Shown: positions 1 through 64,000, numbered from the stretch's first letter. The stretch is 64,000 bases of DNA from a virus (IMGVR_UViG_3300045988_067813:1036-65035); one strand, 5' to 3'. Notes: generated by a model from the letters alone, not told the origin. Numbers and translations are program-made.

Positions 1-624
1 TCATAAGAGAAATGTAACTATAGAATACTTTAAAGAACAACAGATAACACTTAAACGACTGTAGGAAATCCTATGGTCTTTTATTATGCGTTAAAGTAGA
101 ATATTAGAATGGAGTAACATGTTTTTAAATGATTTAGGTCATAGATGAATAGGGGAATTAGGGTAGGCTTGTTAAGGGTTTACTTTTTAATTGGGTAACA
201 TGTTTTTGAAGGGTAATTTTTATTGGTGAATGGAGAGAACGAAGCCCACACTCCCAGTTCCATTTTTTAATCAACCCTATTATTATATTAAATTTTTAAT
301 CTTGCCAACCCTTGCCAATTTACATAGAAATAAATGTCTAATATACTTGAGCTAAGGGGGTAAAATTATTTTATATGATTACTCAGAAAAGTTTACATAA
401 TTTATTTTATGTGAATTACCACCAAAACCACCCAAACAAAAACATAAATGCTTGATTATATTTACCTATTATCTTACAATCCTATACATCCTTTTCTCTT
501 GTCTCTCTTGTATCTATCCATAATTTTATACATAGTAAAATTGTATAATTTACTATACTAAAATTCTACCTAAATATACTAAATAAAATTTTTATAAAAT
601 ATCGCAAATTATCGCAAAAAACTA

Positions 625-653
625 TAGACAAATGAAAACAAAAGTGCTATAAT
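625..653 (+). promoter_or_regulatory. candidate sigma-70-type promoter
   Basis: TAGACA (625-630), 17-nt spacer, TATAAT (648-653), with TGC directly upstream of the -10 (extended -10 form). Lies in the ORF-free leader. Confidence 0.35.
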
Positions 654-739
654 AGTATTAACAAGTAAAGAGAAACAGAAAAACGCTTAAAAACGTTGAT
701 ACTAATAATAAAATATTATGAAATATCGCACTTTTTCTC

Positions 740-768
740 TTGACTTATATAAAGCAATCTGCTATAAT
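740..768 (+). promoter_or_regulatory. candidate early promoter
   Basis: TTGACT (740-745), 17-nt spacer, TATAAT (763-768), again preceded by TGC. Sits 48 nt upstream of the first early ORF. Confidence 0.5.
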
Positions 769-815
769 AATAGTAGATAAAATATAACAAGCCTAAAGGC
801 AAAAGGAGAAAAACC

Positions 816-1073
816 ATGAAAACACCTAAATTTGACTATAATAACACTGAACTATATACTTCTCGTTATTCTCAGTATGGCTATTGCCTATTCATTATGG
901 TAGATATTGAAAATAATACTTTCGTGTTTGGGCAAAGCAACTCAACATGTGTAAGTCTTCACCGTGCAGAATACAGAGTAATGGAAAGAATGACTCAAAA
1001 GCAAGTAAAAGATTTAAGAGATAGATATTTACAACGTGGATACACTCAACTAACTACAAAAGACTTCATTTAA
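816..1073 (+). CDS. hypothetical early protein
   Basis: 85-aa ORF with an AAAGGAG RBS (aaaggagaaaaaccATG). No recognisable motif. Confidence 0.6.
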   Translation: MKTPKFDYNNTELYTSRYSQYGYCLFIMVDIENNTFVFGQSNSTCVSLHRAEYRVMERMTQKQVKDLRDRYLQRGYTQLTTKDFI

Positions 1074-1362
1074 GCCTTCTGGGTACAAGCCTAGCGCCAA
1101 TCTTGCAAGGGGTTGGGGGCTATATTCTTCTAACGTGCTACAATCATATTAAGCATTATAATACTAGTCAAAGCCCTCTTAATGTAAGGGATATGCTTTC
1201 TAGACTTGCTTAAAACATTGTAAAAAGCAGAACAGAAGAAAAAGTAAACAGATTGCCCCTATAAAGCTATAAAAAGGGGGAATAGTCAGAAGATAGCACT
1301 GTACTAACGCAAAATACAATAAAATCGAAGGGAATAGCCCCAAGGCTATAGAGGTTTAATTT

Positions 1363-1656
1363 ATGCTTGAGTTTAAAACTCGTTATACTAGCATTATAAT
1401 TGATGAATTAAGCACTGTAAAAAGAATTGGTAAATATCCAATAAACTACAAAGCTGTTACACGTTTAGACGGTAGAAGAGTCACAGCAAAAGAAAACTAT
1501 GTCAGCTTTATCTTTGAAAAATATGAGATTCTGATAGCTTGTAATAACTCTAAAAAAGTTTGTGAATTGATTGAAGAAACTTTCTTGAATCCTATCAAGT
1601 ATAAACACAATAAGACAACCATAAAAGCTGAAAGCATTAACATTTATAAGATTTAA
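1363..1656 (+). CDS. hypothetical early protein
   Basis: 97-aa ORF on the early coding strand, followed by a GGGGA/TCCCC hairpin. No motif recognised. Confidence 0.5.
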   Translation: MLEFKTRYTSIIIDELSTVKRIGKYPINYKAVTRLDGRRVTAKENYVSFIFEKYEILIACNNSKKVCELIEETFLNPIKYKHNKTTIKAESINIYKI

Positions 1657-1662
1657 AGGTTT

Positions 1663-1677
1663 GGGGATTCTTTCCCC
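1663..1677 (+). terminator. weak stem-loop after ORF 1363-1656
   Basis: ggggattctttcccc forms a 5-bp stem with a 5-nt loop, but only a short T run follows. Confidence 0.25.
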
Positions 1678-1717
1678 TTACCTAACTATTAAAGAATAAG
1701 AAAGAGAGAAAAGAAAA

Positions 1718-2077
1718 ATGAGTAAAACACTTGAAAAATTGATTGTAAGAGCTTATGAGCTAGGAGAGTCAAATTTAAATGGTCGTATGATGGAATATGG
1801 TTATAAAAGGGAATTAAGAAGTAAATGGGCTTTTGTGTATGATAAACAAGCGGAAATCTTGACTATGAAACACTGGGGAACTACTATCTTAACTTATGAT
1901 TTTACAACTGATACCATTATAGAAGCTTATGGACAGTCAAAAAGTGATGCTGATGCTATAAATTGGTTTGGACGTACTCAAAACGCTATTGTAAAAGCTT
2001 CTTACCGTCCATCTGTAGATAACTTTCTGGTAACTGGACATTTCTATGGAGATTTAGAGACTAAAAAAGTAAACTAA
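1718..2077 (+). CDS. hypothetical early protein
   Basis: 119-aa ORF on the early coding strand, followed by a 7-bp hairpin. Confidence 0.5.
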   Translation: MSKTLEKLIVRAYELGESNLNGRMMEYGYKRELRSKWAFVYDKQAEILTMKHWGTTILTYDFTTDTIIEAYGQSKSDADAINWFGRTQNAIVKASYRPSVDNFLVTGHFYGDLETKKVN

Positions 2078-2096
2078 GGGGGTAAAATTCCCCCTT
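2076..2096 (+). terminator. stem-loop after ORF 1718-2077
   Basis: aaggggg-taaaatt-ccccctt forms a 7-bp stem. No long T run follows. The motif ctaagggggtaaaatt also occurs at about 350-366. Confidence 0.3.
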
Positions 2097-2140
2097 GGGA
2101 TTTAAGGAATTAAGGAAACATTAGGAAGAATAAAACTAAC

Positions 2141-2446
2141 ATGGAAACTAATAATAAAAATTATAAAATCTTTAAAATTCTGGGCTTGGCTGTTGTGCTA
2201 TTCTATGCTTTTATCTTTATCGGTAGTAGTTTCTCTACTACTGGGGTAAAAGATGCCAAACCTATTGAGTATAAAAGCGACTACTTAAACCAAAAAATGG
2301 AACTAAGAGACGCTGAAATCTTGGGAAAATTTTGGAATGATAAAGGGCATTTTATAGTAGTATATGATGAGGACACAAAAGCCCCAGAATTGTTCCAGAT
2401 TGATTTTTCTGAGTGGAATCTAATAAGTGTAGGGGATACATATTAA
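2141..2446 (+). CDS. hypothetical membrane-anchored protein
   Basis: 101-aa ORF with an N-terminal hydrophobic segment (ILGLAVVLFYAFIFIGSSF). Confidence 0.5.
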   Translation: METNNKNYKIFKILGLAVVLFYAFIFIGSSFSTTGVKDAKPIEYKSDYLNQKMELRDAEILGKFWNDKGHFIVVYDEDTKAPELFQIDFSEWNLISVGDTY

Positions 2447-2507
2447 AACGCTGTAGGGGGCTTGTGAGAGCCTTCTAGAGCTATGATAGATAGAAAGGTA
2501 TTATAAA

Positions 2508-2663
2508 ATGAAAATTAAAAAGATGAAACTACTAAAATTTATGGCATTGCCTACTTTCTTGGGGTATAGCGTATTAGCTAACCTTAACTACACTTTTTCA
2601 CTGATGATTCTTTGTGGGTTTGTGGCTGTTATAGCCTTGCAATTCATGTATATTACAGACTAG
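2508..2663 (+). CDS. small hydrophobic protein (51 aa, below the ORF-track cutoff)
   Basis: Own translation: MKIKKMKLLKFMALPTFLGYSVLANLNYTFSLMILCGFVAVIALQFMYITD. It has two hydrophobic stretches and fills the gap between neighbouring genes. Confidence 0.4.
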   Translation: MKIKKMKLLKFMALPTFLGYSVLANLNYTFSLMILCGFVAVIALQFMYITD

Positions 2664-2674
2664 GAGAGGTTAAA

Positions 2675-2914
2675 ATGTATCCAACAATTAAAGATAAAAA
2701 AAGGGATTTAAAAAATGCCTGGTTAACTGCTAAAAATAAGCTTGTGACTGTAGAAGTATTAGATACATTCTTAATTGAAATTTTTGTCTTATATAGTTAT
2801 GACCACAAAGAAGAACCTCCTTTCTTGCTTGGTAAGGATTTACAAAAGTCACTGAATTTACCCTTTGATGTTAAGTATAGACAGCTTGAAAGGGTTTTAG
2901 GTGGTCTAAAATGA
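2675..2914 (+). CDS. hypothetical protein
   Basis: The track ORF 2612-2914 starts at a TTG inside the previous small ORF. The in-frame ATG at 2675 has a strong RBS (taggagaggttaaaATG). Its stop overlaps the next start (ATGA). Confidence 0.5.
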   Translation: MYPTIKDKKRDLKNAWLTAKNKLVTVEVLDTFLIEIFVLYSYDHKEEPPFLLGKDLQKSLNLPFDVKYRQLERVLGGLK

Positions 2915-3105
2915 AGTTAGAAATTGGTCAAACAGTTAAATTAAATAGAAGTATGGGTCAATGTGAAAAGGGTGAAGTATTCAAAGTTGTTAGAATAAGT
3001 GGGTTTTTAGCTGTTCTTAAAAGTATAGTAACAAATGATGAATATTTTGTATATATAAATTTTAGTGGGGTTGATTTAATAGAAAAGGAGATTTTCCATG
3101 TTTAA
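2911..3105 (+). CDS. array A small paralog 1 (single-domain, ends EIFHV)
   Basis: First of six head-to-tail ORFs. Its last codons plus stop overlap the next start in the octamer ATGTTTAA. Confidence 0.6.
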   Translation: MKLEIGQTVKLNRSMGQCEKGEVFKVVRISGFLAVLKSIVTNDEYFVYINFSGVDLIEKEIFHV

Positions 3106-3313
3106 TATAGGTGATATTATTGAGCTAACCCAAGATACATTCATGTATGAAAAGGGCATAATTTGTCAAATTGTGGAAGTGGATGAAGATAATTCTAATT
3201 ATGGGTTTGTTAAAATTTTAAAATATCCTGATGGTAGAGAAGGTGACGGTAAGGAAAGGCACGCAAACCTAACTCTATTTAAGTTAGTAGCTAAGGAATG
3301 TTTCTATGTTTAA
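3098..3313 (+). CDS. array A small paralog 2 (single-domain, ends ECFYV)
   Basis: Begins MFNIGDII. ATGTTTAA junctions at both ends. Confidence 0.6.
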   Translation: MFNIGDIIELTQDTFMYEKGIICQIVEVDEDNSNYGFVKILKYPDGREGDGKERHANLTLFKLVAKECFYV

Positions 3314-3641
3314 AGTTGGTGATATAGTGTGGTCTAATACTAATAGATATAGCATGACATGCTACCATAGACCCTGTAAGGTTGTAAGGGTAGATAGTTT
3401 TAGTAGAATGATTGTAGAAGTCATTGATACAGGAAAGTATTATCCAGTTGAAACTAAAGAATTTGAGCATATCACAGAAGATGGAATATTTTACATTGGG
3501 GATATTTTAGAATATAAAGGTATGATACTCATTTTCCAGAGTTACCAAGATTATTCCACAGTATTGTGTAATACTCTTGATGAATCCCCCATTAGAGTAG
3601 AGATTAAGGATATAAGGAAAGTAGGTGGTTTCTTTGTTTAA
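3306..3641 (+). CDS. array A small paralog 3 (two-domain, ends GGFFV)
   Basis: Begins MFKVGDIVWSNTNRYSMTCYHRPCKVV. A second half-domain carries IGDIL. Confidence 0.65.
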   Translation: MFKVGDIVWSNTNRYSMTCYHRPCKVVRVDSFSRMIVEVIDTGKYYPVETKEFEHITEDGIFYIGDILEYKGMILIFQSYQDYSTVLCNTLDESPIRVEIKDIRKVGGFFV

Positions 3642-3975
3642 AGTTGGTGATATAGTGTGGTCTAAATCCCATAGGTATTCAGTTACTTTCTATCATAGAC
3701 CTTGTAGGGTTTTAAAAATTTTAGGGTCAGAAATGAGGGTGCAAGTATTAGATAATGGTTACTCTTTTGTAGTTGATGTACTTAAATTTGAGCTTGTGCC
3801 AGAGGGTGGAATACTTGAGCCAGGAGATAAGCTTATCCATAGTAAGACTAAAGAAATGCTTATTTTTACAAAGTACCATGATTGTGAGTATATAAAGTGT
3901 AGAAATTCAGATAATGAAGTTAAGCAGTATAAAATTCAAGATGTAGAAAAGTATAAGGAAATATTTTATGTTTAA
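3625..3975 (+). CDS. array A small paralog 4 (ends EIFYV)
   Basis: Contains FKVGDIVWSKSHRYSVTFYHRPCRVL. The junction octamer here is TTGTTTAA, so the real start is probably TTG at 3634 or GTG at 3625. Confidence 0.6.
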   Translation: MVSLFKVGDIVWSKSHRYSVTFYHRPCRVLKILGSEMRVQVLDNGYSFVVDVLKFELVPEGGILEPGDKLIHSKTKEMLIFTKYHDCEYIKCRNSDNEVKQYKIQDVEKYKEIFYV

Positions 3976-4306
3976 AAAAGGAGATATTGTAAGAGCTACT
4001 ACACGAAGATATGTTTATACAAGTTATATGCGACCATGTTTAGTCAAGGAATATGATTCATCAGGAAAATTACTGATAGAGCCTTTTGATGATGGTTCTA
4101 CTTATGATGTAGATGATACAGCTTTTGAAATTGTACCTACTAGAGAAATATTCAAACAAGGTCAAGAAATACTTGTAAAAGGCTTTAAAGATAGGGTTGT
4201 GTTTAAAAAATATCTTAGTAGAGGTGAAATTAGGATAACAGAGGATGAATGGTTTCACGATATTAGTATAGATGATGTTATTTATCTAAGGGGGTTTTAT
4301 GTTTAA
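3968..4306 (+). CDS. array A small paralog 5 (ends RGFYV)
   Basis: Begins MFKKGDIVRATTRRYVYTSYMRPCLV. ATGTTTAA junctions at both ends. Confidence 0.65.
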   Translation: MFKKGDIVRATTRRYVYTSYMRPCLVKEYDSSGKLLIEPFDDGSTYDVDDTAFEIVPTREIFKQGQEILVKGFKDRVVFKKYLSRGEIRITEDEWFHDISIDDVIYLRGFYV

Positions 4307-4646
4307 AGAAGGGGACATTGTATGGTGCACAAGTGATGATGATTACAGAATAACTTGTTATCACAGACCTTGCAGAGTTGTGGGTTATGATAGTCAGGGC
4401 TATTTATTACTAAAAGCCTTTAACCAATCTAATTCAATAAAACATGATGTAAACGAAAAGTTGTTTGAATTAGTACCAGTACACAAAATATTGAAGCCTG
4501 GTCAACTGATTAAAATTAAGGGATTGGATAGATTAGTAGAGTTCAAAAAGTATAAAGATAGAGGTTATGTTGAAGTGGTTGATAATGGCTGGTTTTCAGA
4601 ATACTATGTAGACGATATTATATTTGAAGAAGGGTTTTATATCTAA
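4299..4646 (+). CDS. array A small paralog 6 (ends EGFYI)
   Basis: Begins MFKEGDIVWCTSDDDYRITCYHRPCRVV. Its stop overlaps the next start (TAATG). Confidence 0.65.
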   Translation: MFKEGDIVWCTSDDDYRITCYHRPCRVVGYDSQGYLLLKAFNQSNSIKHDVNEKLFELVPVHKILKPGQLIKIKGLDRLVEFKKYKDRGYVEVVDNGWFSEYYVDDIIFEEGFYI

Positions 4647-4990
4647 TGTTAGCGAACTTAACAGGTCACGATATTTATATTGTGGATAGACATGGAAATA
4701 TAGTAACTACAATACAGCCTTGTGAAACAGAAGAGCCTCTGAGAGCTGAGGTTACTATGCGAAGACAGAAAAAAATTGAAGGAATAAAATTAACTAAACT
4801 CTTTTATACTAGCAATATCACAGAGCGAAAAATGCAAGAATTACTTAACAAGTATGATGGTATTATTGTATCTAAGATAACAGCAGAGTGCTTGAAAGAG
4901 TTAGGCTACACGGATAAGATTTATATTACTGGAAGAAAGTTTTATAGACATGGTGAGCTTATCGGTGTGAAAGAATTATGTATTTTATAA
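4646..4990 (+). CDS. hypothetical protein
   Basis: 114-aa ORF translationally coupled to array A. No motif recognised. Confidence 0.5.
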   Translation: MLANLTGHDIYIVDRHGNIVTTIQPCETEEPLRAEVTMRRQKKIEGIKLTKLFYTSNITERKMQELLNKYDGIIVSKITAECLKELGYTDKIYITGRKFYRHGELIGVKELCIL

Positions 4991-5008
4991 GGTAAAGGAA
5001 AGAAGAAA

Positions 5009-6550
5009 ATGAAAATGCAATCAGTAACAAGAGAAAATATGGAAACATTCAAGGAATCAATGCTATCAAAAAAGGAATTTGAGGAGCTTGTAGGAGAGGT
5101 AAAAACAAACAAAGAGCTTGCTGAAAGACTTGCACAGATTGAAGCACCAGCAGATATTGAAGGGTATGGAGCTGACTTTGTGGAAGCTGTTAAGACCTTA
5201 AATAGTCAAACAGACTTTCTTGAGGTTATCAGAGCATGGGATTTGGTGGATAAGCTACGAAAGTATCAAAGCCTATTCCCTAGTGGCTATACATTTAAGG
5301 ATATGTACCTAACTAGCCCTCTCCCTACTGTACTTGTGGGAGTTGATAAAGAGCGTACACTCTTAAAATATCCTGAAAAGTGGTATGAAGACCACAAAGA
5401 AGAGCTTTCTAAAGTATTAGACTTGCTTATTTATCGTAAGAAAAATGGAGGTGATTCTTACACAGAGCGAAACAGTAACATTGAAGACTTAGATAGATTT
5501 ATTTCAGATAATAACCTAGGTAGTTATCCTAAAGTGTTTTCTTATATGCTTATGAGAAGCACAGATGGAAGATATGCTAATGATGGGGATAAAGTTAAGG
5601 TATTACCAAAATTCCAAAAATATATCTCTAAGAAATTTGACAAAAAAATTAAAGAGCTTAATGGGGATTTAGTAAAAATTTCTTATTCAAGTATGGTAAA
5701 AGACTATTTTGGGCTTAATTTAGATGAATCAAAAAATGCTCCTAAGTTGTCTAAACAGCTTAAAAAAGCAGGAATTAGCTACACTGATGAAGAAATCCGC
5801 CATTTTGGGGAAGTAAGAAACTGGTGGGATGATTGGAATGTTTTTAACAAGTCAACAATTAAAAATAAGGTTTTTCGTGCAAGAGATTTATGGGTAGATA
5901 AAGCAGATTTTACTATTCCAGTTATTGTTGACGATTGGGCTTTCAATGACTCTTGTAATAAGTCTGATAGCGGTGCTGGTGCTGATACCCATCTTGTGTT
6001 ACGAAGTTTTGGGTTTGAATATCTCAAAGGGTATTCTGTAGGGTACACAAGAGATAATGGATATTCCCTATACCCTGCTATGAGAACTTATTTCTTAAGG
6101 AAAGACAGCGATATTGCTCATGCTGGAACTTATGCCGATTTTAGTAGCACCAGAGCAAAAGCTTGTTATGAATTTACTACTGTCCTCTTGTGTATCTTCT
6201 TTAACAAAAAAGTAGATGATTTTTACAAGATTAAAGGTATGAATATTGATTGTCAATATTACAATGACAAAAAAGGAGGAAGTATTTACTTTTGGGCTAA
6301 CCAAGCAAAAAATGACTATGCTAAATTTGGTACAGCAGAGCTTTTTGAAGAATATGATGCGCTTGTAATGGAAGATTACATAAATAATAATGAAAGTCTA
6401 CGAAATACATTAAATAATTATTTAAAATCTAATGAATATAGATTATTACAAGAAAAGTACATGAATTTTATTGGTTTACAGCTATCAGATAAAGCACCAG
6501 AAGTTAGAGAGCTATCACCTCTTACAAAAGAATTGTTGGAATTGATTTAA
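5009..6550 (+). CDS. large hypothetical early protein (513 aa)
   Basis: Long ORF with an RBS (aaaggaaagaagaaaATG). I recognise no catalytic motif. Confidence 0.6.
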   Translation: MKMQSVTRENMETFKESMLSKKEFEELVGEVKTNKELAERLAQIEAPADIEGYGADFVEAVKTLNSQTDFLEVIRAWDLVDKLRKYQSLFPSGYTFKDMYLTSPLPTVLVGVDKERTLLKYPEKWYEDHKEELSKVLDLLIYRKKNGGDSYTERNSNIEDLDRFISDNNLGSYPKVFSYMLMRSTDGRYANDGDKVKVLPKFQKYISKKFDKKIKELNGDLVKISYSSMVKDYFGLNLDESKNAPKLSKQLKKAGISYTDEEIRHFGEVRNWWDDWNVFNKSTIKNKVFRARDLWVDKADFTIPVIVDDWAFNDSCNKSDSGAGADTHLVLRSFGFEYLKGYSVGYTRDNGYSLYPAMRTYFLRKDSDIAHAGTYADFSSTRAKACYEFTTVLLCIFFNKKVDDFYKIKGMNIDCQYYNDKKGGSIYFWANQAKNDYAKFGTAELFEEYDALVMEDYINNNESLRNTLNNYLKSNEYRLLQEKYMNFIGLQLSDKAPEVRELSPLTKELLELI

Positions 6551-6563
6551 AAGGAGAAATAAC

Positions 6564-7688
6564 ATGAAATACACATTTATTGACGTACTAACTAAAACAC
6601 AATCAGAAATGCAAGAATGGCTTCCAGAAGTATTGGCTGACTATGGTTATCAAATTAAGGTAACAGACTACATGATTCAAGCAATTAGTACAGAAGAGAA
6701 TCAGCCTTGTCTTGTGGCTCATTTAGACACAATCAACACAAAACGCAAGAACTCTGGTTATAGTTATGGTACTTACTACCAAAATACCACAGTCACAAGC
6801 ACAGAAAAAGACCGTACACCAGAAGAGGAAGATATTCTAGTCACAGAGCGCTATATCTTATTGTCTCCTGAGTGCAAGTCTAGTATTCAATGTTTGGGTG
6901 CTGATGACCGTGTAGGAGTTAAGACTATCCTAGATATTCTTGAGACAGGTCTCAGACCTCATATTCTCTTCACTACAGACGAAGAAGTGGGTTGTGTGGG
7001 TTCTAGGAAGGCAGTAGAAGAAAATGCGTTAGAGGGGCTAAAAATGGCTTCTATGCTTATTCAAATTGACCGAGGGGTTCATGAACGTTCTTGGCATGAA
7101 ATGGTAACTTATGACTTTGACCCAGAATCACACAAGGAAATCTTTGATGAGTTACGAAAGACCTACACAATGGCTACAGGTTCATACACAGACGTAGCAG
7201 TGCTTGGACCTCATTTAGATAAACCTATTGTGAATGTATCAGCTAGTTATATGCACGAACATACCACAGACGAATTTATCAATCTAGATGCCTATAAGTA
7301 TAACACACAAGGTCTAATCAAGTTCATTGAATGGGCACAGAAGCAAGACACAAGCGAATGGAAGTATGTAGCTAAATATGTACCACCAAAACCAAAAATC
7401 ACACGCACTACAGACTTTACTAACTTTCCTCCTAAATTTGGAGAGCAAAGACCTAGCCTATGGGAAAGAGATAAAGGGTATGCTAAAGCAGAAGACTACT
7501 TTAAAGAAATGTGTAAATCTCAATTTATGCACCCTATCACAATCTTTGACCGTTATATAGCAGAAGGTTATGAAGAAGAAGACTTACTAGATTGCTTAGA
7601 CTTAGCATATAGTCTAGGAGCTGAGTTCACAAACGTGTGGCAATTAAATTATATTCTTGAAGGTAAGATTTACCAACACGTTGTATAA
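6564..7688 (+). CDS. M20/M28-type zinc metallopeptidase-like protein
   Basis: RBS is aaaggagaaataacATG. Motifs in the order typical of co-catalytic metallopeptidases: LVAHLDTI (H-x-D), GADDRVGV, TTDEEVGCVGS (E-E). A C-terminal ~100 aa has no assignment. Confidence 0.5.
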   Translation: MKYTFIDVLTKTQSEMQEWLPEVLADYGYQIKVTDYMIQAISTEENQPCLVAHLDTINTKRKNSGYSYGTYYQNTTVTSTEKDRTPEEEDILVTERYILLSPECKSSIQCLGADDRVGVKTILDILETGLRPHILFTTDEEVGCVGSRKAVEENALEGLKMASMLIQIDRGVHERSWHEMVTYDFDPESHKEIFDELRKTYTMATGSYTDVAVLGPHLDKPIVNVSASYMHEHTTDEFINLDAYKYNTQGLIKFIEWAQKQDTSEWKYVAKYVPPKPKITRTTDFTNFPPKFGEQRPSLWERDKGYAKAEDYFKEMCKSQFMHPITIFDRYIAEGYEEEDLLDCLDLAYSLGAEFTNVWQLNYILEGKIYQHVV

Positions 7689-7691
7689 AAG

Positions 7692-7721
7692 AAAAAAGGA
7701 CAGCTCATTTGCTGTCCTTTT
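7692..7721. terminator. bidirectional rho-independent terminator
   Basis: aaaggacagc-tcattt-gctgtccttt forms a perfect 10-bp stem. It is flanked by an A run on the left and a T run on the right, so it works on both strands. Confidence 0.8.
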
Positions 7722-7743
7722 AAGGTTACTTTATGTACTTATA

Positions 7744-7772
7744 AGTATATCACACACAGCAGAATCTTGCAA
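7744..7772 (-). promoter_or_regulatory. leftward promoter of the CTGTGTGTG-spacer class (orphan)
   Basis: Minus strand reads TTGCAA (7772-7767), 17 nt (gattctgctgtgtgtga), TATACT (7749-7744). It fires straight into the 7692-7721 terminator. Confidence 0.4.
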
Positions 7773-7790
7773 GTAAAAGACTCTATATAC

Positions 7791-7990
7791 TATGTATCTT
7801 TTTGGTGGAAGTATAAGTTTTCTTTATATTATATATACTCTTGTATATGTGATAAATAAATACATAATCTATCTTATTCTACACAGATATTATATGATAT
7901 GTAAACATTTGATGGAAGTATAAGTTTTCTTTATTATATACTATATACTAGGAATTAGTATTTGTATATGTGATAAAAGAATACATACCC
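7791..7990 (+). repeat. regulatory cassette copy A: two ~100-bp direct repeat units
   Basis: Unit starts at 7791 (tatgtatctttttggtggaagtataagttttctttat) and at 7908 (tttgatggaagtataagttttctttat). Each is followed by tatatac, ttgtatatgtgataaa and aatacata. The same units occur reverse-complemented at 63781-64000. Confidence 0.85.
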
Positions 7991-8012
7991 TATATCTAAA
8001 ATACCAAACCCT

Positions 8013-8064
8013 AGACCAAGCAAAATGTTCGTAGTCAAGCTACAAACATTTTTTGGGGACGATA
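8013..8064 (+). promoter_or_regulatory. conserved 52-nt element with a 13-bp hairpin (cassette copy A)
   Basis: agaccaagc-AAAATGTTCGTAG-tcaag-CTACAAACATTTT-ttggggacgata. It matches the reverse complement of 63723-63774 at 47 of 52 positions. Confidence 0.7.
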
Positions 8065-8085
8065 TAAATTTCTTGAAGTTGGTTA

Positions 8086-8114
8086 TTGCTTTCTGTGTGT
8101 GATTGTGCTATACT
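8086..8114 (+). promoter_or_regulatory. promoter of the replication operon (CTGTGTGTG-spacer class)
   Basis: TTGCTT (8086-8091), 17 nt (tctgtgtgtgattgtgc), TATACT (8109-8114), with a TGC extended -10. Confidence 0.5.
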
Positions 8115-8147
8115 AGATTTATCAATTAACGAATGAGAGGTTACTTT

Positions 8148-9032
8148 ATGTATTTCAAAGTACATGTAAATATGTTCCAGCACAAGGATTTAAAAAATCT
8201 ATCTGACATATTCTTGTATAGCTTTCTGTGTGGATTTGCCAAGGAAGACCAAAAAGAGGTTTATTCTCACTACACTAACCAGCAACTTGTGGATATTTTT
8301 GGCTGTTCATCACAAACCATCTCTAACTCAATTACTCGTCTTGTGAAATTAGGATTGGTTAAACGCTATGAAGATACTCGTTTCAGTGAATCTCACTGTG
8401 ATTTTTTCTGTAGACGGACTATTGTAGCTGATACTACACTATACCGTAGCTATGCTGGAGAACATTATCTTTCTGTGAATACTAATTGGTTATCGGATTG
8501 GAAATTGCCATTCAGAGCTGTTCAGTTACTAGCATTGTTTTGGTCTAGTTATTTTATGAATAACTCTAGGATTGTTGAATTTACTACTGAGCAAGTAATG
8601 GATATTATGGGAAATGTAAATTACAGAACATATATCAACAACTACAACCTTTTAGAAGAATTAGGATTGATTAAGGTTAACTCAGAGAAGCATGAGCAGT
8701 ATAAATGTATTGAGCTTTGTGTGGAATACCTTGGAGAAGAGGTAAATCCAGAAGAAGTTCTAGGCTCTGCTGTGGAAACTGAAAGCATTAAGTCTTCTGT
8801 GGGAAAGCTAAAATCTGTGATTTCATATTTCACAAAATACCTAAGACAAAAAAGCAGTAAGGTAGTTAAGAATCTGCTACACAAGTTAGACCCTTCAATC
8901 ACTGTGAAGAGAACATTAGAGCCTTTGTGGCAAGCCTTTGACTATTATGATAGACTATCAATCAGGTCAAGAATCCCAGAAGATGCAGACCCTAGAGATG
9001 GTTATTTTGTACAAGGAGAAGGATATGCCTAA
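8148..9032 (+). CDS. winged-helix DNA-binding protein, putative replication initiator/organiser
   Basis: Start moved to ATG 8148 (RBS gagaggttactttATG). Two HTH-like segments: QQLVDIFGCSSQTISNSITRLVKLGLVKR and TTEQVMDIMGNVNYRTYINNYNLLEELGLIKV. First gene of the replication block. Confidence 0.45.
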   Translation: MYFKVHVNMFQHKDLKNLSDIFLYSFLCGFAKEDQKEVYSHYTNQQLVDIFGCSSQTISNSITRLVKLGLVKRYEDTRFSESHCDFFCRRTIVADTTLYRSYAGEHYLSVNTNWLSDWKLPFRAVQLLALFWSSYFMNNSRIVEFTTEQVMDIMGNVNYRTYINNYNLLEELGLIKVNSEKHEQYKCIELCVEYLGEEVNPEEVLGSAVETESIKSSVGKLKSVISYFTKYLRQKSSKVVKNLLHKLDPSITVKRTLEPLWQAFDYYDRLSIRSRIPEDADPRDGYFVQGEGYA

Positions 9033-10785
9033 GAATAAGTTTATTGAACTCTTACAACGAAACTTTGGAGAGAAAGACCTTGTGAACTTTGGGGTAAATA
9101 AAAAGTATTACTTAGAACGTAAAGCTAAGGAAGACCCAGAGTTTGAAGATAGATTCAGTCGTGACTTTGAACAAGCAAAGCACTTTGTGAAGAATATTGG
9201 TTCACAAGTTAAAGCTCTAAGAAACAAGTATGACCTTTACTTATCGTTCACACCTACTGGTGGGCAAGAGCGTAAGAAAACCAATGCACAAGACACTTAT
9301 ATCATTGCACAAGATATTGATGGAGCACCTATTCCTACAGACCTACCTCCTAGCTATTTTTGGGAAACAAGCCCTAACAAATATCAAGGGGTATGGGTAT
9401 TAGATAACAAGGTAAATCCACAAGAGCATGAGATTCTGTGTAGAAAACTTGTTAAAAAGTATGGTTTTGACCCTTGTGGTGTGGATATTGTACACCTATA
9501 CAGAATCCCTGGTACCGTGAATCACAAGTATGCTACAGACTTTAAGGTTAGTGGTATGAAAGGTGATGGTACTGTGTACCGTAAGCGTGAGTTTGTGAAG
9601 TTCCTAGAGGACGTAGACATTTCTACACGCAAGATGGCTGATGAAGGGGATATTGAGTATATCCAATATGACTTAGATGCTGTGTTATCTGAGTATAATG
9701 CCTTTCCTGAGTTCACTCATCAGCTTGCTATTGATAGGTCTGAATGGGCTTGGAAATTAGAGCAGAAGATGATTTTTGGTGGAGCTAGTAAGGAAGAGGT
9801 TAAGTTTGTGCTCTTAAATGCTCCTGACAAGATGGCTAAGTTCACAGAAGAGACTGTAGACGCAGAAGTACACAGAGCCTTTGCTAAATCAGAAGAAGGT
9901 GAAGAAGAAGCTGTAGAAGCTGTTACAGAGCTTCCTAAGAAAGTAACCATTGAAGAAAATAAAGGTAAGACCTTATCTACTGTGAGACAAAAAGGGGAGA
10001 AGAAAAAGAACAAGTTTAATATCGTCAGAGTTGATGAGATTGAACCTTTTGACCCTACAGACTTTTGGCTCATTGAAGATTTCTGGGAGAATGGTTCTGT
10101 GGGAGTTATTGGAGCACCTTCTAAATCATTCAAGTCAACTTTTGCCTTAAACTTAGCTTGTGCTGTGGCTACTGGTAAGCCTTTTGATGGTAGAGAAGTT
10201 AAGCAAGGTGCTGTGTTGATTATCCAAGGTGAAAATAACTTGTCTATGGAGCAACATAAGATTTATGCCATTACTGGTTCTGAAACACCTCCTCCTATTT
10301 ACTTTGTGGAAGATGCTATCAATATGCAACAAATGCACAAGTTAGAGAATGATATTAGAGAGTTAGAAATTAAGCTCCTAATCATTGACCCTATGTACTT
10401 GCTATTTGGTAGTGGAGATATTAACCGTCACCAAGATATTGTAGAGCGTTTAGAAATTCTCACAAAACTATCTAAGAATACTGGTTGTGCTGTGATGTTG
10501 ATTCACCACAGTAGAAAGTTAGAGCGTGGAGCTAAGATTCAAACTGCTGATATGTATGGTTCGGCATTTATTGAGGGTTGGTATGAGTCTATGATTCTTC
10601 TTCAACGTAAATCCAATAACTCAAGTACCCTTACTACATATTTCCGTAACCATAAATCAGGAGATGTGTATGACCTTGTGGTAGATGATAACATGGGCTG
10701 TAAAGCTTATGCACGCAAGGGTGAGAGTGCTTATGAAGCTCCTGAGACAGATTTTAGTGTATTGGCAGGTGAGGAAGATGAGTAA
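9025..10785 (+). CDS. primase-polymerase / RecA-fold helicase fusion (putative primase-helicase)
   Basis: Start moved to ATG 9025 (RBS aggagaaggatATG). N-terminal part has YIIAQDIDG and HLYRIPGTVNHKY (AEP-like). C-terminal part has Walker A GAPSKSFKST, a Walker B-like LLIIDPMY, and MLIHHSRK. Confidence 0.65.
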   Translation: MPKNKFIELLQRNFGEKDLVNFGVNKKYYLERKAKEDPEFEDRFSRDFEQAKHFVKNIGSQVKALRNKYDLYLSFTPTGGQERKKTNAQDTYIIAQDIDGAPIPTDLPPSYFWETSPNKYQGVWVLDNKVNPQEHEILCRKLVKKYGFDPCGVDIVHLYRIPGTVNHKYATDFKVSGMKGDGTVYRKREFVKFLEDVDISTRKMADEGDIEYIQYDLDAVLSEYNAFPEFTHQLAIDRSEWAWKLEQKMIFGGASKEEVKFVLLNAPDKMAKFTEETVDAEVHRAFAKSEEGEEEAVEAVTELPKKVTIEENKGKTLSTVRQKGEKKKNKFNIVRVDEIEPFDPTDFWLIEDFWENGSVGVIGAPSKSFKSTFALNLACAVATGKPFDGREVKQGAVLIIQGENNLSMEQHKIYAITGSETPPPIYFVEDAINMQQMHKLENDIRELEIKLLIIDPMYLLFGSGDINRHQDIVERLEILTKLSKNTGCAVMLIHHSRKLERGAKIQTADMYGSAFIEGWYESMILLQRKSNNSSTLTTYFRNHKSGDVYDLVVDDNMGCKAYARKGESAYEAPETDFSVLAGEEDE

Positions 10786-11254
10786 AGGAACTTATCAAGA
10801 GCCTACTTGGTTACAAGGTGTGCTAAAAGATGAGAATGTTTCAAGAGAATTTAAAATCTTTATTGAAATTTTTGATGGAGTGTTACAGTCAAGAGATACT
10901 ACAGTACAGAGTTACATAAACAGGAACATGAAAGATATAGTTGCTCCGCCAGCTCTGCTGAAAAACTTAAGAAGGGGTAATTTACCGCCTTTGTATTGTT
11001 TGAGACATTTTGACTTTTTAAATGATGAAGAGGTAGATTATCTTGAATGGTTTATGGTAAACAAAGACCATATTACTAGGAAGAAGTATGTAAAACATAA
11101 CGTAGACGATATTTTTGAGAAATGGGAAGGAAAACCTTGCCCAGAAAATGCTTCAAGATTCTCAAAAAAAGATGAAAATAAGGCTATCAGAAGAGTTAGA
11201 CGTAAGCAACAATTACTAAAATATCTTCAAAGAGCTTATGAGTTGGGGGTATGA
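10778..11254 (+). CDS. hypothetical protein
   Basis: The track ORF 10685 overlaps the primase 3' end. The ATG at 10778 sits in ATGAGTAA, overlapping the primase stop. Confidence 0.5.
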   Translation: MSKGTYQEPTWLQGVLKDENVSREFKIFIEIFDGVLQSRDTTVQSYINRNMKDIVAPPALLKNLRRGNLPPLYCLRHFDFLNDEEVDYLEWFMVNKDHITRKKYVKHNVDDIFEKWEGKPCPENASRFSKKDENKAIRRVRRKQQLLKYLQRAYELGV

Positions 11255-11255
11255 T

Positions 11256-11468
11256 ATGGCACTTATATCAATAAAACCAACGAAAAGAAGTGGTAGTCTA
11301 GGGCTAGAGTATAGTGAGGTACTATTGCTAGATGAGGATAGAATGATTACAAAACTGATGCTCACACAGCACGGTTCTGTGATGGTCTACTGTGGAAGAG
11401 ACATGGTAGGATTCTATAATGGTTATGTAGAAGATTTGTTAGTTGGATTGGGGTGGAATGAATGTTAA
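11256..11468 (+). CDS. hypothetical small protein
   Basis: The ATG at 11256 follows a GGGGG RBS and the upstream stop at 11252-11254. An alternative ATG lies at 11238. Confidence 0.45.
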   Translation: MALISIKPTKRSGSLGLEYSEVLLLDEDRMITKLMLTQHGSVMVYCGRDMVGFYNGYVEDLLVGLGWNEC

Positions 11469-13357
11469 ATACAATAGATACCTCAAAACCAGTATGTTTG
11501 GATATTGAAACTAAAGGTCTTGATAGACATAGACATGCTATTACCTCAATTCAGCTAGGATTCACATATACTGAAACACAAGTATATACTAGGAAGTTCT
11601 TTAACTGGGATAAGCTAGGCAAGAAGAGACAGATAGCCTTAATGAAAAAACTTAAGGAATGTAAATTAGTTACCCACAATGGTAAATTTGACTTACTATT
11701 CCTTTATGTTAAGACTGGTATATCCTTAAACCTATGGCTAGATACTCTTGTGCTTGCTCACGTTTGTGGAGAAGAAGAGCTAGGTCTTAAACCACTCACA
11801 GAGAAGTATTTTCATGTTAAGTATGATATAGCTAAAGAAGCTAAGGTAGGAGAAATCACAGATAAATTTAAGGCTTATGGTCTTGATGATGTTCTGTACC
11901 CTATGAAGCTCTTGAAGATTTTCCAAAAGAAAATTGCACGCTATGACTTGCTTAAGGTATTTAAACATGAAATGAGAGTCTATAAAGCCTACTATGAGGT
12001 TGAAAAAGGTGGAGTACCTATTAGTCCTAGAAGACATGAGGTGCTTGAAAAGCTTGAAACAGAGCTTAGACCCTACACAGAAAAACTCTTGACTTATGGA
12101 GATATAAACTGGAACTCTAATGCACAAGTAGCAAGTATTCTCTTTGCTCCTAAAGATGAGCCAGTCTATGATGAGCAAGGTGAGAGATTACCTAATACCT
12201 ATGCTGTTGTGGATTCTAATGGTAAAACCATTGCTGAGTTCAAGGAACGTAAAGAAGCCAATGCACACAAGAAAGAGCATAACATTGATGGTAAAGTCAA
12301 GATGGTTAAGCATTATCTTCCTGTGGTTATTGGTTATGGTCAAGGTCTTGAAGTAGTTGAACGTACTAAAGCTGGTGCTCCTTCTGTGGGAGTAGATACA
12401 CTATCTAATTATGTAGGTAATGACTGTGTGGATACTTTGCTTGAATATAAACGTATATCTAAGCTGATTACCTTTATTGAATCATGGGAAGACCTACAAG
12501 TAGACGGTAAGATTTACCCTAGCTTTAATATTACAGCAAGAACAGGTCGAACTACTTGTAATAACCCTAATTTACAGCAGTGTCCTCAGGATAGCTATGT
12601 GCGTAACCTTATTGAAGCTAGACCAGGTTGGAAACTAGCTGAACTTGACTACTCACAGTTAGAGCTTCGTGTGGCTAGTTGGTTATCAGGTGACATAAAT
12701 ATGCAACACGCTTATCAATCAGGTAGTGACTTGCACAGTAAGACTACAGAGCTTCTGTTTGGTGATACTAGTGAGTTAAGCCATGATGAGCAGAAGAGAA
12801 AGCGTACCCAAAGTAAGAGTGCGAACTTCGGATTTTTATACGGAATGGTTGCAAAAACATTTATTACCTATGCTAAAGGATATGGACTAGACCTTACACA
12901 AGAGGATAGTGAGAAAATCCGTGCTGATTTCTTTAATGCCTATCCTAGATTGCTTGTGTGGCATGAAGAGTGTAAGGAATTTGCTAGACAGCATGGTTAT
13001 ATAGAGTCACCTATTGGACGTAAAAGATGGTTTGATAATATCAATAGCTATGACTTTAAAAAGCGTTCTGCTGATGAAAGACAAGCCATTAACTCACCAG
13101 TGCAAGGTTTTGGGTCTGACCTGTGTACCAGTGCTTTAGCTGAGATTGTATTCAGCAAGGAACTAGACCACACAAGATTTAATGTACTAGGCTCTGTGCA
13201 TGATGCCATTCTTTTTGAGATTAAAGATGACTATGTAGAAGAACTAGTACCTAAACTACAATCAATTATGGAGAATCCTCCTATAGTCGAAGGGTTAGAT
13301 GTACCTATCCCTCTTGTGGCTGATGTAGAAGTTTCTTCATGTTGGGGAGGACACTAA
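11462..13357 (+). CDS. polA: family A DNA polymerase with 3'-5' exonuclease domain
   Basis: Exo motifs: CLDIETKGLD, NGKFDLLFL, YGLDDV. Pol motif A: DYSQLELRVASWLSGD. Motif B: RTQSKSANFGFLYGM. Motif C: SVHDAILFE. Confidence 0.9.
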   Translation: MLNTIDTSKPVCLDIETKGLDRHRHAITSIQLGFTYTETQVYTRKFFNWDKLGKKRQIALMKKLKECKLVTHNGKFDLLFLYVKTGISLNLWLDTLVLAHVCGEEELGLKPLTEKYFHVKYDIAKEAKVGEITDKFKAYGLDDVLYPMKLLKIFQKKIARYDLLKVFKHEMRVYKAYYEVEKGGVPISPRRHEVLEKLETELRPYTEKLLTYGDINWNSNAQVASILFAPKDEPVYDEQGERLPNTYAVVDSNGKTIAEFKERKEANAHKKEHNIDGKVKMVKHYLPVVIGYGQGLEVVERTKAGAPSVGVDTLSNYVGNDCVDTLLEYKRISKLITFIESWEDLQVDGKIYPSFNITARTGRTTCNNPNLQQCPQDSYVRNLIEARPGWKLAELDYSQLELRVASWLSGDINMQHAYQSGSDLHSKTTELLFGDTSELSHDEQKRKRTQSKSANFGFLYGMVAKTFITYAKGYGLDLTQEDSEKIRADFFNAYPRLLVWHEECKEFARQHGYIESPIGRKRWFDNINSYDFKKRSADERQAINSPVQGFGSDLCTSALAEIVFSKELDHTRFNVLGSVHDAILFEIKDDYVEELVPKLQSIMENPPIVEGLDVPIPLVADVEVSSCWGGH

Positions 13358-13827
13358 TGCACTTATATGACAAGTACAGTTACTCTATGGAAGACTATAA
13401 AAAGCTCAGAGAGAAGAATAGACTGTGCTTTCAAGCAGATATAGAACACTACTGTAGAAACCAAATTGACTATGAACCTAAGTATGAGATTGGTGTAGAG
13501 GGTAGAGAATATGTGATGTGCAAGTTTATAAAGGGGCTTAGAAACATTAACAAACACTATGGAGAAAATGTTACTATTTTTGCTAGTTTTGATGAAATGT
13601 ACAAGCTCAACTTTAGACTACCATCTAACATAGACTTTATGATTATGCACAACAGCGCTGTAACCTTTATGAAAACACGCTACGTCTCACACAATATAGC
13701 CTTTACTTATGCTGTGGGGGATAGAGGGAATCAGTTACAGATTCACTATCCAGCTAACACACCAGAGGTAGAGGAACTTGCTAAGTTCATTATCAGAAAT
13801 GGTTTTAGAGAGTATGTACGCAGTTGA
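13357..13827 (+). CDS. hypothetical protein
   Basis: The ATG at 13357 overlaps the polA stop (TAATG) and follows a GGAGG RBS. Confidence 0.5.
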   Translation: MHLYDKYSYSMEDYKKLREKNRLCFQADIEHYCRNQIDYEPKYEIGVEGREYVMCKFIKGLRNINKHYGENVTIFASFDEMYKLNFRLPSNIDFMIMHNSAVTFMKTRYVSHNIAFTYAVGDRGNQLQIHYPANTPEVEELAKFIIRNGFREYVRS

Positions 13828-13999
13828 CGAATACTTTGATGGGGAATTAGTAGAAGAGCATGTATTTCTCACCTATGAGAAAGCCTATGCCTTCTATGAC
13901 CTCATGTTCAATAAGACTAAATCTACCTACTTTGTGAGGTATGAATACCGAGGTTTAATACATGACAGTAAACAAGAACAGCTCAGTTGGTATTACTGA
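13814..13999 (+). CDS. hypothetical small protein
   Basis: In-frame ATG at 13814 (MYAVDEYFDG...). The track start at 13778 would overlap the upstream gene by 50 nt. Confidence 0.4.
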   Translation: MYAVDEYFDGELVEEHVFLTYEKAYAFYDLMFNKTKSTYFVRYEYRGLIHDSKQEQLSWYY

Positions 14000-14462
14000 G
14001 GATATTATAACTAATATCATGCACTTAGGTGCTAGTGAATACCATCTTGAAATTCTTATCCGTAAATATGAAGACCAAATTAAGTTTTGGTACAATATTG
14101 ACACACCAGACTTGCAGTCAGAAGAAGACAAGATTGCTATCTATGACACAAAGGACAAAGTGAATCAGATTACAATGACACTACAGCAGGTCACAGAACA
14201 GCGTAGAAGGGCTATGGAGCTACTTAAATCACAAGCTAATGATAATGGCAACCCTGACCTTTGGTGCTTGTTAAAACATGTTCTCGTGGCTGTGATAACG
14301 TCCTTTGAAGCATGGCAAGTAGATATTGCTAATGATAATGTTAAGTTTGTATTCTTGGAGCAGTCTCGTGTGGCTAATCAAGTATTGGCAATGTTCTTGG
14401 GCTATGAAATAACTCCTTGTAGCGCTTGTTTAACTGACCAATTAAAAGAGGATGGAAAATAA
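13962..14462 (+). CDS. hypothetical protein
   Basis: 166-aa ORF. A GAGG lies upstream of the ATG. Confidence 0.5.
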   Translation: MTVNKNSSVGITEDIITNIMHLGASEYHLEILIRKYEDQIKFWYNIDTPDLQSEEDKIAIYDTKDKVNQITMTLQQVTEQRRRAMELLKSQANDNGNPDLWCLLKHVLVAVITSFEAWQVDIANDNVKFVFLEQSRVANQVLAMFLGYEITPCSACLTDQLKEDGK

Positions 14463-14496
14463 AAGGGAAAATTTTTAAATTTTCTCTAATTTCCTC

Positions 14497-14525
14497 TTGA
14501 CAAATATCCGAATATAGGTTAAACT
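14497..14525 (+). promoter_or_regulatory. promoter (TCTTGACA-17-TAAACTAGT class)
   Basis: TTGACA (14497-14502), 17 nt, TAAACT (14520-14525). The same extended consensus ctcttgaca...taaactagt recurs at 17720. Confidence 0.55.
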
Positions 14526-14549
14526 AGTATATGTAGAAAGGAGCAAGAC

Positions 14550-15224
14550 ATGAAAGAACAAATTTTAAAAAGTCTTGAGACCATGAGCAAAGCTCAGTTG
14601 AGTAAGGAAATTGGTATCTCACCATTCATCTTAAACAAGTTTATCTCTAGTAAAATGGAAACAATTAGAACTGAATACTTGGATAAGGTAAAAGCCTATT
14701 ACGGAGAAGAGGAGTTACCTAAACAAGAAAGAGCTACACTCTCTGTAGAAGTACCTGAATTATCCAAAGAAGAGATTAAATTTTTCAACACACTAAATGT
14801 TAGTGGGATTTATGATAAAATTAGCACACTAGGCTACATTAACTATGTATTTATGTCTAAAGTAAGACAATCACAACCTTGGTTTATCCGTTTAGCACGA
14901 GGTAAGAAGGCTGATGATGTAAAAGATATTGTTAAACGCTTAGGATTGGCTGTTCTGTGTGGACGTTACCTTGAGAAAGAGGTTGAGAAAACTTATGCAA
15001 TTAAGTTACCATCAGAACACTACTTTTGTAAATATGGTAATGGAAGCACTGGTTGGTCTGTAGAGCCTAATAAATTTACAATTAAGTCAACTAATAAAGA
15101 AGAACTAGCTAAAGAGTATCCTGAATTTAAGGAGTTCATTGTTGAGCTTGGTGTGCTAATTGAGCATTACAATGGAAAGCCAAGAGGATATACAATTAAT
15201 GAGCGTACTAGGAAGAAGAATTAG
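14550..15224 (+). CDS. hypothetical protein with N-terminal HTH-like segment
   Basis: RBS is gaaaggagcaagacATG. N-terminus reads MSKAQLSKEIGISPFILNKFIS. Confidence 0.5.
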   Translation: MKEQILKSLETMSKAQLSKEIGISPFILNKFISSKMETIRTEYLDKVKAYYGEEELPKQERATLSVEVPELSKEEIKFFNTLNVSGIYDKISTLGYINYVFMSKVRQSQPWFIRLARGKKADDVKDIVKRLGLAVLCGRYLEKEVEKTYAIKLPSEHYFCKYGNGSTGWSVEPNKFTIKSTNKEELAKEYPEFKEFIVELGVLIEHYNGKPRGYTINERTRKKN

Positions 15225-15612
15225 AGAGCTACGTCTCTCAAATAAGATGACACAAATGCAACTATCTAAGCGATTGGGTTATAAAAATAACTCTCGTGTG
15301 GCTAGTTGGGAAAATGGTCATAATATACCGTCTGCTATGAATGTTAAGCGACTATCTGAGGTGTTTGAGGTGGATTTGATGCAATATGTTAAAGAAGGTG
15401 TGCCTACTATTGACATTGAGGTTGGACGAATTATCAGAAAAGCTAAACAGCTTGGTAAAACTCGTATGCAGACAATAAAAGCCCTAGATAAAAAAGGACT
15501 GATAACAGAAGAAAATGAAAAGAAAGTTTTTGAAGCTGTACTGTCTGGTAAGTGGGTGTCTACTATTGCTCCTAAGCCTAGCACTAATGCTGATGCTGAA
15601 CAGAGTGAATGA
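15199..15612 (+). CDS. XRE-family helix-turn-helix regulator
   Basis: Start moved to ATG 15199. Contains LRLSNKMTQMQLSKRLGYKNNSRVASWENGHNIPSAMNVKRLSEVFEV, a typical Cro/CI-type HTH. Confidence 0.7.
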   Translation: MSVLGRRIRELRLSNKMTQMQLSKRLGYKNNSRVASWENGHNIPSAMNVKRLSEVFEVDLMQYVKEGVPTIDIEVGRIIRKAKQLGKTRMQTIKALDKKGLITEENEKKVFEAVLSGKWVSTIAPKPSTNADAEQSE

Positions 15613-15745
15613 GTTAGATAAGAAACTTACCACAGTCAAGAATGATTTGAATGTAGAGAGAACACAGCGTACTGGAGCAGATTACTCAATAGGTATGAGG
15701 TTTGATACTCTCATTCATTACTTGCAAGAAGGGAAACAACCATGA
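15515..15745 (+). CDS. hypothetical small protein (start uncertain)
   Basis: The ORF overlaps the 3' end of the HTH gene in another frame. It may start at an internal ATG (15587 or 15593). The N-terminal part is hydrophobic. Confidence 0.3.
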   Translation: MKRKFLKLYCLVSGCLLLLLSLALMLMLNRVNELDKKLTTVKNDLNVERTQRTGADYSIGMRFDTLIHYLQEGKQP

Positions 15746-16176
15746 AAATAACAATGAGGATACCAAGAGAAATTGGTGAGTGGATTGAATACTGTAAGTC
15801 TTGTAGCATTACACTTTATGGTGCATTAGACCCAGTAGATAAGTTTGGTATGTCTATTGCTGAAACTTTTAAGGGTGATGCACATAAGTGTGCTAAATGG
15901 GCTAGAACAAACTCTAATGATTTTGCTTATGCTTGGGTAAATGGTTATGAAGTAGATGAGAAATACTACTATATAGTTATACCTTGTGGTGAGGGTACAT
16001 ATAGAAGAGTGTTTATGAATAGCAATAGAAACTTAGTAATAAGTGGGTTTACATATCATTCTGAGGAAGAAGCTAGAAAAATAGCAAAAGATAGTAGTTT
16101 TAAACTTACAAAGAAGATGATTAAAGATTCTCCTTTATCATGGGCTTGGCAGTTTGCTAAAGAATTGGAGTTGTAA
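15742..16176 (+). CDS. hypothetical protein
   Basis: 144-aa ORF with an ATGA overlap with the upstream ORF. Confidence 0.5.
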   Translation: MKITMRIPREIGEWIEYCKSCSITLYGALDPVDKFGMSIAETFKGDAHKCAKWARTNSNDFAYAWVNGYEVDEKYYYIVIPCGEGTYRRVFMNSNRNLVISGFTYHSEEEARKIAKDSSFKLTKKMIKDSPLSWAWQFAKELEL

Positions 16177-16178
16177 TT

Positions 16179-16457
16179 ATGAAATATTTGAAAGTTAGTG
16201 ATAAGTTAAAGACTACAGTAGATAGGCTTATAGCAGGTGGGCATAATGCTAAATATATTTACCTAGTTAGTATTAAGTTCATAACAGATAAGGAAATGGA
16301 GTTCTATATCCCATCATTTGAACTAGCAAGGTTTGAAAGTTATCTAAGTGAATCAAAAATTTTTAGGTTGGCTTATATAGATTCTGGGGATGTTATGATA
16401 AATCCTAATACTATTATTGCTGTTTTGTTAGGACAGAAGGAGTTTACTAATGGATAA
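16179..16457 (+). CDS. hypothetical protein
   Basis: 92-aa ORF, tightly packed with its neighbours. Confidence 0.5.
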   Translation: MKYLKVSDKLKTTVDRLIAGGHNAKYIYLVSIKFITDKEMEFYIPSFELARFESYLSESKIFRLAYIDSGDVMINPNTIIAVLLGQKEFTNG

Positions 16458-16905
16458 TTTATTAGAAGCATTAGCAAAAGGTATGAATGTATCTATAGAT
16501 GGTATCTCGGAATTACTTGGCTCTATTAAGGACAACACACCACAGCTCTATGAACAACTTGTTAGGGAGTGGACTTACTATACTGTGCTAAGTAAAACTT
16601 CCTTTACTCTGTTTATTATAGTTGTGATTTTAGCAGTTGCATTAGTTGGAATCTATAAAAATTGTATTGTTGATTGGTGTGGGTTAGACTATAAAGATGT
16701 TCCAGGTGATTTATCTAGATATGATTATGCTAAAGTTCTTACACAACAGAATGTGAATCAGAATATGAACACTTTCAAGAAGCTACTAACTGCAATTATA
16801 GTGGTACTTGTATTAGCTTTTGTGGTTCATATTAGTAAGTATCTTCTAGCACCTAATTACTCAATTATTGTAGATGAAATTCTACCTAAGTTGTCACATA
16901 AATAG
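16450..16905 (+). CDS. hypothetical membrane protein
   Basis: Two hydrophobic helices: FTLFIIVVILAVALVGIY and LLTAIIVVLVLAFVVHI. Confidence 0.5.
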   Translation: MDNLLEALAKGMNVSIDGISELLGSIKDNTPQLYEQLVREWTYYTVLSKTSFTLFIIVVILAVALVGIYKNCIVDWCGLDYKDVPGDLSRYDYAKVLTQQNVNQNMNTFKKLLTAIIVVLVLAFVVHISKYLLAPNYSIIVDEILPKLSHK

Positions 16906-16913
16906 GAGGAACT

Positions 16914-17723
16914 ATGAAATTTAGTGTATCTCGTGTGAACACCTACCTAGAGAATCCTTGGGAGCATTGGTGTAAATACATTGCTGGGTATAAAGAGTTA
17001 CCTTCTCCTGAACGTACAAAGTACATGGATAGAGGTACAGTATTCCACACAGCTATGGAACTAATGGCACAGCATGATGGAAAACTCACAGAAGAACAGC
17101 TTAAAGAGATGACCCTTAAAGTGCATGAGTTTTCACCATTCAGTGATGAAGCTAGACACACAGGCTTGCTTGCTGTGGAACGCTATCTTGCAGAAGGTGA
17201 AACTGTAGATTTCACCAAGGTAGTAGAAACAGAGAAGAAGATTGAACTTAAATTACCTAATGGTCATGAGTTCATTGGATTCATTGATGCTGTGATTGAT
17301 AATGGTGATGGTACTGTGTCTCTTATTGACTACAAGACCTATAGTGAAGCACCACAAGAAGCCAAGATGAAGTATAGCCTTCAAGGTAACATGTACATGG
17401 AAGTCATGACTAAGCTAGGCTATAAAGTAAAAGATTTCTGCTTTGAATGTGTGAACCCTAAAGAGGTCTTAAAAGGCAGAATGTATCGTGTGAAGCATAT
17501 TAAATTCCCTTACAATAAGTATCGTGGAGCTGATATGTTTGAGCAATTCTGTGAATTAACTACAATGATTGCCAAAAACCCTAATCTTCGTATGTATACA
17601 CCACCAGAAAAAAGACAACCTGGAGTATATGACTACTTCTATAAAGTCTATATTGGTGATGTTGTAGAAGATTTAGATGAATTTATTGAAAAAAGTTTTA
17701 AAAAAGTTGAAATTACCTCTTGA
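16914..17723 (+). CDS. PD-(D/E)XK (RecB/Cas4-like) nuclease
   Basis: RBS is taggaggaactATG. Contains GFIDAVIDNGDGTVSLIDYKT, giving a D...D/E-x-K arrangement. Confidence 0.6.
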   Translation: MKFSVSRVNTYLENPWEHWCKYIAGYKELPSPERTKYMDRGTVFHTAMELMAQHDGKLTEEQLKEMTLKVHEFSPFSDEARHTGLLAVERYLAEGETVDFTKVVETEKKIELKLPNGHEFIGFIDAVIDNGDGTVSLIDYKTYSEAPQEAKMKYSLQGNMYMEVMTKLGYKVKDFCFECVNPKEVLKGRMYRVKHIKFPYNKYRGADMFEQFCELTTMIAKNPNLRMYTPPEKRQPGVYDYFYKVYIGDVVEDLDEFIEKSFKKVEITS

Positions 17724-17748
17724 CAAGGTAACACGTTTTTGATAAACT
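17720..17748 (+). promoter_or_regulatory. promoter (TCTTGACA-17-TAAACTAGT class)
   Basis: TTGACA (17720-17725, containing the stop codon of the nuclease gene), 17 nt, TAAACT (17743-17748), preceded by TGA (extended -10). Confidence 0.55.
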
Positions 17749-17813
17749 AGTCTTGTGGTGGTAGAGCTAATCACTTTAAACCCTCTACAAATATTATTAA
17801 GGAGGTTAGCACA

Positions 17814-18098
17814 ATGGCTAACAAAAAAGAACTATTTGTCTCACTCGCTCAAGAACTTGGAATTGAATTACCAACTGACTTTCTTGAACCACGTTACATT
17901 ATCTTCGTAGGTAAGAAACCACGTCGTGTTAAAGCACCATACATTGCTATCAATGCTAATGGAGAGCTTTCTGGATTCACAGAAGAAGCTGACGTACTTG
18001 GTCATGGTACTGACAAGATTGGTAAATTCACTCTTGCTGAAATCGAAGAACGTTTCCCTCAATTCAATCATGAAGCGTTCCTAGTTAAAGTAGATTAA
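17814..18098 (+). CDS. hypothetical, probably highly expressed 94-aa protein
   Basis: Strong RBS (aaggaggttagcacaATG), its own promoter and its own terminator. All four Arg codons are CGT and many codons are C-ending (ttc, atc). Confidence 0.65.
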   Translation: MANKKELFVSLAQELGIELPTDFLEPRYIIFVGKKPRRVKAPYIAINANGELSGFTEEADVLGHGTDKIGKFTLAEIEERFPQFNHEAFLVKVD

Positions 18099-18105
18099 AG
18101 GAGAT

Positions 18106-18140
18106 AGGCTACATAGTTTATCTGTGTAGCCTTAACTTTT
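18106..18140 (+). terminator. rho-independent terminator
   Basis: aggctaca (18106-18113) pairs with tgtagcct (18125-18132), 8 bp, followed by taactttt. Confidence 0.6.
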
Positions 18141-18142
18141 AT

Positions 18143-18301
18143 ATGGAATGTAAGATTTTTGAAGATAAAAGTAGGCATGACCTTGAAAAAATGATAAATG
18201 AATTTATCAAATACAAGGTAGATGTAAGTATATCAATAACTTCTACTAAGTGGGGATACTCTACATACTATACAGCTATTGTTTGCTATAAAGTGAGGTA
18301 A
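18143..18301 (+). CDS. small ORF (52 aa), Cse60-like pattern
   Basis: Own translation: MECKIFEDKSRHDLEKMINEFIKYKVDVSISITSTKWGYSTYYTAIVCYKVR. From memory, the K-x-F-x-x-x-x-H-D-L-E...N-E-F pattern resembles small Cse60-type proteins. No clear RBS. Confidence 0.3.
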   Translation: MECKIFEDKSRHDLEKMINEFIKYKVDVSISITSTKWGYSTYYTAIVCYKVR

Positions 18302-18304
18302 GAT

Positions 18305-18484
18305 ATGGCTAAAGATACTTTTACTAAAACGTTTAAAACAGCTAATCAAGAACAGTTTGATGCAAACTTAAACAAGTTCCTTAGTAGTGAAGATAAAATT
18401 GTCACAAGCGTTAAGTTTGGTGATGGTCGTGTAACTTTTAATGGAATTATTGTAGAAAAAGAAGAAGAGAAAAAAGATGCTTAA
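18305..18484 (+). CDS. small ORF (59 aa)
   Basis: Own translation: MAKDTFTKTFKTANQEQFDANLNKFLSSEDKIVTSVKFGDGRVTFNGIIVEKEEEKKDA. A GAGGT RBS is present. Its stop overlaps the DHFR start (ATGCTTAA). Confidence 0.4.
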   Translation: MAKDTFTKTFKTANQEQFDANLNKFLSSEDKIVTSVKFGDGRVTFNGIIVEKEEEKKDA

Positions 18485-18962
18485 GTTTATTTGGGCACAA
18501 GATAAGAATGGACTTATTGGTAATAAAGGGAGATTACCTTGGTCTAACAGCGCTGACCTTAACTACTTTAAAAACCAAACAACAGGTGGAGTAGTGGTTA
18601 TGGGTCTAGCTACATGGGTATCAATCGGAAGTAAACCTCTTAAGGGTAGAATCAATGTGGTATTGACACACAAAGATGAGATTGATGGCTATGATGATGA
18701 GAATGTTTACATTGCTAACTCTGTGGAGGAGGTCTTACAGTTTGAAAAAGAAACTGACCGAGATGTTTGGGTCATTGGAGGAGCAAGAACATTCAAAGCC
18801 TTTGAAGATTACTGTGAGGAAGTAGTAGTAAGTACCATTGATGGAGATTACAGTGGTGATACCTACTACACAGGCTTAAAAGATAAGCTCACAGAAGATA
18901 AAGTAGTAGTAACAACGAAAGGTGAAGGCTTCACTGTGAAGCACTATAGGTTAGTAGAATGA
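18477..18962 (+). CDS. folA: dihydrofolate reductase
   Basis: MLKFIWAQDKNGLIGNKGRLPW...ADLNYFKNQTTGGVVVMGLATWVSIG...GRINVVLT matches the canonical DHFR N-terminal signature. Confidence 0.85.
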   Translation: MLKFIWAQDKNGLIGNKGRLPWSNSADLNYFKNQTTGGVVVMGLATWVSIGSKPLKGRINVVLTHKDEIDGYDDENVYIANSVEEVLQFEKETDRDVWVIGGARTFKAFEDYCEEVVVSTIDGDYSGDTYYTGLKDKLTEDKVVVTTKGEGFTVKHYRLVE

Positions 18963-19261
18963 TTGAAGCACTTTTAGCAGTGATTACTGTACTGATTATA
19001 GCTCTGTGTGTATCCATTTACTTTCTAATAGTCCTACAAGGCTCTAAAACGTCTCTAGAAGACGATAAAGAGCATCTTGGACATATTATAAGCAACTACA
19101 GAAAAAGTGAAGAGAGACAAATTGAGAGCCTTCTAGGAGGTATTGATGGTGTCACTTCTGTAAGCCTATCTCCAATCCGTTACTTGGAGTTGATGAAAGC
19201 TGAGGAAGACTTGGCTGAATACAGACTAAAGATTAGGAAGATTGGAGATTATCATGAGTGA
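18959..19261 (+). CDS. hypothetical membrane-anchored protein
   Basis: ATGA overlap with folA. N-terminal TM segment LLAVITVLIIALCVSIYFLIVL. Confidence 0.5.
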   Translation: MIEALLAVITVLIIALCVSIYFLIVLQGSKTSLEDDKEHLGHIISNYRKSEERQIESLLGGIDGVTSVSLSPIRYLELMKAEEDLAEYRLKIRKIGDYHE

Positions 19262-19346
19262 TGACTTATATAAGTTACTAGAACAAGCTCTAATTGTTAT
19301 CTTTGCTCTCTCCGTGTTTTATATTGACAGACGAGGTAAGAAGTAA
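19254..19346 (+). CDS. 30-aa hydrophobic micro-ORF
   Basis: Own translation: MSDDLYKLLEQALIVIFALSVFYIDRRGKK. It overlaps the upstream stop, and its own stop overlaps the next start (TAATG), which suggests translational coupling. Confidence 0.35.
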   Translation: MSDDLYKLLEQALIVIFALSVFYIDRRGKK

Positions 19347-19732
19347 TGGGCGAAGATATTAGAAATCCAGAGCGCTATACACACACAAAATTAGAGTGTT
19401 GGGATTTTTGGTTAGATGCTATGCTCAATCCACTAATCTGCTCTGCTGTTAAGTATGTGTGGAGGTATAAGTACAAGAATGGTTTAGCTGACCTTGAGAA
19501 AACAATAGAATTTCTTGAGAAGGCTGAAAACTCAATGTTAGAAGTGTACTATACTGAAAAAGAGTATTACCTAGATGATGAAGATGTCAAAGATGGACTT
19601 GATGCTACTCAAATTCTTTTTATGAAAGGTGCTACCCTTACTACTAGAAGCTCTACATACCTAACAGGTATTGACATTATGAAATATGCCTTAGTAAAAC
19701 TTATAGAGGAATACAAAACAACAAATGACTAA
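19346..19732 (+). CDS. DUF3310-like protein
   Basis: NPERYTHTKLECWDFW...SAVKYVWRYKYKNGLADLEKTIEFLEKA fits the pattern P-x-x-Y...E...KY-x-x-R...K...DL-x-K, as I recall it for DUF3310. Confidence 0.5.
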   Translation: MGEDIRNPERYTHTKLECWDFWLDAMLNPLICSAVKYVWRYKYKNGLADLEKTIEFLEKAENSMLEVYYTEKEYYLDDEDVKDGLDATQILFMKGATLTTRSSTYLTGIDIMKYALVKLIEEYKTTND

Positions 19733-20243
19733 AATTGAATTAGCCCTTGTGATTATTGTAGCTGTGTACTTTGGATTGAATTTCTTTGTACACCTATATG
19801 AATTGCTACATAATTTCAAAGTAATTAAACTAAAGGTACGAGATGATGGTGTGAACCCTGTCAATCGTATTGTAGTTGGAGATTGGATTGACCTAGAATC
19901 CAACACAAAACTAAGCTATAAAGCTGGTGACACAGTAGTAATTGACTTTGGTGTAGCTATGGAGCTTCCTAAAGGTTATGAAGCACACATACTACCACGC
20001 TCAAGCACTTTCCAAAACACTGGTCTATTACTCACAAACAGTATGGGTGTCATTGATAACTCTTTCTGTGGAGATAATGACTTTTGGGGTGCTAAGTTCT
20101 ATGCTACTAGAGAAGGTAGCATTGAGAAAGGTCAACGCTTGTGTCAGTTCAGAATTATGAAGAACCAACCTGAGTTACATTTCAAGGAAGTATTGAGCCT
20201 TGGTAATGCTGACCGTGGTGGGTATGGTTCAACTGGAAAGTAG
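19725..20243 (+). CDS. dut: trimeric dUTPase with N-terminal hydrophobic extension
   Basis: dUTPase motifs: ILPRSS, GVIDNSFCGD, ADRGGYGSTGK. The first ~30 aa (MTKIELALVIIVAVYFGLNFFV) look like a TM helix. No internal Met start is available. Confidence 0.8.
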   Translation: MTKIELALVIIVAVYFGLNFFVHLYELLHNFKVIKLKVRDDGVNPVNRIVVGDWIDLESNTKLSYKAGDTVVIDFGVAMELPKGYEAHILPRSSTFQNTGLLLTNSMGVIDNSFCGDNDFWGAKFYATREGSIEKGQRLCQFRIMKNQPELHFKEVLSLGNADRGGYGSTGK

Positions 20244-20249
20244 GATAGA

Positions 20250-20993
20250 ATGAAGCTAAAGAAACTTAATAAAATTAAGCTACACACAATGACTGTGTTC
20301 TATGGAGCACCTGGGTCTGGTAAGTCTAGCTTTATCAACTCATTACCAGGTAATGTATTGATTATTGACACAGACCGTGGACTTGCTTCTGTGGAACAAG
20401 ATGACCGTTTCTCTGTAGCTGAGTGTACTAGCTGGAATGATGTGATTGAAGCTCTAAGCTTTGCTAAAGACTTTGATAGTATCGCTGTAGACCACTTATC
20501 TAATGTTCAAGAGCTTTGCTACAAAGATATTATGGAAACTAATAACGTCAAGAAAATGCTTATTAACCATTATGGTGAAGCATCTACTCGCTTGAAAGCA
20601 TTTATTGATGAGCTTGTGGACTTATCTTATCAAGGTAAGAATGTGTATGTTATTGCACAAGAAAAGAACTTGAACATTGAAGATGTAGTAGATGAGAATG
20701 TACCAGCACAGACTGTACCTAACCTTATGGATAGTGTGGCTAAGTACATTACAGCATCATCTCGTATCATTGGTCATACAGAGCGTGTGACTAAATCTAA
20801 GATTGTTAAGGGTGAGAAAAAGGTTAAGGACTTCTACCAAGTACGTCTTGCAGGAAATCCTATCTATACCCTTAAGGTAACTCGTAAGCCTGGTCTTACA
20901 ATCCCTGACACAATGGTTAACCCTACATGGGAAGCTGTTGTGGGATTGACTGATGGTAGCACACAAGCAAAAACGAAAGAGGTTAAAGAATAA
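20250..20993 (+). CDS. Sak4-like / AAA_24-type ATPase (recombination-associated)
   Basis: Walker A VFYGAPGSGKSS near the N-terminus. About 250 aa. Sits next to an acidic-tail protein, as in many phage recombination modules. Confidence 0.6.
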   Translation: MKLKKLNKIKLHTMTVFYGAPGSGKSSFINSLPGNVLIIDTDRGLASVEQDDRFSVAECTSWNDVIEALSFAKDFDSIAVDHLSNVQELCYKDIMETNNVKKMLINHYGEASTRLKAFIDELVDLSYQGKNVYVIAQEKNLNIEDVVDENVPAQTVPNLMDSVAKYITASSRIIGHTERVTKSKIVKGEKKVKDFYQVRLAGNPIYTLKVTRKPGLTIPDTMVNPTWEAVVGLTDGSTQAKTKEVKE

Positions 20994-21412
20994 TGTCAAT
21001 TATTACTGTACAAGCAACTAAAAGAGAAGATTTTGCCTATGAACCTGGAAGATATGAAGCGGTTATCCAAGGTGTAGAGCAGACTGTATCACGCTCACAG
21101 ATTGATATGGTTAAAGTAACACTTAAAGGTGACTTTGGTAAAAACGCTCCTCACACAATCACTTCATTCATGTTGGATAACAAGATTGGACGTGAACAAC
21201 TTTATAGCTTACTCTCAGCATTAGGTATGCAAGATGAAGAAGCTGTAGATACTGATGACCTTCAAGGTAAATATGTAGGTATTGTAATTAAAGAGGGTCA
21301 ACCTTATAATGACAAACCTTCATGGAACGTTGTAGACTTCTTTGCTCTTGATGAAGATGATTCTGATGATGACGTAGATGTAGACACAGACGATTGGTCT
21401 GATGCAGAGTAA
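20993..21412 (+). CDS. acidic-tail protein (DUF669/SSB-like position)
   Basis: TAATG coupling to the ATPase gene. Extremely acidic C-terminus: DEDDSDDDVDVDTDDWSDAE. Confidence 0.45.
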   Translation: MSIITVQATKREDFAYEPGRYEAVIQGVEQTVSRSQIDMVKVTLKGDFGKNAPHTITSFMLDNKIGREQLYSLLSALGMQDEEAVDTDDLQGKYVGIVIKEGQPYNDKPSWNVVDFFALDEDDSDDDVDVDTDDWSDAE

Positions 21413-21426
21413 TTAAATAGTAGGGT

Positions 21427-21596
21427 GAGTGACTAACAAACTAAACTATAACAGAAGAAAGATTTAATTTCTAATTAACACCTAGTCACTCCTCTCATAG
21501 AGCTGGTAGGAAACACTCCTTAATTTGTTAAATTTTCATGCTGATTTTACCTGTAATACGTTTTCCTTAAGCCATTAGCAGATTACCTGCCAGTTC
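21427..21596 (+). other. structured 3' UTR / candidate ncRNA
   Basis: Two long-range helices. gagtgacta (21427-21435) pairs with tagtcactc (21483-21491). gagctggtagg (21500-21510) pairs with cctgccagttc (21586-21596), 11 bp including G-U pairs. Confidence 0.35.
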
Positions 21597-21626
21597 CATG
21601 AGGGGAAGCCCTCGTCATGATTTTTA
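21597..21626 (+). terminator. rho-independent terminator of the recombination operon
   Basis: gaggg-gaag-ccctc core hairpin (21600-21613), with flanking catg/catg able to extend it, then tttttact (T5 at 21621-21625). Confidence 0.55.
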
Positions 21627-21848
21627 CTCTTAATATAATTCTAGCGTGGAAGGATTTTCCTTCCTAAATGCACACAATTATTTATGGTATCCTCTGTCTC
21701 CTGTTTTTTAAAAATGATTGTCATAAATAATAAATTATCAAAAGATTGAATAGCACTCTCAGGGTAAGTTTCAAATTCATAGTCAAATTCCAATACAGAA
21801 CGCTTTCGCTTTATAGTAATTAAATTGTGTGCATCTAGGAGGGTAAAT

Positions 21849-22751
21849 ATGTCAATAACATTAGATGGTCTTAAAGAGTATGTACTCCTAAGACGTGATG
21901 CCTTTGAATACAAGTATGATTTGAATGGTATGAAAAGAAACCCCTTGTACCGTAAGCACTATCCAAACAACCTTAAATACTTAGATAAAACTTCACAGAT
22001 TCTAATTAGGACAATGAACAATCACCCTGTACCTATTAGAGAGAAATTACTTACTGTGCTAGTGTATCGTTTTGTTGGTGATAAGGACTTTGTGAGAAGA
22101 CATACGAATAAGCAAGGTATGATAACACTCAAAGAGCTTAATATCTTGGCTAAGAAGCTAGACAATGAAAAGACTAGACTAGTACACAGATATGCAACAC
22201 CACTGAGCAAAAGAGGAATCACAGGGCTTAGTAGAGGAGAGTTCTTACTCGCTGTGGCTTGTGACTTCTTGGATAAACTTCCACCAGATAACTTCTACAA
22301 GTGGAAGACCTCAGAGATTGCTAGACAGTTCATTGAGTTTGAGAATGTATATGGAATCAGTTATACTATGGCTTATCAGTTAGCTTCTGATATAAGTTAT
22401 ATAAATGAGCTGTGTGTTAAGATTGATTTTATAAAGGCTATACCTGAGAGAGCTAGAGAAATGTTCTCTTACATTACAGGTCAACCTTATAGACTAGAAC
22501 GCTATGAACAATTCACCTATGAGTTTATGGATTGGTATGCAAACCAAGATTTTCTAGAGAATAAAGAAAGACTTGTGCTACCTCATGATGTTACACAAAT
22601 GTTGTTAGGATATAGGCTCTATACTTTTGGAGGAGCACTAATAACTAGACACAGAATAGAACGTAAGCCTAGAAGAATTACAGGTGGTATTGTTATTTCA
22701 AGGAGTATGTATGAGTATTATAAAGAAAGTGTGGATTCTAAAAAGGATTGA
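21849..22751 (+). CDS. hypothetical 300-aa protein (tentative aGPT-pyrophosphorylase-like, low confidence)
   Basis: Start moved to ATG 21849 (RBS taggagggtaaatATG). NPLYRKHYPNNLKYLDKTS and LLTVLVYRFVGD loosely resemble the F-x-N-x-x-R-x-L-D-R-x-T and R-F-x-N motifs I recall for thymidine-hypermodification pyrophosphorylases. Confidence 0.55.
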   Translation: MSITLDGLKEYVLLRRDAFEYKYDLNGMKRNPLYRKHYPNNLKYLDKTSQILIRTMNNHPVPIREKLLTVLVYRFVGDKDFVRRHTNKQGMITLKELNILAKKLDNEKTRLVHRYATPLSKRGITGLSRGEFLLAVACDFLDKLPPDNFYKWKTSEIARQFIEFENVYGISYTMAYQLASDISYINELCVKIDFIKAIPERAREMFSYITGQPYRLERYEQFTYEFMDWYANQDFLENKERLVLPHDVTQMLLGYRLYTFGGALITRHRIERKPRRITGGIVISRSMYEYYKESVDSKKD

Positions 22752-22938
22752 TGAGCTAGGTAATTGCTACCACACCTTAGAAATTAGTAATTATGTCACA
22801 CGGAACAAATTCATTAGAGAATGGATTGGAGATGAGACTGTGTACACAAGAACTAAAGAGGGTGACGTAGATATTATCCTTAAACGTAACGGAGAGGAGC
22901 TGTGGTACTATGAAGACTACCCAGAATCTTACCGCTGA
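22711..22938 (+). CDS. hypothetical small protein
   Basis: The ATG at 22711 follows an AAGGAG RBS. The track start at 22684 is upstream of it. Confidence 0.45.
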   Translation: MSIIKKVWILKRIDELGNCYHTLEISNYVTRNKFIREWIGDETVYTRTKEGDVDIILKRNGEELWYYEDYPESYR

Positions 22939-23182
22939 TAAAGCATCAGATAAGTATATAGAACTTGAGAAGCTTTATAAAGAGATTGGTAAGGAGATAA
23001 AAGAAACTCTTGACCACAGAAAGCTTAAGAAGCTCAGACGTAAACGTAAGCTCATTAGAGCTGAACAGAATATGCTTTACCCTTATATGGTCAACACAGG
23101 TTATGTAGCTTACACAGAGCATGTATTAGGTTTAAAGGGTAATCAAGCCCTATATGGCAGATATATAAGAGGTAAGAAATGA
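22910..23182 (+). CDS. hypothetical basic protein
   Basis: 90-aa ORF, lysine/arginine rich (KLKKLRRKRKLIRAE). Confidence 0.45.
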   Translation: MKTTQNLTADKASDKYIELEKLYKEIGKEIKETLDHRKLKKLRRKRKLIRAEQNMLYPYMVNTGYVAYTEHVLGLKGNQALYGRYIRGKK

Positions 23183-23466
23183 TAGACATTGAAATTCTAA
23201 GAAGAAAGGCTAAGAGAGGTATCTCATTCCCTAAGCAGACTCCACAGTGGGTTGAATTGTTTGGTGTGAGATGCCTAGCCATTGGATTTTATAGAGGTGA
23301 TGAGAGACGTATTCTATTTCTAGCTAATAAACCTACAAGTGGATTCCATAATGGACATAAGATATTTAAGTTTATTCTATCGCTAGAAGCTAGATGCTAT
23401 GAGCTACCATTCACAGGACAAGTAGACTTAGGTATAGAGAAGTTCTCTAGGGGGTTTTATATATAG
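23179..23466 (+). CDS. array B small paralog 1 (ends SRGFYI)
   Basis: ATGA overlap with the upstream ORF. Shares the LFLANKP / FH core with the following ORFs. Confidence 0.55.
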   Translation: MIDIEILRRKAKRGISFPKQTPQWVELFGVRCLAIGFYRGDERRILFLANKPTSGFHNGHKIFKFILSLEARCYELPFTGQVDLGIEKFSRGFYI

Positions 23467-23475
23467 GAGTATATA

Positions 23476-23787
23476 ATGGAAACATTAGATGAACTAATAA
23501 GAAAAATAGAAGATAATTTAGAAGAAGATTGGGTAAAGTTAAAAGAAATTCCAAAGAGGTGTATATTAAAGAAAGCCTATGAATTAGTAAATGTGCCTGG
23601 TTATTTTGTTACAATATATTATCCAGATAGTGGGGGTGAAGAGTTTTTGTTTATATCGGATGTAAAGAATAAACAAGAGTTTCATGATGCTCCTTCTTTA
23701 TTTAAAACAAAATGCTTTAAGCATAGGTGTAGATGGGTATGGGGAAATGACGTAGAAATTGAAGAGTGTAAGGGTTTTTACATTTAG
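23476..23787 (+). CDS. array B small paralog 2 (ends CKGFYI)
   Basis: IPKRCILKKAYELVNVPGYFVTIYYPDSGGEEFLFISDVKNKQEFH aligns with paralog 3. Confidence 0.6.
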   Translation: METLDELIRKIEDNLEEDWVKLKEIPKRCILKKAYELVNVPGYFVTIYYPDSGGEEFLFISDVKNKQEFHDAPSLFKTKCFKHRCRWVWGNDVEIEECKGFYI

Positions 23788-23801
23788 GAGAATATGATAC
23801 A

Positions 23802-24098
23802 ATGGATGAATTGTTTAAAACTATAAAAAGTAACTTAGCTTATTATTATAAGGTAAAACATAAACCTAAAAGGTGTTGTCTTAATGATTATCTTGGTTTA
23901 ATAAAAGAACCTGGATATGTTGTTAAACTAATTCATGATGATGGCTGTGTAGATTTATTATTTATAGCTGATGAGAGACAAAAGAAACAAATTTATGGCT
24001 ATGGTTTTATCATTGAACGGAGTGAAGCATTAGCTAGACGTTGTTTGTTATTAGAAGATAAGGCTGTTAAAATCATAGAGAAAGGACTATGGATATGA
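23802..24098 (+). CDS. array B small paralog 3 (ends EKGLWI)
   Basis: KPKRCCLNDYLGLIKEPGYVVKLIHDDGCVDLLFIADERQKKQIY. Confidence 0.6.
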   Translation: MDELFKTIKSNLAYYYKVKHKPKRCCLNDYLGLIKEPGYVVKLIHDDGCVDLLFIADERQKKQIYGYGFIIERSEALARRCLLLEDKAVKIIEKGLWI

Positions 24099-24379
24099 CG
24101 AATATAGAAAAAGTAATAAAAGCTATTAAAGAGAAAGGGTTTACTATTATACAATATCCTTGTGATGCTTCTATACAAAAGGAAGATGAGGAACAAGTAT
24201 TCTTTGGTAAAACTCCTTTTGGAGAAAATGTATATGAATTGTTTATAAATAATGAGCCTGATGGACGTAATTTCCATAATGGTTGCTCAGTGTTAGGTAG
24301 TCACAATAGAATACCAGATATAATATGGTTTAAAGAAGTACATGATAAAATAACTATACTTGGACAGTTTTATATTTGA
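24089..24379 (+). CDS. array B small paralog 4 (ends LGQFYI)
   Basis: YELFINNEPDGRNFHNG core. Same size class and the same C-terminal tail. Confidence 0.55.
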   Translation: MDMTNIEKVIKAIKEKGFTIIQYPCDASIQKEDEEQVFFGKTPFGENVYELFINNEPDGRNFHNGCSVLGSHNRIPDIIWFKEVHDKITILGQFYI

Positions 24380-24389
24380 GGGTATAAAG

Positions 24390-24683
24390 ATGGAAAAACA
24401 TCAAGAGGAATATTTAGAATTATTAAAAGATAAGTATGTAATAAATAATATCTACCAAAGAGTTACTTATAAAAGAGTTAAAGGTATAGTTGATATTGGG
24501 ATTGCAGTAGAAGTAAAAAATTTAGATACTGGGACAGTATTTGCAGTATTCATAGCAGACAAGCCAAGAAAGTATTTACATAAGTTTGCATCACGATTAG
24601 AGAGTGGACATCTACCACCTTGTGTGTGGCTTGCTAAATTATCTGATAAAGAATTTGAGATACATAAAGGATTCTTCATATAA
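24390..24683 (+). CDS. array B small paralog 5 (ends HKGFFI)
   Basis: Start moved to ATG 24390 (a GAGGG RBS). Core is VFAVFIADKPRKYLH. Confidence 0.55.
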   Translation: MEKHQEEYLELLKDKYVINNIYQRVTYKRVKGIVDIGIAVEVKNLDTGTVFAVFIADKPRKYLHKFASRLESGHLPPCVWLAKLSDKEFEIHKGFFI

Positions 24684-24685
24684 AA

Positions 24686-24712
24686 CAAAAGAGCCTAATT
24701 GGCTCTCTTTTA
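24686..24712. terminator. bidirectional terminator at the convergence of early (+) and late (-) blocks
   Basis: agagcc-taatt-ggctct (24690-24706), with an A run on the left and a T run on the right. Confidence 0.65.
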
Positions 24713-25567
24713 TTTATTCTTTTTATCATCACAGTTACAGTCATCTTTAGGAATCTCTGTGAACTTCAAGCAGTCAGGTAGGTCTTTACCTTCAATGATA
24801 GGCACATACTCAACCTTGAATTGGTGAAGTCTGAATATACCACTAGCTGAGTTTTCTGGAACAACTCTTACCTTAATGTATTGACCAGCAGGTACAATGA
24901 TTGTGTCAGACATTTCCATAGCACCATCAGATATACCAGTCATTTGCCAATGCACAGAGCGTTGTTTAACCATGTCTGTAGTATAGCTTTCTCCACTGTG
25001 ATAGACTACAATCTGCATTGTGTTATCCTCTTGTGGGTTTAATGTAGTACCATCAGCACACCAACGTAGGAACACACGGTACTGTCTATCTGTGAGCTGT
25101 CTACGCTTATCATCATTCTCAAAGTCCACACCAGTAGTAGAATCCATGTAGAGGTCAATGTCATACTCTTTAGTAATAGGAGCATAGAATGTAGCAGAAG
25201 ATACAGCAGAGTTACGAGAGTAGTTCGTGTGTACCTTACCCATATCTCCAATAGATGCTACATACTCACCCATACACTGTACCATATCCCACAAAGCACA
25301 GATATTCTCAATGTAGTGGTTAAGCTGACAAGCTAGTTTCTTAATGAATGATGAGAAGAACTTAGGGTTATAGCACTTCTGTGATTCTGCCATACAAGCA
25401 AAACGTCCTACACCTTTGTTATTCTCTTCCACAAGCCTATCACAGTCAGCAATAGGAATATCTTCACAGTCACAGCTATCATACCAGCATCTATCTTTAG
25501 GATTCTCATTGTAACTCTTGAAAGATGCTTCATTCAGTCTTGTGTTTTTGTTATCTTCGTAAGCCAT
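24710..25567 (-). CDS. fibre-cluster protein with Cys-patterned N-terminal module
   Basis: N-terminal SCDCEDIPIADC...RFAC...LAC-x9-C-x7-C, and C-terminal DDCNCDD. Its start overlaps the upstream stop (TAATG). Confidence 0.6.
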   Translation of the reverse strand: MAYEDNKNTRLNEASFKSYNENPKDRCWYDSCDCEDIPIADCDRLVEENNKGVGRFACMAESQKCYNPKFFSSFIKKLACQLNHYIENICALWDMVQCMGEYVASIGDMGKVHTNYSRNSAVSSATFYAPITKEYDIDLYMDSTTGVDFENDDKRRQLTDRQYRVFLRWCADGTTLNPQEDNTMQIVVYHSGESYTTDMVKQRSVHWQMTGISDGAMEMSDTIIVPAGQYIKVRVVPENSASGIFRLHQFKVEYVPIIEGKDLPDCLKFTEIPKDDCNCDDKKNK

Positions 25568-26925
25568 TATCTACCAATCTTTCCTTGTTGTTTCCATGTA
25601 CCATCTTTCCTTATAGCGTTACCAGAAGCAGAGTAAGGTGGAAGGTATACCCCTGTGCTGGTTGTACCATAAGGTTTACCAGCGTCCTCAGCATTGATAC
25701 TTGTATCTTGCTTACCTCTTTTTCTGATAATCATGTCAATCTTCTTGGTTGTGAATGATAACCATTGACCACTATTTCTAATAGCCCAAGGTCTAATCTT
25801 AGCTACTTTGTCATAGAGGATTGTAATATCTCTAGTCTCAGTAGGCTCAATAGGTGCTGTTGGTGTATAGTAAGTGAATGTCTCACCACGAGAAGCATTA
25901 CCAAAGAAAGCTAACTCAAATGATGAGTTTGGACCTTCTCCAGTTGGGTCATAGATAGTTGTTCTTCCTAGCCTATTACCTCGTGCATTAAAATCAATCC
26001 TACTACCTACCCCAGCAAGTACAAATGAACCTCTAGGAATGTCATAATGTTTGTTATACTTAGCTCCTTTATCATCACCTATATAAGTACCATCATAACT
26101 AAGGTTAGAACCAGAAGGTCTAGAATACACAGTAGTTGAATCACTATAGTTAGCACTTACACGTTGATAATAGTCAGTATCTACTACGGCTGTGGAAGTG
26201 ATTAGTTTAATAGGATTTCCTGATGAATCTTCAAAGTATATAGAGTAATTTATACTGTAGACATCATAAAACCATATACCCAATCCATCAGTATCCTCAT
26301 AAGGAGCTATCCAAATACCAGGAGTAACCCCATTAAAGGAGGTTTCATAATAATTATGTACTAATATTCTTAAGTAAACAGCTTTTCCAGAAATGGTATA
26401 TGACACAGGATAAGGTAGTCTTATATTAAGACCTGGATACATACCCCTTGCCCCTTTTTTACCTGAATAATTGTATTCAGGGTTTCTACCATATCGGATA
26501 GGGCTTGCTAATACTTCTACACCAGGCTGTTCTGTGAATACTTTAAATGCGTTAAAATAGTCATAAGAACCTGGTCTACTTGTGTTAAATTGAGCTACAC
26601 CAGATATATTACCATAATCAAAGAAACCAGATTGATTTCTATAACTATTGACTTTCTCTAAATTTCTCCTATTAGCAGATATAAGGCTCATGTACTCAGC
26701 CATATCTCTATTGTATTTCATAACAGCATAACTGCTATTATAACTACTCTCAGAAGGAGTTCTTTTTTGAGATTCATACAATTCCCTTGCATTATAACCT
26801 TGGAATGTTTTTTGTGTCTCAGCTATTAAAGTATCAAATGAATCATAGCCTACCCTCACAGGAGAAGCTAAGTCTTGTCCTGTTTGGGCATCTTTATAAT
26901 AGATATTATAATTAAACTTAGCCAT
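25567..26925 (-). CDS. putative receptor-binding protein (C-terminal domain P, paralog of 30243-31520)
   Basis: Shared blocks with 30243-31520: FEDSSGNPIKL, VVDTDYYQ, IPRGSFVLAGVGSRID, FFGN, GET. Confidence 0.55.
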   Translation of the reverse strand: MAKFNYNIYYKDAQTGQDLASPVRVGYDSFDTLIAETQKTFQGYNARELYESQKRTPSESSYNSSYAVMKYNRDMAEYMSLISANRRNLEKVNSYRNQSGFFDYGNISGVAQFNTSRPGSYDYFNAFKVFTEQPGVEVLASPIRYGRNPEYNYSGKKGARGMYPGLNIRLPYPVSYTISGKAVYLRILVHNYYETSFNGVTPGIWIAPYEDTDGLGIWFYDVYSINYSIYFEDSSGNPIKLITSTAVVDTDYYQRVSANYSDSTTVYSRPSGSNLSYDGTYIGDDKGAKYNKHYDIPRGSFVLAGVGSRIDFNARGNRLGRTTIYDPTGEGPNSSFELAFFGNASRGETFTYYTPTAPIEPTETRDITILYDKVAKIRPWAIRNSGQWLSFTTKKIDMIIRKRGKQDTSINAEDAGKPYGTTSTGVYLPPYSASGNAIRKDGTWKQQGKIGR

Positions 26926-28049
26926 TAAATTCCTCCTGTAAGGTCATTCTCTGTGCTACCATTGTTTGTTCTAATAAAGGCATTACCGTCAGGTTGTCCT
27001 CCAAAGAGGTTGATATTACCTGTAGCAAGGTGTCTATTAGGTTTAAGATTACCCTTGAAGATAGTATCTCCAGTTTGTTCCCAAGCACCAGAGCCTTTAA
27101 GGTCTTCAAGTAACTTAGTGAAAGCATCTTTAAGCTCATTGTACTGATTCACCGTAACATAGTTACTTAGGTCAGGCTGAGGAATCTCCACAGAATTACC
27201 ATTAGAAATGGTTAGCCTATTGTTTGAGATAGAGAGTGTCTGATTATCATTGTCTCTCTTAGCTTCAAGCACACCAAGTCTACGTTTAATATCTGCATCA
27301 TTGTAAGGAGTAGGGGTAGGAATATCTACCTCTCCACCTCCATTAGATAACACAATCTTGTTGCCCTGTTTACTTATAGTTTGCTTGTCATTTCTAAGTG
27401 CCCATGAACCCATGTTTTGAACAGTAATATTATTACCATTCACAGAGGTTACTTTGTAGAACTCTGTGTTAGAAGCATCATTCCCTGACCAGTAGTCTTG
27501 AATAGTATCACCAACTTTAACTCCATCAGGGTTTATTAAATATGATTTTTGTATTGTAGTAGTAGCTCCTACTGCTCCAGATGATATATCTCCTTTAGCC
27601 CATCTAGTAACAGTATCTTTGTCTGTTCTATCCTCTAAAGCCTTGACTCTATTTCTTAATGCTGTGTCATCATAAGCAATACCAATAGTATCCTTATCAT
27701 CAAACTCCACAGTCTTAGGCTGACCAGTCACAAAGTTATAAGTAAGTTTTACCTTATTACCAGTACGACTAGCAGTTACTCCTGTAACAAAGTTATCTGT
27801 CTTACCCTCTAATGCTGTGAGCCTACGTTTAACATCAGTATCATTGTAGATAGTATCTCTGTCCTCTGGGAGTGTAATAGAGTTTCCCCCACTAATAGAA
27901 ACAGTTCTATTGTTGATTGTGAGGGTTTGGTTATCTCTATCTTGTTTATTCTCTAAAGCAGTTATTCTAGCTTTTAATGGAGCATCATCATAGGCTGTAA
28001 CAGTAGGTGTTGGTTGTTGCTCATTCTTAATATAAGTAGTCTTTGACAT
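26925..28049 (-). CDS. tail-fibre protein (repeat modules plus conserved TGGI C-terminus)
   Basis: Modules seen: ALE-x-K-x-D(K/R)D, QTL-x-I-x...SISGGNSITLP, NKVKLTYNFVTGQPKTVEFDDKDTIGIAYDD. Ends GNINLFGGQPDGNAFIRTNNGSTENDLTGGI. Confidence 0.65.
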   Translation of the reverse strand: MSKTTYIKNEQQPTPTVTAYDDAPLKARITALENKQDRDNQTLTINNRTVSISGGNSITLPEDRDTIYNDTDVKRRLTALEGKTDNFVTGVTASRTGNKVKLTYNFVTGQPKTVEFDDKDTIGIAYDDTALRNRVKALEDRTDKDTVTRWAKGDISSGAVGATTTIQKSYLINPDGVKVGDTIQDYWSGNDASNTEFYKVTSVNGNNITVQNMGSWALRNDKQTISKQGNKIVLSNGGGEVDIPTPTPYNDADIKRRLGVLEAKRDNDNQTLSISNNRLTISNGNSVEIPQPDLSNYVTVNQYNELKDAFTKLLEDLKGSGAWEQTGDTIFKGNLKPNRHLATGNINLFGGQPDGNAFIRTNNGSTENDLTGGI

Positions 28050-29680
28050 TAGTTTAACCTCGGTATGTTGTAGTATTTATTGTCACTTTGGTTTTTCAGA
28101 ACAACAGTTCCTTGCACAGATTGGATATAGAATCTCACATTTTTAAGTGTAAGATTTAACTTACCTATTACAACATCATTCTTTTTAACCTCAATTTCAA
28201 TAGGCTCTGATGAATCAAGTTCTTCTTTAGTAATATAATGTGTGTAATACTCTGTATGAGAACTTAGCACAACACTCCATATAATTTTAGGTTTCAGAGA
28301 AACCATTGCTTTATTATTTGAGTCTTTCCAACTAGCATATATATTACTATCAAACCTAATACCGTTACTTAAAGTAGTATACCCATCAAAATCTACTATA
28401 GTGTTATTTGTTGATAGTCCTGTGATTCTGAAATTACTACCAGATATGTTAGATGCACCTACACCAGTATAGTTAAAATTACCTTCATAATCAAATAAGA
28501 TACCTGCTTCCATAAGAAGGTTTCTCTGTTCAGTTCCATCATTATTCACAGCATAAGAAATACTATCTTTAATAGCACTATCATATCTTTTATCTGATGT
28601 TATTGGTATATGCCTTGTACTACTTGGGTAAGGGAATGATAAATCCTTATTCAAAGCCATTTCAATGTGGAATGTATTATCACTATCAAGGAATAACCCA
28701 TTACCTTTAGCCTTATACTTAGTGTCTTTATCCTCTTTAGCTTCTAAAGCATTAAGTCTATTGACCACAGAGGAGTCATCATAAGGTTGTACATTATTAG
28801 GCTGTGGTAATTCTACTTCACCCCCACCATTAGAGAGAATGAGCTTATTACCCTCTTTTGTGATGGTCTGTTTGTCATTAGGTAGAGTTACACTATTACC
28901 ATTAGAGATACTTAACACACGAGAGCTATTATCTAGTGTGAGATTCTGATTATCTCTATCTTGCTTGGCTTCTAATGTCTCAATTCTATCAAATAATGCT
29001 TTATTAGGATAAGGTCTGGATTCTAAGTTATCTAACCTTTCCTTTACAGCCCTATCATCATATACTGTGTCCTTATCTGGTTTGTCCTCTAAGGCTTTAA
29101 CCCTAGCTTTTAAGGCTGTATCATCATAGGCTAAACTAATTGTATCCTTATCCTCAAATTCAACCTCTTTAGGAGCGCCATTCACAAAGGTATAGGTAAG
29201 CTTAACCTTATTTCCTTCTCTTGAAACAGTCACACCACTCACAAAGTTATCAGCTTTATCTTCCACAGCTTGAATACGTCTACGGAGTTCAGCATCATTA
29301 TACACGGTGTCTCTATCTTCTGGTAGGTTGATTGCATTACCATTACTGATAGTGATTGTTCTACCATTGATAGCAAGGCTCTGTGTATCATTAGGAAGGG
29401 TTACTGTATTCCCTCTTGTAATTGTAAGTTCTCTTGTGCTTCTATCTAATTCAAGATTCTGTGGCTTCTGTACAGCTCCTCCAGCTCCTCCCATGAGAAT
29501 CCAACTAGACCTATCAGGAGCTAGAGCATACATATTCCCATCAGGAGTTCTGAACAAATGGTCAAAGTCACCCATGAAAGTGTCAGGAAGACTATCCACA
29601 GGAGCAATCCAAGTGTCTTTAGGGTAAGTGCAATCTCTACAAAATGTATTGGGATTTCCTCCACAAGAATAACAACCCAT
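28049..29680 (-). CDS. tail-fibre protein (CxxC N-terminus, repeat modules, unique C-terminal domain)
   Basis: N-terminus MGCYSCGGNPNTFCRDC. Repeats of the [20 protein letters not shown] and NKVKLTYTFVNGAPKEVEFEDKDTISLAYDD types. Confidence 0.65.
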   Translation of the reverse strand: MGCYSCGGNPNTFCRDCTYPKDTWIAPVDSLPDTFMGDFDHLFRTPDGNMYALAPDRSSWILMGGAGGAVQKPQNLELDRSTRELTITRGNTVTLPNDTQSLAINGRTITISNGNAINLPEDRDTVYNDAELRRRIQAVEDKADNFVSGVTVSREGNKVKLTYTFVNGAPKEVEFEDKDTISLAYDDTALKARVKALEDKPDKDTVYDDRAVKERLDNLESRPYPNKALFDRIETLEAKQDRDNQNLTLDNSSRVLSISNGNSVTLPNDKQTITKEGNKLILSNGGGEVELPQPNNVQPYDDSSVVNRLNALEAKEDKDTKYKAKGNGLFLDSDNTFHIEMALNKDLSFPYPSSTRHIPITSDKRYDSAIKDSISYAVNNDGTEQRNLLMEAGILFDYEGNFNYTGVGASNISGSNFRITGLSTNNTIVDFDGYTTLSNGIRFDSNIYASWKDSNNKAMVSLKPKIIWSVVLSSHTEYYTHYITKEELDSSEPIEIEVKKNDVVIGKLNLTLKNVRFYIQSVQGTVVLKNQSDNKYYNIPRLN

Positions 29681-29682
29681 TA

Positions 29683-30243
29683 TTAGATACCTCCTGTTAA
29701 GTCGTTTTCTGTACTTCCGTTATTAGTACGGATAAAGTATTGTCCGTCTGGTTGACCACCGAACAAGTTGATATTACCAGTAGCAATATTTCTGTTAGGT
29801 ACAAAGTCACCATCTAGTCCACCTTGCCAAGCTCCACTAGCTTGTAAGTTGTTTATAATCTTATTTAAAGCTCTCTTAAGCTTCTCATTCTCTGCTCTTA
29901 AATCAGCATCATTGTAGGGTTGTGAAGGACTAGGAATGTTCCCTGTAAAACTAATAGTACCATCTTTAGAAATACTAATTAAGTTACCTGCTTTATAGGT
30001 AGGAGCAGTAGAACCTCCACCAGCATTATTAGCTAACCAACATAGCTGATTAGATACATTCTTATTGAAACACCACTGTGAGTAGGCAAACTTGGCTGTT
30101 TGGTCTACAATCTCACACATTTGGCTATCCCTAAGAACTAGAGCGTGCATTTTTATTTTATCATCATTCTGTGCTAAGAGTGATTGGCAAGCTGTCTTAC
30201 CAACTACTATATCCTCACACTGACAGTTTACACAATCTGACAT
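29683..30243 (-). CDS. short fibre protein (Cys-patterned N-module plus TGGI C-terminus)
   Basis: N-terminal DCVNCQCEDIVVGKTAC...QMC...QWC-x9-C. C-terminus GNINLFGGQPDGQYFIRTNNGSTENDLTGGI. Confidence 0.6.
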   Translation of the reverse strand: MSDCVNCQCEDIVVGKTACQSLLAQNDDKIKMHALVLRDSQMCEIVDQTAKFAYSQWCFNKNVSNQLCWLANNAGGGSTAPTYKAGNLISISKDGTISFTGNIPSPSQPYNDADLRAENEKLKRALNKIINNLQASGAWQGGLDGDFVPNRNIATGNINLFGGQPDGQYFIRTNNGSTENDLTGGI

Positions 30244-31520
30244 TAGTTATCTCCTAAACAATCAAAATCGCATGACATTAAGTCACATTCTTCTATAGGG
30301 GGTATAGGTTTTGGAGGTTCATGAAGGTCTACAGTTTCTCCTTCAAAGTCATTACCAAAGAAGTCCATCCACCAGTTATTATCTCCTCCACCATCAGTAT
30401 CAATGTAGTTTACTCCAGGGTGGTTAGCTATAATCTCCCAATCAATCTTTGTGCCTACTCCTGCATACACAAGAGAGCCTAGAGGAATACTGCTTTCATT
30501 TTTAGCATCAAAGCTATCCTCAGCACTGATGTACCCACCATTCATTACAAGTCTTGAACCTGGAGGGTTTTTAACAAGGGTTTTACTATTATTAAAACTA
30601 GCCCAAAATCCTTGTCTATAGTCAATATCATTCACAGCATTTACTACCATAAGATTGATAGGCTGGTCAGATTCATCTAAGAACTCAAAAGTACCAGTTA
30701 CCTTATAGTAGTTACCCACATGGATTCTAATAGCACCATCACCATTTCTAACAATTATCCAGTTACTACTCTCTGTTTGTGCGTGTGAACTTAGTTCATA
30801 ACTATTGATAGTTACCCTTAAGTTGATGGTTTTACCACTACTAGTCCTTCCTACTCTTGTTAGAGTTGTGGATATTCCTGGATATAAGTCTGTAGAGTAG
30901 TAGTCCACTTGAGTATTATTATCAAAAGTGATACCCCCAGAAGCATAGTCAACACCATCTTTAGAGGTTGCTAGTGATAGTTTGGAGAAGTAAGAAAAAC
31001 TACCAGTCCTAGAAGAATCAAAGTCGCCTGATACAAAGATGCCATCAACCTCTTCTACAGTAGGGTCTTTTTTCATTTCCTCTAACCGTTTCTTGGCTTT
31101 AGCCAATCTTACAAGTTGCTCTTCGTAGATGGCTTTAGCTTCGTTGTAGATACCTTTTTTATCATTAGGAGTATTAGGCTCTTTCTGCTTGTACTTCTTA
31201 ATCATGTCCTTGTTACGCTTTACTGTGATTGAGTTAGCTTCAATGATATTAGCTTTCATACAATGTAAGGTTACACACAAAGACTTAATCTTCTTCTGTA
31301 AGCACACCATACGTTGTAGTACATCACAGATAGTCTTGATAATCTTTCTTAATCTACACCAAAGCCTAAATACACCCTTCTGTGTATTAGGAACAACATC
31401 ACACTGCTCAGAGTCTTTGATTATATCACCAGCACGCTTAATATCCTCTTGTGATTCATTCTTGTCACAGTATTTACCAGTGATTACTTTATCATCACAA
31501 CGACAATCACAAACGTCCAT
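30243..31520 (-). CDS. putative receptor-binding protein (Cys-patterned N-module plus domain P)
   Basis: Start moved to ATG 31520 (RBS aggaggtcttATG). N-terminal VCDCRCDD...C...C...WC-x9-C-x7-C-x8-C-x4-C. C-terminal blocks VNDIDYRQ, IPLGSLVYAGVGTKID, FFGN, GET. Confidence 0.6.
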   Translation of the reverse strand: MDVCDCRCDDKVITGKYCDKNESQEDIKRAGDIIKDSEQCDVVPNTQKGVFRLWCRLRKIIKTICDVLQRMVCLQKKIKSLCVTLHCMKANIIEANSITVKRNKDMIKKYKQKEPNTPNDKKGIYNEAKAIYEEQLVRLAKAKKRLEEMKKDPTVEEVDGIFVSGDFDSSRTGSFSYFSKLSLATSKDGVDYASGGITFDNNTQVDYYSTDLYPGISTTLTRVGRTSSGKTINLRVTINSYELSSHAQTESSNWIIVRNGDGAIRIHVGNYYKVTGTFEFLDESDQPINLMVVNAVNDIDYRQGFWASFNNSKTLVKNPPGSRLVMNGGYISAEDSFDAKNESSIPLGSLVYAGVGTKIDWEIIANHPGVNYIDTDGGGDNNWWMDFFGNDFEGETVDLHEPPKPIPPIEECDLMSCDFDCLGDN

Positions 31521-31528
31521 AAGACCTC

Positions 31529-31891
31529 CTAGCACTTATCACAGCTAACCTCACAAGGTGTAACTGGTTGTTCTTTTAATACACTCAGAACCTCTGCAAT
31601 ACTGTCATTTTGACATTTAACAGTACCACACAAGCTATCTACTTTCTTCTCTAAGCACTCTAGCTTTCTAATGATATAACACAAGAAACCTACAATGTTT
31701 TTGATTACACACCACACACCATAGAAGGCTTGTCTAATAGCTTCTTGAAGATTACACCACTCAGAGGTTGAGATTTTCCTCATTGCTGGTCTAATCTTTA
31801 GGTCATTTAGCTCTAGTAACTTAGCACAGTTCTCTGGTCTTGGCTCAACTTTCTCACACTCACAGTGCTTATTTAAACAGTTATCTGCCAT
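31529..31891 (-). CDS. stand-alone Cys-patterned module protein (120 aa)
   Basis: NCLNKHCECEKVEPRPENC...EWC...VWC-x9-C-x7-C-x8-C-x4-C. It consists of the module only. Confidence 0.55.
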   Translation of the reverse strand: MADNCLNKHCECEKVEPRPENCAKLLELNDLKIRPAMRKISTSEWCNLQEAIRQAFYGVWCVIKNIVGFLCYIIRKLECLEKKVDSLCGTVKCQNDSIAEVLSVLKEQPVTPCEVSCDKC

Positions 31892-32094
31892 TATTCATTC
31901 TCTTTCTTGTATGTGATATTAGACAGCCCTAAGACTGTTCCCAAGAATGTATTAAAGGCTGTGAGGACTACCACAGGGGTAGTCATCTCATAACCTAATT
32001 GCACTCCTACCACACCAATAAAAGTAATGAAGGCAGGTAGTGCTGTAGTTGCTATAAATTTAGCAATATCATAAAAATCATTACTCATTTTCAT
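31891..32094 (-). CDS. two-TM small membrane protein, holin-like
   Basis: 67 aa with two hydrophobic helices (IATTALPAFITFIGVVGV and VVVLTAFNTFLGTVLGL) and a charged C-terminus (YKKENE). General likeness to r1t-type holins, recalled from memory. Confidence 0.4.
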   Translation of the reverse strand: MKMSNDFYDIAKFIATTALPAFITFIGVVGVQLGYEMTTPVVVLTAFNTFLGTVLGLSNITYKKENE

Positions 32095-32104
32095 TTAGGT
32101 TCTC

Positions 32105-32638
32105 CTAAGCAAACAATCCAACAAAGTTAAGAATCACACGTTTTCCTACCAATGATTGAGGTACTGTAGTTACTCTAACAGTTCTACCTTGATACCACAT
32201 AGAGATAGGCTCATTATTGATATAGGCTTGTACCTCAATAAACTCAATAGGTTGTGGAGTACCTGCTGGAAACTCAGCTATAACCTCACTATGGTTGATT
32301 GTAGAGTAGAAGGTTGCATCTAACTTCATTACACCAAAAGAAGTAACTGGGTTATAGGATAACACAGGAGGTCTATCTCCATTGTTGTATCTTAGTTTAG
32401 TAGGCTGTTTAAACGTACCACTATACTTTGTTAGAGACTGTGCTCTCTTATTATTATCAGCAATAGCCTTATCTACTTCACCTTTTGTGTAGTGCTTTTC
32501 AAAGGCTACATCAGCATTGATTGTGAATACCTCTTCCCCATTCTCCTGTGACTTAACCACAGTAAGTCCATCAGTAGTAGACTTTAGGTTGTAGAGTGTA
32601 TCTTTATCTTCTAGTTTGTTATAATTCTTAGTTGTCAT
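32105..32638 (-). CDS. fibre-cluster protein (starts MTTKNYN)
   Basis: 177-aa ORF. Its N-terminal heptapeptide is identical to that of the next gene upstream. Confidence 0.5.
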   Translation of the reverse strand: MTTKNYNKLEDKDTLYNLKSTTDGLTVVKSQENGEEVFTINADVAFEKHYTKGEVDKAIADNNKRAQSLTKYSGTFKQPTKLRYNNGDRPPVLSYNPVTSFGVMKLDATFYSTINHSEVIAEFPAGTPQPIEFIEVQAYINNEPISMWYQGRTVRVTTVPQSLVGKRVILNFVGLFA

Positions 32639-32647
32639 TTAGTACCC

Positions 32648-33103
32648 CTAATTATTTAAAGTAATATAAGGTCTGTCTGTGTAATAGCTGACCTCACAAG
32701 TGTTTATCTTATCCCATATATCTGCCCATTGGTCTTTATACTTATCAAAAACATGATATGTCATATCTCCATTAGGTTCAATTTCCTCATAACCAACAGG
32801 CTCACCAGTTTCTTTAAGAGTAAGTGGAACTGTTACTGTAATAATAGGTCTAAATCCATCAGGCATCTCATACATGTTACGGACTGCAAAACTATCAAAA
32901 GTTAAATGGGTAAAGTTCCATATTTGGTTTATATACATAGACTGACCACTGTGTGTACTTAATTTTACATGTATTTGACCAATTTTACTATTAGGAAGAT
33001 TTACACTATTACCGTTAGAGATGCTAAGTTTATAACCTTCAAGGGAAAGTGTTTGACTATCAGTACCACTAAGTTCATTGATGTTGTAATTTTTAGTAGT
33101 CAT
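32648..33103 (-). CDS. fibre-cluster protein (starts MTTKNYN, carries the [12 protein letters not shown] module)
   Basis: [22 protein letters not shown] is the same module found in the large fibres. Confidence 0.5.
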   Translation of the reverse strand: MTTKNYNINELSGTDSQTLSLEGYKLSISNGNSVNLPNSKIGQIHVKLSTHSGQSMYINQIWNFTHLTFDSFAVRNMYEMPDGFRPIITVTVPLTLKETGEPVGYEEIEPNGDMTYHVFDKYKDQWADIWDKINTCEVSYYTDRPYITLNN

Positions 33104-33104
33104 A

Positions 33105-33671
33105 TTATAAACTTACCTCTTTTGTTTCATACTCAAGAAAAATCTTTGATAAAGTTATTGTTGGATTTATAATGTTTATTGTATATTCTCTATCTGCATT
33201 TATAACAAGAGGTTCACCTTTAAAGTTATTTGTGTTAAGTTGTTTAGAATATACTTTCCTAGAACCATCTTCATTTTCAACAAATACATTATAAAAGCAT
33301 TGTAGTTGGAACTGACCATCATATCTGTATGAGATTCTACCATCTAGGTAATACTTACTCTTATCTGTTTTATTATTTGAATTTACTAAATCCAAGTGAA
33401 AATAATCATCATACCATGTGGTTTTAGATGTACTTAATAAGAGTATTTTAGATGTATAATCAAGAGTGTTAGACATACCAAAGTTATCTTTAACTGCCCA
33501 TGTTAATCTCATAGCCATAAATAAGTCATCTTGTGTAAGATTATCATTGTTATAGCCAAAATTAGCTCCTGCAATATTATCAAATGTATTTAGCCCTCTA
33601 TTAAATATCTCTTTGTTAACCTTTTTAGACTTGATAGTAAAGGCTTTTGATTTATAACTTTTAAGTGCCAT
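33105..33671 (-). CDS. fibre-cluster hypothetical protein
   Basis: 188-aa ORF downstream of a hairpin. Asn/Tyr-rich and looks beta-rich. Confidence 0.45.
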   Translation of the reverse strand: MALKSYKSKAFTIKSKKVNKEIFNRGLNTFDNIAGANFGYNNDNLTQDDLFMAMRLTWAVKDNFGMSNTLDYTSKILLLSTSKTTWYDDYFHLDLVNSNNKTDKSKYYLDGRISYRYDGQFQLQCFYNVFVENEDGSRKVYSKQLNTNNFKGEPLVINADREYTINIINPTITLSKIFLEYETKEVSL

Positions 33672-33691
33672 TATTCTTTAAATAGTTTAAA

Positions 33692-33707
33692 GGGGGATAA
33701 AACCCCC
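33692..33707 (-). terminator. stem-loop after the giant fibre gene
   Basis: Minus strand reads ggggg-ttttat-ccccc followed by ttt. A short stem, possibly a partial terminator. Confidence 0.35.
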
Positions 33708-33713
33708 ACTAAA

Positions 33714-36700
33714 CTACCCTTTCTTTTGTACTTTGTAAGAGTTACTTGAAGCAGTAACAGCAGTGAATGTAGCTTCTACATAACCTTGCTCAACTCCACC
33801 TTTAGAGATTGAGATTCTAGCTGGCTCTGTACCTTGCAACTCAGCTAGGCTAAGTGCTTTACGATATTTAACCACTTCATTCTCATTCTCAGGTTCATAC
33901 ACAAGGTATGCTTTCACAGTAGAACCTGTATAGAAGAACTCTACATACACAAACTCATTGATAGAGTTTCTGTGTGAACCTTGAATCTCATCTCCAGTTG
34001 TACCAGAGGTGAATCCAACTTTACCTGCCACAGTAGTTTCTTCACCTCCGAATGGAGATTTAACCCTAGCTGATACATTACCACTAAGTACAAGCTCTTT
34101 AAACTGTACATCAGAAGCATCATAAACTAGGTTAATCACACCTTCACCTTGATTTAGGGCTATAGCTTTGACAGTCTTATCTAGTTCATATTCAAGCTCT
34201 GGTTTATTTTCAAGAGCTTCAACTCTACCTCTAAGAGCACTATCATCATAGGCTACTGATACAGTATCGTTGTCTGTGAATGAGACTTCTTTGTTATCAC
34301 CATTTACCATAGTGTAAGTCAACTTCACAGTATTACCTTCTCTAGATACACCTACGTTAGAGACAAAGTTATCAGTCTTACCTTCAAGAGCAGTAATCTT
34401 GTCACGCAACTCTTTATCATTATAGACTGTATCTTTATCCTCTTTAGTCTCAAGAGCTGTCAATCTAGCAGTCACAGCAGAGTCATCATAGATTGTATCC
34501 TTGTCAGGTTTAGCTTTAAGAGCTTCAACGTCTGTAGTCAAGGTGTTAATCTTGTTCTCATGCTCATCTACCATATTGTCAGTAGTAGCAATGCTATCTT
34601 TGTTAGCTTGGATAAGTTTCTTAACTTCTGTATCATCATACACAGTATCCTTATCAACCTTAGTCTCAAGGGCTGTAAGACGTTCCTTAAGTGGAGCATC
34701 ATCATATACTGTGTCTTTATCTTCTTTAGTTTCTAGGGCATTCAAGCGTTCTTTAATAGGTGCATCATTATAGATAGTGTCATTATCTGCTCTATTCTCA
34801 AGGTCTTGCACACGAGCTTTAAGGGCTGTATCGTCATAAGCGATTGCCTTAGTATCATTGTCATTGAACTCAAGATTAGTAGATGAACCATCAATGTTAG
34901 TGTAAGTAAGGGTAACTACATTACCTTGTCTTGTCACACTAGCACCAGTCAAGAATGATTTAGTCTTCTCTTTAAGAGCATTGATTTCTTCATCTTGTGA
35001 AGCATTCTTAGCTTTAACCACAGTATCATCATACTTAGGAAGCTCTACAGAGTTACCGTTAGAGATAGACAATGTGTGGTCAGTAAGGCTCAATGTTTGT
35101 TTATCATTGTCCTCTTTAGCTTCAATAGCTTGGAGACGTGTATCCAAACCTTGAACCTTAGTATCAGCATCAGCTTTGTTGTCTGTGATAGACTTAGCCA
35201 ATTCAGCATCTTTAGCTTTAAGAGCTTGGATTTCAGCATCTTGTGCATTATCCTTAATAGCCTGAGCACTTTCATCAGTAGTCACACGAGTAGTCAAAGC
35301 TTCAACTTTACCTTTAAGCTCAGTATCGTCATATACTGTATCTTTATCAGGCTTAGTTTCCAAAGCAGTAAGACGTTCTTTCACAGCAGTGTCATCATAA
35401 GCAAGAGTTACTGTATCAGAATCTTCAAACTCAACCTCTTTATTAGAACCATCAACATAACTATAAGTCAATTTGACTTTGTTACCTTCTTTGTTCACAG
35501 AGACACCAGATACGAAGTTATCTGTTTTAGCTTTGAGTGTGTTGATTTCATTAGTCAACTCTTGGTCTTTGTTAGCCAATTCTGTGTCTTTAGCCTTAAG
35601 CTCTTCCACATCAGCCTTCAAAGCACTGTCATCATATTTAGGAAGGGTAACTGCATTACCTCCACTGATTGACAATGTATGGTCATCAAGAGTAAGAGTT
35701 TGGTTATCATTATCAACCTTGTTTTCCAAGGCTGTAATCTTACCTTCAAGCTCTGTATTCTTAGCGTCTTGAGCTTCTTTGTTAGCAGTTACACGACCAG
35801 CAAGAGCAGTATCATCATATACAGTATCTTTGTCTGGTTTAACTTCCAAGGCTTGGATTCTGTTTTCTAACTCTGTATTCTTACCATCTTGTGCTTGTTT
35901 ATTCCCATCAACCTTAGTATCAAGGGCTGTAATAGAAGCAGTATTAGCTTGAATACCTTGCTTAACTTCTGTGTCATTGTAGATAGTATCTTTATCTTCC
36001 TTATCTTCTAAGGCTTTGATACGAGTCTTCAATGGTTCATCATCATAGGCAAGGGTAACAGTATCACTGTCCTCAAACTCTACTTCACTAGAAGAACCGT
36101 CCACACGAGAGTAAGTCAGTTTGACTTTACCAGCTTCCTTAGACACAGTAACATTATTGATAAAGTTGTCTGTTCTATTCTCAAGGGCTGTAATCTTCTC
36201 ATCTTGTGCTGTATTCTTAGCTTCAATCTCAGTAAGTTTGTTCTCAACTACTGGTTTAGCTTCTTCAAGAACATTCACACGAGCTGTAAGAGCAGTGTTT
36301 TTAGCATCAGCATCAGCTTTAGCTGTACCAAGTACCAAGGTAAGGGCATCAGCTTTAGAGTCTACATAGTTTTTAACTTGCTCTGTGTAGTCCATAGCTT
36401 GATTCAGACCATCACCTAAGTGATTGATAGCATCTTTCACAGCAGTGTCATCATACTGTGGTAGGTCAACTTCATTACCATTAGAGATAGACAATTTATG
36501 TCCATCAATAGCCAATGTCTGTTTGTCTGAGTCTTCCTTAGATTCCAAAGCCTTAACTCTTGTGTCAAGTCCTTGTGCTTTATGGTCAATCAAGTCAACT
36601 GTTTTACCAAGAGTTTCACCCAATGTTTCAAGAGCAGTTTCTACTTCTGCATCTTTCTTCTTAAGGGCTTCAATCTCAGCATCTTGTGAACCATCTTTCT

Positions 36701-37586
36701 CAGCTTGTGCTTTGGCTTTATCCTCAGCATCTTTAGCCAATTTATCAGTTCTATTTTCAATCTCAGTCACAGCATTGGTAATGTCTCCTACCTCTGTGTG
36801 GATTGCTTTAACTTCTTCCTCAAGACCACCATCTAAGAGTTTGAGTTGGTCATTGATTTCATTGATTGAGTTATCTAGTTCACTAGTCAACTCTTTCATG
36901 TCTTGAGAGTCTTTTTGTAAGTCTGCAATAGCCTTACCATGCTCTTCATCTAAGTGTTGCACAGACTCATTCAAGTCTTTCACAGACTCTCCTAAGTCAT
37001 CTAAAGCACCATCTTGACGTTCATTGTCTTTCTTAAGCTCAAGGACTTTAGCATCAATAAGGTCTACTGTTTTCTCAATAGTCTTACCTACAGCTTCAAG
37101 AGCATCATCTAATTGGTCATCATGAGCTTTAAGAGCTTCTAACTTAGTATCTTGCTCAGAGTCCTTAGCTTCAATAGCTGAGAGTTTAGCTTCATGCACA
37201 GCATCTTTAGCTTCCAAGGCAGATACTTTAGTATCCAACTCTTTATCTTTAGCTGTCAATGAATCCAATACTGCTTGGAATGAAGGAGAAGTAGTCACAG
37301 TGAACGTTACGTCACCATTCTCATTATGTACTTCTTTCTTCACAGTGATTAGACCTTCACCTACTACATCAATTACTTGCGGAGACAAGTCAATGGCATC
37401 ATAACCACTTCTGTCAGGACGTAGTACATAAGCACGTTTGTCTTGACCTGCATTGTCTTTAGGCACAAGGTAAATGAAATTAAGTTCAGCGGTCTCTTTT
37501 GGAGGAAGCTCACTTACAATCTTAACGATTGGGTCTTTCTTAAGAAGCTCTAGCAAGCAACCTAAACCAACTTTAACTTTTGTCAT
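33714..37586 (-). CDS. giant tail fibre (1290 aa), coiled-coil with reiterated modules
   Basis: Long heptad-like acidic/lysine coiled-coil. At least 10 ALE-x-K-x-DKDT(V/I)Y(D/N)D motifs, 3 QTL...LSISNGN-x-V-x-LP-x-YDD modules and 4-5 NFV-x-GV...GNKVKLTY...EVEFED-x-DT...AYDD modules. RBS is aaaggagaaactaaATG. Confidence 0.8.
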
Positions 37587-38551
37587 TTAGTTTCTCCTTT
37601 TTGGATTTTAATAATTCCATCTTTGTCCGTTGTGAATGTTCCATTAGTGTTCATCACACCCTCATTATCCACAAAATACCAACCATCTCTACCCTTCACA
37701 AAGGTGTTTGTTTGCATATCGCCATTAGCTGGGTCAAGGTAGTACCACTTATCTTTGTCTTTCAACCAACCAGTCTTCATAGCACCTTCTTCTTTGAAAT
37801 AATACCACTTACTAGCAATATTCTTCCAACCAGTTACCATTTCACCAGAGCTGTTAAACCAATACCAATAACCATCAGTGTGTTTTAACCAACGATTAGA
37901 GTACATATATCCACTACCATCAAAGTAGTACCATGTACCATCAATTTTCTTGAATTGATTCTTAGGATAAGTGCCATCAGCATATTCATACCAATAACCT
38001 GTGGTATTCTTTTTCCAACCCTCAGTACCACCAATACCATTCTCAATGTCTTTCTTGAATTGAGCTTTTGAAATTCCCCAACTCTCTAGGTAAGGGTAAG
38101 GGTCAACGTGGTCTGAATGGTTATCAGGTTGGTTATAAGTACAGTAGTAATGAGTTTTAATACCAGCTAAGTCATCAGTATCTAATGTTACTGGGATTCC
38201 ACCTTCTACTGCAAGTTCACGAAGAAGTGTTACATATAGTCTATAGTCAATATCAAATTCTTCTTGTGTTTTGTGACTCTCAATCAATTCCACAGAAGCG
38301 TAGGATTCAGCATTCCAACCTCCTCCAACGTCATAGCTTCCACGGTTAGTTTGAGCTGTTTGTAGCACTCTACCATTCCCTACAACGTGTGTAAAGAATC
38401 CTGAATCAATAGGTCTTCTTAGGTGGTAATCTGCTTCATTATCTACAGTGGAGTTTTTATTCCCTGTAGAGTGTGCATGAACTTGTCTATAAGGTGTAAC
38501 TCCTACTTGTGGAGTATCCCACCTAATCTTGTGTTTTTCAATCGTTACCAC
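37583..38551 (-). CDS. LytA-like N-acetylmuramoyl-L-alanine amidase with choline-binding repeats (endolysin)
   Basis: [42 protein letters not shown] and [17 protein letters not shown] are near-identical to blocks of pneumococcal LytA as I recall it. The C-terminus has six GW-x-K...WYYF-type repeats. GTG start with an AGGAG RBS. Confidence 0.9.
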
Positions 38552-38879
38552 TAGATTTCTCCTTATTAAATAGTTCTTCTAGTTTACTATCCAATCCATG
38601 AATATAGTGATTACCTTGTAAGTTATCAAAGTATTCCTTCACAAGAGGTCTAGTCATTTCCCATTTCTCTTTTGCTGTGAACTCTGTTGAGTTATAAATC
38701 TGCAAGTATTCTGAGCGTAGGCTAGAGCGTTTAGCTCCCTTAGTAATTTCAATGAGCTGTTCTCTCTTACGATTTAAAAAGAATACTCCAAAACTACAAG
38801 CAGTCGTAATTAATAGAGTTAAACCTGTAACTACTGTTTGGTCTTCTAGGAGCTTTAATACAATACTATTATTACCCAT
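38538..38879 (-). CDS. single-TM membrane protein immediately upstream of the endolysin (holin candidate)
   Basis: TM segment [20 protein letters not shown] followed by a charged tail. Its 3' end overlaps the lysin start by 14 nt. ATG at 38879 follows GGTGG; an alternative GTG lies at 38888. Confidence 0.4.
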
Positions 38880-39201
38880 ATAGACCACCTGTTTCTATTT
38901 CTAGGATTGGGTCTTCTCCACCTTCTGCAAGTTTCTCAAGGTCTTTAAGGATTTCCTCTTTACCTTTACCCACACAAGGCATCTCAATAACCTTTTCTTC
39001 TGGAGTAGGTGTTGGTGTAGGAGTTACTCCACTACCGTTACCTTTTCCATTGTCAAGGCTACAGTCAAAGTCAATTTGTATTCCATCACACTGACCATCT
39101 AATTGCTCACAAGTTGCTTTAGGAATCTGTGAATAACGTTTAGACCAGTCAATGTATGAAATACCACAGAGTTTATCTGCTTCATCTAATACATAGACCA
39201 T
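38872..39201 (-). CDS. hypothetical virion/lysis-region protein
   Basis: 109-aa ORF with C-x4-C-x-style cysteines (CEQLDGQCDGIQIDFDC) and a TPTPTPTP linker. Confidence 0.45.
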   Translation of the reverse strand: MVYVLDEADKLCGISYIDWSKRYSQIPKATCEQLDGQCDGIQIDFDCSLDNGKGNGSGVTPTPTPTPEEKVIEMPCVGKGKEEILKDLEKLAEGGEDPILEIETGGLYG

Positions 39202-39203
39202 GT

Positions 39204-40271
39204 TTACCTCACATAAACGTCAAAAGACGTTTTATCATTAGTTGTATATACTTTACCCTTAAATCCGAAGGGTGTGTTGTAAGTTCTGCCTATAATATCA
39301 CCATAAGTCTTAGGAGCTGACATGATTATATTACCATCACCATCAGACAAGAATCCATAGGCATTGAATCCCTTACCAGGAACTTGTACATTCTCAGGGA
39401 AAGAGCTTCCTGCTGAGTAAGTCCATTCATAGTTGGCTTCTTTTATACGACCTAGTGAAACAAACTGTGCTAGGGAATAGATTTTCTGTGTACCAGATTG
39501 GTCTATCCCATCAGTAGTTTTGTCTGTAAACCAGTCATAACCATTAGGTGTTTCATATTTCTTCTTCTCTTCCTTCTTAGTGGTAGAGTAGTCATCTAGC
39601 TTCTTCACACAAGAGATAGGTATATAAGCCACAGAGCCATCATACTTATCATAGATAAGCCATTCACCATTTATCTTACCTGTGACCTTGTTACACTTAT
39701 AGAATGTTTCTATCACAGTGCTGTCTCCAGGAGATTTAATTCCCTCAACTTTATCACAAGTAATCTCAAAGAAGTCTCTAGCAATAAACTTGTCAGTCTC
39801 TTTGGCATTACCTATTTTAGCACCATTGGCATCAGTAGGCTCATAGTTGTCTTGAGATTTGATACGAACTATTCTGAGGATTTCATTACCATAACCATAT
39901 ATAGCTCTTCTATGCTCCACAGTACAAGCCTTTTGGTAATGTTGCTCTATAATTAAGGCATTTGATAAGTCTCCCCCACCATACACAAAGACGTGACCAT
40001 AGCCACCATCTCCAGGCTCTTTATTAGTAGAGATTATATCTCCTACTTTAAGCTCCATACCTTCTGTATAAGGGATAACATCAGCAAAATCAGATATACC
40101 TTCTCCAGTACCAATTTCATTACCATTACCCCACAGTTCAAACCCAAACTGCTTTGATACATAAAGGGCTAAGTCCACACACTGATAAGGAGTGTCTGCA
40201 TCAGCAGGTCCACCATCATAATCAAGACATTGACCTACATATTGTTGGGCTATCTTATAAGCATTTGTCAT
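39204..40271 (-). CDS. CHAP-domain peptidoglycan hydrolase (tail-associated lysin candidate)
   Basis: N-terminal CHAP signature: catalytic Cys in PYQCVDLALYV and His in GYGHVFVY. Located in the tail module. Confidence 0.65.
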   Translation of the reverse strand: MTNAYKIAQQYVGQCLDYDGGPADADTPYQCVDLALYVSKQFGFELWGNGNEIGTGEGISDFADVIPYTEGMELKVGDIISTNKEPGDGGYGHVFVYGGGDLSNALIIEQHYQKACTVEHRRAIYGYGNEILRIVRIKSQDNYEPTDANGAKIGNAKETDKFIARDFFEITCDKVEGIKSPGDSTVIETFYKCNKVTGKINGEWLIYDKYDGSVAYIPISCVKKLDDYSTTKKEEKKKYETPNGYDWFTDKTTDGIDQSGTQKIYSLAQFVSLGRIKEANYEWTYSAGSSFPENVQVPGKGFNAYGFLSDGDGNIIMSAPKTYGDIIGRTYNTPFGFKGKVYTTNDKTSFDVYVR

Positions 40272-40282
40272 AATAATTATAC

Positions 40283-40567
40283 CTAAAATTCATCATCTAG
40301 TAAACTCAAACACAAGTGAGTAAGGTGTGTAAAATCATAGCTAAATTCCTCTTTATCAAGCTGAATTATGTTAGATTTTCTAAAGCAGATAACCTCTTTA
40401 TCCTCAATCCTTAATGAGAAATCATCAGAGTGAATGAACTCACGAGCACCACCAGCATCATTACTATAAATAAGCTGTCTCACAAACTGTTCTACAATGT
40501 CTTCTGCAAGGATTCTATTTCTCATTCTATGAACAAGGTCTTTTCTAATCTTCTTATTCTTGGGCAT
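40283..40567 (-). CDS. hypothetical protein
   Basis: 94-aa ORF in the tail module. Confidence 0.4.
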   Translation of the reverse strand: MPKNKKIRKDLVHRMRNRILAEDIVEQFVRQLIYSNDAGGAREFIHSDDFSLRIEDKEVICFRKSNIIQLDKEEFSYDFTHLTHLCLSLLDDEF

Positions 40568-40760
40568 CTACTTCCATCTCCTTCAATACTTGTTTCAGTT
40601 TATACTCTAACCAATATATTTCACCCTTTAGCTTTTCATTAGCTATCACAGATTGATAGTCTGTAGGGTGTTGTGCTAGGTGTCCTTCTAGCTTGTATTG
40701 TTTAGTCTCTCTGTGAACCTTTCTTAGCAAGGTGTTCTTATATGTACCATATAGGCTCAT
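40554..40760 (-). CDS. hypothetical protein
   Basis: 68-aa ORF in the tail module. Confidence 0.4.
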   Translation of the reverse strand: MSLYGTYKNTLLRKVHRETKQYKLEGHLAQHPTDYQSVIANEKLKGEIYWLEYKLKQVLKEMEVDAQE

Positions 40761-40768
40761 AGTTCCTC

Positions 40769-42022
40769 CTAGTTAATATGACTATATTTTAAGAAGTTTC
40801 TAAGGGTAATCTTAGCTTCACCTAGTGCATACACAGTGAATACCTTCTCACCAGCACTGAACAAAGCACTACGCTGTGAATCATTTAGATACCATGCAGA
40901 ATACATTAAGTCATAGCCTTCTAGTGGTTTGTTATTAGGGAAAATACCCTCTCCACTAGCATCATCACCAATCCAATTACAACCCCACTGTCTTCTAAAG
41001 ATTTCAGTAAGGTCAATCTCAGCAGTCTCTCCTGTATGCTCATTCTTAGCTGACACAGTTAAGTGAACGTCTGCAATAGGATTTACTTTTCCTCCATCAC
41101 AGCCACTCTTATTCTGCTCAACAATGAACTTTAAGAACCATCTTTGGAATCTATCCAAGTCTGATGGAACTAACACACGGAAGGAAGCTGATGATTGGTC
41201 TTTGTTAATTGGTACTACATCTTCTGGGTCTGGTTTATCATTGTCTGTGTTTCCACTACCATCACCCTCTAAAACATTCTTAATGAACTCATAGTGCTTC
41301 TTAGCAAACTCCACACGTTCTGCTGGTTTGTTGCCCTCTTGTCTTCCCCAATCTCGTAAGAATCTTAGAGTAAGCTCTTCAATGTCTCCATCACTAGAAG
41401 CTACCTCTTTTACAACGTTAGCTAGACCTTCTTCTGACAACATGAACTTAATCTGTGTACCAAATGAGAAAATACTTCTACGCTTGTCCTTCTTAGCAAA
41501 GTCATATAAGGCTTTAGTTCTCACACCAGTCCATTGACCTAAACCAATACCAATCCAGTGCTTACCATCTACTAGATAACCACTCTCATCAAGGGTTAGG
41601 TTTTTATATAAACTAGCAAAAGCTCCCCATGAGCCTAATAGTTTTTCTGCTGTGGGTTCATCTTCCATCAGCCCATACTTGTTATCTGTTAAATAGTCAT
41701 TCTCATAATGTTTAGCCTTAACTTCACTCTCAAGACCAAAGAATCCTACAATAGCAGAAGCTCCCTCTGGTTTAGTTCCAGGGATTTCTTTCTTAAGTGC
41801 TTTAACTAGTTTCTTGATACGTCCTTGAACATCTTTATCTTCACCATCATCATCTACTTCCTCCTTACCATAAGGAGCACAAGCCTTTGCAGTGTGGAAT
41901 GATGATACATAGTCAAGGGCATAGAGGTCAGTTACACCTCCACGTCTTTGTTTTGATTGCTGAATAACCCTAGCCTTAGTTCTAGCCACAGAGTTTACTA
42001 GCTTTACATAACTGTTTGACAT
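40769..42022 (-). CDS. tail protein with phage-tail-lysozyme-like domain
   Basis: GIGLGQWTGVRTKALYDFAKK resembles the G-x-x-Q-W-T...R motif of tail lysozyme domains, recalled from memory. Position is downstream of Dit/Tal. Confidence 0.45.
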   Translation of the reverse strand: MSNSYVKLVNSVARTKARVIQQSKQRRGGVTDLYALDYVSSFHTAKACAPYGKEEVDDDGEDKDVQGRIKKLVKALKKEIPGTKPEGASAIVGFFGLESEVKAKHYENDYLTDNKYGLMEDEPTAEKLLGSWGAFASLYKNLTLDESGYLVDGKHWIGIGLGQWTGVRTKALYDFAKKDKRRSIFSFGTQIKFMLSEEGLANVVKEVASSDGDIEELTLRFLRDWGRQEGNKPAERVEFAKKHYEFIKNVLEGDGSGNTDNDKPDPEDVVPINKDQSSASFRVLVPSDLDRFQRWFLKFIVEQNKSGCDGGKVNPIADVHLTVSAKNEHTGETAEIDLTEIFRRQWGCNWIGDDASGEGIFPNNKPLEGYDLMYSAWYLNDSQRSALFSAGEKVFTVYALGEAKITLRNFLKYSHIN

Positions 42023-42030
42023 ATTCCCTC

Positions 42031-43308
42031 CTACTGGTTCACAGTAATATCTCTATCACTGTACAAGAACTTGGATAGTTTTAGCTTTTGTAAGTGTGTA
42101 TTGCCTACATCATACTCATCAGTAATATGAGTAACATAGAACCAATCACTTTGCTTAAGAATCTTCTCATAATACTTGGTACAAGCAGTCAATTCCCACA
42201 CACCAGCATTAAGAGTAAACATTACCCTATCACCTACACCTAGAGTTCTAGGCTCTAAAGGCTCTATTGTAATGTCATAGGTAACTTTACGTCTAGAGTT
42301 AATTAAACGTCTTATAGCTGTCCTATAGAGCTGTTCTGTGGCTCTAAGCCTATCTGAATCTGTAATCTCTCTATTGTCATCAGCAATGGATTGTGTGTCA
42401 TTATCAGTCACAGTACCCCAATAAAGCTCTCCAGCTTCTAAAGCAATACCTTCTTCGTCCATTACAGCAAACTCATCACCAATAATTTCAGGAGCAAACA
42501 CAGGAAGCTGTGGGTAATCATAGTAGCGCTGAGAGTTTACTTTATTACCTGTCTTAATTACAGGGAAACCTTTTAACATGAACTTAGGGTTATGGAAAAT
42601 ATCTCTAAGAGTAAGGGAACTAGCTCCACTATCAGATTTATCTGACATGGCTACAGCTATATTCACAGTATCTTCATAGTTTTCCTCTACCTCATTTAAA
42701 GCAATCAGCTTTGTGTGTTCATTGATTAGTACATCTCTCTTATGACCAAAGATACCAAACTGAATTAGATAAGGGTCTTGTCTACTAACTCTCCAATAGA
42801 GAGCTGTAGTCTTCTCACACACCTTAGTTAAGAACTCTAGGAAAGTCTCATTAGAAAACTCATACTCAATCAAGTTCTTCTCAGCATAGTCATCTAGGTA
42901 CTCAATCTTGAAATCATTTAGTAGGTCATCTTTGTGTTGTTCACCCTTCCAATAACCCATAGCTTGTTCCACAGCAGATACCACAGACCTAGCTTTTACT
43001 GTTACGTTTGTAGGAAGAGTTCTTTTACCTAATCTACCAATTATATGAGAGGTATCTACATTCACAGTCATATTAGTAAAGTCATTTACCTTATTACCTA
43101 CATAACCTCTATATTCCCAATCATCAGTCTTAATAATGATATGAGTGTTACCATTCATCATCTTACCATATCTGATAGGAAGTGTGAGCTTAATAGAAGG
43201 AACTTCCATAAGGGAGAACTCTACTGAGATTCCCCCTAAGAAGTCATCTTTGGCTATAATTGCTGAACCTAGTCCAGAGCTTACTGAATTTTCAATATAA
43301 CCAATCAT
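42031..43308 (-). CDS. Tal-like baseplate/tail-tip protein
   Basis: 425-aa ORF, second gene after the tape measure (positional call). ATGA-type overlap with the upstream gene. Confidence 0.4.
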   Translation of the reverse strand: MIGYIENSVSSGLGSAIIAKDDFLGGISVEFSLMEVPSIKLTLPIRYGKMMNGNTHIIIKTDDWEYRGYVGNKVNDFTNMTVNVDTSHIIGRLGKRTLPTNVTVKARSVVSAVEQAMGYWKGEQHKDDLLNDFKIEYLDDYAEKNLIEYEFSNETFLEFLTKVCEKTTALYWRVSRQDPYLIQFGIFGHKRDVLINEHTKLIALNEVEENYEDTVNIAVAMSDKSDSGASSLTLRDIFHNPKFMLKGFPVIKTGNKVNSQRYYDYPQLPVFAPEIIGDEFAVMDEEGIALEAGELYWGTVTDNDTQSIADDNREITDSDRLRATEQLYRTAIRRLINSRRKVTYDITIEPLEPRTLGVGDRVMFTLNAGVWELTACTKYYEKILKQSDWFYVTHITDEYDVGNTHLQKLKLSKFLYSDRDITVNQ

Positions 43309-44411
43309 ACTGTTACACCCTCATAATCAATAAAGATACAAGCATTTTCACTTTCTACACCACTAACTGACACTGTATTGACTCCCTTCTTGATATAAGG
43401 TGTTTCAGCACAGAGAGTAAGTACAGAGAGGGAAACTTCTTTATAGCTGAACTCTATACATTCCCAAGACTTAGCATATCTGATTTCTCCTTTATAATTA
43501 GCTGTAAGAACTCCATTGTACTCACCACTAATCTTGAAGTCAACATCATTTATTCTAACCACAGGGTCTTTAAACTGACCATCTAAGGCAAAGCTCCACT
43601 TATGACTGTCTAGCACAGTATCAGAGATAAAGCTACCATTCAAGACCTCATGCACACAGTTATCACAGATTGCATGTTTATAGAAGTCCTTAAGGGATTG
43701 ATTGCATTTACCTTTTGAGCAGTTATAGACTATTCTCCATTTAGAGTTACACTCTTCAAAGAAGTCATTCATGAACTCTACATTGGCTTGTGCTGTACAC
43801 AGGTCAATCATATCGTCCATATCCCTACAGTCTTGCTCACAGCACTCACAGATATTATTACAATTAGGTAGACCATTACAGCAATGTCTTGACTTGGCTA
43901 CACAACTAGCTTTCATATCTAGGAAGTCACAGTTATCAAAAGGTTCAAGGAAGGTCTTGGCTTCATCAGCCTTATACCACACACCATCAGGGTTATCAAA
44001 CTCAACTTTAAACACAAGGTAGTCATCATCAGTGATTATCCACTCTTTTTTAGGCTGAATACTTGTAACATAGGCATTACACCACACGAGTTGTAGCCCT
44101 GTGTTCACAGCCCATAGCTTTCCAGGAGTGAAGAGCTGTTCAATGATAAAGTCATAGTGTGCTTGTATATGTTCCTCTGACCAATTATGAGTTCTTAATG
44201 CAATTTTAAGTGAGATAGAGTTACTATCTACTAATGATTTAGACCCAATATTTCCAACATAAGACCCATTGGTAAAAGTGCGTGAGGTTTTACTCTCACG
44301 CAAGCTAATACTCTCTGTCTGTTCATCAATAGATTTTCTACCAAGGAACACTAGGTCATTGAATTGGATATATCGTTTGGGCTTTGAGAAATTTTCATCA
44401 CACGCAAACAT
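43305..44411 (-). CDS. Dit-like distal tail protein with Cys-rich insertion
   Basis: Immediately follows the tape measure (TAATG overlap). The central segment CCNGLPNCNNICECCEQDCRDMDDMIDLC...CNSKWRIVYNCSKGKCN...CDNC is very cysteine-dense. Confidence 0.45.
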   Translation of the reverse strand: MFACDENFSKPKRYIQFNDLVFLGRKSIDEQTESISLRESKTSRTFTNGSYVGNIGSKSLVDSNSISLKIALRTHNWSEEHIQAHYDFIIEQLFTPGKLWAVNTGLQLVWCNAYVTSIQPKKEWIITDDDYLVFKVEFDNPDGVWYKADEAKTFLEPFDNCDFLDMKASCVAKSRHCCNGLPNCNNICECCEQDCRDMDDMIDLCTAQANVEFMNDFFEECNSKWRIVYNCSKGKCNQSLKDFYKHAICDNCVHEVLNGSFISDTVLDSHKWSFALDGQFKDPVVRINDVDFKISGEYNGVLTANYKGEIRYAKSWECIEFSYKEVSLSVLTLCAETPYIKKGVNTVSVSGVESENACIFIDYEGVTV

Positions 44412-47400
44412 TAAACATACCTCATCAATTTATCTACACCAAACATACCGTTTAGATATTGAGATTTATTATCAATATTTTGACTAATTTTGGCATTATT
44501 TGTGTTATATACATTGTTAATTATAGTTGATTTATTCATGGTTTGCAAGGCATTTACACCGTACTTGTTAAGGTTATTTAGGAAGTTAGTACCTAGACTA
44601 TCCACAGCCTTTTTACGAAGGACATACTCTCCAGGAGTAAGCATTGCTGGCACTGTGTCAGTACCTCTGCTCTTCCAACCTACTCCAAGACCTTGTGAAT
44701 GGTACTCAGGAATAATACCTCCAGTGCTAAATGCAGGAATAAATCCACGTTTTTGTTGTTTAGGCTTATTATTTCCCCCAGTAAATAACCCACTAATAAA
44801 GTCTCTAGCTGAGTTATAAGCATTTACAACTGCATCCCAAATACCTTTTAGAGCTTCTACAAAGCCATTTTTAGACTCTTCAACTTGATTAGTAGGTACG
44901 TTTTGCATAGGAACTTTTGCTTTATCAGACCCTTCTTGTAGTTTCTTGGCAGTAGAATCCATAGTACCACTAACATTATTGTAGAGTTCCTGACCATTAG
45001 TATCTAGCTTAGAAGTGTCCACAGAAGCAGGGTCATACCCTTTAAGGATTTCTTGAGCCTTCTCTAAAGGAATAGTACCATCTTTAACAAACTTACCTAC
45101 AATGTTGTATAGGTCTGTTGCAACTATTGAGTATTTCTCTTGAGGAGCTTCTTGTTGAGTCTCTTGTGCCACTTTCTCAATAGCATCTTTAAAGCTTGTA
45201 GCAGAACCATTTACAATCTTCTCTAGAATCTTGTTCTGTAAGTCCACACTGGTGATTCCCATCTTAGTAAGAACCTCTCTAGCTTTTTCTTCACTCTTCT
45301 TGATAGTACCAACAAAGGCATTCTTATCAGATAGAGTTGTATACAGATTTTCATACTCTTTAGAATTAAGGTCTAAACCATTAGAAATGAACTTACCTAT
45401 CTTAAGATTTACAGTTTTACCAAGCTCTTCTAACTTTTCTCTGAACTCTGCTACTTTATGACTTCTTTGTTCAGCAGTAACATTATGAGTCATAAGGTTT
45501 GTACTATGAAGGTCTTTAAGGTACTTATCTAGTTCCTCACCATTCATAGAACCTAGTTTTTTAGCAGTATCCTCACTAATAACTCCTCCATGATTCTCAG
45601 CTTCTTTCTTAATAGCATCAATCTTAGAAGTATTTTCCTCTTTGGCTGATTTACCTAGAGTAGTAGAACCGTTTCTAAGGTTAGTTGCTAACTCTTTTAG
45701 TTGTTCTAGGGTGTACCCTCTGATACCTTCTATATTTAGTCCAACCTCTTCTAAAGAACTTAAGATGGCATTTTTCTGGTCTTCATTATTTGCAAAGTTA
45801 GAACCTTCCAATGAAGAAGAAAGCTTAGAATCCAATGCTGAAATATCTCCAAATGTAGGAGTGCTATCTTCTTTATAAGACAAGCCTAGTTTAGCTAAAT
45901 TATCCTTATAAGATTGTAGGTTTCTATTCCTACGAGCTTGTTCTCCTTTGGTAAGTGTGTTCACAGTTTCAATCACAGTACCTGCTTCATCTTTAAATTC
46001 TACAAAAGGTCTACCCAATGCAGAATAAAGCTGTTCAATGGTAGCTAAAAGTTTCTCATCAGATAACCCTGTTTGAGACTTAAGGTCAGCCCACTTCACA
46101 AGTTTACCATTCAACTCTACAAAGTAATTCTCAATACCTTTAGGAACTGCTTGTGTATTAAGACCCACAGAACGCTTACCTGTATTCAAGTCACCATTAG
46201 ATAGAGTTGTAAGTGAATCCACAAAAGCTGATGCTAGTTGGAGACCATTCTCACCATTACCTAACTGTGCAAAGAAATTACCTTGAACCTCTGATACTTG
46301 CTTACCAAGGTCTTTAATATAAGCTAAAGCTTGTTCTCCTTGCTCTTTCTTGAGTTGTTGAGCTTCTTTGTCTGCTTCTTTTTGTAGAGCTTGTTGTTCT
46401 TTTCTTCTGTTGTAGTTACCCCACAAGCTTGTTCCAAGACCAATAGCTCCTCCAATAATAGCTCCAGGTACTCCTCCTAACATAGCCCCAGTACCAGCCC
46501 AAGTAGCTGTACTTGCCACAGCATCACTAAGGTCTTTCCAACCTTGCCCTACATTTGAGTTTTGAATACCTGTGTTTACAGCATCTAGCACTAGGCTTCC
46601 TCCAAGAGTAGCCACACCTTTAGCAACAGAAGCTATCTTAGGAATGTATTTACCAAACTTGATGAACCCTGCTCCAATAGCTGAAACTCCTGCTGTGAAC
46701 TTGTTGATTGCTGTAGGTTTAGGGATAGCTGATACAGACTGATTATAAGCAACAACACTGTCTAAGAAAGCATTCTTAACTCCTTGTTTAAACCCTACAC
46801 CTTTACCTTTAGGTGCACCTTGTACTGGTGCTCCTGGAACTCCTCCACCAAAGTTACCTCCTAACCCTAGTGGATTGATTCTACCATTAGTAGCAGAAGC
46901 CATAGCAGTAGCCACAGTAGTTAATGAGGTAATGATACCAGTAGCCCAAGAGACAAACTTAGTACCAATATAACCCAATACAATGTACTTACCTACTCCA
47001 CCAAGTAGAGTGGCAATACCTGATGTTACATTGACTACTAGTGTTAGGAAATCTAGGATTTTCTTAAGACCACCCTCTACTGAACCACCAATAGCCACAA
47101 TAGTTTGCTTTATAGCATTGGTTACAGCTTTTACAAAATTCTCCACAGCTTTGAAGAAGGATTTTGCACTAGAAGATGATAGGGCAGAAATGATACCTTT
47201 ACCTAATTCTGTTAGAATAGGTTTAAGGTGCTCTATAATACCCACCAGAGCTTCTCTAAGGCTGTCTACAGCTCTATTAAATGCTCCTTGGTCAAATGTA
47301 CTGATTCCAGTTATAATGTCTCCTAGAGCCTTTAGAGCTGTTTTAAGCACAATAGCAAAATTACTAATTAGATTAGTCTTAGTTGCTACAGTATCCACAA

Positions 47401-49201
47401 AGGTAATAACTGATTTGGCTAGTGTACTGATTCCCTCAAATACACCTTTTATATCTTGAGGATTGATTGACTTAACAATATTATTAAGGGTTTTAGAAAG
47501 CTCATCATAGATAGATACTACTTGTTTTACAGCTTCTGATTTAACAGCTAACTTAGCCAAGTTATTGTATACATCTACATACTGTGAAAGTACCTTGAGA
47601 ACTTGTGCATTGATAGCCTGTGTTGTTAATTTAGAGATACTGCTCAAGAAATCTGATGCACTATGAACAATGTCTTTAGTGAACTTACCAAACTCTGTAC
47701 CTGAATTTTTCAACACAGTGAGCATGTCTTTTGTGATATTGAAGAATCTGTTACCTACGTCAAGACCTTTTACACCTTCTTTAAAGTCACTAGCAAACTT
47801 CTCAATACCTTTAAGGATTTGGCTTCCAAAGGCTAACTTCCAAGCTGAACCAAATTGGTTTACTTGTTGGATTGTTCCTCCAATAGCATCACCAAGTTTA
47901 GTAACATATACTTTAAATTTATCTGTACCTACAATTTCTGTGATACCTTTAATAAAGTCACGAGTAGCAACGTATACTTGGTTTAGTGCTCCTGGTTTAG
48001 CATTACCCTCTTCATCAATCTCATCAAATACAAGAAGGTTAGATAGGGTTTCCTTAAAGTTAGCAATAGCTTGTCTAGGAGTAACAATAGAGGTAACTAG
48101 GTTTTGAAATATATCTTGATTCCCTAGTTTGTTTACTGCATCTAGATATTCATTGGCTGTAATCAACTTCTTACGAGTTGCATCAGTGATAGAATCCTCA
48201 CCTTTAGACTTGGCAATCTTAAGAAGCTCCTCATTCAATTTAGAAGCTCCTAGAGCTGATAGACGTTCACGAATGAAACGGTAGTCACCTTGGTTTAGAT
48301 AACCATTGGCAAGCATTTGAGAGGTCTGTGTGGTAACTGTTTTCATACCTTGAACTGGGTTCTTAGTCTGAGCTAGTAAACCTGCATAACCTCTAACAAT
48401 ATCCTCAGCATCTTTACGTCCATAGGCAGTATAAGTAGAAGCTTGTTCTAAGAGGTCAGTAGCATCAAACACAGAAGCCTTACCATAGTCACCCAGACGT
48501 TTAATGGATTTATTTGTCTCTTTCTCACTAAACCCTAGAGCTTCCATGTTGATTCTATAAACCTGTATGGCATCACCAAGGTTATTGGCTTCATCTTTAA
48601 GCTGACCAACACCACTCTTCACAGCACCTAGTGTACCTTGAATAGCATTACCTAAAGCACCAGTTACCTTGTTCCCTACTAAGCCCATGATATTGTTCTG
48701 AATACCCATCACAGTAGAGTTAACCTTATTAAACACAGAGAGTAGCCCTTTTGCTGGGTTTACTGCTCCTAGCTTAATCATTTGTGATGACAATCCCATT
48801 GTAGAGGTTGTAACATCTTGAACAGCTTTATGAAGGTTTCTCCATGATTGGTAGTCTTGGTCACGGACTTTTACATATTCAGCTACTTTCTCTTTAGGTC
48901 TAGTTACTTGGGTTTTATCAACAGAGATTACACTAGAATCTGTAGTCTTTCCCTTTGTACTTCTAACATTGATTGGGATATTCTCAATTTGTTTTTTAAG
49001 GGATAGAAAGTCTCTAAGAGCTTTATCTGTATTAAGATTCAAGTTAACATTAAAAGAGAGCGGAGAAGTATTCTTTCCGCCCATCTTTTTTAGTTTCTTC
49101 TCAAAGTCTAACACAGAATCCCTAAGAGCTGACACAGACTTCTGGGCTTTTTCAATTTCCTTTAAACCTGTAATATCAACCTTAATGGTTCTAATTGTCA
49201 T
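44411..49201 (-). CDS. tail tape measure protein (1596 aa)
   Basis: Size, alpha-helical low-complexity sequence, central Gly-rich hydrophobic segments (GGVPGAIIGGAIGLGTSLWG), and position between the tube and Dit genes. RBS is aggagaaaagtATG. Confidence 0.85.
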   Translation of the reverse strand: MTIRTIKVDITGLKEIEKAQKSVSALRDSVLDFEKKLKKMGGKNTSPLSFNVNLNLNTDKALRDFLSLKKQIENIPINVRSTKGKTTDSSVISVDKTQVTRPKEKVAEYVKVRDQDYQSWRNLHKAVQDVTTSTMGLSSQMIKLGAVNPAKGLLSVFNKVNSTVMGIQNNIMGLVGNKVTGALGNAIQGTLGAVKSGVGQLKDEANNLGDAIQVYRINMEALGFSEKETNKSIKRLGDYGKASVFDATDLLEQASTYTAYGRKDAEDIVRGYAGLLAQTKNPVQGMKTVTTQTSQMLANGYLNQGDYRFIRERLSALGASKLNEELLKIAKSKGEDSITDATRKKLITANEYLDAVNKLGNQDIFQNLVTSIVTPRQAIANFKETLSNLLVFDEIDEEGNAKPGALNQVYVATRDFIKGITEIVGTDKFKVYVTKLGDAIGGTIQQVNQFGSAWKLAFGSQILKGIEKFASDFKEGVKGLDVGNRFFNITKDMLTVLKNSGTEFGKFTKDIVHSASDFLSSISKLTTQAINAQVLKVLSQYVDVYNNLAKLAVKSEAVKQVVSIYDELSKTLNNIVKSINPQDIKGVFEGISTLAKSVITFVDTVATKTNLISNFAIVLKTALKALGDIITGISTFDQGAFNRAVDSLREALVGIIEHLKPILTELGKGIISALSSSSAKSFFKAVENFVKAVTNAIKQTIVAIGGSVEGGLKKILDFLTLVVNVTSGIATLLGGVGKYIVLGYIGTKFVSWATGIITSLTTVATAMASATNGRINPLGLGGNFGGGVPGAPVQGAPKGKGVGFKQGVKNAFLDSVVAYNQSVSAIPKPTAINKFTAGVSAIGAGFIKFGKYIPKIASVAKGVATLGGSLVLDAVNTGIQNSNVGQGWKDLSDAVASTATWAGTGAMLGGVPGAIIGGAIGLGTSLWGNYNRRKEQQALQKEADKEAQQLKKEQGEQALAYIKDLGKQVSEVQGNFFAQLGNGENGLQLASAFVDSLTTLSNGDLNTGKRSVGLNTQAVPKGIENYFVELNGKLVKWADLKSQTGLSDEKLLATIEQLYSALGRPFVEFKDEAGTVIETVNTLTKGEQARRNRNLQSYKDNLAKLGLSYKEDSTPTFGDISALDSKLSSSLEGSNFANNEDQKNAILSSLEEVGLNIEGIRGYTLEQLKELATNLRNGSTTLGKSAKEENTSKIDAIKKEAENHGGVISEDTAKKLGSMNGEELDKYLKDLHSTNLMTHNVTAEQRSHKVAEFREKLEELGKTVNLKIGKFISNGLDLNSKEYENLYTTLSDKNAFVGTIKKSEEKAREVLTKMGITSVDLQNKILEKIVNGSATSFKDAIEKVAQETQQEAPQEKYSIVATDLYNIVGKFVKDGTIPLEKAQEILKGYDPASVDTSKLDTNGQELYNNVSGTMDSTAKKLQEGSDKAKVPMQNVPTNQVEESKNGFVEALKGIWDAVVNAYNSARDFISGLFTGGNNKPKQQKRGFIPAFSTGGIIPEYHSQGLGVGWKSRGTDTVPAMLTPGEYVLRKKAVDSLGTNFLNNLNKYGVNALQTMNKSTIINNVYNTNNAKISQNIDNKSQYLNGMFGVDKLMRYV

Positions 49202-49216
49202 ACTTTTCTCCTATGG

Positions 49217-50572
49217 TTACGCTACGTCCTCAACGTTTCTACGGATTTCATAGAAGTTACCATTTTCATCACGAGACACAGTAAATGTAAGTGACAAGGT
49301 AATTTCACCTTCCGTACCAAACTCACGAGAGTTTTCAGTAATAAGGACATTGTTGAATACATAGTATTCTTTAATTCCACGAGTGTTTTCAACTTCTTGA
49401 ATAACACGGAAGTGAGTGTTACGGAGACGTTTGTCATTAGCAACAATCAATTCTACATCACGTTCACCATTGTAAGTAACCAACAATTTCTCACCAATGT
49501 ACATTGGGTTTACTAGCACAGTACCACGGTCATATCCATGATATTGTTGTGTCATAGCAATGAACTCATCATCTTCAAGCTCAATACCTGGAGACATTGG
49601 CATACTAGACAAGTAAGTACATGCACAACGGTCTGATGAAACTGTGATTGTGTTACAATCTTCGTAGTAAAGGTCAGGAATCAACAATGAGCCATAACGT
49701 TTACCATCTACAGTGATTTCTTCAACAGTGAAGCTATCTGTCACAGGAACACCACTGGTCATTTTCTTAGACATAGATTGAAGTGGGTTCAACCAGTAGT
49801 CATTACATGAAGTAGTAGTTGCTGTAATTTCTTTAGTAATCTCAACTTGAGCTTTATCATATTGACGACCAAAGCAACGAGCATCAGTGGCAGGCACAGA
49901 GACGTTATGTGTGAATGAAGTCAAACATGAAAGCAATACATTAGAGAACTTACGAAGCTCAGAACGGTCATTCACAATAGCTGGTGAAGAGAATCCAATG
50001 TGACCTGTAAGAGCATCATCTCCCTTATAAGTTACCTCATAAGTTACAACAACACCGTGGTCAGTAGGTTTCCAACCTGTACCTGTCTGAGTCATTACTC
50101 TTGAATCTGCAAAGTCCACAGTACGAAGAACGTAACCTGGAGCTGATGTATTGAATGTGTAAGTGTACACATAAGAGTTTGTTTGAGCTACATCTTTAAA
50201 GTCAGATACAATAGCTTTAAACTCATATTTACCAGCTTTTGGTAATTTCAAGTATACCATGTTGAACCCTAGAGCAAAGTCATCAGCATCAGAACGAACT
50301 TGGAACTTAGCAGAAGCCTTCTTATCAGCAGGGTTTACATACAAAGTACCAGTGTTCAAACACTTAATAGGGTTACAGTTGATTTGGTCTTCTGGCACAT
50401 CTTTACGGACATAGCTCACAAGAGTTCCTGCTGGAATCTGAATTTGTTTGCTTGTTTTCCAACGTACACAAGGACGAATCTCTTCTGTGATAGATACAAT
50501 GATTTTAGCATCTTTATCTTGTGTGTTGTAACCGTACATAGGGTGTGACATATCTACAAAACAGTTAGACAT
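49217..50572 (-). CDS. major tail (tube) protein candidate, unusually large (451 aa)
   Basis: Directly upstream of the tape measure. Codon usage (CGT, GGT and C-ending codons) matches that of the capsid gene, which suggests high expression. No motif recognised. Confidence 0.4.
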   Translation of the reverse strand: MSNCFVDMSHPMYGYNTQDKDAKIIVSITEEIRPCVRWKTSKQIQIPAGTLVSYVRKDVPEDQINCNPIKCLNTGTLYVNPADKKASAKFQVRSDADDFALGFNMVYLKLPKAGKYEFKAIVSDFKDVAQTNSYVYTYTFNTSAPGYVLRTVDFADSRVMTQTGTGWKPTDHGVVVTYEVTYKGDDALTGHIGFSSPAIVNDRSELRKFSNVLLSCLTSFTHNVSVPATDARCFGRQYDKAQVEITKEITATTTSCNDYWLNPLQSMSKKMTSGVPVTDSFTVEEITVDGKRYGSLLIPDLYYEDCNTITVSSDRCACTYLSSMPMSPGIELEDDEFIAMTQQYHGYDRGTVLVNPMYIGEKLLVTYNGERDVELIVANDKRLRNTHFRVIQEVENTRGIKEYYVFNNVLITENSREFGTEGEITLSLTFTVSRDENGNFYEIRRNVEDVA

Positions 50573-50797
50573 CTATTTCTCCTTTTTGTCTTGGTTTACA
50601 TTTGGTTTTACAGGAGCAGTTTCTTCCTTAACTACAGGCTTAACTGTTTCCTGAACTTGCTTTTTTGAGCTTTCATCTACCATGTGTTCTCTCACACGAG
50701 CAATAGCTTGAAGCTCTAATTTTCCACCATGACGGTTAGCAATCTCATTACGAGACATAAAGAACTCATCAAGGTTTAATGGTTGTTCTACAGCCAT
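50573..50797 (-). CDS. hypothetical small protein
   Basis: 74-aa ORF with a lysine/glutamate-rich tail. Confidence 0.4.
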   Translation of the reverse strand: MAVEQPLNLDEFFMSRNEIANRHGGKLELQAIARVREHMVDESSKKQVQETVKPVVKEETAPVKPNVNQDKKEK

Positions 50798-50807
50798 CTC
50801 TTTCTCC

Positions 50808-51380
50808 TTATAAACATGTGAATATTGAGAGCGTTGCAGGGAATGAGAACATTTCTACCTCATCTACTAACTCATTAGAGAAGTCCTCTGGACAACCAAT
50901 GTCTTGAACTTGCACACGGATTGGTAAGTACCAACCATCTAATGAAGCTACATCTTGAGCGAATGTCTTTCTCTGAATACCTCTCGGTGTTTTAACTTGG
51001 TGAACCAACATATTCTTAAGTTGGCAATGTACTTCTTCTCTATACTCTAGTTTACCCTCTGGGGTGTTCTCAATACAAACCTTACCAGTAGGAGGTGTAA
51101 CTGGAGAGTAGTACACAGAGAAGTTTACATATACCTTAGAGAAACACTTAGCACTATTATCACAAGTAATATCAATGGCTAGGAATGGGAACTCCACACC
51201 TTGATTTAGTTGGAAATGCTCAGACGTTCCTACATGTTGGTTAAATTGTACGTCAAAGTTATCATAACGTTTTCTTGGGTCTAGCTCATCTATATGGTCT
51301 GGTTGAATGAAGTAGTCAAGCACATCAGCACCATACATTTGTAGCCATTTTTTAATGTTGATATACACAGCACTAATCAT
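50808..51380 (-). CDS. tail completion/terminator-like protein (positional)
   Basis: 190-aa ORF in the head-tail joining block. Confidence 0.35.
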   Translation of the reverse strand: MISAVYINIKKWLQMYGADVLDYFIQPDHIDELDPRKRYDNFDVQFNQHVGTSEHFQLNQGVEFPFLAIDITCDNSAKCFSKVYVNFSVYYSPVTPPTGKVCIENTPEGKLEYREEVHCQLKNMLVHQVKTPRGIQRKTFAQDVASLDGWYLPIRVQVQDIGCPEDFSNELVDEVEMFSFPATLSIFTCL

Positions 51381-51859
51381 TTAGCTAATCTCCCTGGTAT
51401 CTTAACTGTGCCCTTACTTCCCTGTGCATACAGATAATTTCTTCCTGGAGCTGTGTCCTTAGAAGTGTAATGAGCTGTTCCTGAACCTCTTCTCCCTGAT
51501 GGTCTTTGAGCTTTATATATACCATAGAATCCACTAGTTGAGTCCACAAGGTTATCACTATCACCTACAGTATCAAAAGCTGTAAAGATAAAAGGGAAAG
51601 CAGGGTTGTACTTGTAACCCTTAAACATATAAGTATTTACATAGTACCGTTCTTTTCCTCTCTTAGTTGGAGGATAATCATTTCTATCAGCATACACAGA
51701 GAAGCCATCACCAATCTTCTTCATCTTGATTGAACGAACCATACGACCTGTTCTCACAGAGCCTATAGCCTTGGCTTCTAGCATACCTGTCACAGTAAAG
51801 TCTACAAACTCTTTTGCAAACTCTATCCCTTTCCAGTCATGAATATCAATCGTGGTCAC
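51377..51859 (-). CDS. head-tail joining protein (positional)
   Basis: 160-aa ORF. GTG start preceded by GGGGGTGA. Overlaps its neighbours. Confidence 0.35.
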   Translation of the reverse strand: MTTIDIHDWKGIEFAKEFVDFTVTGMLEAKAIGSVRTGRMVRSIKMKKIGDGFSVYADRNDYPPTKRGKERYYVNTYMFKGYKYNPAFPFIFTAFDTVGDSDNLVDSTSGFYGIYKAQRPSGRRGSGTAHYTSKDTAPGRNYLYAQGSKGTVKIPGRLAK

Positions 51860-52346
51860 GAGTAATCACCCCCTGTAGTTGTTTTACATAAGGTTTACAC
51901 TCTAAGAGTAGCTGTTCACTTTCACGTCCAGCAAGTCTCTCACCAGTTAATTTCACATCCCAGCAACCAGGAAGAATCTCATACGTTCTACTAGCTACCA
52001 CTTTCCAAAATAGATAACCAGCATCTTCTGGGCAACTAAATCTGTTACACCTTGTAGAAATTCTCTGTAATATGTAATACCCATGCTTAATGTCAAAGTC
52101 ACAAGCATGAGATTGATTATGTAATGAAAAATAAAATGTTTCTAGCTGTCTTGAAGTCTCTAAGCCATGCGTTGTTGTAGCATCACTCTCAGCACCTCTT
52201 GACGTTGGCATGTGGTCTACACACTTTAAATGCTCCACTTCTTCCCATAAACACTTCATTACTTGCCTACTATTCTCATCATAAGTGGGAGTAGCAGTAC
52301 CTTGTCTTAACACAAGGATTTCCTTATTATTCCAAGGGAGAGCCAT
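51846..52346 (-). CDS. head-tail joining protein (positional)
   Basis: 166-aa ORF in the connector block. Confidence 0.35.
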   Translation of the reverse strand: MALPWNNKEILVLRQGTATPTYDENSRQVMKCLWEEVEHLKCVDHMPTSRGAESDATTTHGLETSRQLETFYFSLHNQSHACDFDIKHGYYILQRISTRCNRFSCPEDAGYLFWKVVASRTYEILPGCWDVKLTGERLAGRESEQLLLECKPYVKQLQGVITRDHD

Positions 52347-52356
52347 GATAACCTCC

Positions 52357-52659
52357 TTATAGGGTCATCTCATTGTCCGTATTGGTATATGTACTCTCCA
52401 TGTTATCTGGAACTTCCTCAAATTGGTTGCGAATATTTCCATCTTTGTCTGTGTATTTTAGGTTTTTCAAATACTTACCTAGAATATCGTCTACTGGATA
52501 TACCTTATCTTTTTCAAAGATATAAAGACGACCACTATAATAAGTACGATACACAGTCTTATAAGTCTCCACACCATTGATTGAACGTCCAGTACCACAC
52601 TTTGAACAGCCATAAGAGCGTGACTCTCTAGCATATTCACCATTATATCTTACTAACAT
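52357..52659 (-). CDS. hypothetical small protein with CxxC
   Basis: 100-aa ORF containing CSKCGTG. Confidence 0.4.
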   Translation of the reverse strand: MLVRYNGEYARESRSYGCSKCGTGRSINGVETYKTVYRTYYSGRLYIFEKDKVYPVDDILGKYLKNLKYTDKDGNIRNQFEEVPDNMESTYTNTDNEMTL

Positions 52660-53438
52660 TCTTTCCTTCTTCCAATGGTCAAATACATATTATCTGTGTA
52701 AACCCTCTTACACAGTGATAGTGAACTTAACGTTTGTAATGCCCATGTATTTATGAGCTTCACATAATACCTATCAATACTTGTTTGGTCTACCGTCCAT
52801 TCTCGTACAATATAGTCTACTGATTTCTGCTTAAGCACAGCTCCTACAGCCAATCTATCCATATTAGCACACTCATCTAAAGTACCACAGTCATTCTGAT
52901 AGGCAATAAAGATATTTAGGAAGTGACACATTGCATCATACACACAATCAGGTAGAGTTTCAGAGGTATACCCAGCTTCATAGTCAAGCACAAGTTTATA
53001 CTCAGCTTCACACGAACAAGGGTCACAGCATTTACAGCAAGGACTTAGCTCATCAGTTACATTCACAAGGATTGTACCATCTACAAAAGACCAATTCCAT
53101 TTATCTGTATCTAGCTCATACTCTTCACGCTCAAGACCTTTTCTCTTGTGCATATACACCTTAAGTGTGGTAGGGTCAAAACCTTTCCAATAGTAAGGCT
53201 TAACCTCCACCATAGCATCACACCCACAGAGGTGAAAACTCGTGAGTGGAATTACTTCATGTCTTAAGGCTCTTAGTATTGTCGAACATTCACCATCAGT
53301 CCAACAGAGCAATCTAGCAAGGACACGGAGAAAGCTCTCCATGTACCTTTGCATAGTTGCACCATCATCACAGTCAAAACAACCACAACGTTCTTGAAGA
53401 TTTTGAGTAATCTTGATTAGTTCAAGAGCTGGTTGCAT
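52653..53438 (-). CDS. Cys-rich head-tail connector candidate
   Basis: First gene after the capsid gene. Contains RCGCFDCDD, LLCWTDGEC, LCGCD and SPCCKCCDPCSCE. Confidence 0.4.
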   Translation of the reverse strand: MQPALELIKITQNLQERCGCFDCDDGATMQRYMESFLRVLARLLCWTDGECSTILRALRHEVIPLTSFHLCGCDAMVEVKPYYWKGFDPTTLKVYMHKRKGLEREEYELDTDKWNWSFVDGTILVNVTDELSPCCKCCDPCSCEAEYKLVLDYEAGYTSETLPDCVYDAMCHFLNIFIAYQNDCGTLDECANMDRLAVGAVLKQKSVDYIVREWTVDQTSIDRYYVKLINTWALQTLSSLSLCKRVYTDNMYLTIGRRKEC

Positions 53439-53449
53439 AACTTATCTCC

Positions 53450-54637
53450 TTATTTAGCAGGGATTGTAGCCATTGGGAATGGGTTAAGACCTGTAAGAAG
53501 ACCTTGGATACGTTCAAATACCACAGCAGGGCAAGTTTGCTCAAGAGGAATGTTTGCCACAAGAAGGTGAGAGATATGTGAGTTAGTGTGTACCAAACCG
53601 AAGTTTTCATACTTGTCACAGATTACTTCACACCCTGGTTTTGAAACATCTTCTGTACGAACTGTGTGGATTGAAGATTGAGGTACGAACAAGTCGTATT
53701 GAGTCAATGCTTCTACACGAGCCAAGTCAATTACATAGGCTTCACCAGTCATTGTTTGTTCAAGGTCATAAGGCAAGTGGTAAGATACACCGAATGGGAT
53801 ACCCTTGAATGAGATAGACTCACCATTCACAGACCAACCTTGAGGTAATTTACCATCTTTACCAGGTACAATTTCAGCTTTGATTCCACGAAGAGTTAGT
53901 GGGTGTACATAGATTTTGTAACGAGCTGATTGGTTATCCAATACATCTAGGTAGCAAGCTACTTGACGGAAAGCACCAATAACTGAACCAGAAGCATCAA
54001 TAGGAGTTACCCCTGGGTGAGACATCATTTCAGCCACACCAGCAAAAGGACGTAGACCTTGACCACTAAAGTTCAACATACCTTGAACGATATGACGTTG
54101 AACGATAAAGGCGAATGTGTACCATGCCATGAACTGTTCTGCTTCTTCATAAGACATACCCAAACGTTGGAAGATATTGATAAGGTCTCCTTGTTTGAAG
54201 TGCATCTTGTCTTTCATCAAGCGGTCAAGACGAGTTTCACAGTCTTTAAAACATAGGTAACGTACAGGAGTAGCATCACCAGTAGCTTGCATAGTGAATT
54301 TCTCAGTAAAACAGCAGGCATCAGAATTGTCATTAGCAAAGTCTGGAGCTTTTGTTCCCCAAGTAATTCCCTCGATAACCCAGTCACCGTTCTTAGCTTG
54401 TCTCAAAGCACCAAAACTTGATTGCTCAAAACGCTTAAGAATGTCGTTAACTAGTTCATCACCCATACCAACTTCTCTTAGTGAGGGTACTGCTTTAGAC
54501 CAGTCACGAGAGATACCGAATGGGATTTTACCATCTTCATTAGTGAAGTTTTCTTTAGTTGCTAGTTGGGCTTTAGTACGCTCATACAAGTTGTCAATAG
54601 CTTCACCCAACAAAATATCAAAATTAGTTGTACTCAC
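53450..54637 (-). CDS. major capsid protein candidate
   Basis: Follows the scaffold gene and has high-expression codon usage. The track start (TTG at 54667) overlaps the scaffold gene. GTG at 54637 sits 8 nt after a GGAGG RBS and 1 nt after the scaffold stop. Confidence 0.55.
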   Translation of the reverse strand: MSTTNFDILLGEAIDNLYERTKAQLATKENFTNEDGKIPFGISRDWSKAVPSLREVGMGDELVNDILKRFEQSSFGALRQAKNGDWVIEGITWGTKAPDFANDNSDACCFTEKFTMQATGDATPVRYLCFKDCETRLDRLMKDKMHFKQGDLINIFQRLGMSYEEAEQFMAWYTFAFIVQRHIVQGMLNFSGQGLRPFAGVAEMMSHPGVTPIDASGSVIGAFRQVACYLDVLDNQSARYKIYVHPLTLRGIKAEIVPGKDGKLPQGWSVNGESISFKGIPFGVSYHLPYDLEQTMTGEAYVIDLARVEALTQYDLFVPQSSIHTVRTEDVSKPGCEVICDKYENFGLVHTNSHISHLLVANIPLEQTCPAVVFERIQGLLTGLNPFPMATIPAK

Positions 54638-54638
54638 T

Positions 54639-55715
54639 TTATTGTCCTCCAAAGCGAACACGTCCAAAACGGTTCACAGGTTGTTCTTCTTTGATTTCTG
54701 CTTTTTCTACCACAGGGTTAGCTTTTTCTAACAATGTAGCCAATTTAGCAAGTTGCTCATCTACAACATTTTCACTAGCTTCTTTTTCAGCCACTTTAGC
54801 TTTCAACTCAGCATTTTCTGTTTTAAGGGCTTCAACTTCTGTAGTCAACGCTTCGATAGATGCGATAGCTTGTGCTAATGTATCACCTTCAACAGTAGAT
54901 TGTTCTTCTTTAACTTCTTCTACTGCTGGTTTTTCAACTTCTGCAACTTCCTCTGTAGCAACTACTTCTTCTGTAATTGCTTCTTCTGTAGATACTTCTG
55001 CTGAAAGGTGAGCAAGCACTTTATCTAGAATTTCTTTCTTATTCAAGTGTTCTTCCTCATTTCTTACTAATAGTGATGGCTCATATCCACCACTCTTTGC
55101 ATTTCCTGGATTTCCCACAAAGGAGAATCCTGTAATTTCAATTTCGTCTGTGATTGGTACGTCAATATCCCCACCATGCTCAATGTTATAAACAACTAGC
55201 TTGGCATATTCTTCAATGTCACTGTCTTGTATCTCTTTAGCATACCACAGAAACTCTGATGAAATGGCAAAAGGCTCATCTTGTAAGATAAGGTCTTTCA
55301 TGTTGCTCAATTCTAGATTTACATGGGGTTTTACCAATAGGTCATAACGACCAGTCTCATCTTGTACCAATTTAAGGTCTGATTTTCTAAAATAACCTTC
55401 TCTAACAGGGTAAGAGTTTAAATCTCTGTGTCCTGTAGAGACATATCCTTCAAAAGTACCATCAATACTGTCATACCATTTCTTGAGTGTACCTTTACAC
55501 AAATACAAACGAATGGTGTCGTCTGTATAGAGCACAGAACCCTCTGATAGTAGTGTCATGTACCCTTCTGAATTATCAACCTTATCCACAGACAGACGTT
55601 CTACCTCTTGCTTGTGAGCTGAGAGGTTCATCATTGCATCAAGATTATCTTTCTTCTCAATATAGCTATTGATTTCATTCATAATTCTCTCTGCTATCTG
55701 TGTTTTAACTGGCAT
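54639..55715 (-). CDS. scaffolding protein (possibly protease-scaffold fusion)
   Basis: The C-terminal 130 aa is an acidic coiled-coil (EEVVATEEVAEVEKPAVEEVKEE...ALKTENAELKAKVAEKE), typical of scaffolds. The N-terminal 220 aa is globular and of unknown function. Confidence 0.5.
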   Translation of the reverse strand: MPVKTQIAERIMNEINSYIEKKDNLDAMMNLSAHKQEVERLSVDKVDNSEGYMTLLSEGSVLYTDDTIRLYLCKGTLKKWYDSIDGTFEGYVSTGHRDLNSYPVREGYFRKSDLKLVQDETGRYDLLVKPHVNLELSNMKDLILQDEPFAISSEFLWYAKEIQDSDIEEYAKLVVYNIEHGGDIDVPITDEIEITGFSFVGNPGNAKSGGYEPSLLVRNEEEHLNKKEILDKVLAHLSAEVSTEEAITEEVVATEEVAEVEKPAVEEVKEEQSTVEGDTLAQAIASIEALTTEVEALKTENAELKAKVAEKEASENVVDEQLAKLATLLEKANPVVEKAEIKEEQPVNRFGRVRFGGQ

Positions 55716-56041
55716 TAGTCAATAACCTCAAACAAATTGTACTTTAATTTTCTCACTTTCTTACCACCACAAGATGCACAATAGGAATACTCGTATGGAA
55801 CTCCATCTTTCTTCAATCCTGCTTCTGTTTCTGGTGTGAAAGGTAGTTGTTCTGTAGCTTCCTTAATACTTTCAAGAAGAACTTGGTCAGTAGTTGTATA
55901 CCAACCATTGCTCTCTTGATTGTTATCTGGGTAGAACTCAAAGAACTTACGTTGATTTTGAATAATACCACGTTCGTTTAAGAAGTTTACACGAACTACT
56001 AAATCACGTTGGAGAAAGCGAGCAACCCTAAACTTACTCAT
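55715..56041 (-). CDS. hypothetical protein with C-terminal CxxC
   Basis: 108-aa ORF containing YCASCGGKK. Confidence 0.4.
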   Translation of the reverse strand: MSKFRVARFLQRDLVVRVNFLNERGIIQNQRKFFEFYPDNNQESNGWYTTTDQVLLESIKEATEQLPFTPETEAGLKKDGVPYEYSYCASCGGKKVRKLKYNLFEVID

Positions 56042-56168
56042 TATCTACCACCTTAACTAATGTGCCCTCTGTAATCTTAGAGATGACATCAGATTCACGT
56101 CCAAATTGCTTTGCACGCACTTCACGGAGGTATTCTTCGTAAGTTTGACTTACTGTTTTAACTTCCAT
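56034..56168 (-). CDS. small ORF (44 aa, below the track cutoff)
   Basis: Own translation: MEVKTVSQTYEEYLREVRAKQFGRESDVISKITEGTLVKVVDNE. TAATG overlap with the upstream gene, and it overlaps the next start. Confidence 0.35.
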   Translation of the reverse strand: MEVKTVSQTYEEYLREVRAKQFGRESDVISKITEGTLVKVVDNE

Positions 56169-56452
56169 TATTTATCTCCAGCGTATGTAATAGGGAAACC
56201 ATAGCAATCAAACTCAGTATCTTTGAGTTTAACTTCTTCCACAGTGTAGTCGAATGAGTATTTATCCCCACAGCAGTAAGTAAATGATTTAAACTTGTTA
56301 TCTTCTACATCATAATACTGAACTTGCTCTTGACCAACTACAACTTTGCGTACTTGTGCTAGAATTGTTTCTGCCAATGGTGATTTGAACTCTTTAGTTT
56401 CACCAGCTACTTCTAGCTTTAAGTGCATAATTGGAACTTTAATCGTAGCCAT
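56168..56452 (-). CDS. hypothetical head-module protein
   Basis: Start moved to ATG 56452 (RBS aaaggagcatatacATG). Confidence 0.45.
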   Translation of the reverse strand: MATIKVPIMHLKLEVAGETKEFKSPLAETILAQVRKVVVGQEQVQYYDVEDNKFKSFTYCCGDKYSFDYTVEEVKLKDTEFDCYGFPITYAGDK

Positions 56453-56485
56453 GTATATGCTCCTTTCCATGAATGTTCTAATAAT

Positions 56486-56513
56486 AGTATAACAAAAAAA
56501 GAGAGTTTGACAA
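56486..56513 (-). promoter_or_regulatory. candidate internal promoter overlapping the terminator
   Basis: Minus strand reads TTGTCA (56513-56508, in the terminator loop), 16 nt, TATACT (56491-56486), preceded by TGT. Confidence 0.3.
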
Positions 56514-56518
56514 CTCTC
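56493..56518 (-). terminator. rho-independent terminator inside the head module
   Basis: Minus strand reads gagagtt-gtca-aactctc followed by ttttttt. Confidence 0.7.
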
Positions 56519-56529
56519 ATGACTTTTAG

Positions 56530-57114
56530 TTAGAACTCAATGTTAGAAATTACTTTTGCAGTACCATGTTCAAGTTTATACTTGTTGATAATATCCATAA
56601 TGTCTTCCATTGCTTGTGTATCAAAGGTAGTATCAAAGTCGTTAATGAACTCATCTTCCTTGATATGGATAACTCCACGTACCTCTGGTTTAGGTTTCTT
56701 ACCATCTTTTGCACCATTACCTATTACATAACCAATAACATAGTTAGCATAGATATGTCCTGATGATTGTTCCATCAAGGCACGTTGGTCAACCACAAAG
56801 GTGTATACTTTCTCAGTAGAGCCATCTTCCAATGTTTCAGTAGCAACTTTCACACGATTGTCAAAGGCTACGTCTACGTTCACAGCGTAAGAAGTACGAG
56901 GTGTACGAAGCATATTACCGTTAGCACCGATTGTAGGAATCTTTTGTGTAACGTTCATTTCTCCACCATTGATTAGCACTTCTGCATCAAGGTCTGTAAT
57001 TTCTGCATACTTACGAAGAGTATATACAGGTTTACCAGAACGTACATATTCAGGAGTAATCTTGCTACGTTTCTCATCTAAGAAACCAAGTACATCTGAA
57101 ATAAGGTTAGTCAT
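56530..57114 (-). CDS. hypothetical, probably abundant 194-aa protein
   Basis: CGT-rich, high-expression-type codon usage. Followed directly by a strong terminator. Confidence 0.5.
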   Translation of the reverse strand: MTNLISDVLGFLDEKRSKITPEYVRSGKPVYTLRKYAEITDLDAEVLINGGEMNVTQKIPTIGANGNMLRTPRTSYAVNVDVAFDNRVKVATETLEDGSTEKVYTFVVDQRALMEQSSGHIYANYVIGYVIGNGAKDGKKPKPEVRGVIHIKEDEFINDFDTTFDTQAMEDIMDIINKYKLEHGTAKVISNIEF

Positions 57115-57526
57115 CTAGTTTTCCTCCATGACGGTACATGTTTCTCAGTCCGTCTTTTTTGTCTTCAATGTTTGCTCTCTGCTTATCCACAGATAGGATT
57201 TGATATACATAAGGCTTAGGCTTACCATAGTCTGTCACATACTTACCTTGACTTTGTTCATCTAGGTTTAAGTAGTCATTATAGCTTGTGAAGGCTTTTT
57301 CATTAGCCAACTTAGCATAAATCACAGTAACATCAGGGTAGTACATTCTATCAAGAACATAGCCATAGTCCATATTGTACTCTTTACACAGAGTGAGAGC
57401 CATTTCTTCTACGTCATCAAGCTCAACTACTACCATATCCTCATAAGCTAGACCTTTATACTCATCTAGTGGTTTAATTGCCCCTTGAGTAAATGCCCAG
57501 TTATAACGGACTAGGTAACTAATCAA
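57107..57526 (-). CDS. hypothetical protein (start uncertain, TTG)
   Basis: 139-aa ORF. The only start near the 5' end is TTG, and there is no RBS. Confidence 0.35.
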   Translation of the reverse strand: MISYLVRYNWAFTQGAIKPLDEYKGLAYEDMVVVELDDVEEMALTLCKEYNMDYGYVLDRMYYPDVTVIYAKLANEKAFTSYNDYLNLDEQSQGKYVTDYGKPKPYVYQILSVDKQRANIEDKKDGLRNMYRHGGKLDD

Positions 57527-58064
57527 CTTGAAAAAATGAAGGGTTCTCTCTTAAGATTTTTCCACAGTTTTCAATGAGTGATACATCTGTGATATAAGCT
57601 GTAAGGTGTTCAGGAATACCTAGAACCTCTCCTACCAATTTCTCACAAGCATCAATCACGTTATCATCAAACACTTCATAGATTTTAAATAAATCATCTG
57701 GTGTGTAGATTTCTGTAGAGCCATCTTCTCTAAAGTCTGTGAAGGCAATAGAGATGATTGAAGCATAGTTACGAACCTTACGAGCAATACGAGGTGTAAT
57801 ATACTTTTCTTTAGCAGTGACCTCTTGTACATAGGCTTTACCATCTTGTACAATCTCAGCTCCAGCAGGAGCTTGACCAACAATAGGCAACCATAAAGTC
57901 ACAGTATAGTCTTTTGGAGTAATACTTCCAATCTTAGTGCTATCTCCATTTACCACAGAGTTTGTAGCTGTTTGGATAGCCACAGGAGCATCACTTTGGA
58001 CTGCATCTTGGAAGTTACCTTGGAGTTTTGCTAACTCCTCAATACTCATAATCTTACTTGTCAT
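57519..58064 (-). CDS. hypothetical head-module protein
   Basis: 181-aa ORF directly after the portal gene. Confidence 0.45.
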   Translation of the reverse strand: MTSKIMSIEELAKLQGNFQDAVQSDAPVAIQTATNSVVNGDSTKIGSITPKDYTVTLWLPIVGQAPAGAEIVQDGKAYVQEVTAKEKYITPRIARKVRNYASIISIAFTDFREDGSTEIYTPDDLFKIYEVFDDNVIDACEKLVGEVLGIPEHLTAYITDVSLIENCGKILRENPSFFQVD

Positions 58065-58071
58065 TTCTTAC

Positions 58072-59415
58072 CTACACAATCAAATTTTTCTTCAAATAGG
58101 CTTCTGCCATATTCTCATCAATACCTTTGAGTCTATCATAAACATCAAGGATATAAATGTCATTATTGTAGTTGTAGTTTGTTGTAAACTCATAACTATC
58201 AAACTTAATATGTTCTGTCAGCCCAGTAGCGTTTTGGAGCAACTTAACAATCTGCCCAATGAAGTGGTCACGCATTGGAATAATGGTGTTCTTCATAGAG
58301 TTATCAATGATACTGTAAGTACCAATGTTAGACACAGTTTTGTTAAGGTCAAAGAGACGTGCTGGAACTCCAAACATTTGACAGATAATAGCTGGAACAT
58401 ACTGTGATAGGTAGTCCAAGAAATCTGTAGCTTTTGTATCACGCTCAAGTTGCTCAAGGTTTTGGAAGTTTCCTGAATACACAATGGCATCATTGAACTC
58501 TGTCTCAGATAGCTTCTCTGCAAAAGCATTCATATCTTCCACAATCTTCTTGTTACGCTCTTCTTTGGCTTGTCTACCCATATCAAGTAAATCACCACTT
58601 CCGAAGGACGTACCTTGCTCTACACTTTCCTCAATCTGTTCTTCTAGTGTATCCTTGGCTTGCAATGCAATAGTACCAATACCATTCCTAGAAATATCAT
58701 AGTTCATACGATTCAGAATGTTGAGGATAAGTTCAACACGCTTACGGTCTTTAAGCAATGGAGACATACAGAATACTTGAGAGGTATCTAACCTCACACA
58801 AGCGAATTGGTCTTCTGTAACAACCATTACCTCATTCTTGAACCGTTTAGGGTCTTTTAGAATTTCCTTAATATCGTCCTCAGAATAATCACTAGCTACT
58901 CTAGGATTCCCTGTCTTGCGGTCATAAGGTGTCACAAAGATATTATTATTTTTAATCAAGTATGTAAGAGTCTGTCTAAGCACAGGCATCTTAGGATAAT
59001 CAATCACACAAGCAAGAATATCTTTAGGGTGAACTCCCACAAGACCATCACCAGTGTTTAGGATTCCATAATAACCATACTTACGATAGCCTTTGGCTAC
59101 TTGTTTTAACACATCATAGTTTCGCTGACCATTGTAGTTATGTGCATATAGATACTTTCTGAGTGTTTCGTCCTTAGTGAAGTCTTCTGTGGTTAGATAG
59201 TTTGTAAACATATAGTTCACAATGTTATCTAGGATATAATCAACATCAGGAAGGTCAAGAGCTAGTTTTTCAATGTCCTCTAGATTCTCACCTACTGGTG
59301 AACCTCTAAAACCTGAACTTTGAAAAATTAGCCTATCTTTATACTCAGCATTGAAGTATCTATCCATTGCACAAGAGCCACCACAGTCATCTTTTTTGCA
59401 CTTTCCACAGCTCAT
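58072..59415 (-). CDS. portal protein candidate with Cys-cluster N-terminus
   Basis: 447 aa, immediately downstream of the large terminase (TAATG overlap). N-terminus reads MSCGKCKKDDCGGSC. Confidence 0.6.
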   Translation of the reverse strand: MSCGKCKKDDCGGSCAMDRYFNAEYKDRLIFQSSGFRGSPVGENLEDIEKLALDLPDVDYILDNIVNYMFTNYLTTEDFTKDETLRKYLYAHNYNGQRNYDVLKQVAKGYRKYGYYGILNTGDGLVGVHPKDILACVIDYPKMPVLRQTLTYLIKNNNIFVTPYDRKTGNPRVASDYSEDDIKEILKDPKRFKNEVMVVTEDQFACVRLDTSQVFCMSPLLKDRKRVELILNILNRMNYDISRNGIGTIALQAKDTLEEQIEESVEQGTSFGSGDLLDMGRQAKEERNKKIVEDMNAFAEKLSETEFNDAIVYSGNFQNLEQLERDTKATDFLDYLSQYVPAIICQMFGVPARLFDLNKTVSNIGTYSIIDNSMKNTIIPMRDHFIGQIVKLLQNATGLTEHIKFDSYEFTTNYNYNNDIYILDVYDRLKGIDENMAEAYLKKNLIV

Positions 59416-61055
59416 TAAGAACCTCCAAGGTAGAATAACTCAGCTACATGTAATGATAGCAACACACTATCCAATTCATCAGGAGAGTGTTTTAACAATT
59501 TCTTAATTTCTGATTTAGGACGTATTTTAACCAATCTATCCTCTGGTTTCTGAATCTCAGACACAAAGGACATTTGACGACTAATACTATCCCACACAGA
59601 TTTAACAAACGATACCCTTTGTGCTTCCATCATACCTCTTAACATTAGGTGCATCTCTGCTCTTCTGTTATAGGCATATTCAGCACTAGGGTCTTTTGCC
59701 AATACTTTAATTTCTGTAGGTTTTCCACCAAAGTTAATGTCATACACAGGACACTTTAGCTTTCCACCCAGTCTTCTCATTTTCAGTGGTTGAACGATAT
59801 GTGCTCCTCCACCAGCATCTATACCAATAGCTTTGGCATTGAGTCTGTTAGCTAGAGTCACAATCTTATCAACAATTTCTATGGCAGTTATACCATCTAT
59901 CCACTCAGCAGGCTTAATATCTTTCGTATCTAGCACAGTGAAGTGATTATGCTTATCTACCACAGTAACAGTAACTTGAATACTGTCAGCACCCTTATAG
60001 GCACTATCCACACCAATGAAGTAATCATAGTCCTCTGATTTAGGGTCAAAGGAATCTAGCACATTAGGTGATGAATCAAAGAACGCTGAACGCTCTGTAG
60101 GAAACTCACACAGAAGGTTTTCACGAATAGAATCCTCTGTAATGGTGAACTGGGAACGCATAAGCTCTTCTTTGGTGTATCTGATACTACCCTCTTCAAT
60201 GGCTGTCACAACGTCAAGCCACATAACAAACTCATCCTCAGCTAAGTCCTCATTGGTCATGAAATCATAGAAGTTGTTAAGTGAACGAGGGTTAGAGATT
60301 AGATACATGATGAGCTTACGTCCATCATCAGACTCAAACTCCCTACGACCCATGTGACCAAGGGCTATAGGTGAAATATCTGATGCTTCATCTCCAAACA
60401 TATTACCACCACGACCAATGACGTGGATTTTAGATGGGTCAGTGAAGTTAGAACCAGCACTAAGACCCTCCAATTTACCTCCATTACGGAAGGTGAAACC
60501 CTCACTAGAGAATGAGGATAGACCACGTTTAAGTCGCTTATCTACTGCTGTTACGTCTTTCTCATCAAACGATAGCATAGCCTTAACATCAGGGTGAGCA
60601 TTTACCAAGATTTCTCTTGCGTGTTGGATAATGATACCAGAGTATTCTTGTGTTGAACCTACAGCATAACAGTTTTCACCTTCATATGCAAAGTGGTTAG
60701 ACATGATTCCACACAAGAATGACTTACCATAACGAGGAGTTGCCACACAGTAACCAGTCTTGTAATCACCACTTAAGAAAGCTCCAAATTGGACTGCTTG
60801 AGACCACCAAAGCTCTAAATTAAACTCAGAAAGGGCTGTTGTAAACCCTAACTTGTAATATTCAAGCTCTTTCTTAAAGCCATGTCTTTCTCGAATGGTA
60901 TTACGCTTAAAGTGTTTAGGGATTTTACCCTTCACAGCATCTTTAAGTTGGTCTTGTGGGGTTACTTGGTCAAGAAGTATAGATAGCTTCTCACGATTGG
61001 AGAGTACCTTACGCTTTTGAATAAGTGACCCAACATCTGCATCTTGGGTGTGCAT
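59415..61055 (-). CDS. terminase large subunit
   Basis: Walker A ATPRYGKS, 546 aa, strong RBS (ggaggagatatagtctATG), followed by the portal gene. Confidence 0.8.
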   Translation of the reverse strand: MHTQDADVGSLIQKRKVLSNREKLSILLDQVTPQDQLKDAVKGKIPKHFKRNTIRERHGFKKELEYYKLGFTTALSEFNLELWWSQAVQFGAFLSGDYKTGYCVATPRYGKSFLCGIMSNHFAYEGENCYAVGSTQEYSGIIIQHAREILVNAHPDVKAMLSFDEKDVTAVDKRLKRGLSSFSSEGFTFRNGGKLEGLSAGSNFTDPSKIHVIGRGGNMFGDEASDISPIALGHMGRREFESDDGRKLIMYLISNPRSLNNFYDFMTNEDLAEDEFVMWLDVVTAIEEGSIRYTKEELMRSQFTITEDSIRENLLCEFPTERSAFFDSSPNVLDSFDPKSEDYDYFIGVDSAYKGADSIQVTVTVVDKHNHFTVLDTKDIKPAEWIDGITAIEIVDKIVTLANRLNAKAIGIDAGGGAHIVQPLKMRRLGGKLKCPVYDINFGGKPTEIKVLAKDPSAEYAYNRRAEMHLMLRGMMEAQRVSFVKSVWDSISRQMSFVSEIQKPEDRLVKIRPKSEIKKLLKHSPDELDSVLLSLHVAELFYLGGS

Positions 61056-61689
61056 AGACTATATCTCCTCCAGTATAGCTTAATTGCTCAACAATGCCCA
61101 CAGAAGGAGCTACTGCTGAAAAACTTTCTGTCACAGGTATAGTCAGTCCATTCATAGCTAAACAAGTAGGGCAAGTATTAGAATCACCAATACAGTTCCA
61201 TGTTTTTAGAATGGAGTTCTCTGTAACAAGCTCAAATAACTTGGCACTTTCCACAGAAGCCTTTTCAATACCCATTTGGACTTCACTTAAAGCCAATCGC
61301 TCTAGGTTACTGCTGAACTCTTTGATAATATCATCAAAGCTCACAGTATCAATAGAATCAATCAGTTTGGCTCTAAGGTCACTAGCATGAGCATCTAAGA
61401 TTTCTTTCAGTCTGCCATAGTTGCTTCTTGCAAAAGCAGAAGTATTCACACCGTTTCTAATTTCAATTACTTCCTCTGGTGCTAAATCCACACCAAGCGC
61501 ATCAAGGATATAATCAATCTCGTCTAAGAACACAGTTGAATACATGTCAATCAAGTACCCAATTAGGGAAGATTCAGCACTTATGTAATCTCCACTCACT
61601 ACAACGGAGTTCACAAAGGCTTGAAGCAAGGATACTATCTCATCATAATGCTTTTGGAAGAGGTCTTCTCTAGGACTGTGTGATGCCAT
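61009..61689 (-). CDS. MuF/SPP1 gp7-like head morphogenesis protein
   Basis: TCPTCLAMNG and C-terminal HPRCRCW, both characteristic of the gp7/MuF family as I recall it. Confidence 0.6.
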   Translation of the reverse strand: MASHSPREDLFQKHYDEIVSLLQAFVNSVVVSGDYISAESSLIGYLIDMYSTVFLDEIDYILDALGVDLAPEEVIEIRNGVNTSAFARSNYGRLKEILDAHASDLRAKLIDSIDTVSFDDIIKEFSSNLERLALSEVQMGIEKASVESAKLFELVTENSILKTWNCIGDSNTCPTCLAMNGLTIPVTESFSAVAPSVGIVEQLSYTGGDIVYAHPRCRCWVTYSKA

Positions 61690-62048
61690 TACATATCTCC
61701 AAACAACTCGTCAAGTTTGGCTTTGGTGTAGTTTTTAAGCTCATCAACACCATCTTTAGTATCATGGTTCACATTGACTGTAGTTTGTGTAGCTTTACCT
61801 TCAATACGGTCAGCCCACTCTTTACGCTCATAGCTATCCTCGAAGGAAGCCATAATCTGTAACATTGCATTTTTAGCTACTGGAGTGCAAGGAGGAATTT
61901 GGGAATAGACCTCAAAGCCAACTTCGCTAAGTAATGTTTCATCTACGTCAATTAGACCCCAACGCATTTGGTAAAGCTCTAGTGACTTTTCATCAAGCAA
62001 GCTTAACTCTCTCATAGTCTCAGAGTATAATTTTGATTTACTAGCCAT
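61689..62048 (-). CDS. hypothetical protein (possible small terminase, positional only)
   Basis: 119-aa ORF, the first protein gene after the tRNAs. Confidence 0.3.
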   Translation of the reverse strand: MASKSKLYSETMRELSLLDEKSLELYQMRWGLIDVDETLLSEVGFEVYSQIPPCTPVAKNAMLQIMASFEDSYERKEWADRIEGKATQTTVNVNHDTKDGVDELKNYTKAKLDELFGDM

Positions 62049-62074
62049 TATCTTTACCTTTCTAAAAATTTAAT

Positions 62075-62147
62075 ACACCCTACTGGACTTGAACCAGTGA
62101 CACTACGCTTAGAAGGCGTATGCTCTATCCAACTGAGCTAAGAGTGT
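62075..62147 (-). tRNA. tRNA-Arg(UCU): tRNA-Arg (anticodon UCU)
   Basis: Minus strand: acactct ta gctc agttggata gagc a tacgc cuUCUaa gcgta gtgtc actgg ttcaagt ccagt agggtgt. Full cloverleaf, 73 nt, no encoded CCA. Confidence 0.9.
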
Positions 62148-62149
62148 GT

Positions 62150-62169
62150 ATGGTGGGAAATACCACCAT
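62150..62169 (-). other. 7-bp hairpin between the tRNA 3' half and tRNA-Arg
   Basis: atggtgg-tatttc-ccaccat on the minus strand, 2 nt upstream of tRNA-Arg. No T run follows. Confidence 0.4.
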
Positions 62170-62204
62170 TTAGTATTCACAAGAGTGATACCTATCAACC
62201 AAAA

Positions 62205-62244
62205 GTGCGTAGTGGGATTTGAACCCACGAATTATCCAAACACA
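62205..62244 (-). pseudogene. 3' half of a split tRNA (anticodon-stem 3' strand, variable loop, T arm, acceptor 3' strand)
   Basis: Minus strand: tgtgtt tggat aattc gtggg ttcaaat cccac tacgcac. The acceptor and anticodon-stem strands are perfect complements of the 5' half at 63033-63064. Confidence 0.75.
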
Positions 62245-62247
62245 TAA

Positions 62248-62318
62248 GAGCGTAGAGGGATTTGAACCCCCGTTGGTGAGGTTGCAGCTCACAGCCTTAA
62301 CCACTTGGCTATACGCTC
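62248..62318 (-). tRNA. tRNA-Cys(GCA): tRNA-Cys (anticodon GCA)
   Basis: Minus strand: gagcgta ta gcca agtggtta aggc t gtgag cuGCAac ctcac caac ggggg ttcaaat ccctc tacgctc. 71 nt, followed by a U discriminator. Its 5' end overlaps the HNH stop by 10 nt. Confidence 0.9.
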
Positions 62319-62980
62319 AGTAGAAACGACTTAATCTCTTTGCTCTTCACAGGTAAATCTCTCTTAGCCAACCACTTCCTGTAGGCATTATCACTAACAC
62401 CATACTTAGATGCTAACTTAACAAGAGATTCTTTAGACAGTAGGTCTTTAATAAGGTCTTCTCTAGTAGGTATGTTCTTCGCCTTTTCTGCATTATAACA
62501 ATCAAGACAAAATATACCACTAGTTAAATCACCACAGATAGTACATTTATTCCTCTTGTTAGTCCACAAAGTAGACTCTCTTTGGATATACTCATCTCCC
62601 TTAATATATTTATCAGGAAGCATATCATTGTCAGTGATTCTATATCCAGACCTAGACCTTGAAGTGAGTTCACCTAATGTATTTATGTTGTTTATGTTAT
62701 CTCTTGGAGTAACTCTTCTAAGATTTGTATAGTGGTTATTAAGCTTATTGCCATCAATATGGTCAATCTGTAGTCCATCAGACTTATCAAAATGACCTAT
62801 ATTTACCCAATAACTTAGAAAATGAGCTGACCTTTGGATAGTCTTACCATTTACTCTAAGTCTATACATTGCATAACCTCTTGAGTTTACATAAGGTTTT
62901 AGTTTCTTAACCTTGCGTCCAAGCAAGCTGAATACTTCACCGTATTCATTTACAACATAGTTTTCATTATAGTGATACAC
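62309..62980 (-). CDS. HNH homing endonuclease
   Basis: GLQIDHIDGNKLNNHYTNLRRVTPRDNINN (the HNH core), an N-terminal YGEVFS...GYAMYRL (NUMOD4-like) and a C-terminal helix-turn-helix-like tail. GTG start after an AGGAGA RBS. Confidence 0.8.
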   Translation of the reverse strand: MYHYNENYVVNEYGEVFSLLGRKVKKLKPYVNSRGYAMYRLRVNGKTIQRSAHFLSYWVNIGHFDKSDGLQIDHIDGNKLNNHYTNLRRVTPRDNINNINTLGELTSRSRSGYRITDNDMLPDKYIKGDEYIQRESTLWTNKRNKCTICGDLTSGIFCLDCYNAEKAKNIPTREDLIKDLLSKESLVKLASKYGVSDNAYRKWLAKRDLPVKSKEIKSFLLSV

Positions 62981-63026
62981 TGCAACTGTCTCCTATATCT
63001 GATTATTTAATTAAGCCCTTTATTTT

Positions 63027-63064
63027 TGTGTTTGGATAGTGTTAAGCCACTTCACCATACGCAC
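63027..63064 (-). pseudogene. 5' half of a split tRNA (acceptor 5' strand, D arm, anticodon-stem 5' strand)
   Basis: Minus strand: gtgcgta tg gtga agtggctta acac t atcca aacaca. It closely resembles the 5' part of the tRNA-Cys. Confidence 0.75.
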
Positions 63065-63096
63065 AAAACCTACAGAGGAAAGGATAACTCTGTAGG
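63065..63096 (-). terminator. rho-independent terminator after the resolvase gene
   Basis: Minus strand reads cctacagag-ttatcctttc-ctctgtagg (perfect 9 bp), then tttt. It abuts the tRNA 5' half. Confidence 0.7.
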
Positions 63097-63195
63097 AAAA
63101 ACTGAAAGGAGGCTTGACGATTTTCGCCAAGTGAAATATTCCACTACATTATCGCCAAATGTAGGGACGGAACTATAATCTCGTTATCTAGTATA

Positions 63196-63654
63196 TCACA
63201 CAGAAACAAACTTGTCAAGTGTGAACAGTCCAATGAGAATCGCTTCTGCTTCATCATCATTCTTGACTTTGTATCCTAGGCTTGTGCACAGAGCTATAGC
63301 CTTTCGTTTGGCATCCTCTCGTTTGCCATTGAGTGAGAATTGCTTTCTCCACACAGTAGGTGATACAAATTCCACAAGGGTATTATTAAGTTCTCTAAGA
63401 ACCATTCCTTGCACAATCGCTAACATCACAAGTGTTTTCTGATTTGAGATAACTTTAAGCTCTTCAATCACTACTTTGTCGAACTTTCCGTACTTCTCAC
63501 AGAGCAATCTCACAAATTCTGCCATGTATTGACCTCTCACCGTAAAGTCTTTATCCTGTGAGCTTATAGTACCATAATCAATCACAGAACCATTACTTAT
63601 CACACAGTAGCCAGAACTCTTTGTGGAAAGGTCAAGAGATAAAATCTTAACCAT
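63196..63654 (-). CDS. RuvC-like Holliday junction resolvase
   Basis: MVKILSLDLSTKSSGY (first catalytic Asp), VVIEELK, and DDEAEAILIG (terminal Asp pair). The first ATG is at 63654; the track start at 63672 is a GTG inside the promoter. Confidence 0.75.
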   Translation of the reverse strand: MVKILSLDLSTKSSGYCVISNGSVIDYGTISSQDKDFTVRGQYMAEFVRLLCEKYGKFDKVVIEELKVISNQKTLVMLAIVQGMVLRELNNTLVEFVSPTVWRKQFSLNGKREDAKRKAIALCTSLGYKVKNDDEAEAILIGLFTLDKFVSV

Positions 63655-63660
63655 GAGTAA

Positions 63661-63689
63661 ATTATAACACACACAGAAGAGATTGTCAA
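63661..63689 (-). promoter_or_regulatory. consensus promoter of the leftward (late-strand) operon, CTGTGTGTG-spacer class
   Basis: Minus strand reads TTGACA (63689-63684), 17 nt (atctcttctgtgtgtgt), TATAAT (63666-63661). Only 6 nt (ttactc) separate the -10 from the ATG at 63654. Confidence 0.6.
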
Positions 63690-63722
63690 GAGGTAATTAT
63701 ATACCCAACTGTGCGGAGCTTG

Positions 63723-63774
63723 TATCGTCCCCAAAAAATGTTTGCAACTTGATTGCGGACATTTTGCTTGGTCT
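63723..63774 (-). promoter_or_regulatory. conserved 52-nt hairpin element (cassette copy B)
   Basis: This is the reverse complement of 8013-8064, with 5 substitutions. Four of them form two compensatory pairs in the stem. Confidence 0.7.
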
Positions 63775-63780
63775 ATCAGA

Positions 63781-64000
63781 GTGCTATTATGTATCTTTTT
63801 ATTGCCTATACAAGAATATTATTCTAGTATTATATATATACTCTAGTATATAGTATTATAAAGAAAACTTATACTTCCACCAAAAAGATACATAGTCTCC
63901 TAAAATTACCTCGGATAATTTGGAATAGAGCACATATACTATATACAAGAATAATTATATATAATATAGCTAACTTATACTTCCACCAAAAAGATACATA
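63781..64000 (-). repeat. regulatory cassette copy B: two direct repeat units (inverted relative to copy A)
   Basis: aacttatacttccaccaaaaagatacata at 63972-64000, and ataaagaaaacttatacttccaccaaaaagatacata at 63858-63894. These are reverse complements of the 7791 and 7908 units. The cassette runs off the window end. Confidence 0.85.

Follow-up and report, generated by a model that had tools for sequence, protein, structure and literature searches.

Four neighboring late genes of this streptococcal phage encode proteins that begin alike and continue into unrelated domains, raising the question of what the common beginning is and what it does. In the window (the whole stretch of 64,000 nucleotides analyzed here), four such ORFs had been described from the sequence as sharing a cysteine-patterned N-terminal module, and upon re-reading all four were found on the minus strand exactly where the preliminary description had placed them (Table 1). 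The ORF of the 425-aa protein is open from a GTG at 31535 (430 aa), and its start is most likely the ATG at 31520, in agreement with the gene calls of related contigs. By pairwise BLASTP, the 120-, 425-, and 186-aa proteins are clearly related (E = 2e-13 for 120 vs. 425, 4e-8 for 120 vs. 186, and 2e-9 for 425 vs. 186), and the 285-aa protein gave E-values of only 0.005–0.056 against these three. Despite this weak match, the 285-aa protein has all the core cysteine columns, and its homologues outside the profile-building set score ≤1e-16 in a search of the whole library (P0077). When the six-frame ORFs of the window were all scanned with the profile, the module was detected in these four proteins only, and 46 of the 281 cysteines counted over 85 ORFs are located in them. 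Judged from the sequences, the four proteins carry one homologous cysteine-defined domain of 75–100 aa, joined to unrelated heads.

Table 1. Positions of the module genes, their neighbors, and the distal tail protein (Dit) gene in the window
Feature	Coordinates	Strand	Description
368-aa Dit homologue	43305..44411	-	20 Cys, 15 within aa 161-252
67-aa Dp-1-type holin-like membrane protein	31891..32094	-	PF16938, E = 2.3e-14
120-aa protein	31529..31891	-	module aa 1-~100, then C-terminal Cys tail
425-aa protein	30243..31520	-	module, charged helical stretch, domain P, Cys tail
186-aa protein	29683..30243	-	core module, Gly-rich linker, TGGI domain
543-aa fibre-repeat protein without module	28049..29680	-	N-terminal CxxC-x7-CxxC (Cys 3, 6, 14, 17)
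374-aa Cys-free fibre protein	26925..28049	-	C-terminal TGGI domain as in 186-aa protein
452-aa Cys-free protein	25567..26925	-	domain P, C-terminus 'PWAIRNSG...'
285-aa protein	24710..25567	-	21-aa leader, module aa ~22-105, TNF/C1q-like head, Cys tail
Bidirectional terminator-like hairpin	24687..24709	.	directly after 285-aa gene, closes late operon

The paralogues are 18–30% identical to each other, and the only invariant columns in their alignment are seven cysteines, C5, C10, C12, C22, C46, C61, and C71 (27, 32, 34, 42, 65, 80, and 90 in the 285-aa protein, in which the equivalent of C79 is Cys 98). The N-terminal cysteines of the pattern proposed earlier are present, but one more conserved cysteine is located upstream, and the motif should be read as C-x4-C-x-C. 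The pattern that follows, WC-x9-C-x7-C-x8-C-x4-C, is kept without deviation by the 120-aa protein (C61, C71, C79, C88, and C93, the last three forming an extension) and by the 425-aa protein, of which the N-terminal module shows the full 10-Cys pattern. In the other two it is cut short, reaching C71 in the 186-aa protein, which has just the core module with 7 Cys, and C79 in the 285-aa protein. All but the 186-aa protein terminate in a cysteine tail, C-x3-C-x2-C in the 120-aa (Cys 113, 117, and 120), C-x4-C-x3-C in the 425-aa, and C-x10-C-x-C in the 285-aa protein, and the tail spacing varies widely across members, C-x6-C-x2-C being found in addition to these. The members with a TGGI tail possess exactly seven cysteines and none at the C-terminus; long members combine three extension cysteines with three among the final ~15 residues, or two with two, P0071 being an exception to the 3:3 match. 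The cysteine totals are odd, 7 in the core and 11 or 13 in the long forms.

The profile search of databases suggested in the preliminary description was carried out exhaustively over 1.84 billion proteins, and gave a family of 65 unannotated representatives, every one on phage contigs. C22, C46, and C71 are present in >90% of this family, and L25, N29, W60, N65, and I67 are also conserved. That the module had not been recognized among described phage fibre adaptors was borne out, because Pfam-A, NCBIfam, and PDB gave no significant match: only sub-threshold noise was obtained with Pfam and NCBIfam, the best E-value of the PDB profile search was 0.35, and that of Foldseek with the module model against PDB was 1.5. 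In BFVD, the only near-significant matches were two (E = 3e-3 and 7e-3), both uncharacterized homologues from the metagenomic 'Siphoviridae sp. ctzSN25'. Among PHROGs, phrog_35125 (unknown function) matched 17 of 50 module sequences (best E = 1.4e-23) and spans both module and head in P0074; the four window proteins themselves gave zero PHROG matches on the module. On profile comparison, cultured Lactococcus phages of the P087 group appear to have a divergent copy of the module, annotated as a hypothetical protein (AM6 ORF81, see below), indicating that the family does occur in sequenced phages and lacks only an annotation.

The AF2 model of the 120-aa protein (pLDDT 84.9; 53 for the first ten residues and ~57 for the C-terminal tail) contains helices at 19–42 and 45–107, of which helix 2 shows an unbroken 3-4 hydrophobic repeat from 45 to 87 with the cysteines flanking the core positions. 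The module is predicted from this model to form a helical hairpin that continues as a long, coiled-coil-like helix.

The losses of cysteines within the family bear on how this hairpin is held. Among 51 representatives of <80% identity, C22 is lost in three, all three of which also lack C71 (hypergeometric ~5e-4 by our own estimate, phylogeny being ignored), and no other cysteine pair is co-lost in this set; the same double loss is found in P0026/P0032 and in AM6 ORF81. This covariation pattern, as far as sequences can tell, favors disulfides over metal. Assembly in a Gram-positive host takes place in the cytoplasm, where the formation of disulfides is disfavored, and phage lambda gpL, a tail-tip protein, binds an Fe-S cluster. 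These two points lend some weight to the alternative that the module binds metal (zinc or an iron-sulfur cluster) instead of forming disulfides, its metal loading in the cytoplasm driving assembly. Three N-terminal cysteines per chain could then build a threefold Zn3Cys9-type cluster at the tip of a trimer, and the C-x3-C-x2-C tail of the long form, together with helix cysteines, could hold a second cluster. The odd cysteine counts imply that not all can form intrachain disulfides, the tail of the 120-aa protein has the C-x3-C-x2-C form, and the low confidence for the first ten residues in the monomer model fits a site completed by metal or partner chains. However, histidine replaces none of the seven core cysteines among the dereplicated representatives, no metal-binding family among the Pfam and NCBIfam profiles matches the module, the variable tail spacing is unusual for a single cluster geometry, and both the paired loss of C22 and C71 and the one-to-one relation between extension and tail cysteines are typical of disulfide partners. 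A metal site is, on balance, doubtful.

The module had been proposed to be an N-terminal adaptor for different receptor-binding heads. A homologous module is indeed found on unrelated heads, but its N-terminal position is not general, since it is internal or C-terminal in P0101, P0104, P0117, P0114, and the 447-aa protein of L007. The heads themselves resemble receptor-binding or adhesin domains. In relatives, matches to Pfam GbpC (PF08363) and BspA_v (PF18220) stand well over the Pfam cut-offs (3.5e-37 for P0104, 3.6e-24 for P0096, 1.3e-15 for P0117, and 3.9e-9 for P0069); these V (variable) lectin domains of streptococcal adhesins of the antigen I/II family thus match the fused heads, i.e., the cargo and not the module. 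The 425- and 452-aa proteins of the window, which have domain P in common, gave GbpC matches under significance (Pfam gathering score). The head of the 285-aa protein (aa ~110–260) is modeled as a TNF/C1q-like beta-sandwich (AF2 pLDDT 75–86 in the head), to which Foldseek matched the phi812 central-spike knob (E = 6e-6), Pgp3, ExsFA, 4-1BBL, and C1q-like structures (E 6e-6 to 1e-3). The cargo domain of the 186-aa protein (aa 116–186) is 70–72% identical to the Cp-1/Cp-7 appendage protein (E 1e-22 to 4e-22), and phrog_17155 and phrog_7547 match the protein at aa 112–186.

The 120-aa protein had been taken for the module alone, but the C-terminal C-x3-C-x2-C tail is also kept. Aligned with P0069 and an L011 protein of 291 aa, it shows a clean deletion of a ~170-aa head with both cysteine-bearing ends retained, and by this comparison it corresponds to a module protein with a BspA_v head from which the head has been deleted. 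The 120-aa cluster is present on 178 contigs, with all cysteines conserved down to 68% identity. Conservation and wide distribution of a head-less module plus Cys-tail protein are hard to explain by trimerization alone, and this weighs against the suggestion that the module is a folding and trimerization nucleus and clamp only (foldon-like), without docking, the fibres being attached by other parts. Such a clamp would agree with the variable chain position, with the predicted coiled-coil-like helix 2, and with the junction of the module to a TNF-like head, known examples of this fold being trimers; in addition, Cp-7 ORF16 has the TGGI domain without the module, so attachment and module are separable. 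Against it also stand the presence of several different module proteins per genome (four each in the window, L007, L010, and L011), and the N-terminal cysteine tags on module-less appendage neighbors together with a Cys-dense Dit, which point to a shared hub. We consider a role as clamp only to be unlikely.

One of these cysteine tags, CxxC-x7-CxxC, is located at the N-terminus of the 543-aa protein and represents a second kind of tag, kept in relatives: its cysteine positions recur in L011 (486-aa protein) and L015 (215-aa protein), and a comparable set with another spacing is located at the N-terminus of the L007 499-aa protein. As to the hub, the 368-aa protein, used as query, aligns over 93% of its length with the 'distal tail protein' of AM6 at 27–28% identity (E ~1e-30), and its gene directly follows a 1596-aa ORF in the tape-measure position, the L011 homologue of which (1594 aa) carries PF20155 TMP_3. 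From this homology and its place after the tape measure gene, the product of 43305–44411 is classified as Dit. Of its 20 cysteines, 18 are unchanged in the L010 homologue (52% identity), and the L013 homologue has 24; in L013, a distant relative, the genes are arranged in the order of TMP, Cys-rich Dit, module gene, and next tail gene. The Cys-rich Dit may be regarded as a candidate socket for the module. It cannot be the universal partner, since L015, a short contig with the look of a small podovirus that would be without Dit, has the module, and the occurrence of Cys-rich Dit and module together may be accounted for by shared ancestry alone.

The late operon ends with the module genes, in which start and stop codons overlap, and a terminator is found after the last gene only; the stop of the 67-aa holin-like gene overlaps the start of the 120-aa gene. 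The module genes are located downstream of the endolysin gene, an unusual place for baseplate proteins, and the cluster directly follows the second holin-like gene.

PblA and PblB of Streptococcus mitis phage SM1 are proposed adhesins released at lysis, and provide a precedent for a non-virion role, in which the module proteins would be late adhesins or matrix-binding proteins freed at lysis and oligomerized by the module in the oxidizing exterior. The gene position after the endolysin and second holin-like genes, and the heads of relatives, which copy the V-domains of host surface adhesins (GbpC and BspA_v), could be understood in this way. However, proteins that the Cp-7 record annotates as appendages share the TGGI domain and the ORF17-like C-terminus, the module genes of L013 and AM6 are inside the tail/baseplate cluster, and the genes show close coupling with the late operon, all of which make this role highly improbable.

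The reading that we prefer, at a probability of about 0.45, is that the module is a virion-proximal anchor or bundling domain of probably trimeric fibres or receptor-binding proteins (RBPs), stapled by disulfides, with Dit or a Cys-tagged protein as partner. An anchor or bundling role is plausible as such; we infer the location on the virion, the trimeric state, the use of disulfides over metal, and the docking partner. The lineage would be one of cysteine-rich phages of streptococci and lactococci, in which heads such as AgI/II-type lectin domains, a TNF-like domain, and the TGGI adaptor domain have presumably been shuffled onto a module consisting of an N-terminal cysteine loop (C5, C10, and C12) and a hairpin (~19–42/45–71), with a coiled-coil helix added in the long form. 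A C22–C71 bond would close the hairpin, and in the long forms C79, C88, and C93 of the helix would pair one-to-one with the cysteines of the C-terminal tail in the same or a neighboring chain. The core count being odd (seven), at least one leftover cysteine could link the module to a partner, most likely the Cys-dense insertion of Dit or other Cys-tagged appendage proteins. It speaks against this reading that virions assemble in a reducing cytoplasm, so that the disulfides could form only after lysis.

With respect to known systems, the CHCH (twin CX9C) fold is likewise a helical hairpin held by cysteines with C-x9-C on one helix, but was rejected because only one CX9C is present (C61-x9-C71 on helix 2), helix 1 having C22 only; unlike CHCH, the module has an N-terminal C-x4-C-x-C loop and a long coiled-coil extension, and gave zero sequence matches to it. 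The relation to Cp-1 and Cp-7 concerns the cargo: the TGGI domain found in both the 186- and 374-aa proteins shows ~70% identity with the C-terminus of Cp-1 orf15/Cp-7 ORF16, the C-terminus of the 452-aa protein resembles the Cp-7 ORF17 appendage protein, and the order of TGGI gene followed by ORF17-like gene is kept. The Cp-7 appendage proteins, however, have zero cysteines, another N-terminal domain, and no module, the TGGI domain of ORF16 being carried on a coiled coil with a different, Cys-free N-terminus.

The P087 group (Teubervirus) is related more generally, its Dit and terminase large subunit being distant homologues of the window proteins. The putative module copy in AM6 ORF81 (hhalign, 80% probability) is much more degenerate and without C22 and C71, its C-terminal domain is common to P0113, P0114, and P0120, and ORF80, ORF82, and ORF83 also start with paired cysteines. 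ORF81 adjoins the predicted RBP ORF80, the P087 counterpart of which is the RBP gp78 (PMC5371800). The P087-group genes precede the lysis cassette, whereas the module genes of the window follow it.

The closest parallel for the proposed attachment is cyanophage Pam3. Its fibres, in which a helical N-terminal domain is combined with a TNF-like one, are joined by disulfides to Cys-rich loops in the baseplate wedge, the tail fibre gp24 to the wedge proteins gp22/gp23, and are freed by DTT (PMC9942802). The attachment considered here would resemble that of Pam3, with fibres disulfide-bonded to the baseplate. The likeness lies in the domain order, the predicted helices of the 120-aa model and the TNF/C1q-like head of the 285-aa protein (moderate model confidence), and in a Cys-dense Dit in the putative place of the Cys-rich baseplate protein bonded by the helical domain. 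A hit related to Pam3 gp24 came out of none of the searches made with the module proteins and their relatives. Pam3 differs in being a cyanobacterial myophage with wedge proteins and one cysteine per fibre chain; the phage studied here is a siphophage of a Gram-positive host, with Dit and a module of 7–13 cysteines.

Four minus-strand proteins of the window, of 120, 425, 186 and 285 aa, carry the same cysteine-patterned domain (hereafter the module), and all four ORFs were found as the preliminary description had given them. The common cysteine pattern reported there was also borne out: when the four paralogues and three orthologues of the 120-aa protein are aligned, the sole invariant columns are the cysteines C5, C10, C12, C22, C46, C61 and C71 (120-aa protein numbering). 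By BLASTP, the 120-aa protein is related to the 425-aa (E = 2e-13) and 186-aa (4e-8) proteins, and these two to each other (2e-9). Pairwise matches of the 285-aa protein to the other three are weak (0.005-0.056), and all its core cysteines are in register with theirs; a search of 1.84 billion proteins recovered its homologues outside the query profile (family representative P0077) at 1e-16. When all six-frame ORFs of the window were scanned with the profile, the module appeared in these four proteins only. They account for 46 of 281 cysteines in the 85 ORFs counted; the fibre-shaft proteins nearby (1290, 452 and 374 aa) each have at most one. The cysteine content across the 85 ORFs is 1.4% overall. 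The E-values and the cysteine-only invariance lead us to reject chance or composition as the source of the pattern, and the sequences indicate a genuine cysteine-defined domain family with clear covariation signals.

An exhaustive HMMER search identified 65 representatives at E below 1e-3, 34 of them below 1e-10, and a third word-indexed homologue search, with broad alignment, added little (20 matches). The conserved core of 69 sequences is C-x4-C-x-C ... C22-x2-L-x3-N ... C46 ... W-C61-x3-N-x-I-x3-C71, with C79, C88 and C93 optional. All the module-carrying contigs examined are phage-like, and matches bearing a source name are annotated at most as "hypothetical protein". The module had not been recognised among described fibre adaptors, in agreement with the lack of any match in Pfam, NCBIfam, PDB sequences or PDB folds. 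Since phrog_35125 of PHROGs (function unknown) covers 17 of 50 module sequences and a BFVD fold search gave two uncharacterised metagenomic homologues only, the module is an undescribed domain, though not an unsequenced one.

The window covers nearly the entire genome, about 64 kb, of a siphophage. Downstream of the endolysin gene the late operon runs 13 kb more, with genes tightly packed and often overlapping, up to a terminator-like hairpin directly after the last gene, the sole such hairpin on this stretch. Because endolysin homologues of near-identical contigs contain choline-binding repeats, the sequence points to a mitis-group or oral Streptococcus as the host. The related contigs are metagenome assemblies; megablast of a 10-kb region found no close relative among GenBank phages, and neither the 120-aa protein nor family representative P0074 matched these phages by tblastn. 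The nearest group by terminase (26% identity) and distal tail protein (Dit; 27-28%) is the Lactococcus P087 group, genus Teubervirus. The 285-aa protein had no relative in species-representative bacterial genomes, and therefore there is no evidence of prophage copies.

Features of the window and their coordinates
Feature	Position	Strand	Remarks
Early and replication genes	up to about 24.7 kb	plus	including family A DNA polymerase, primase-helicase, PD-(D/E)XK nuclease
Five tandem small ORFs	23179-24683	plus	end of plus-strand block
Terminator-like hairpin	24687-24709
285-aa module protein	24710-25567	minus	last gene
374-aa protein	26925-28049	minus
543-aa appendage protein	28049-29680	minus
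186-aa module protein	29683-30243	minus
425-aa module protein	30243-31520	minus
120-aa module protein	31529-31891	minus
Dp-1-type holin-like gene	31891-32094	minus	PF16938, E = 2.3e-14
1290-aa repeat protein	33714-37586	minus
Endolysin	37583-38551	minus
Two other small ORFs	38538-39201	minus	just upstream of endolysin
Dit homologue	43305-44411	minus
Tape-measure-position ORF, 1596 aa	44411-49201	minus
261-aa cysteine-rich protein	52653-53438	minus	among head genes
Further cysteine-rich virion-module genes (portal, 451-aa, 166-aa and 190-aa proteins, in this order)	58072-59415, 49217-50572, 51846-52346, 50808-51380	minus
Terminase	59415-61055	minus
Late operon		minus	order: terminase, portal, head genes, tape-measure-position ORF, Dit homologue, tail lysin proteins, endolysin
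Genes after endolysin		minus	order: 1290-aa repeat protein, three small ORFs, Dp-1-type holin-like gene, seven genes of module cluster

The holin-like gene, directly coupled to the first module gene, follows the endolysin at a distance of 5.5 kb downstream, unlike in the related loci L007, L010 and L011, where the Dp-1-type holin adjoins the endolysin. The 578-aa endolysin of L007 (2411-4147) has Amidase_2 and SH3_5 domains split by an insert of about 300 aa that looks intein-like in sequence. The five tandem ORFs (95-107 aa) all end in G-[FLQ]-[YWF]-I, with C-termini such as GFYI, GLWI, GQFYI and GFFI, and look like paralogues of one family; related contigs have comparable arrays of genes (90-109 aa) at the same position.

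The AlphaFold2 monomer of the 120-aa protein (50-sequence alignment; mean pLDDT 84.9) has poorly placed first and last ten residues, an unstructured but well placed segment at 11-18, a helix at 19-42, a two-residue turn and a second helix at 45-107. Family-wide hydrophobicity of helix 2 follows a continuous 3-4 repeat (45, 48, 52, 55/56, 59, 62/63, 66/67, 70, 73/74, 77, 80, 84, 87), forming a broad face with the cysteines adjoining core positions, and asparagines N29 and N65 are conserved. We read the predicted module as a helical hairpin with the second helix continuing as a coiled coil; fold searches with the model retrieved only generic helical hairpins.

Among 51 representatives below 80% identity, C22 and C71 are both present in 46 and both absent in three, with C22 only in two and C71 only in none, and co-loss of any other cysteine pair was not found in this set. 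Both are also absent from P0026/P0032 and from ORF81 of the cultured Lactococcus phage AM6. If phylogeny is ignored, we calculate a probability of about 5e-4 that the three C22 losses would all lie within the five C71 losses by chance. This pattern fits a putative C22-C71 staple that closes the hairpin at its open end, in a register that also pairs N29 with N65. In a comparison of cysteine counts in 144 proteins, members ending in the TGGI domain (the C-terminal domain of the 186- and 374-aa proteins) have exactly the seven core cysteines and a cysteine-free C-terminus, while in long members with other heads the cysteines of the extension and those of the last 15 or so residues stand at 3:3 or 2:2, P0071 being an exception. 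The tail motifs are C-x3-C-x2-C, C-x4-C-x3-C, C-x6-C-x2-C or C-x10-C-x-C. In the dereplicated set, histidine replaces none of the seven core cysteines. The C22/C71 co-loss, the matched counts and the absent histidine favour disulfides, the pairing assignments being drawn wholly from covariation. With an odd number of core cysteines, each chain has at least one that it cannot satisfy by itself, which favours a link to another chain or molecule, or else a metal site. A metal cluster in place of disulfides, favoured by this odd count and by assembly in the cytoplasm, is a less likely alternative.

The N-terminal location of the module in the preliminary description applies to most members but is not obligate: the module is internal in P0101, P0104, P0117, P0076, P0098 and P0114, and lies close to the C-terminus of a 447-aa protein of L007; in several of these it follows a lectin head and a polyproline linker. 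Heads in relatives include GbpC (PF08363; P0104 at 3.5e-37) and BspA_v (PF18220; P0117 at 1.3e-15), which are lectin-like V-domains found in the antigen I/II adhesins of streptococci. That the module is joined to copies of these host antigen I/II lectin domains suggests that the phages may bind glucans or plaque matrix besides cells. An assignment of domain P, common to the 425- and 452-aa proteins, as GbpC was unsupported by profile-profile comparison or PDB profile search. The head of the 285-aa protein is a predicted beta-sandwich of moderate model confidence (pLDDT 75-86), with Foldseek likenesses to the phi812 central-spike knob (6e-6), Chlamydia Pgp3, ExsFA, 4-1BBL and C1q-like proteins; the model is of a TNF/C1q-like fold, which is trimeric in known examples. 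That the module is purely a trimerisation or stability clamp, with no part in attachment, is unlikely.

The C-termini of Cp-1 orf15 and Cp-7 ORF16, annotated "Appendage", share 70-72% identity with the TGGI domain found in the 186- and 374-aa proteins, and the end of the 452-aa protein resembles the C-terminus of Cp-7 ORF17; unlike the module proteins, the Cp-7 proteins have zero cysteines and lack the module. The 1290-aa protein, with its start overlapping the endolysin stop, is composed of several repeated motif types (one of 12 and one of 15 specified letters, and NFV.GV.V...GN.VKLTY) that recur in the 543- and 374-aa proteins, and looks in sequence like a modular fibre shaft.

The 120-aa protein, described earlier as the module alone, is indeed head-less but is not a bare module, as a cysteine tail is kept too. 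It aligns end to end with proteins of about 290 aa, P0069 (78% identity) and a 291-aa protein of L011 (55%), in which the module is followed by a BspA_v head and then a P-C-E-x-x-C-D-K-C tail; relative to these, the 120-aa protein lacks about 170 head residues and keeps both cysteine-bearing ends. All its cysteines are kept in full-length relatives down to 68% identity, and its cluster occurs on 178 contigs. Conservation of this head-less form argues that module and tail have a role of their own, for example as filler or adaptor.

Cysteine-rich proteins are also encoded elsewhere in the virion modules. Of the 20 cysteines in the Dit homologue of the window, 15 lie within residues 161-252, and 18 are invariant in the L010 homologue (52% identity). 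The homologue has 20 cysteines in L011 and 24 in L013, and AM6 Dit has nine in the same region; the cysteines of the window Dit are almost all conserved in L010, L011 and L013. We know of no described Dit with such a cysteine-dense insertion. In the 261-aa protein 7.3% of the residues are cysteine (19 in all), some of them in CGCFDC and CCKCCDPCSC runs, and it has no Pfam match; a 224-aa protein of L013 with 18 cysteines resembles it. Several other virion proteins of the window have 6-10 cysteines, among them a 451-aa structural protein (10), a 166-aa protein (7) and a 190-aa protein (6), and the portal N-terminus has C3, C6, C11 and C15. The 543-aa appendage protein, without the module, has a CxxC-x7-CxxC tag of zinc-ribbon-like spacing at its extreme N-terminus (Cys 3, 6, 14 and 17); appendage proteins of L011 (11847-13307) and L015 (103-750) that diverge elsewhere keep the same positions, and L007 has a similar motif with other spacing.

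Module genes number four each in the window, L007, L010 and L011, and two in L016. In L013, a different phage of a distant clade, the order is tape measure, 374-aa Dit homologue, module protein P0129 and a 625-aa protein. The AM6 baseplate order is TMP (tape measure), Dit, Tal, structural protein, ORF79, the receptor-binding protein (RBP) ORF80, ORF81 and ORF82, with ORF80 assigned as RBP by HHpred (PMC5371800). ORF81 holds a divergent module (hhalign probability 80%, E = 1.4e-5), and its C-terminal domain is homologous to that of P0120 (E = 1e-12); the match of ORF80 to the module (probability 25%) was too weak for use. ORF80 to ORF83 of AM6 are consecutive (12547-15210) and each start with paired cysteines (in order, MACKNC.., ..PCIADNCNC.., MAVNNCDTAC.., MALNTCDNGC...). 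The sequences suggest that short N-terminal cysteine tags are a general trait of the peripheral baseplate proteins of this lineage. Release of the module proteins at lysis as adhesins outside the virion is the least likely alternative and very improbable, given their homology to proteins annotated as appendages and the location of module genes in the tail cluster of L013 and AM6.

The best-supported reading, to which we give a probability of roughly 0.45, is that in this lineage of phages the module is the anchoring and bundling end of fibres or RBPs, which are probably trimeric; its virion location, trimeric state, chemistry and partner are what we infer here. Cysteines would staple the module internally and tie it to the C-terminal tails, and at least one leftover cysteine per chain would link to a partner, for which the cysteine-dense Dit insertion is the obvious candidate. 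Dit as the only partner is excluded, because the contig L015, podovirus-like in appearance, also carries the module. The earlier idea of a shared cysteine docking adaptor thus stands in outline, with a module that need not be N-terminal and with the one virion site for all heads as a putative feature. A more specific proposal, offered tentatively, is a redox- or metal-dependent plug and socket: short tags and full module would be common addresses, by which changeable receptor-binding heads and a head-less filler are joined covalently to the Dit insertion, and the adhesion device would lock only once released into the oxidising oral or dairy environment.

Phages of the P087 group show unusual heat survival, with titre retained at 83 degrees C (PMC5371800), and P087 expresses a cysteine synthase gene (cysK) and yields more phage with added sulfide (bioRxiv 10.1101/2021.01.05.425418). 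Neither of these reports links cysteine-rich structural proteins to the heat or cysK findings. A cysteine-hungry, cross-linked virion would make sense of both, and the cysteine anchor might explain them in part, as correlations only; no cysK like that of P087 was present among ten larger ORFs scanned in the window.

An anchoring domain of fibres or RBPs with covalent attachment is possible, common to abundant oral streptococcal phages and present in degenerate form in the cultured P087 group, which offers an experimental system for it. If true, it would also provide a handle for host-range engineering of streptococcal phages. To our knowledge, exchangeable-RBP mounting on Gram-positive siphophage baseplates is known for only a few lactococcal models, all non-covalent. 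The nearest functional precedent for the proposed anchoring is cyanophage Pam3, in whose fibres an N-terminal helical domain is accompanied by a TNF-like domain; disulfide bonds tie the fibres to cysteine-rich baseplate-wedge loops, and DTT releases them (PMC9942802). The compact, portable cysteine anchor would, if true, be a second case of covalent fibre attachment, after Pam3.
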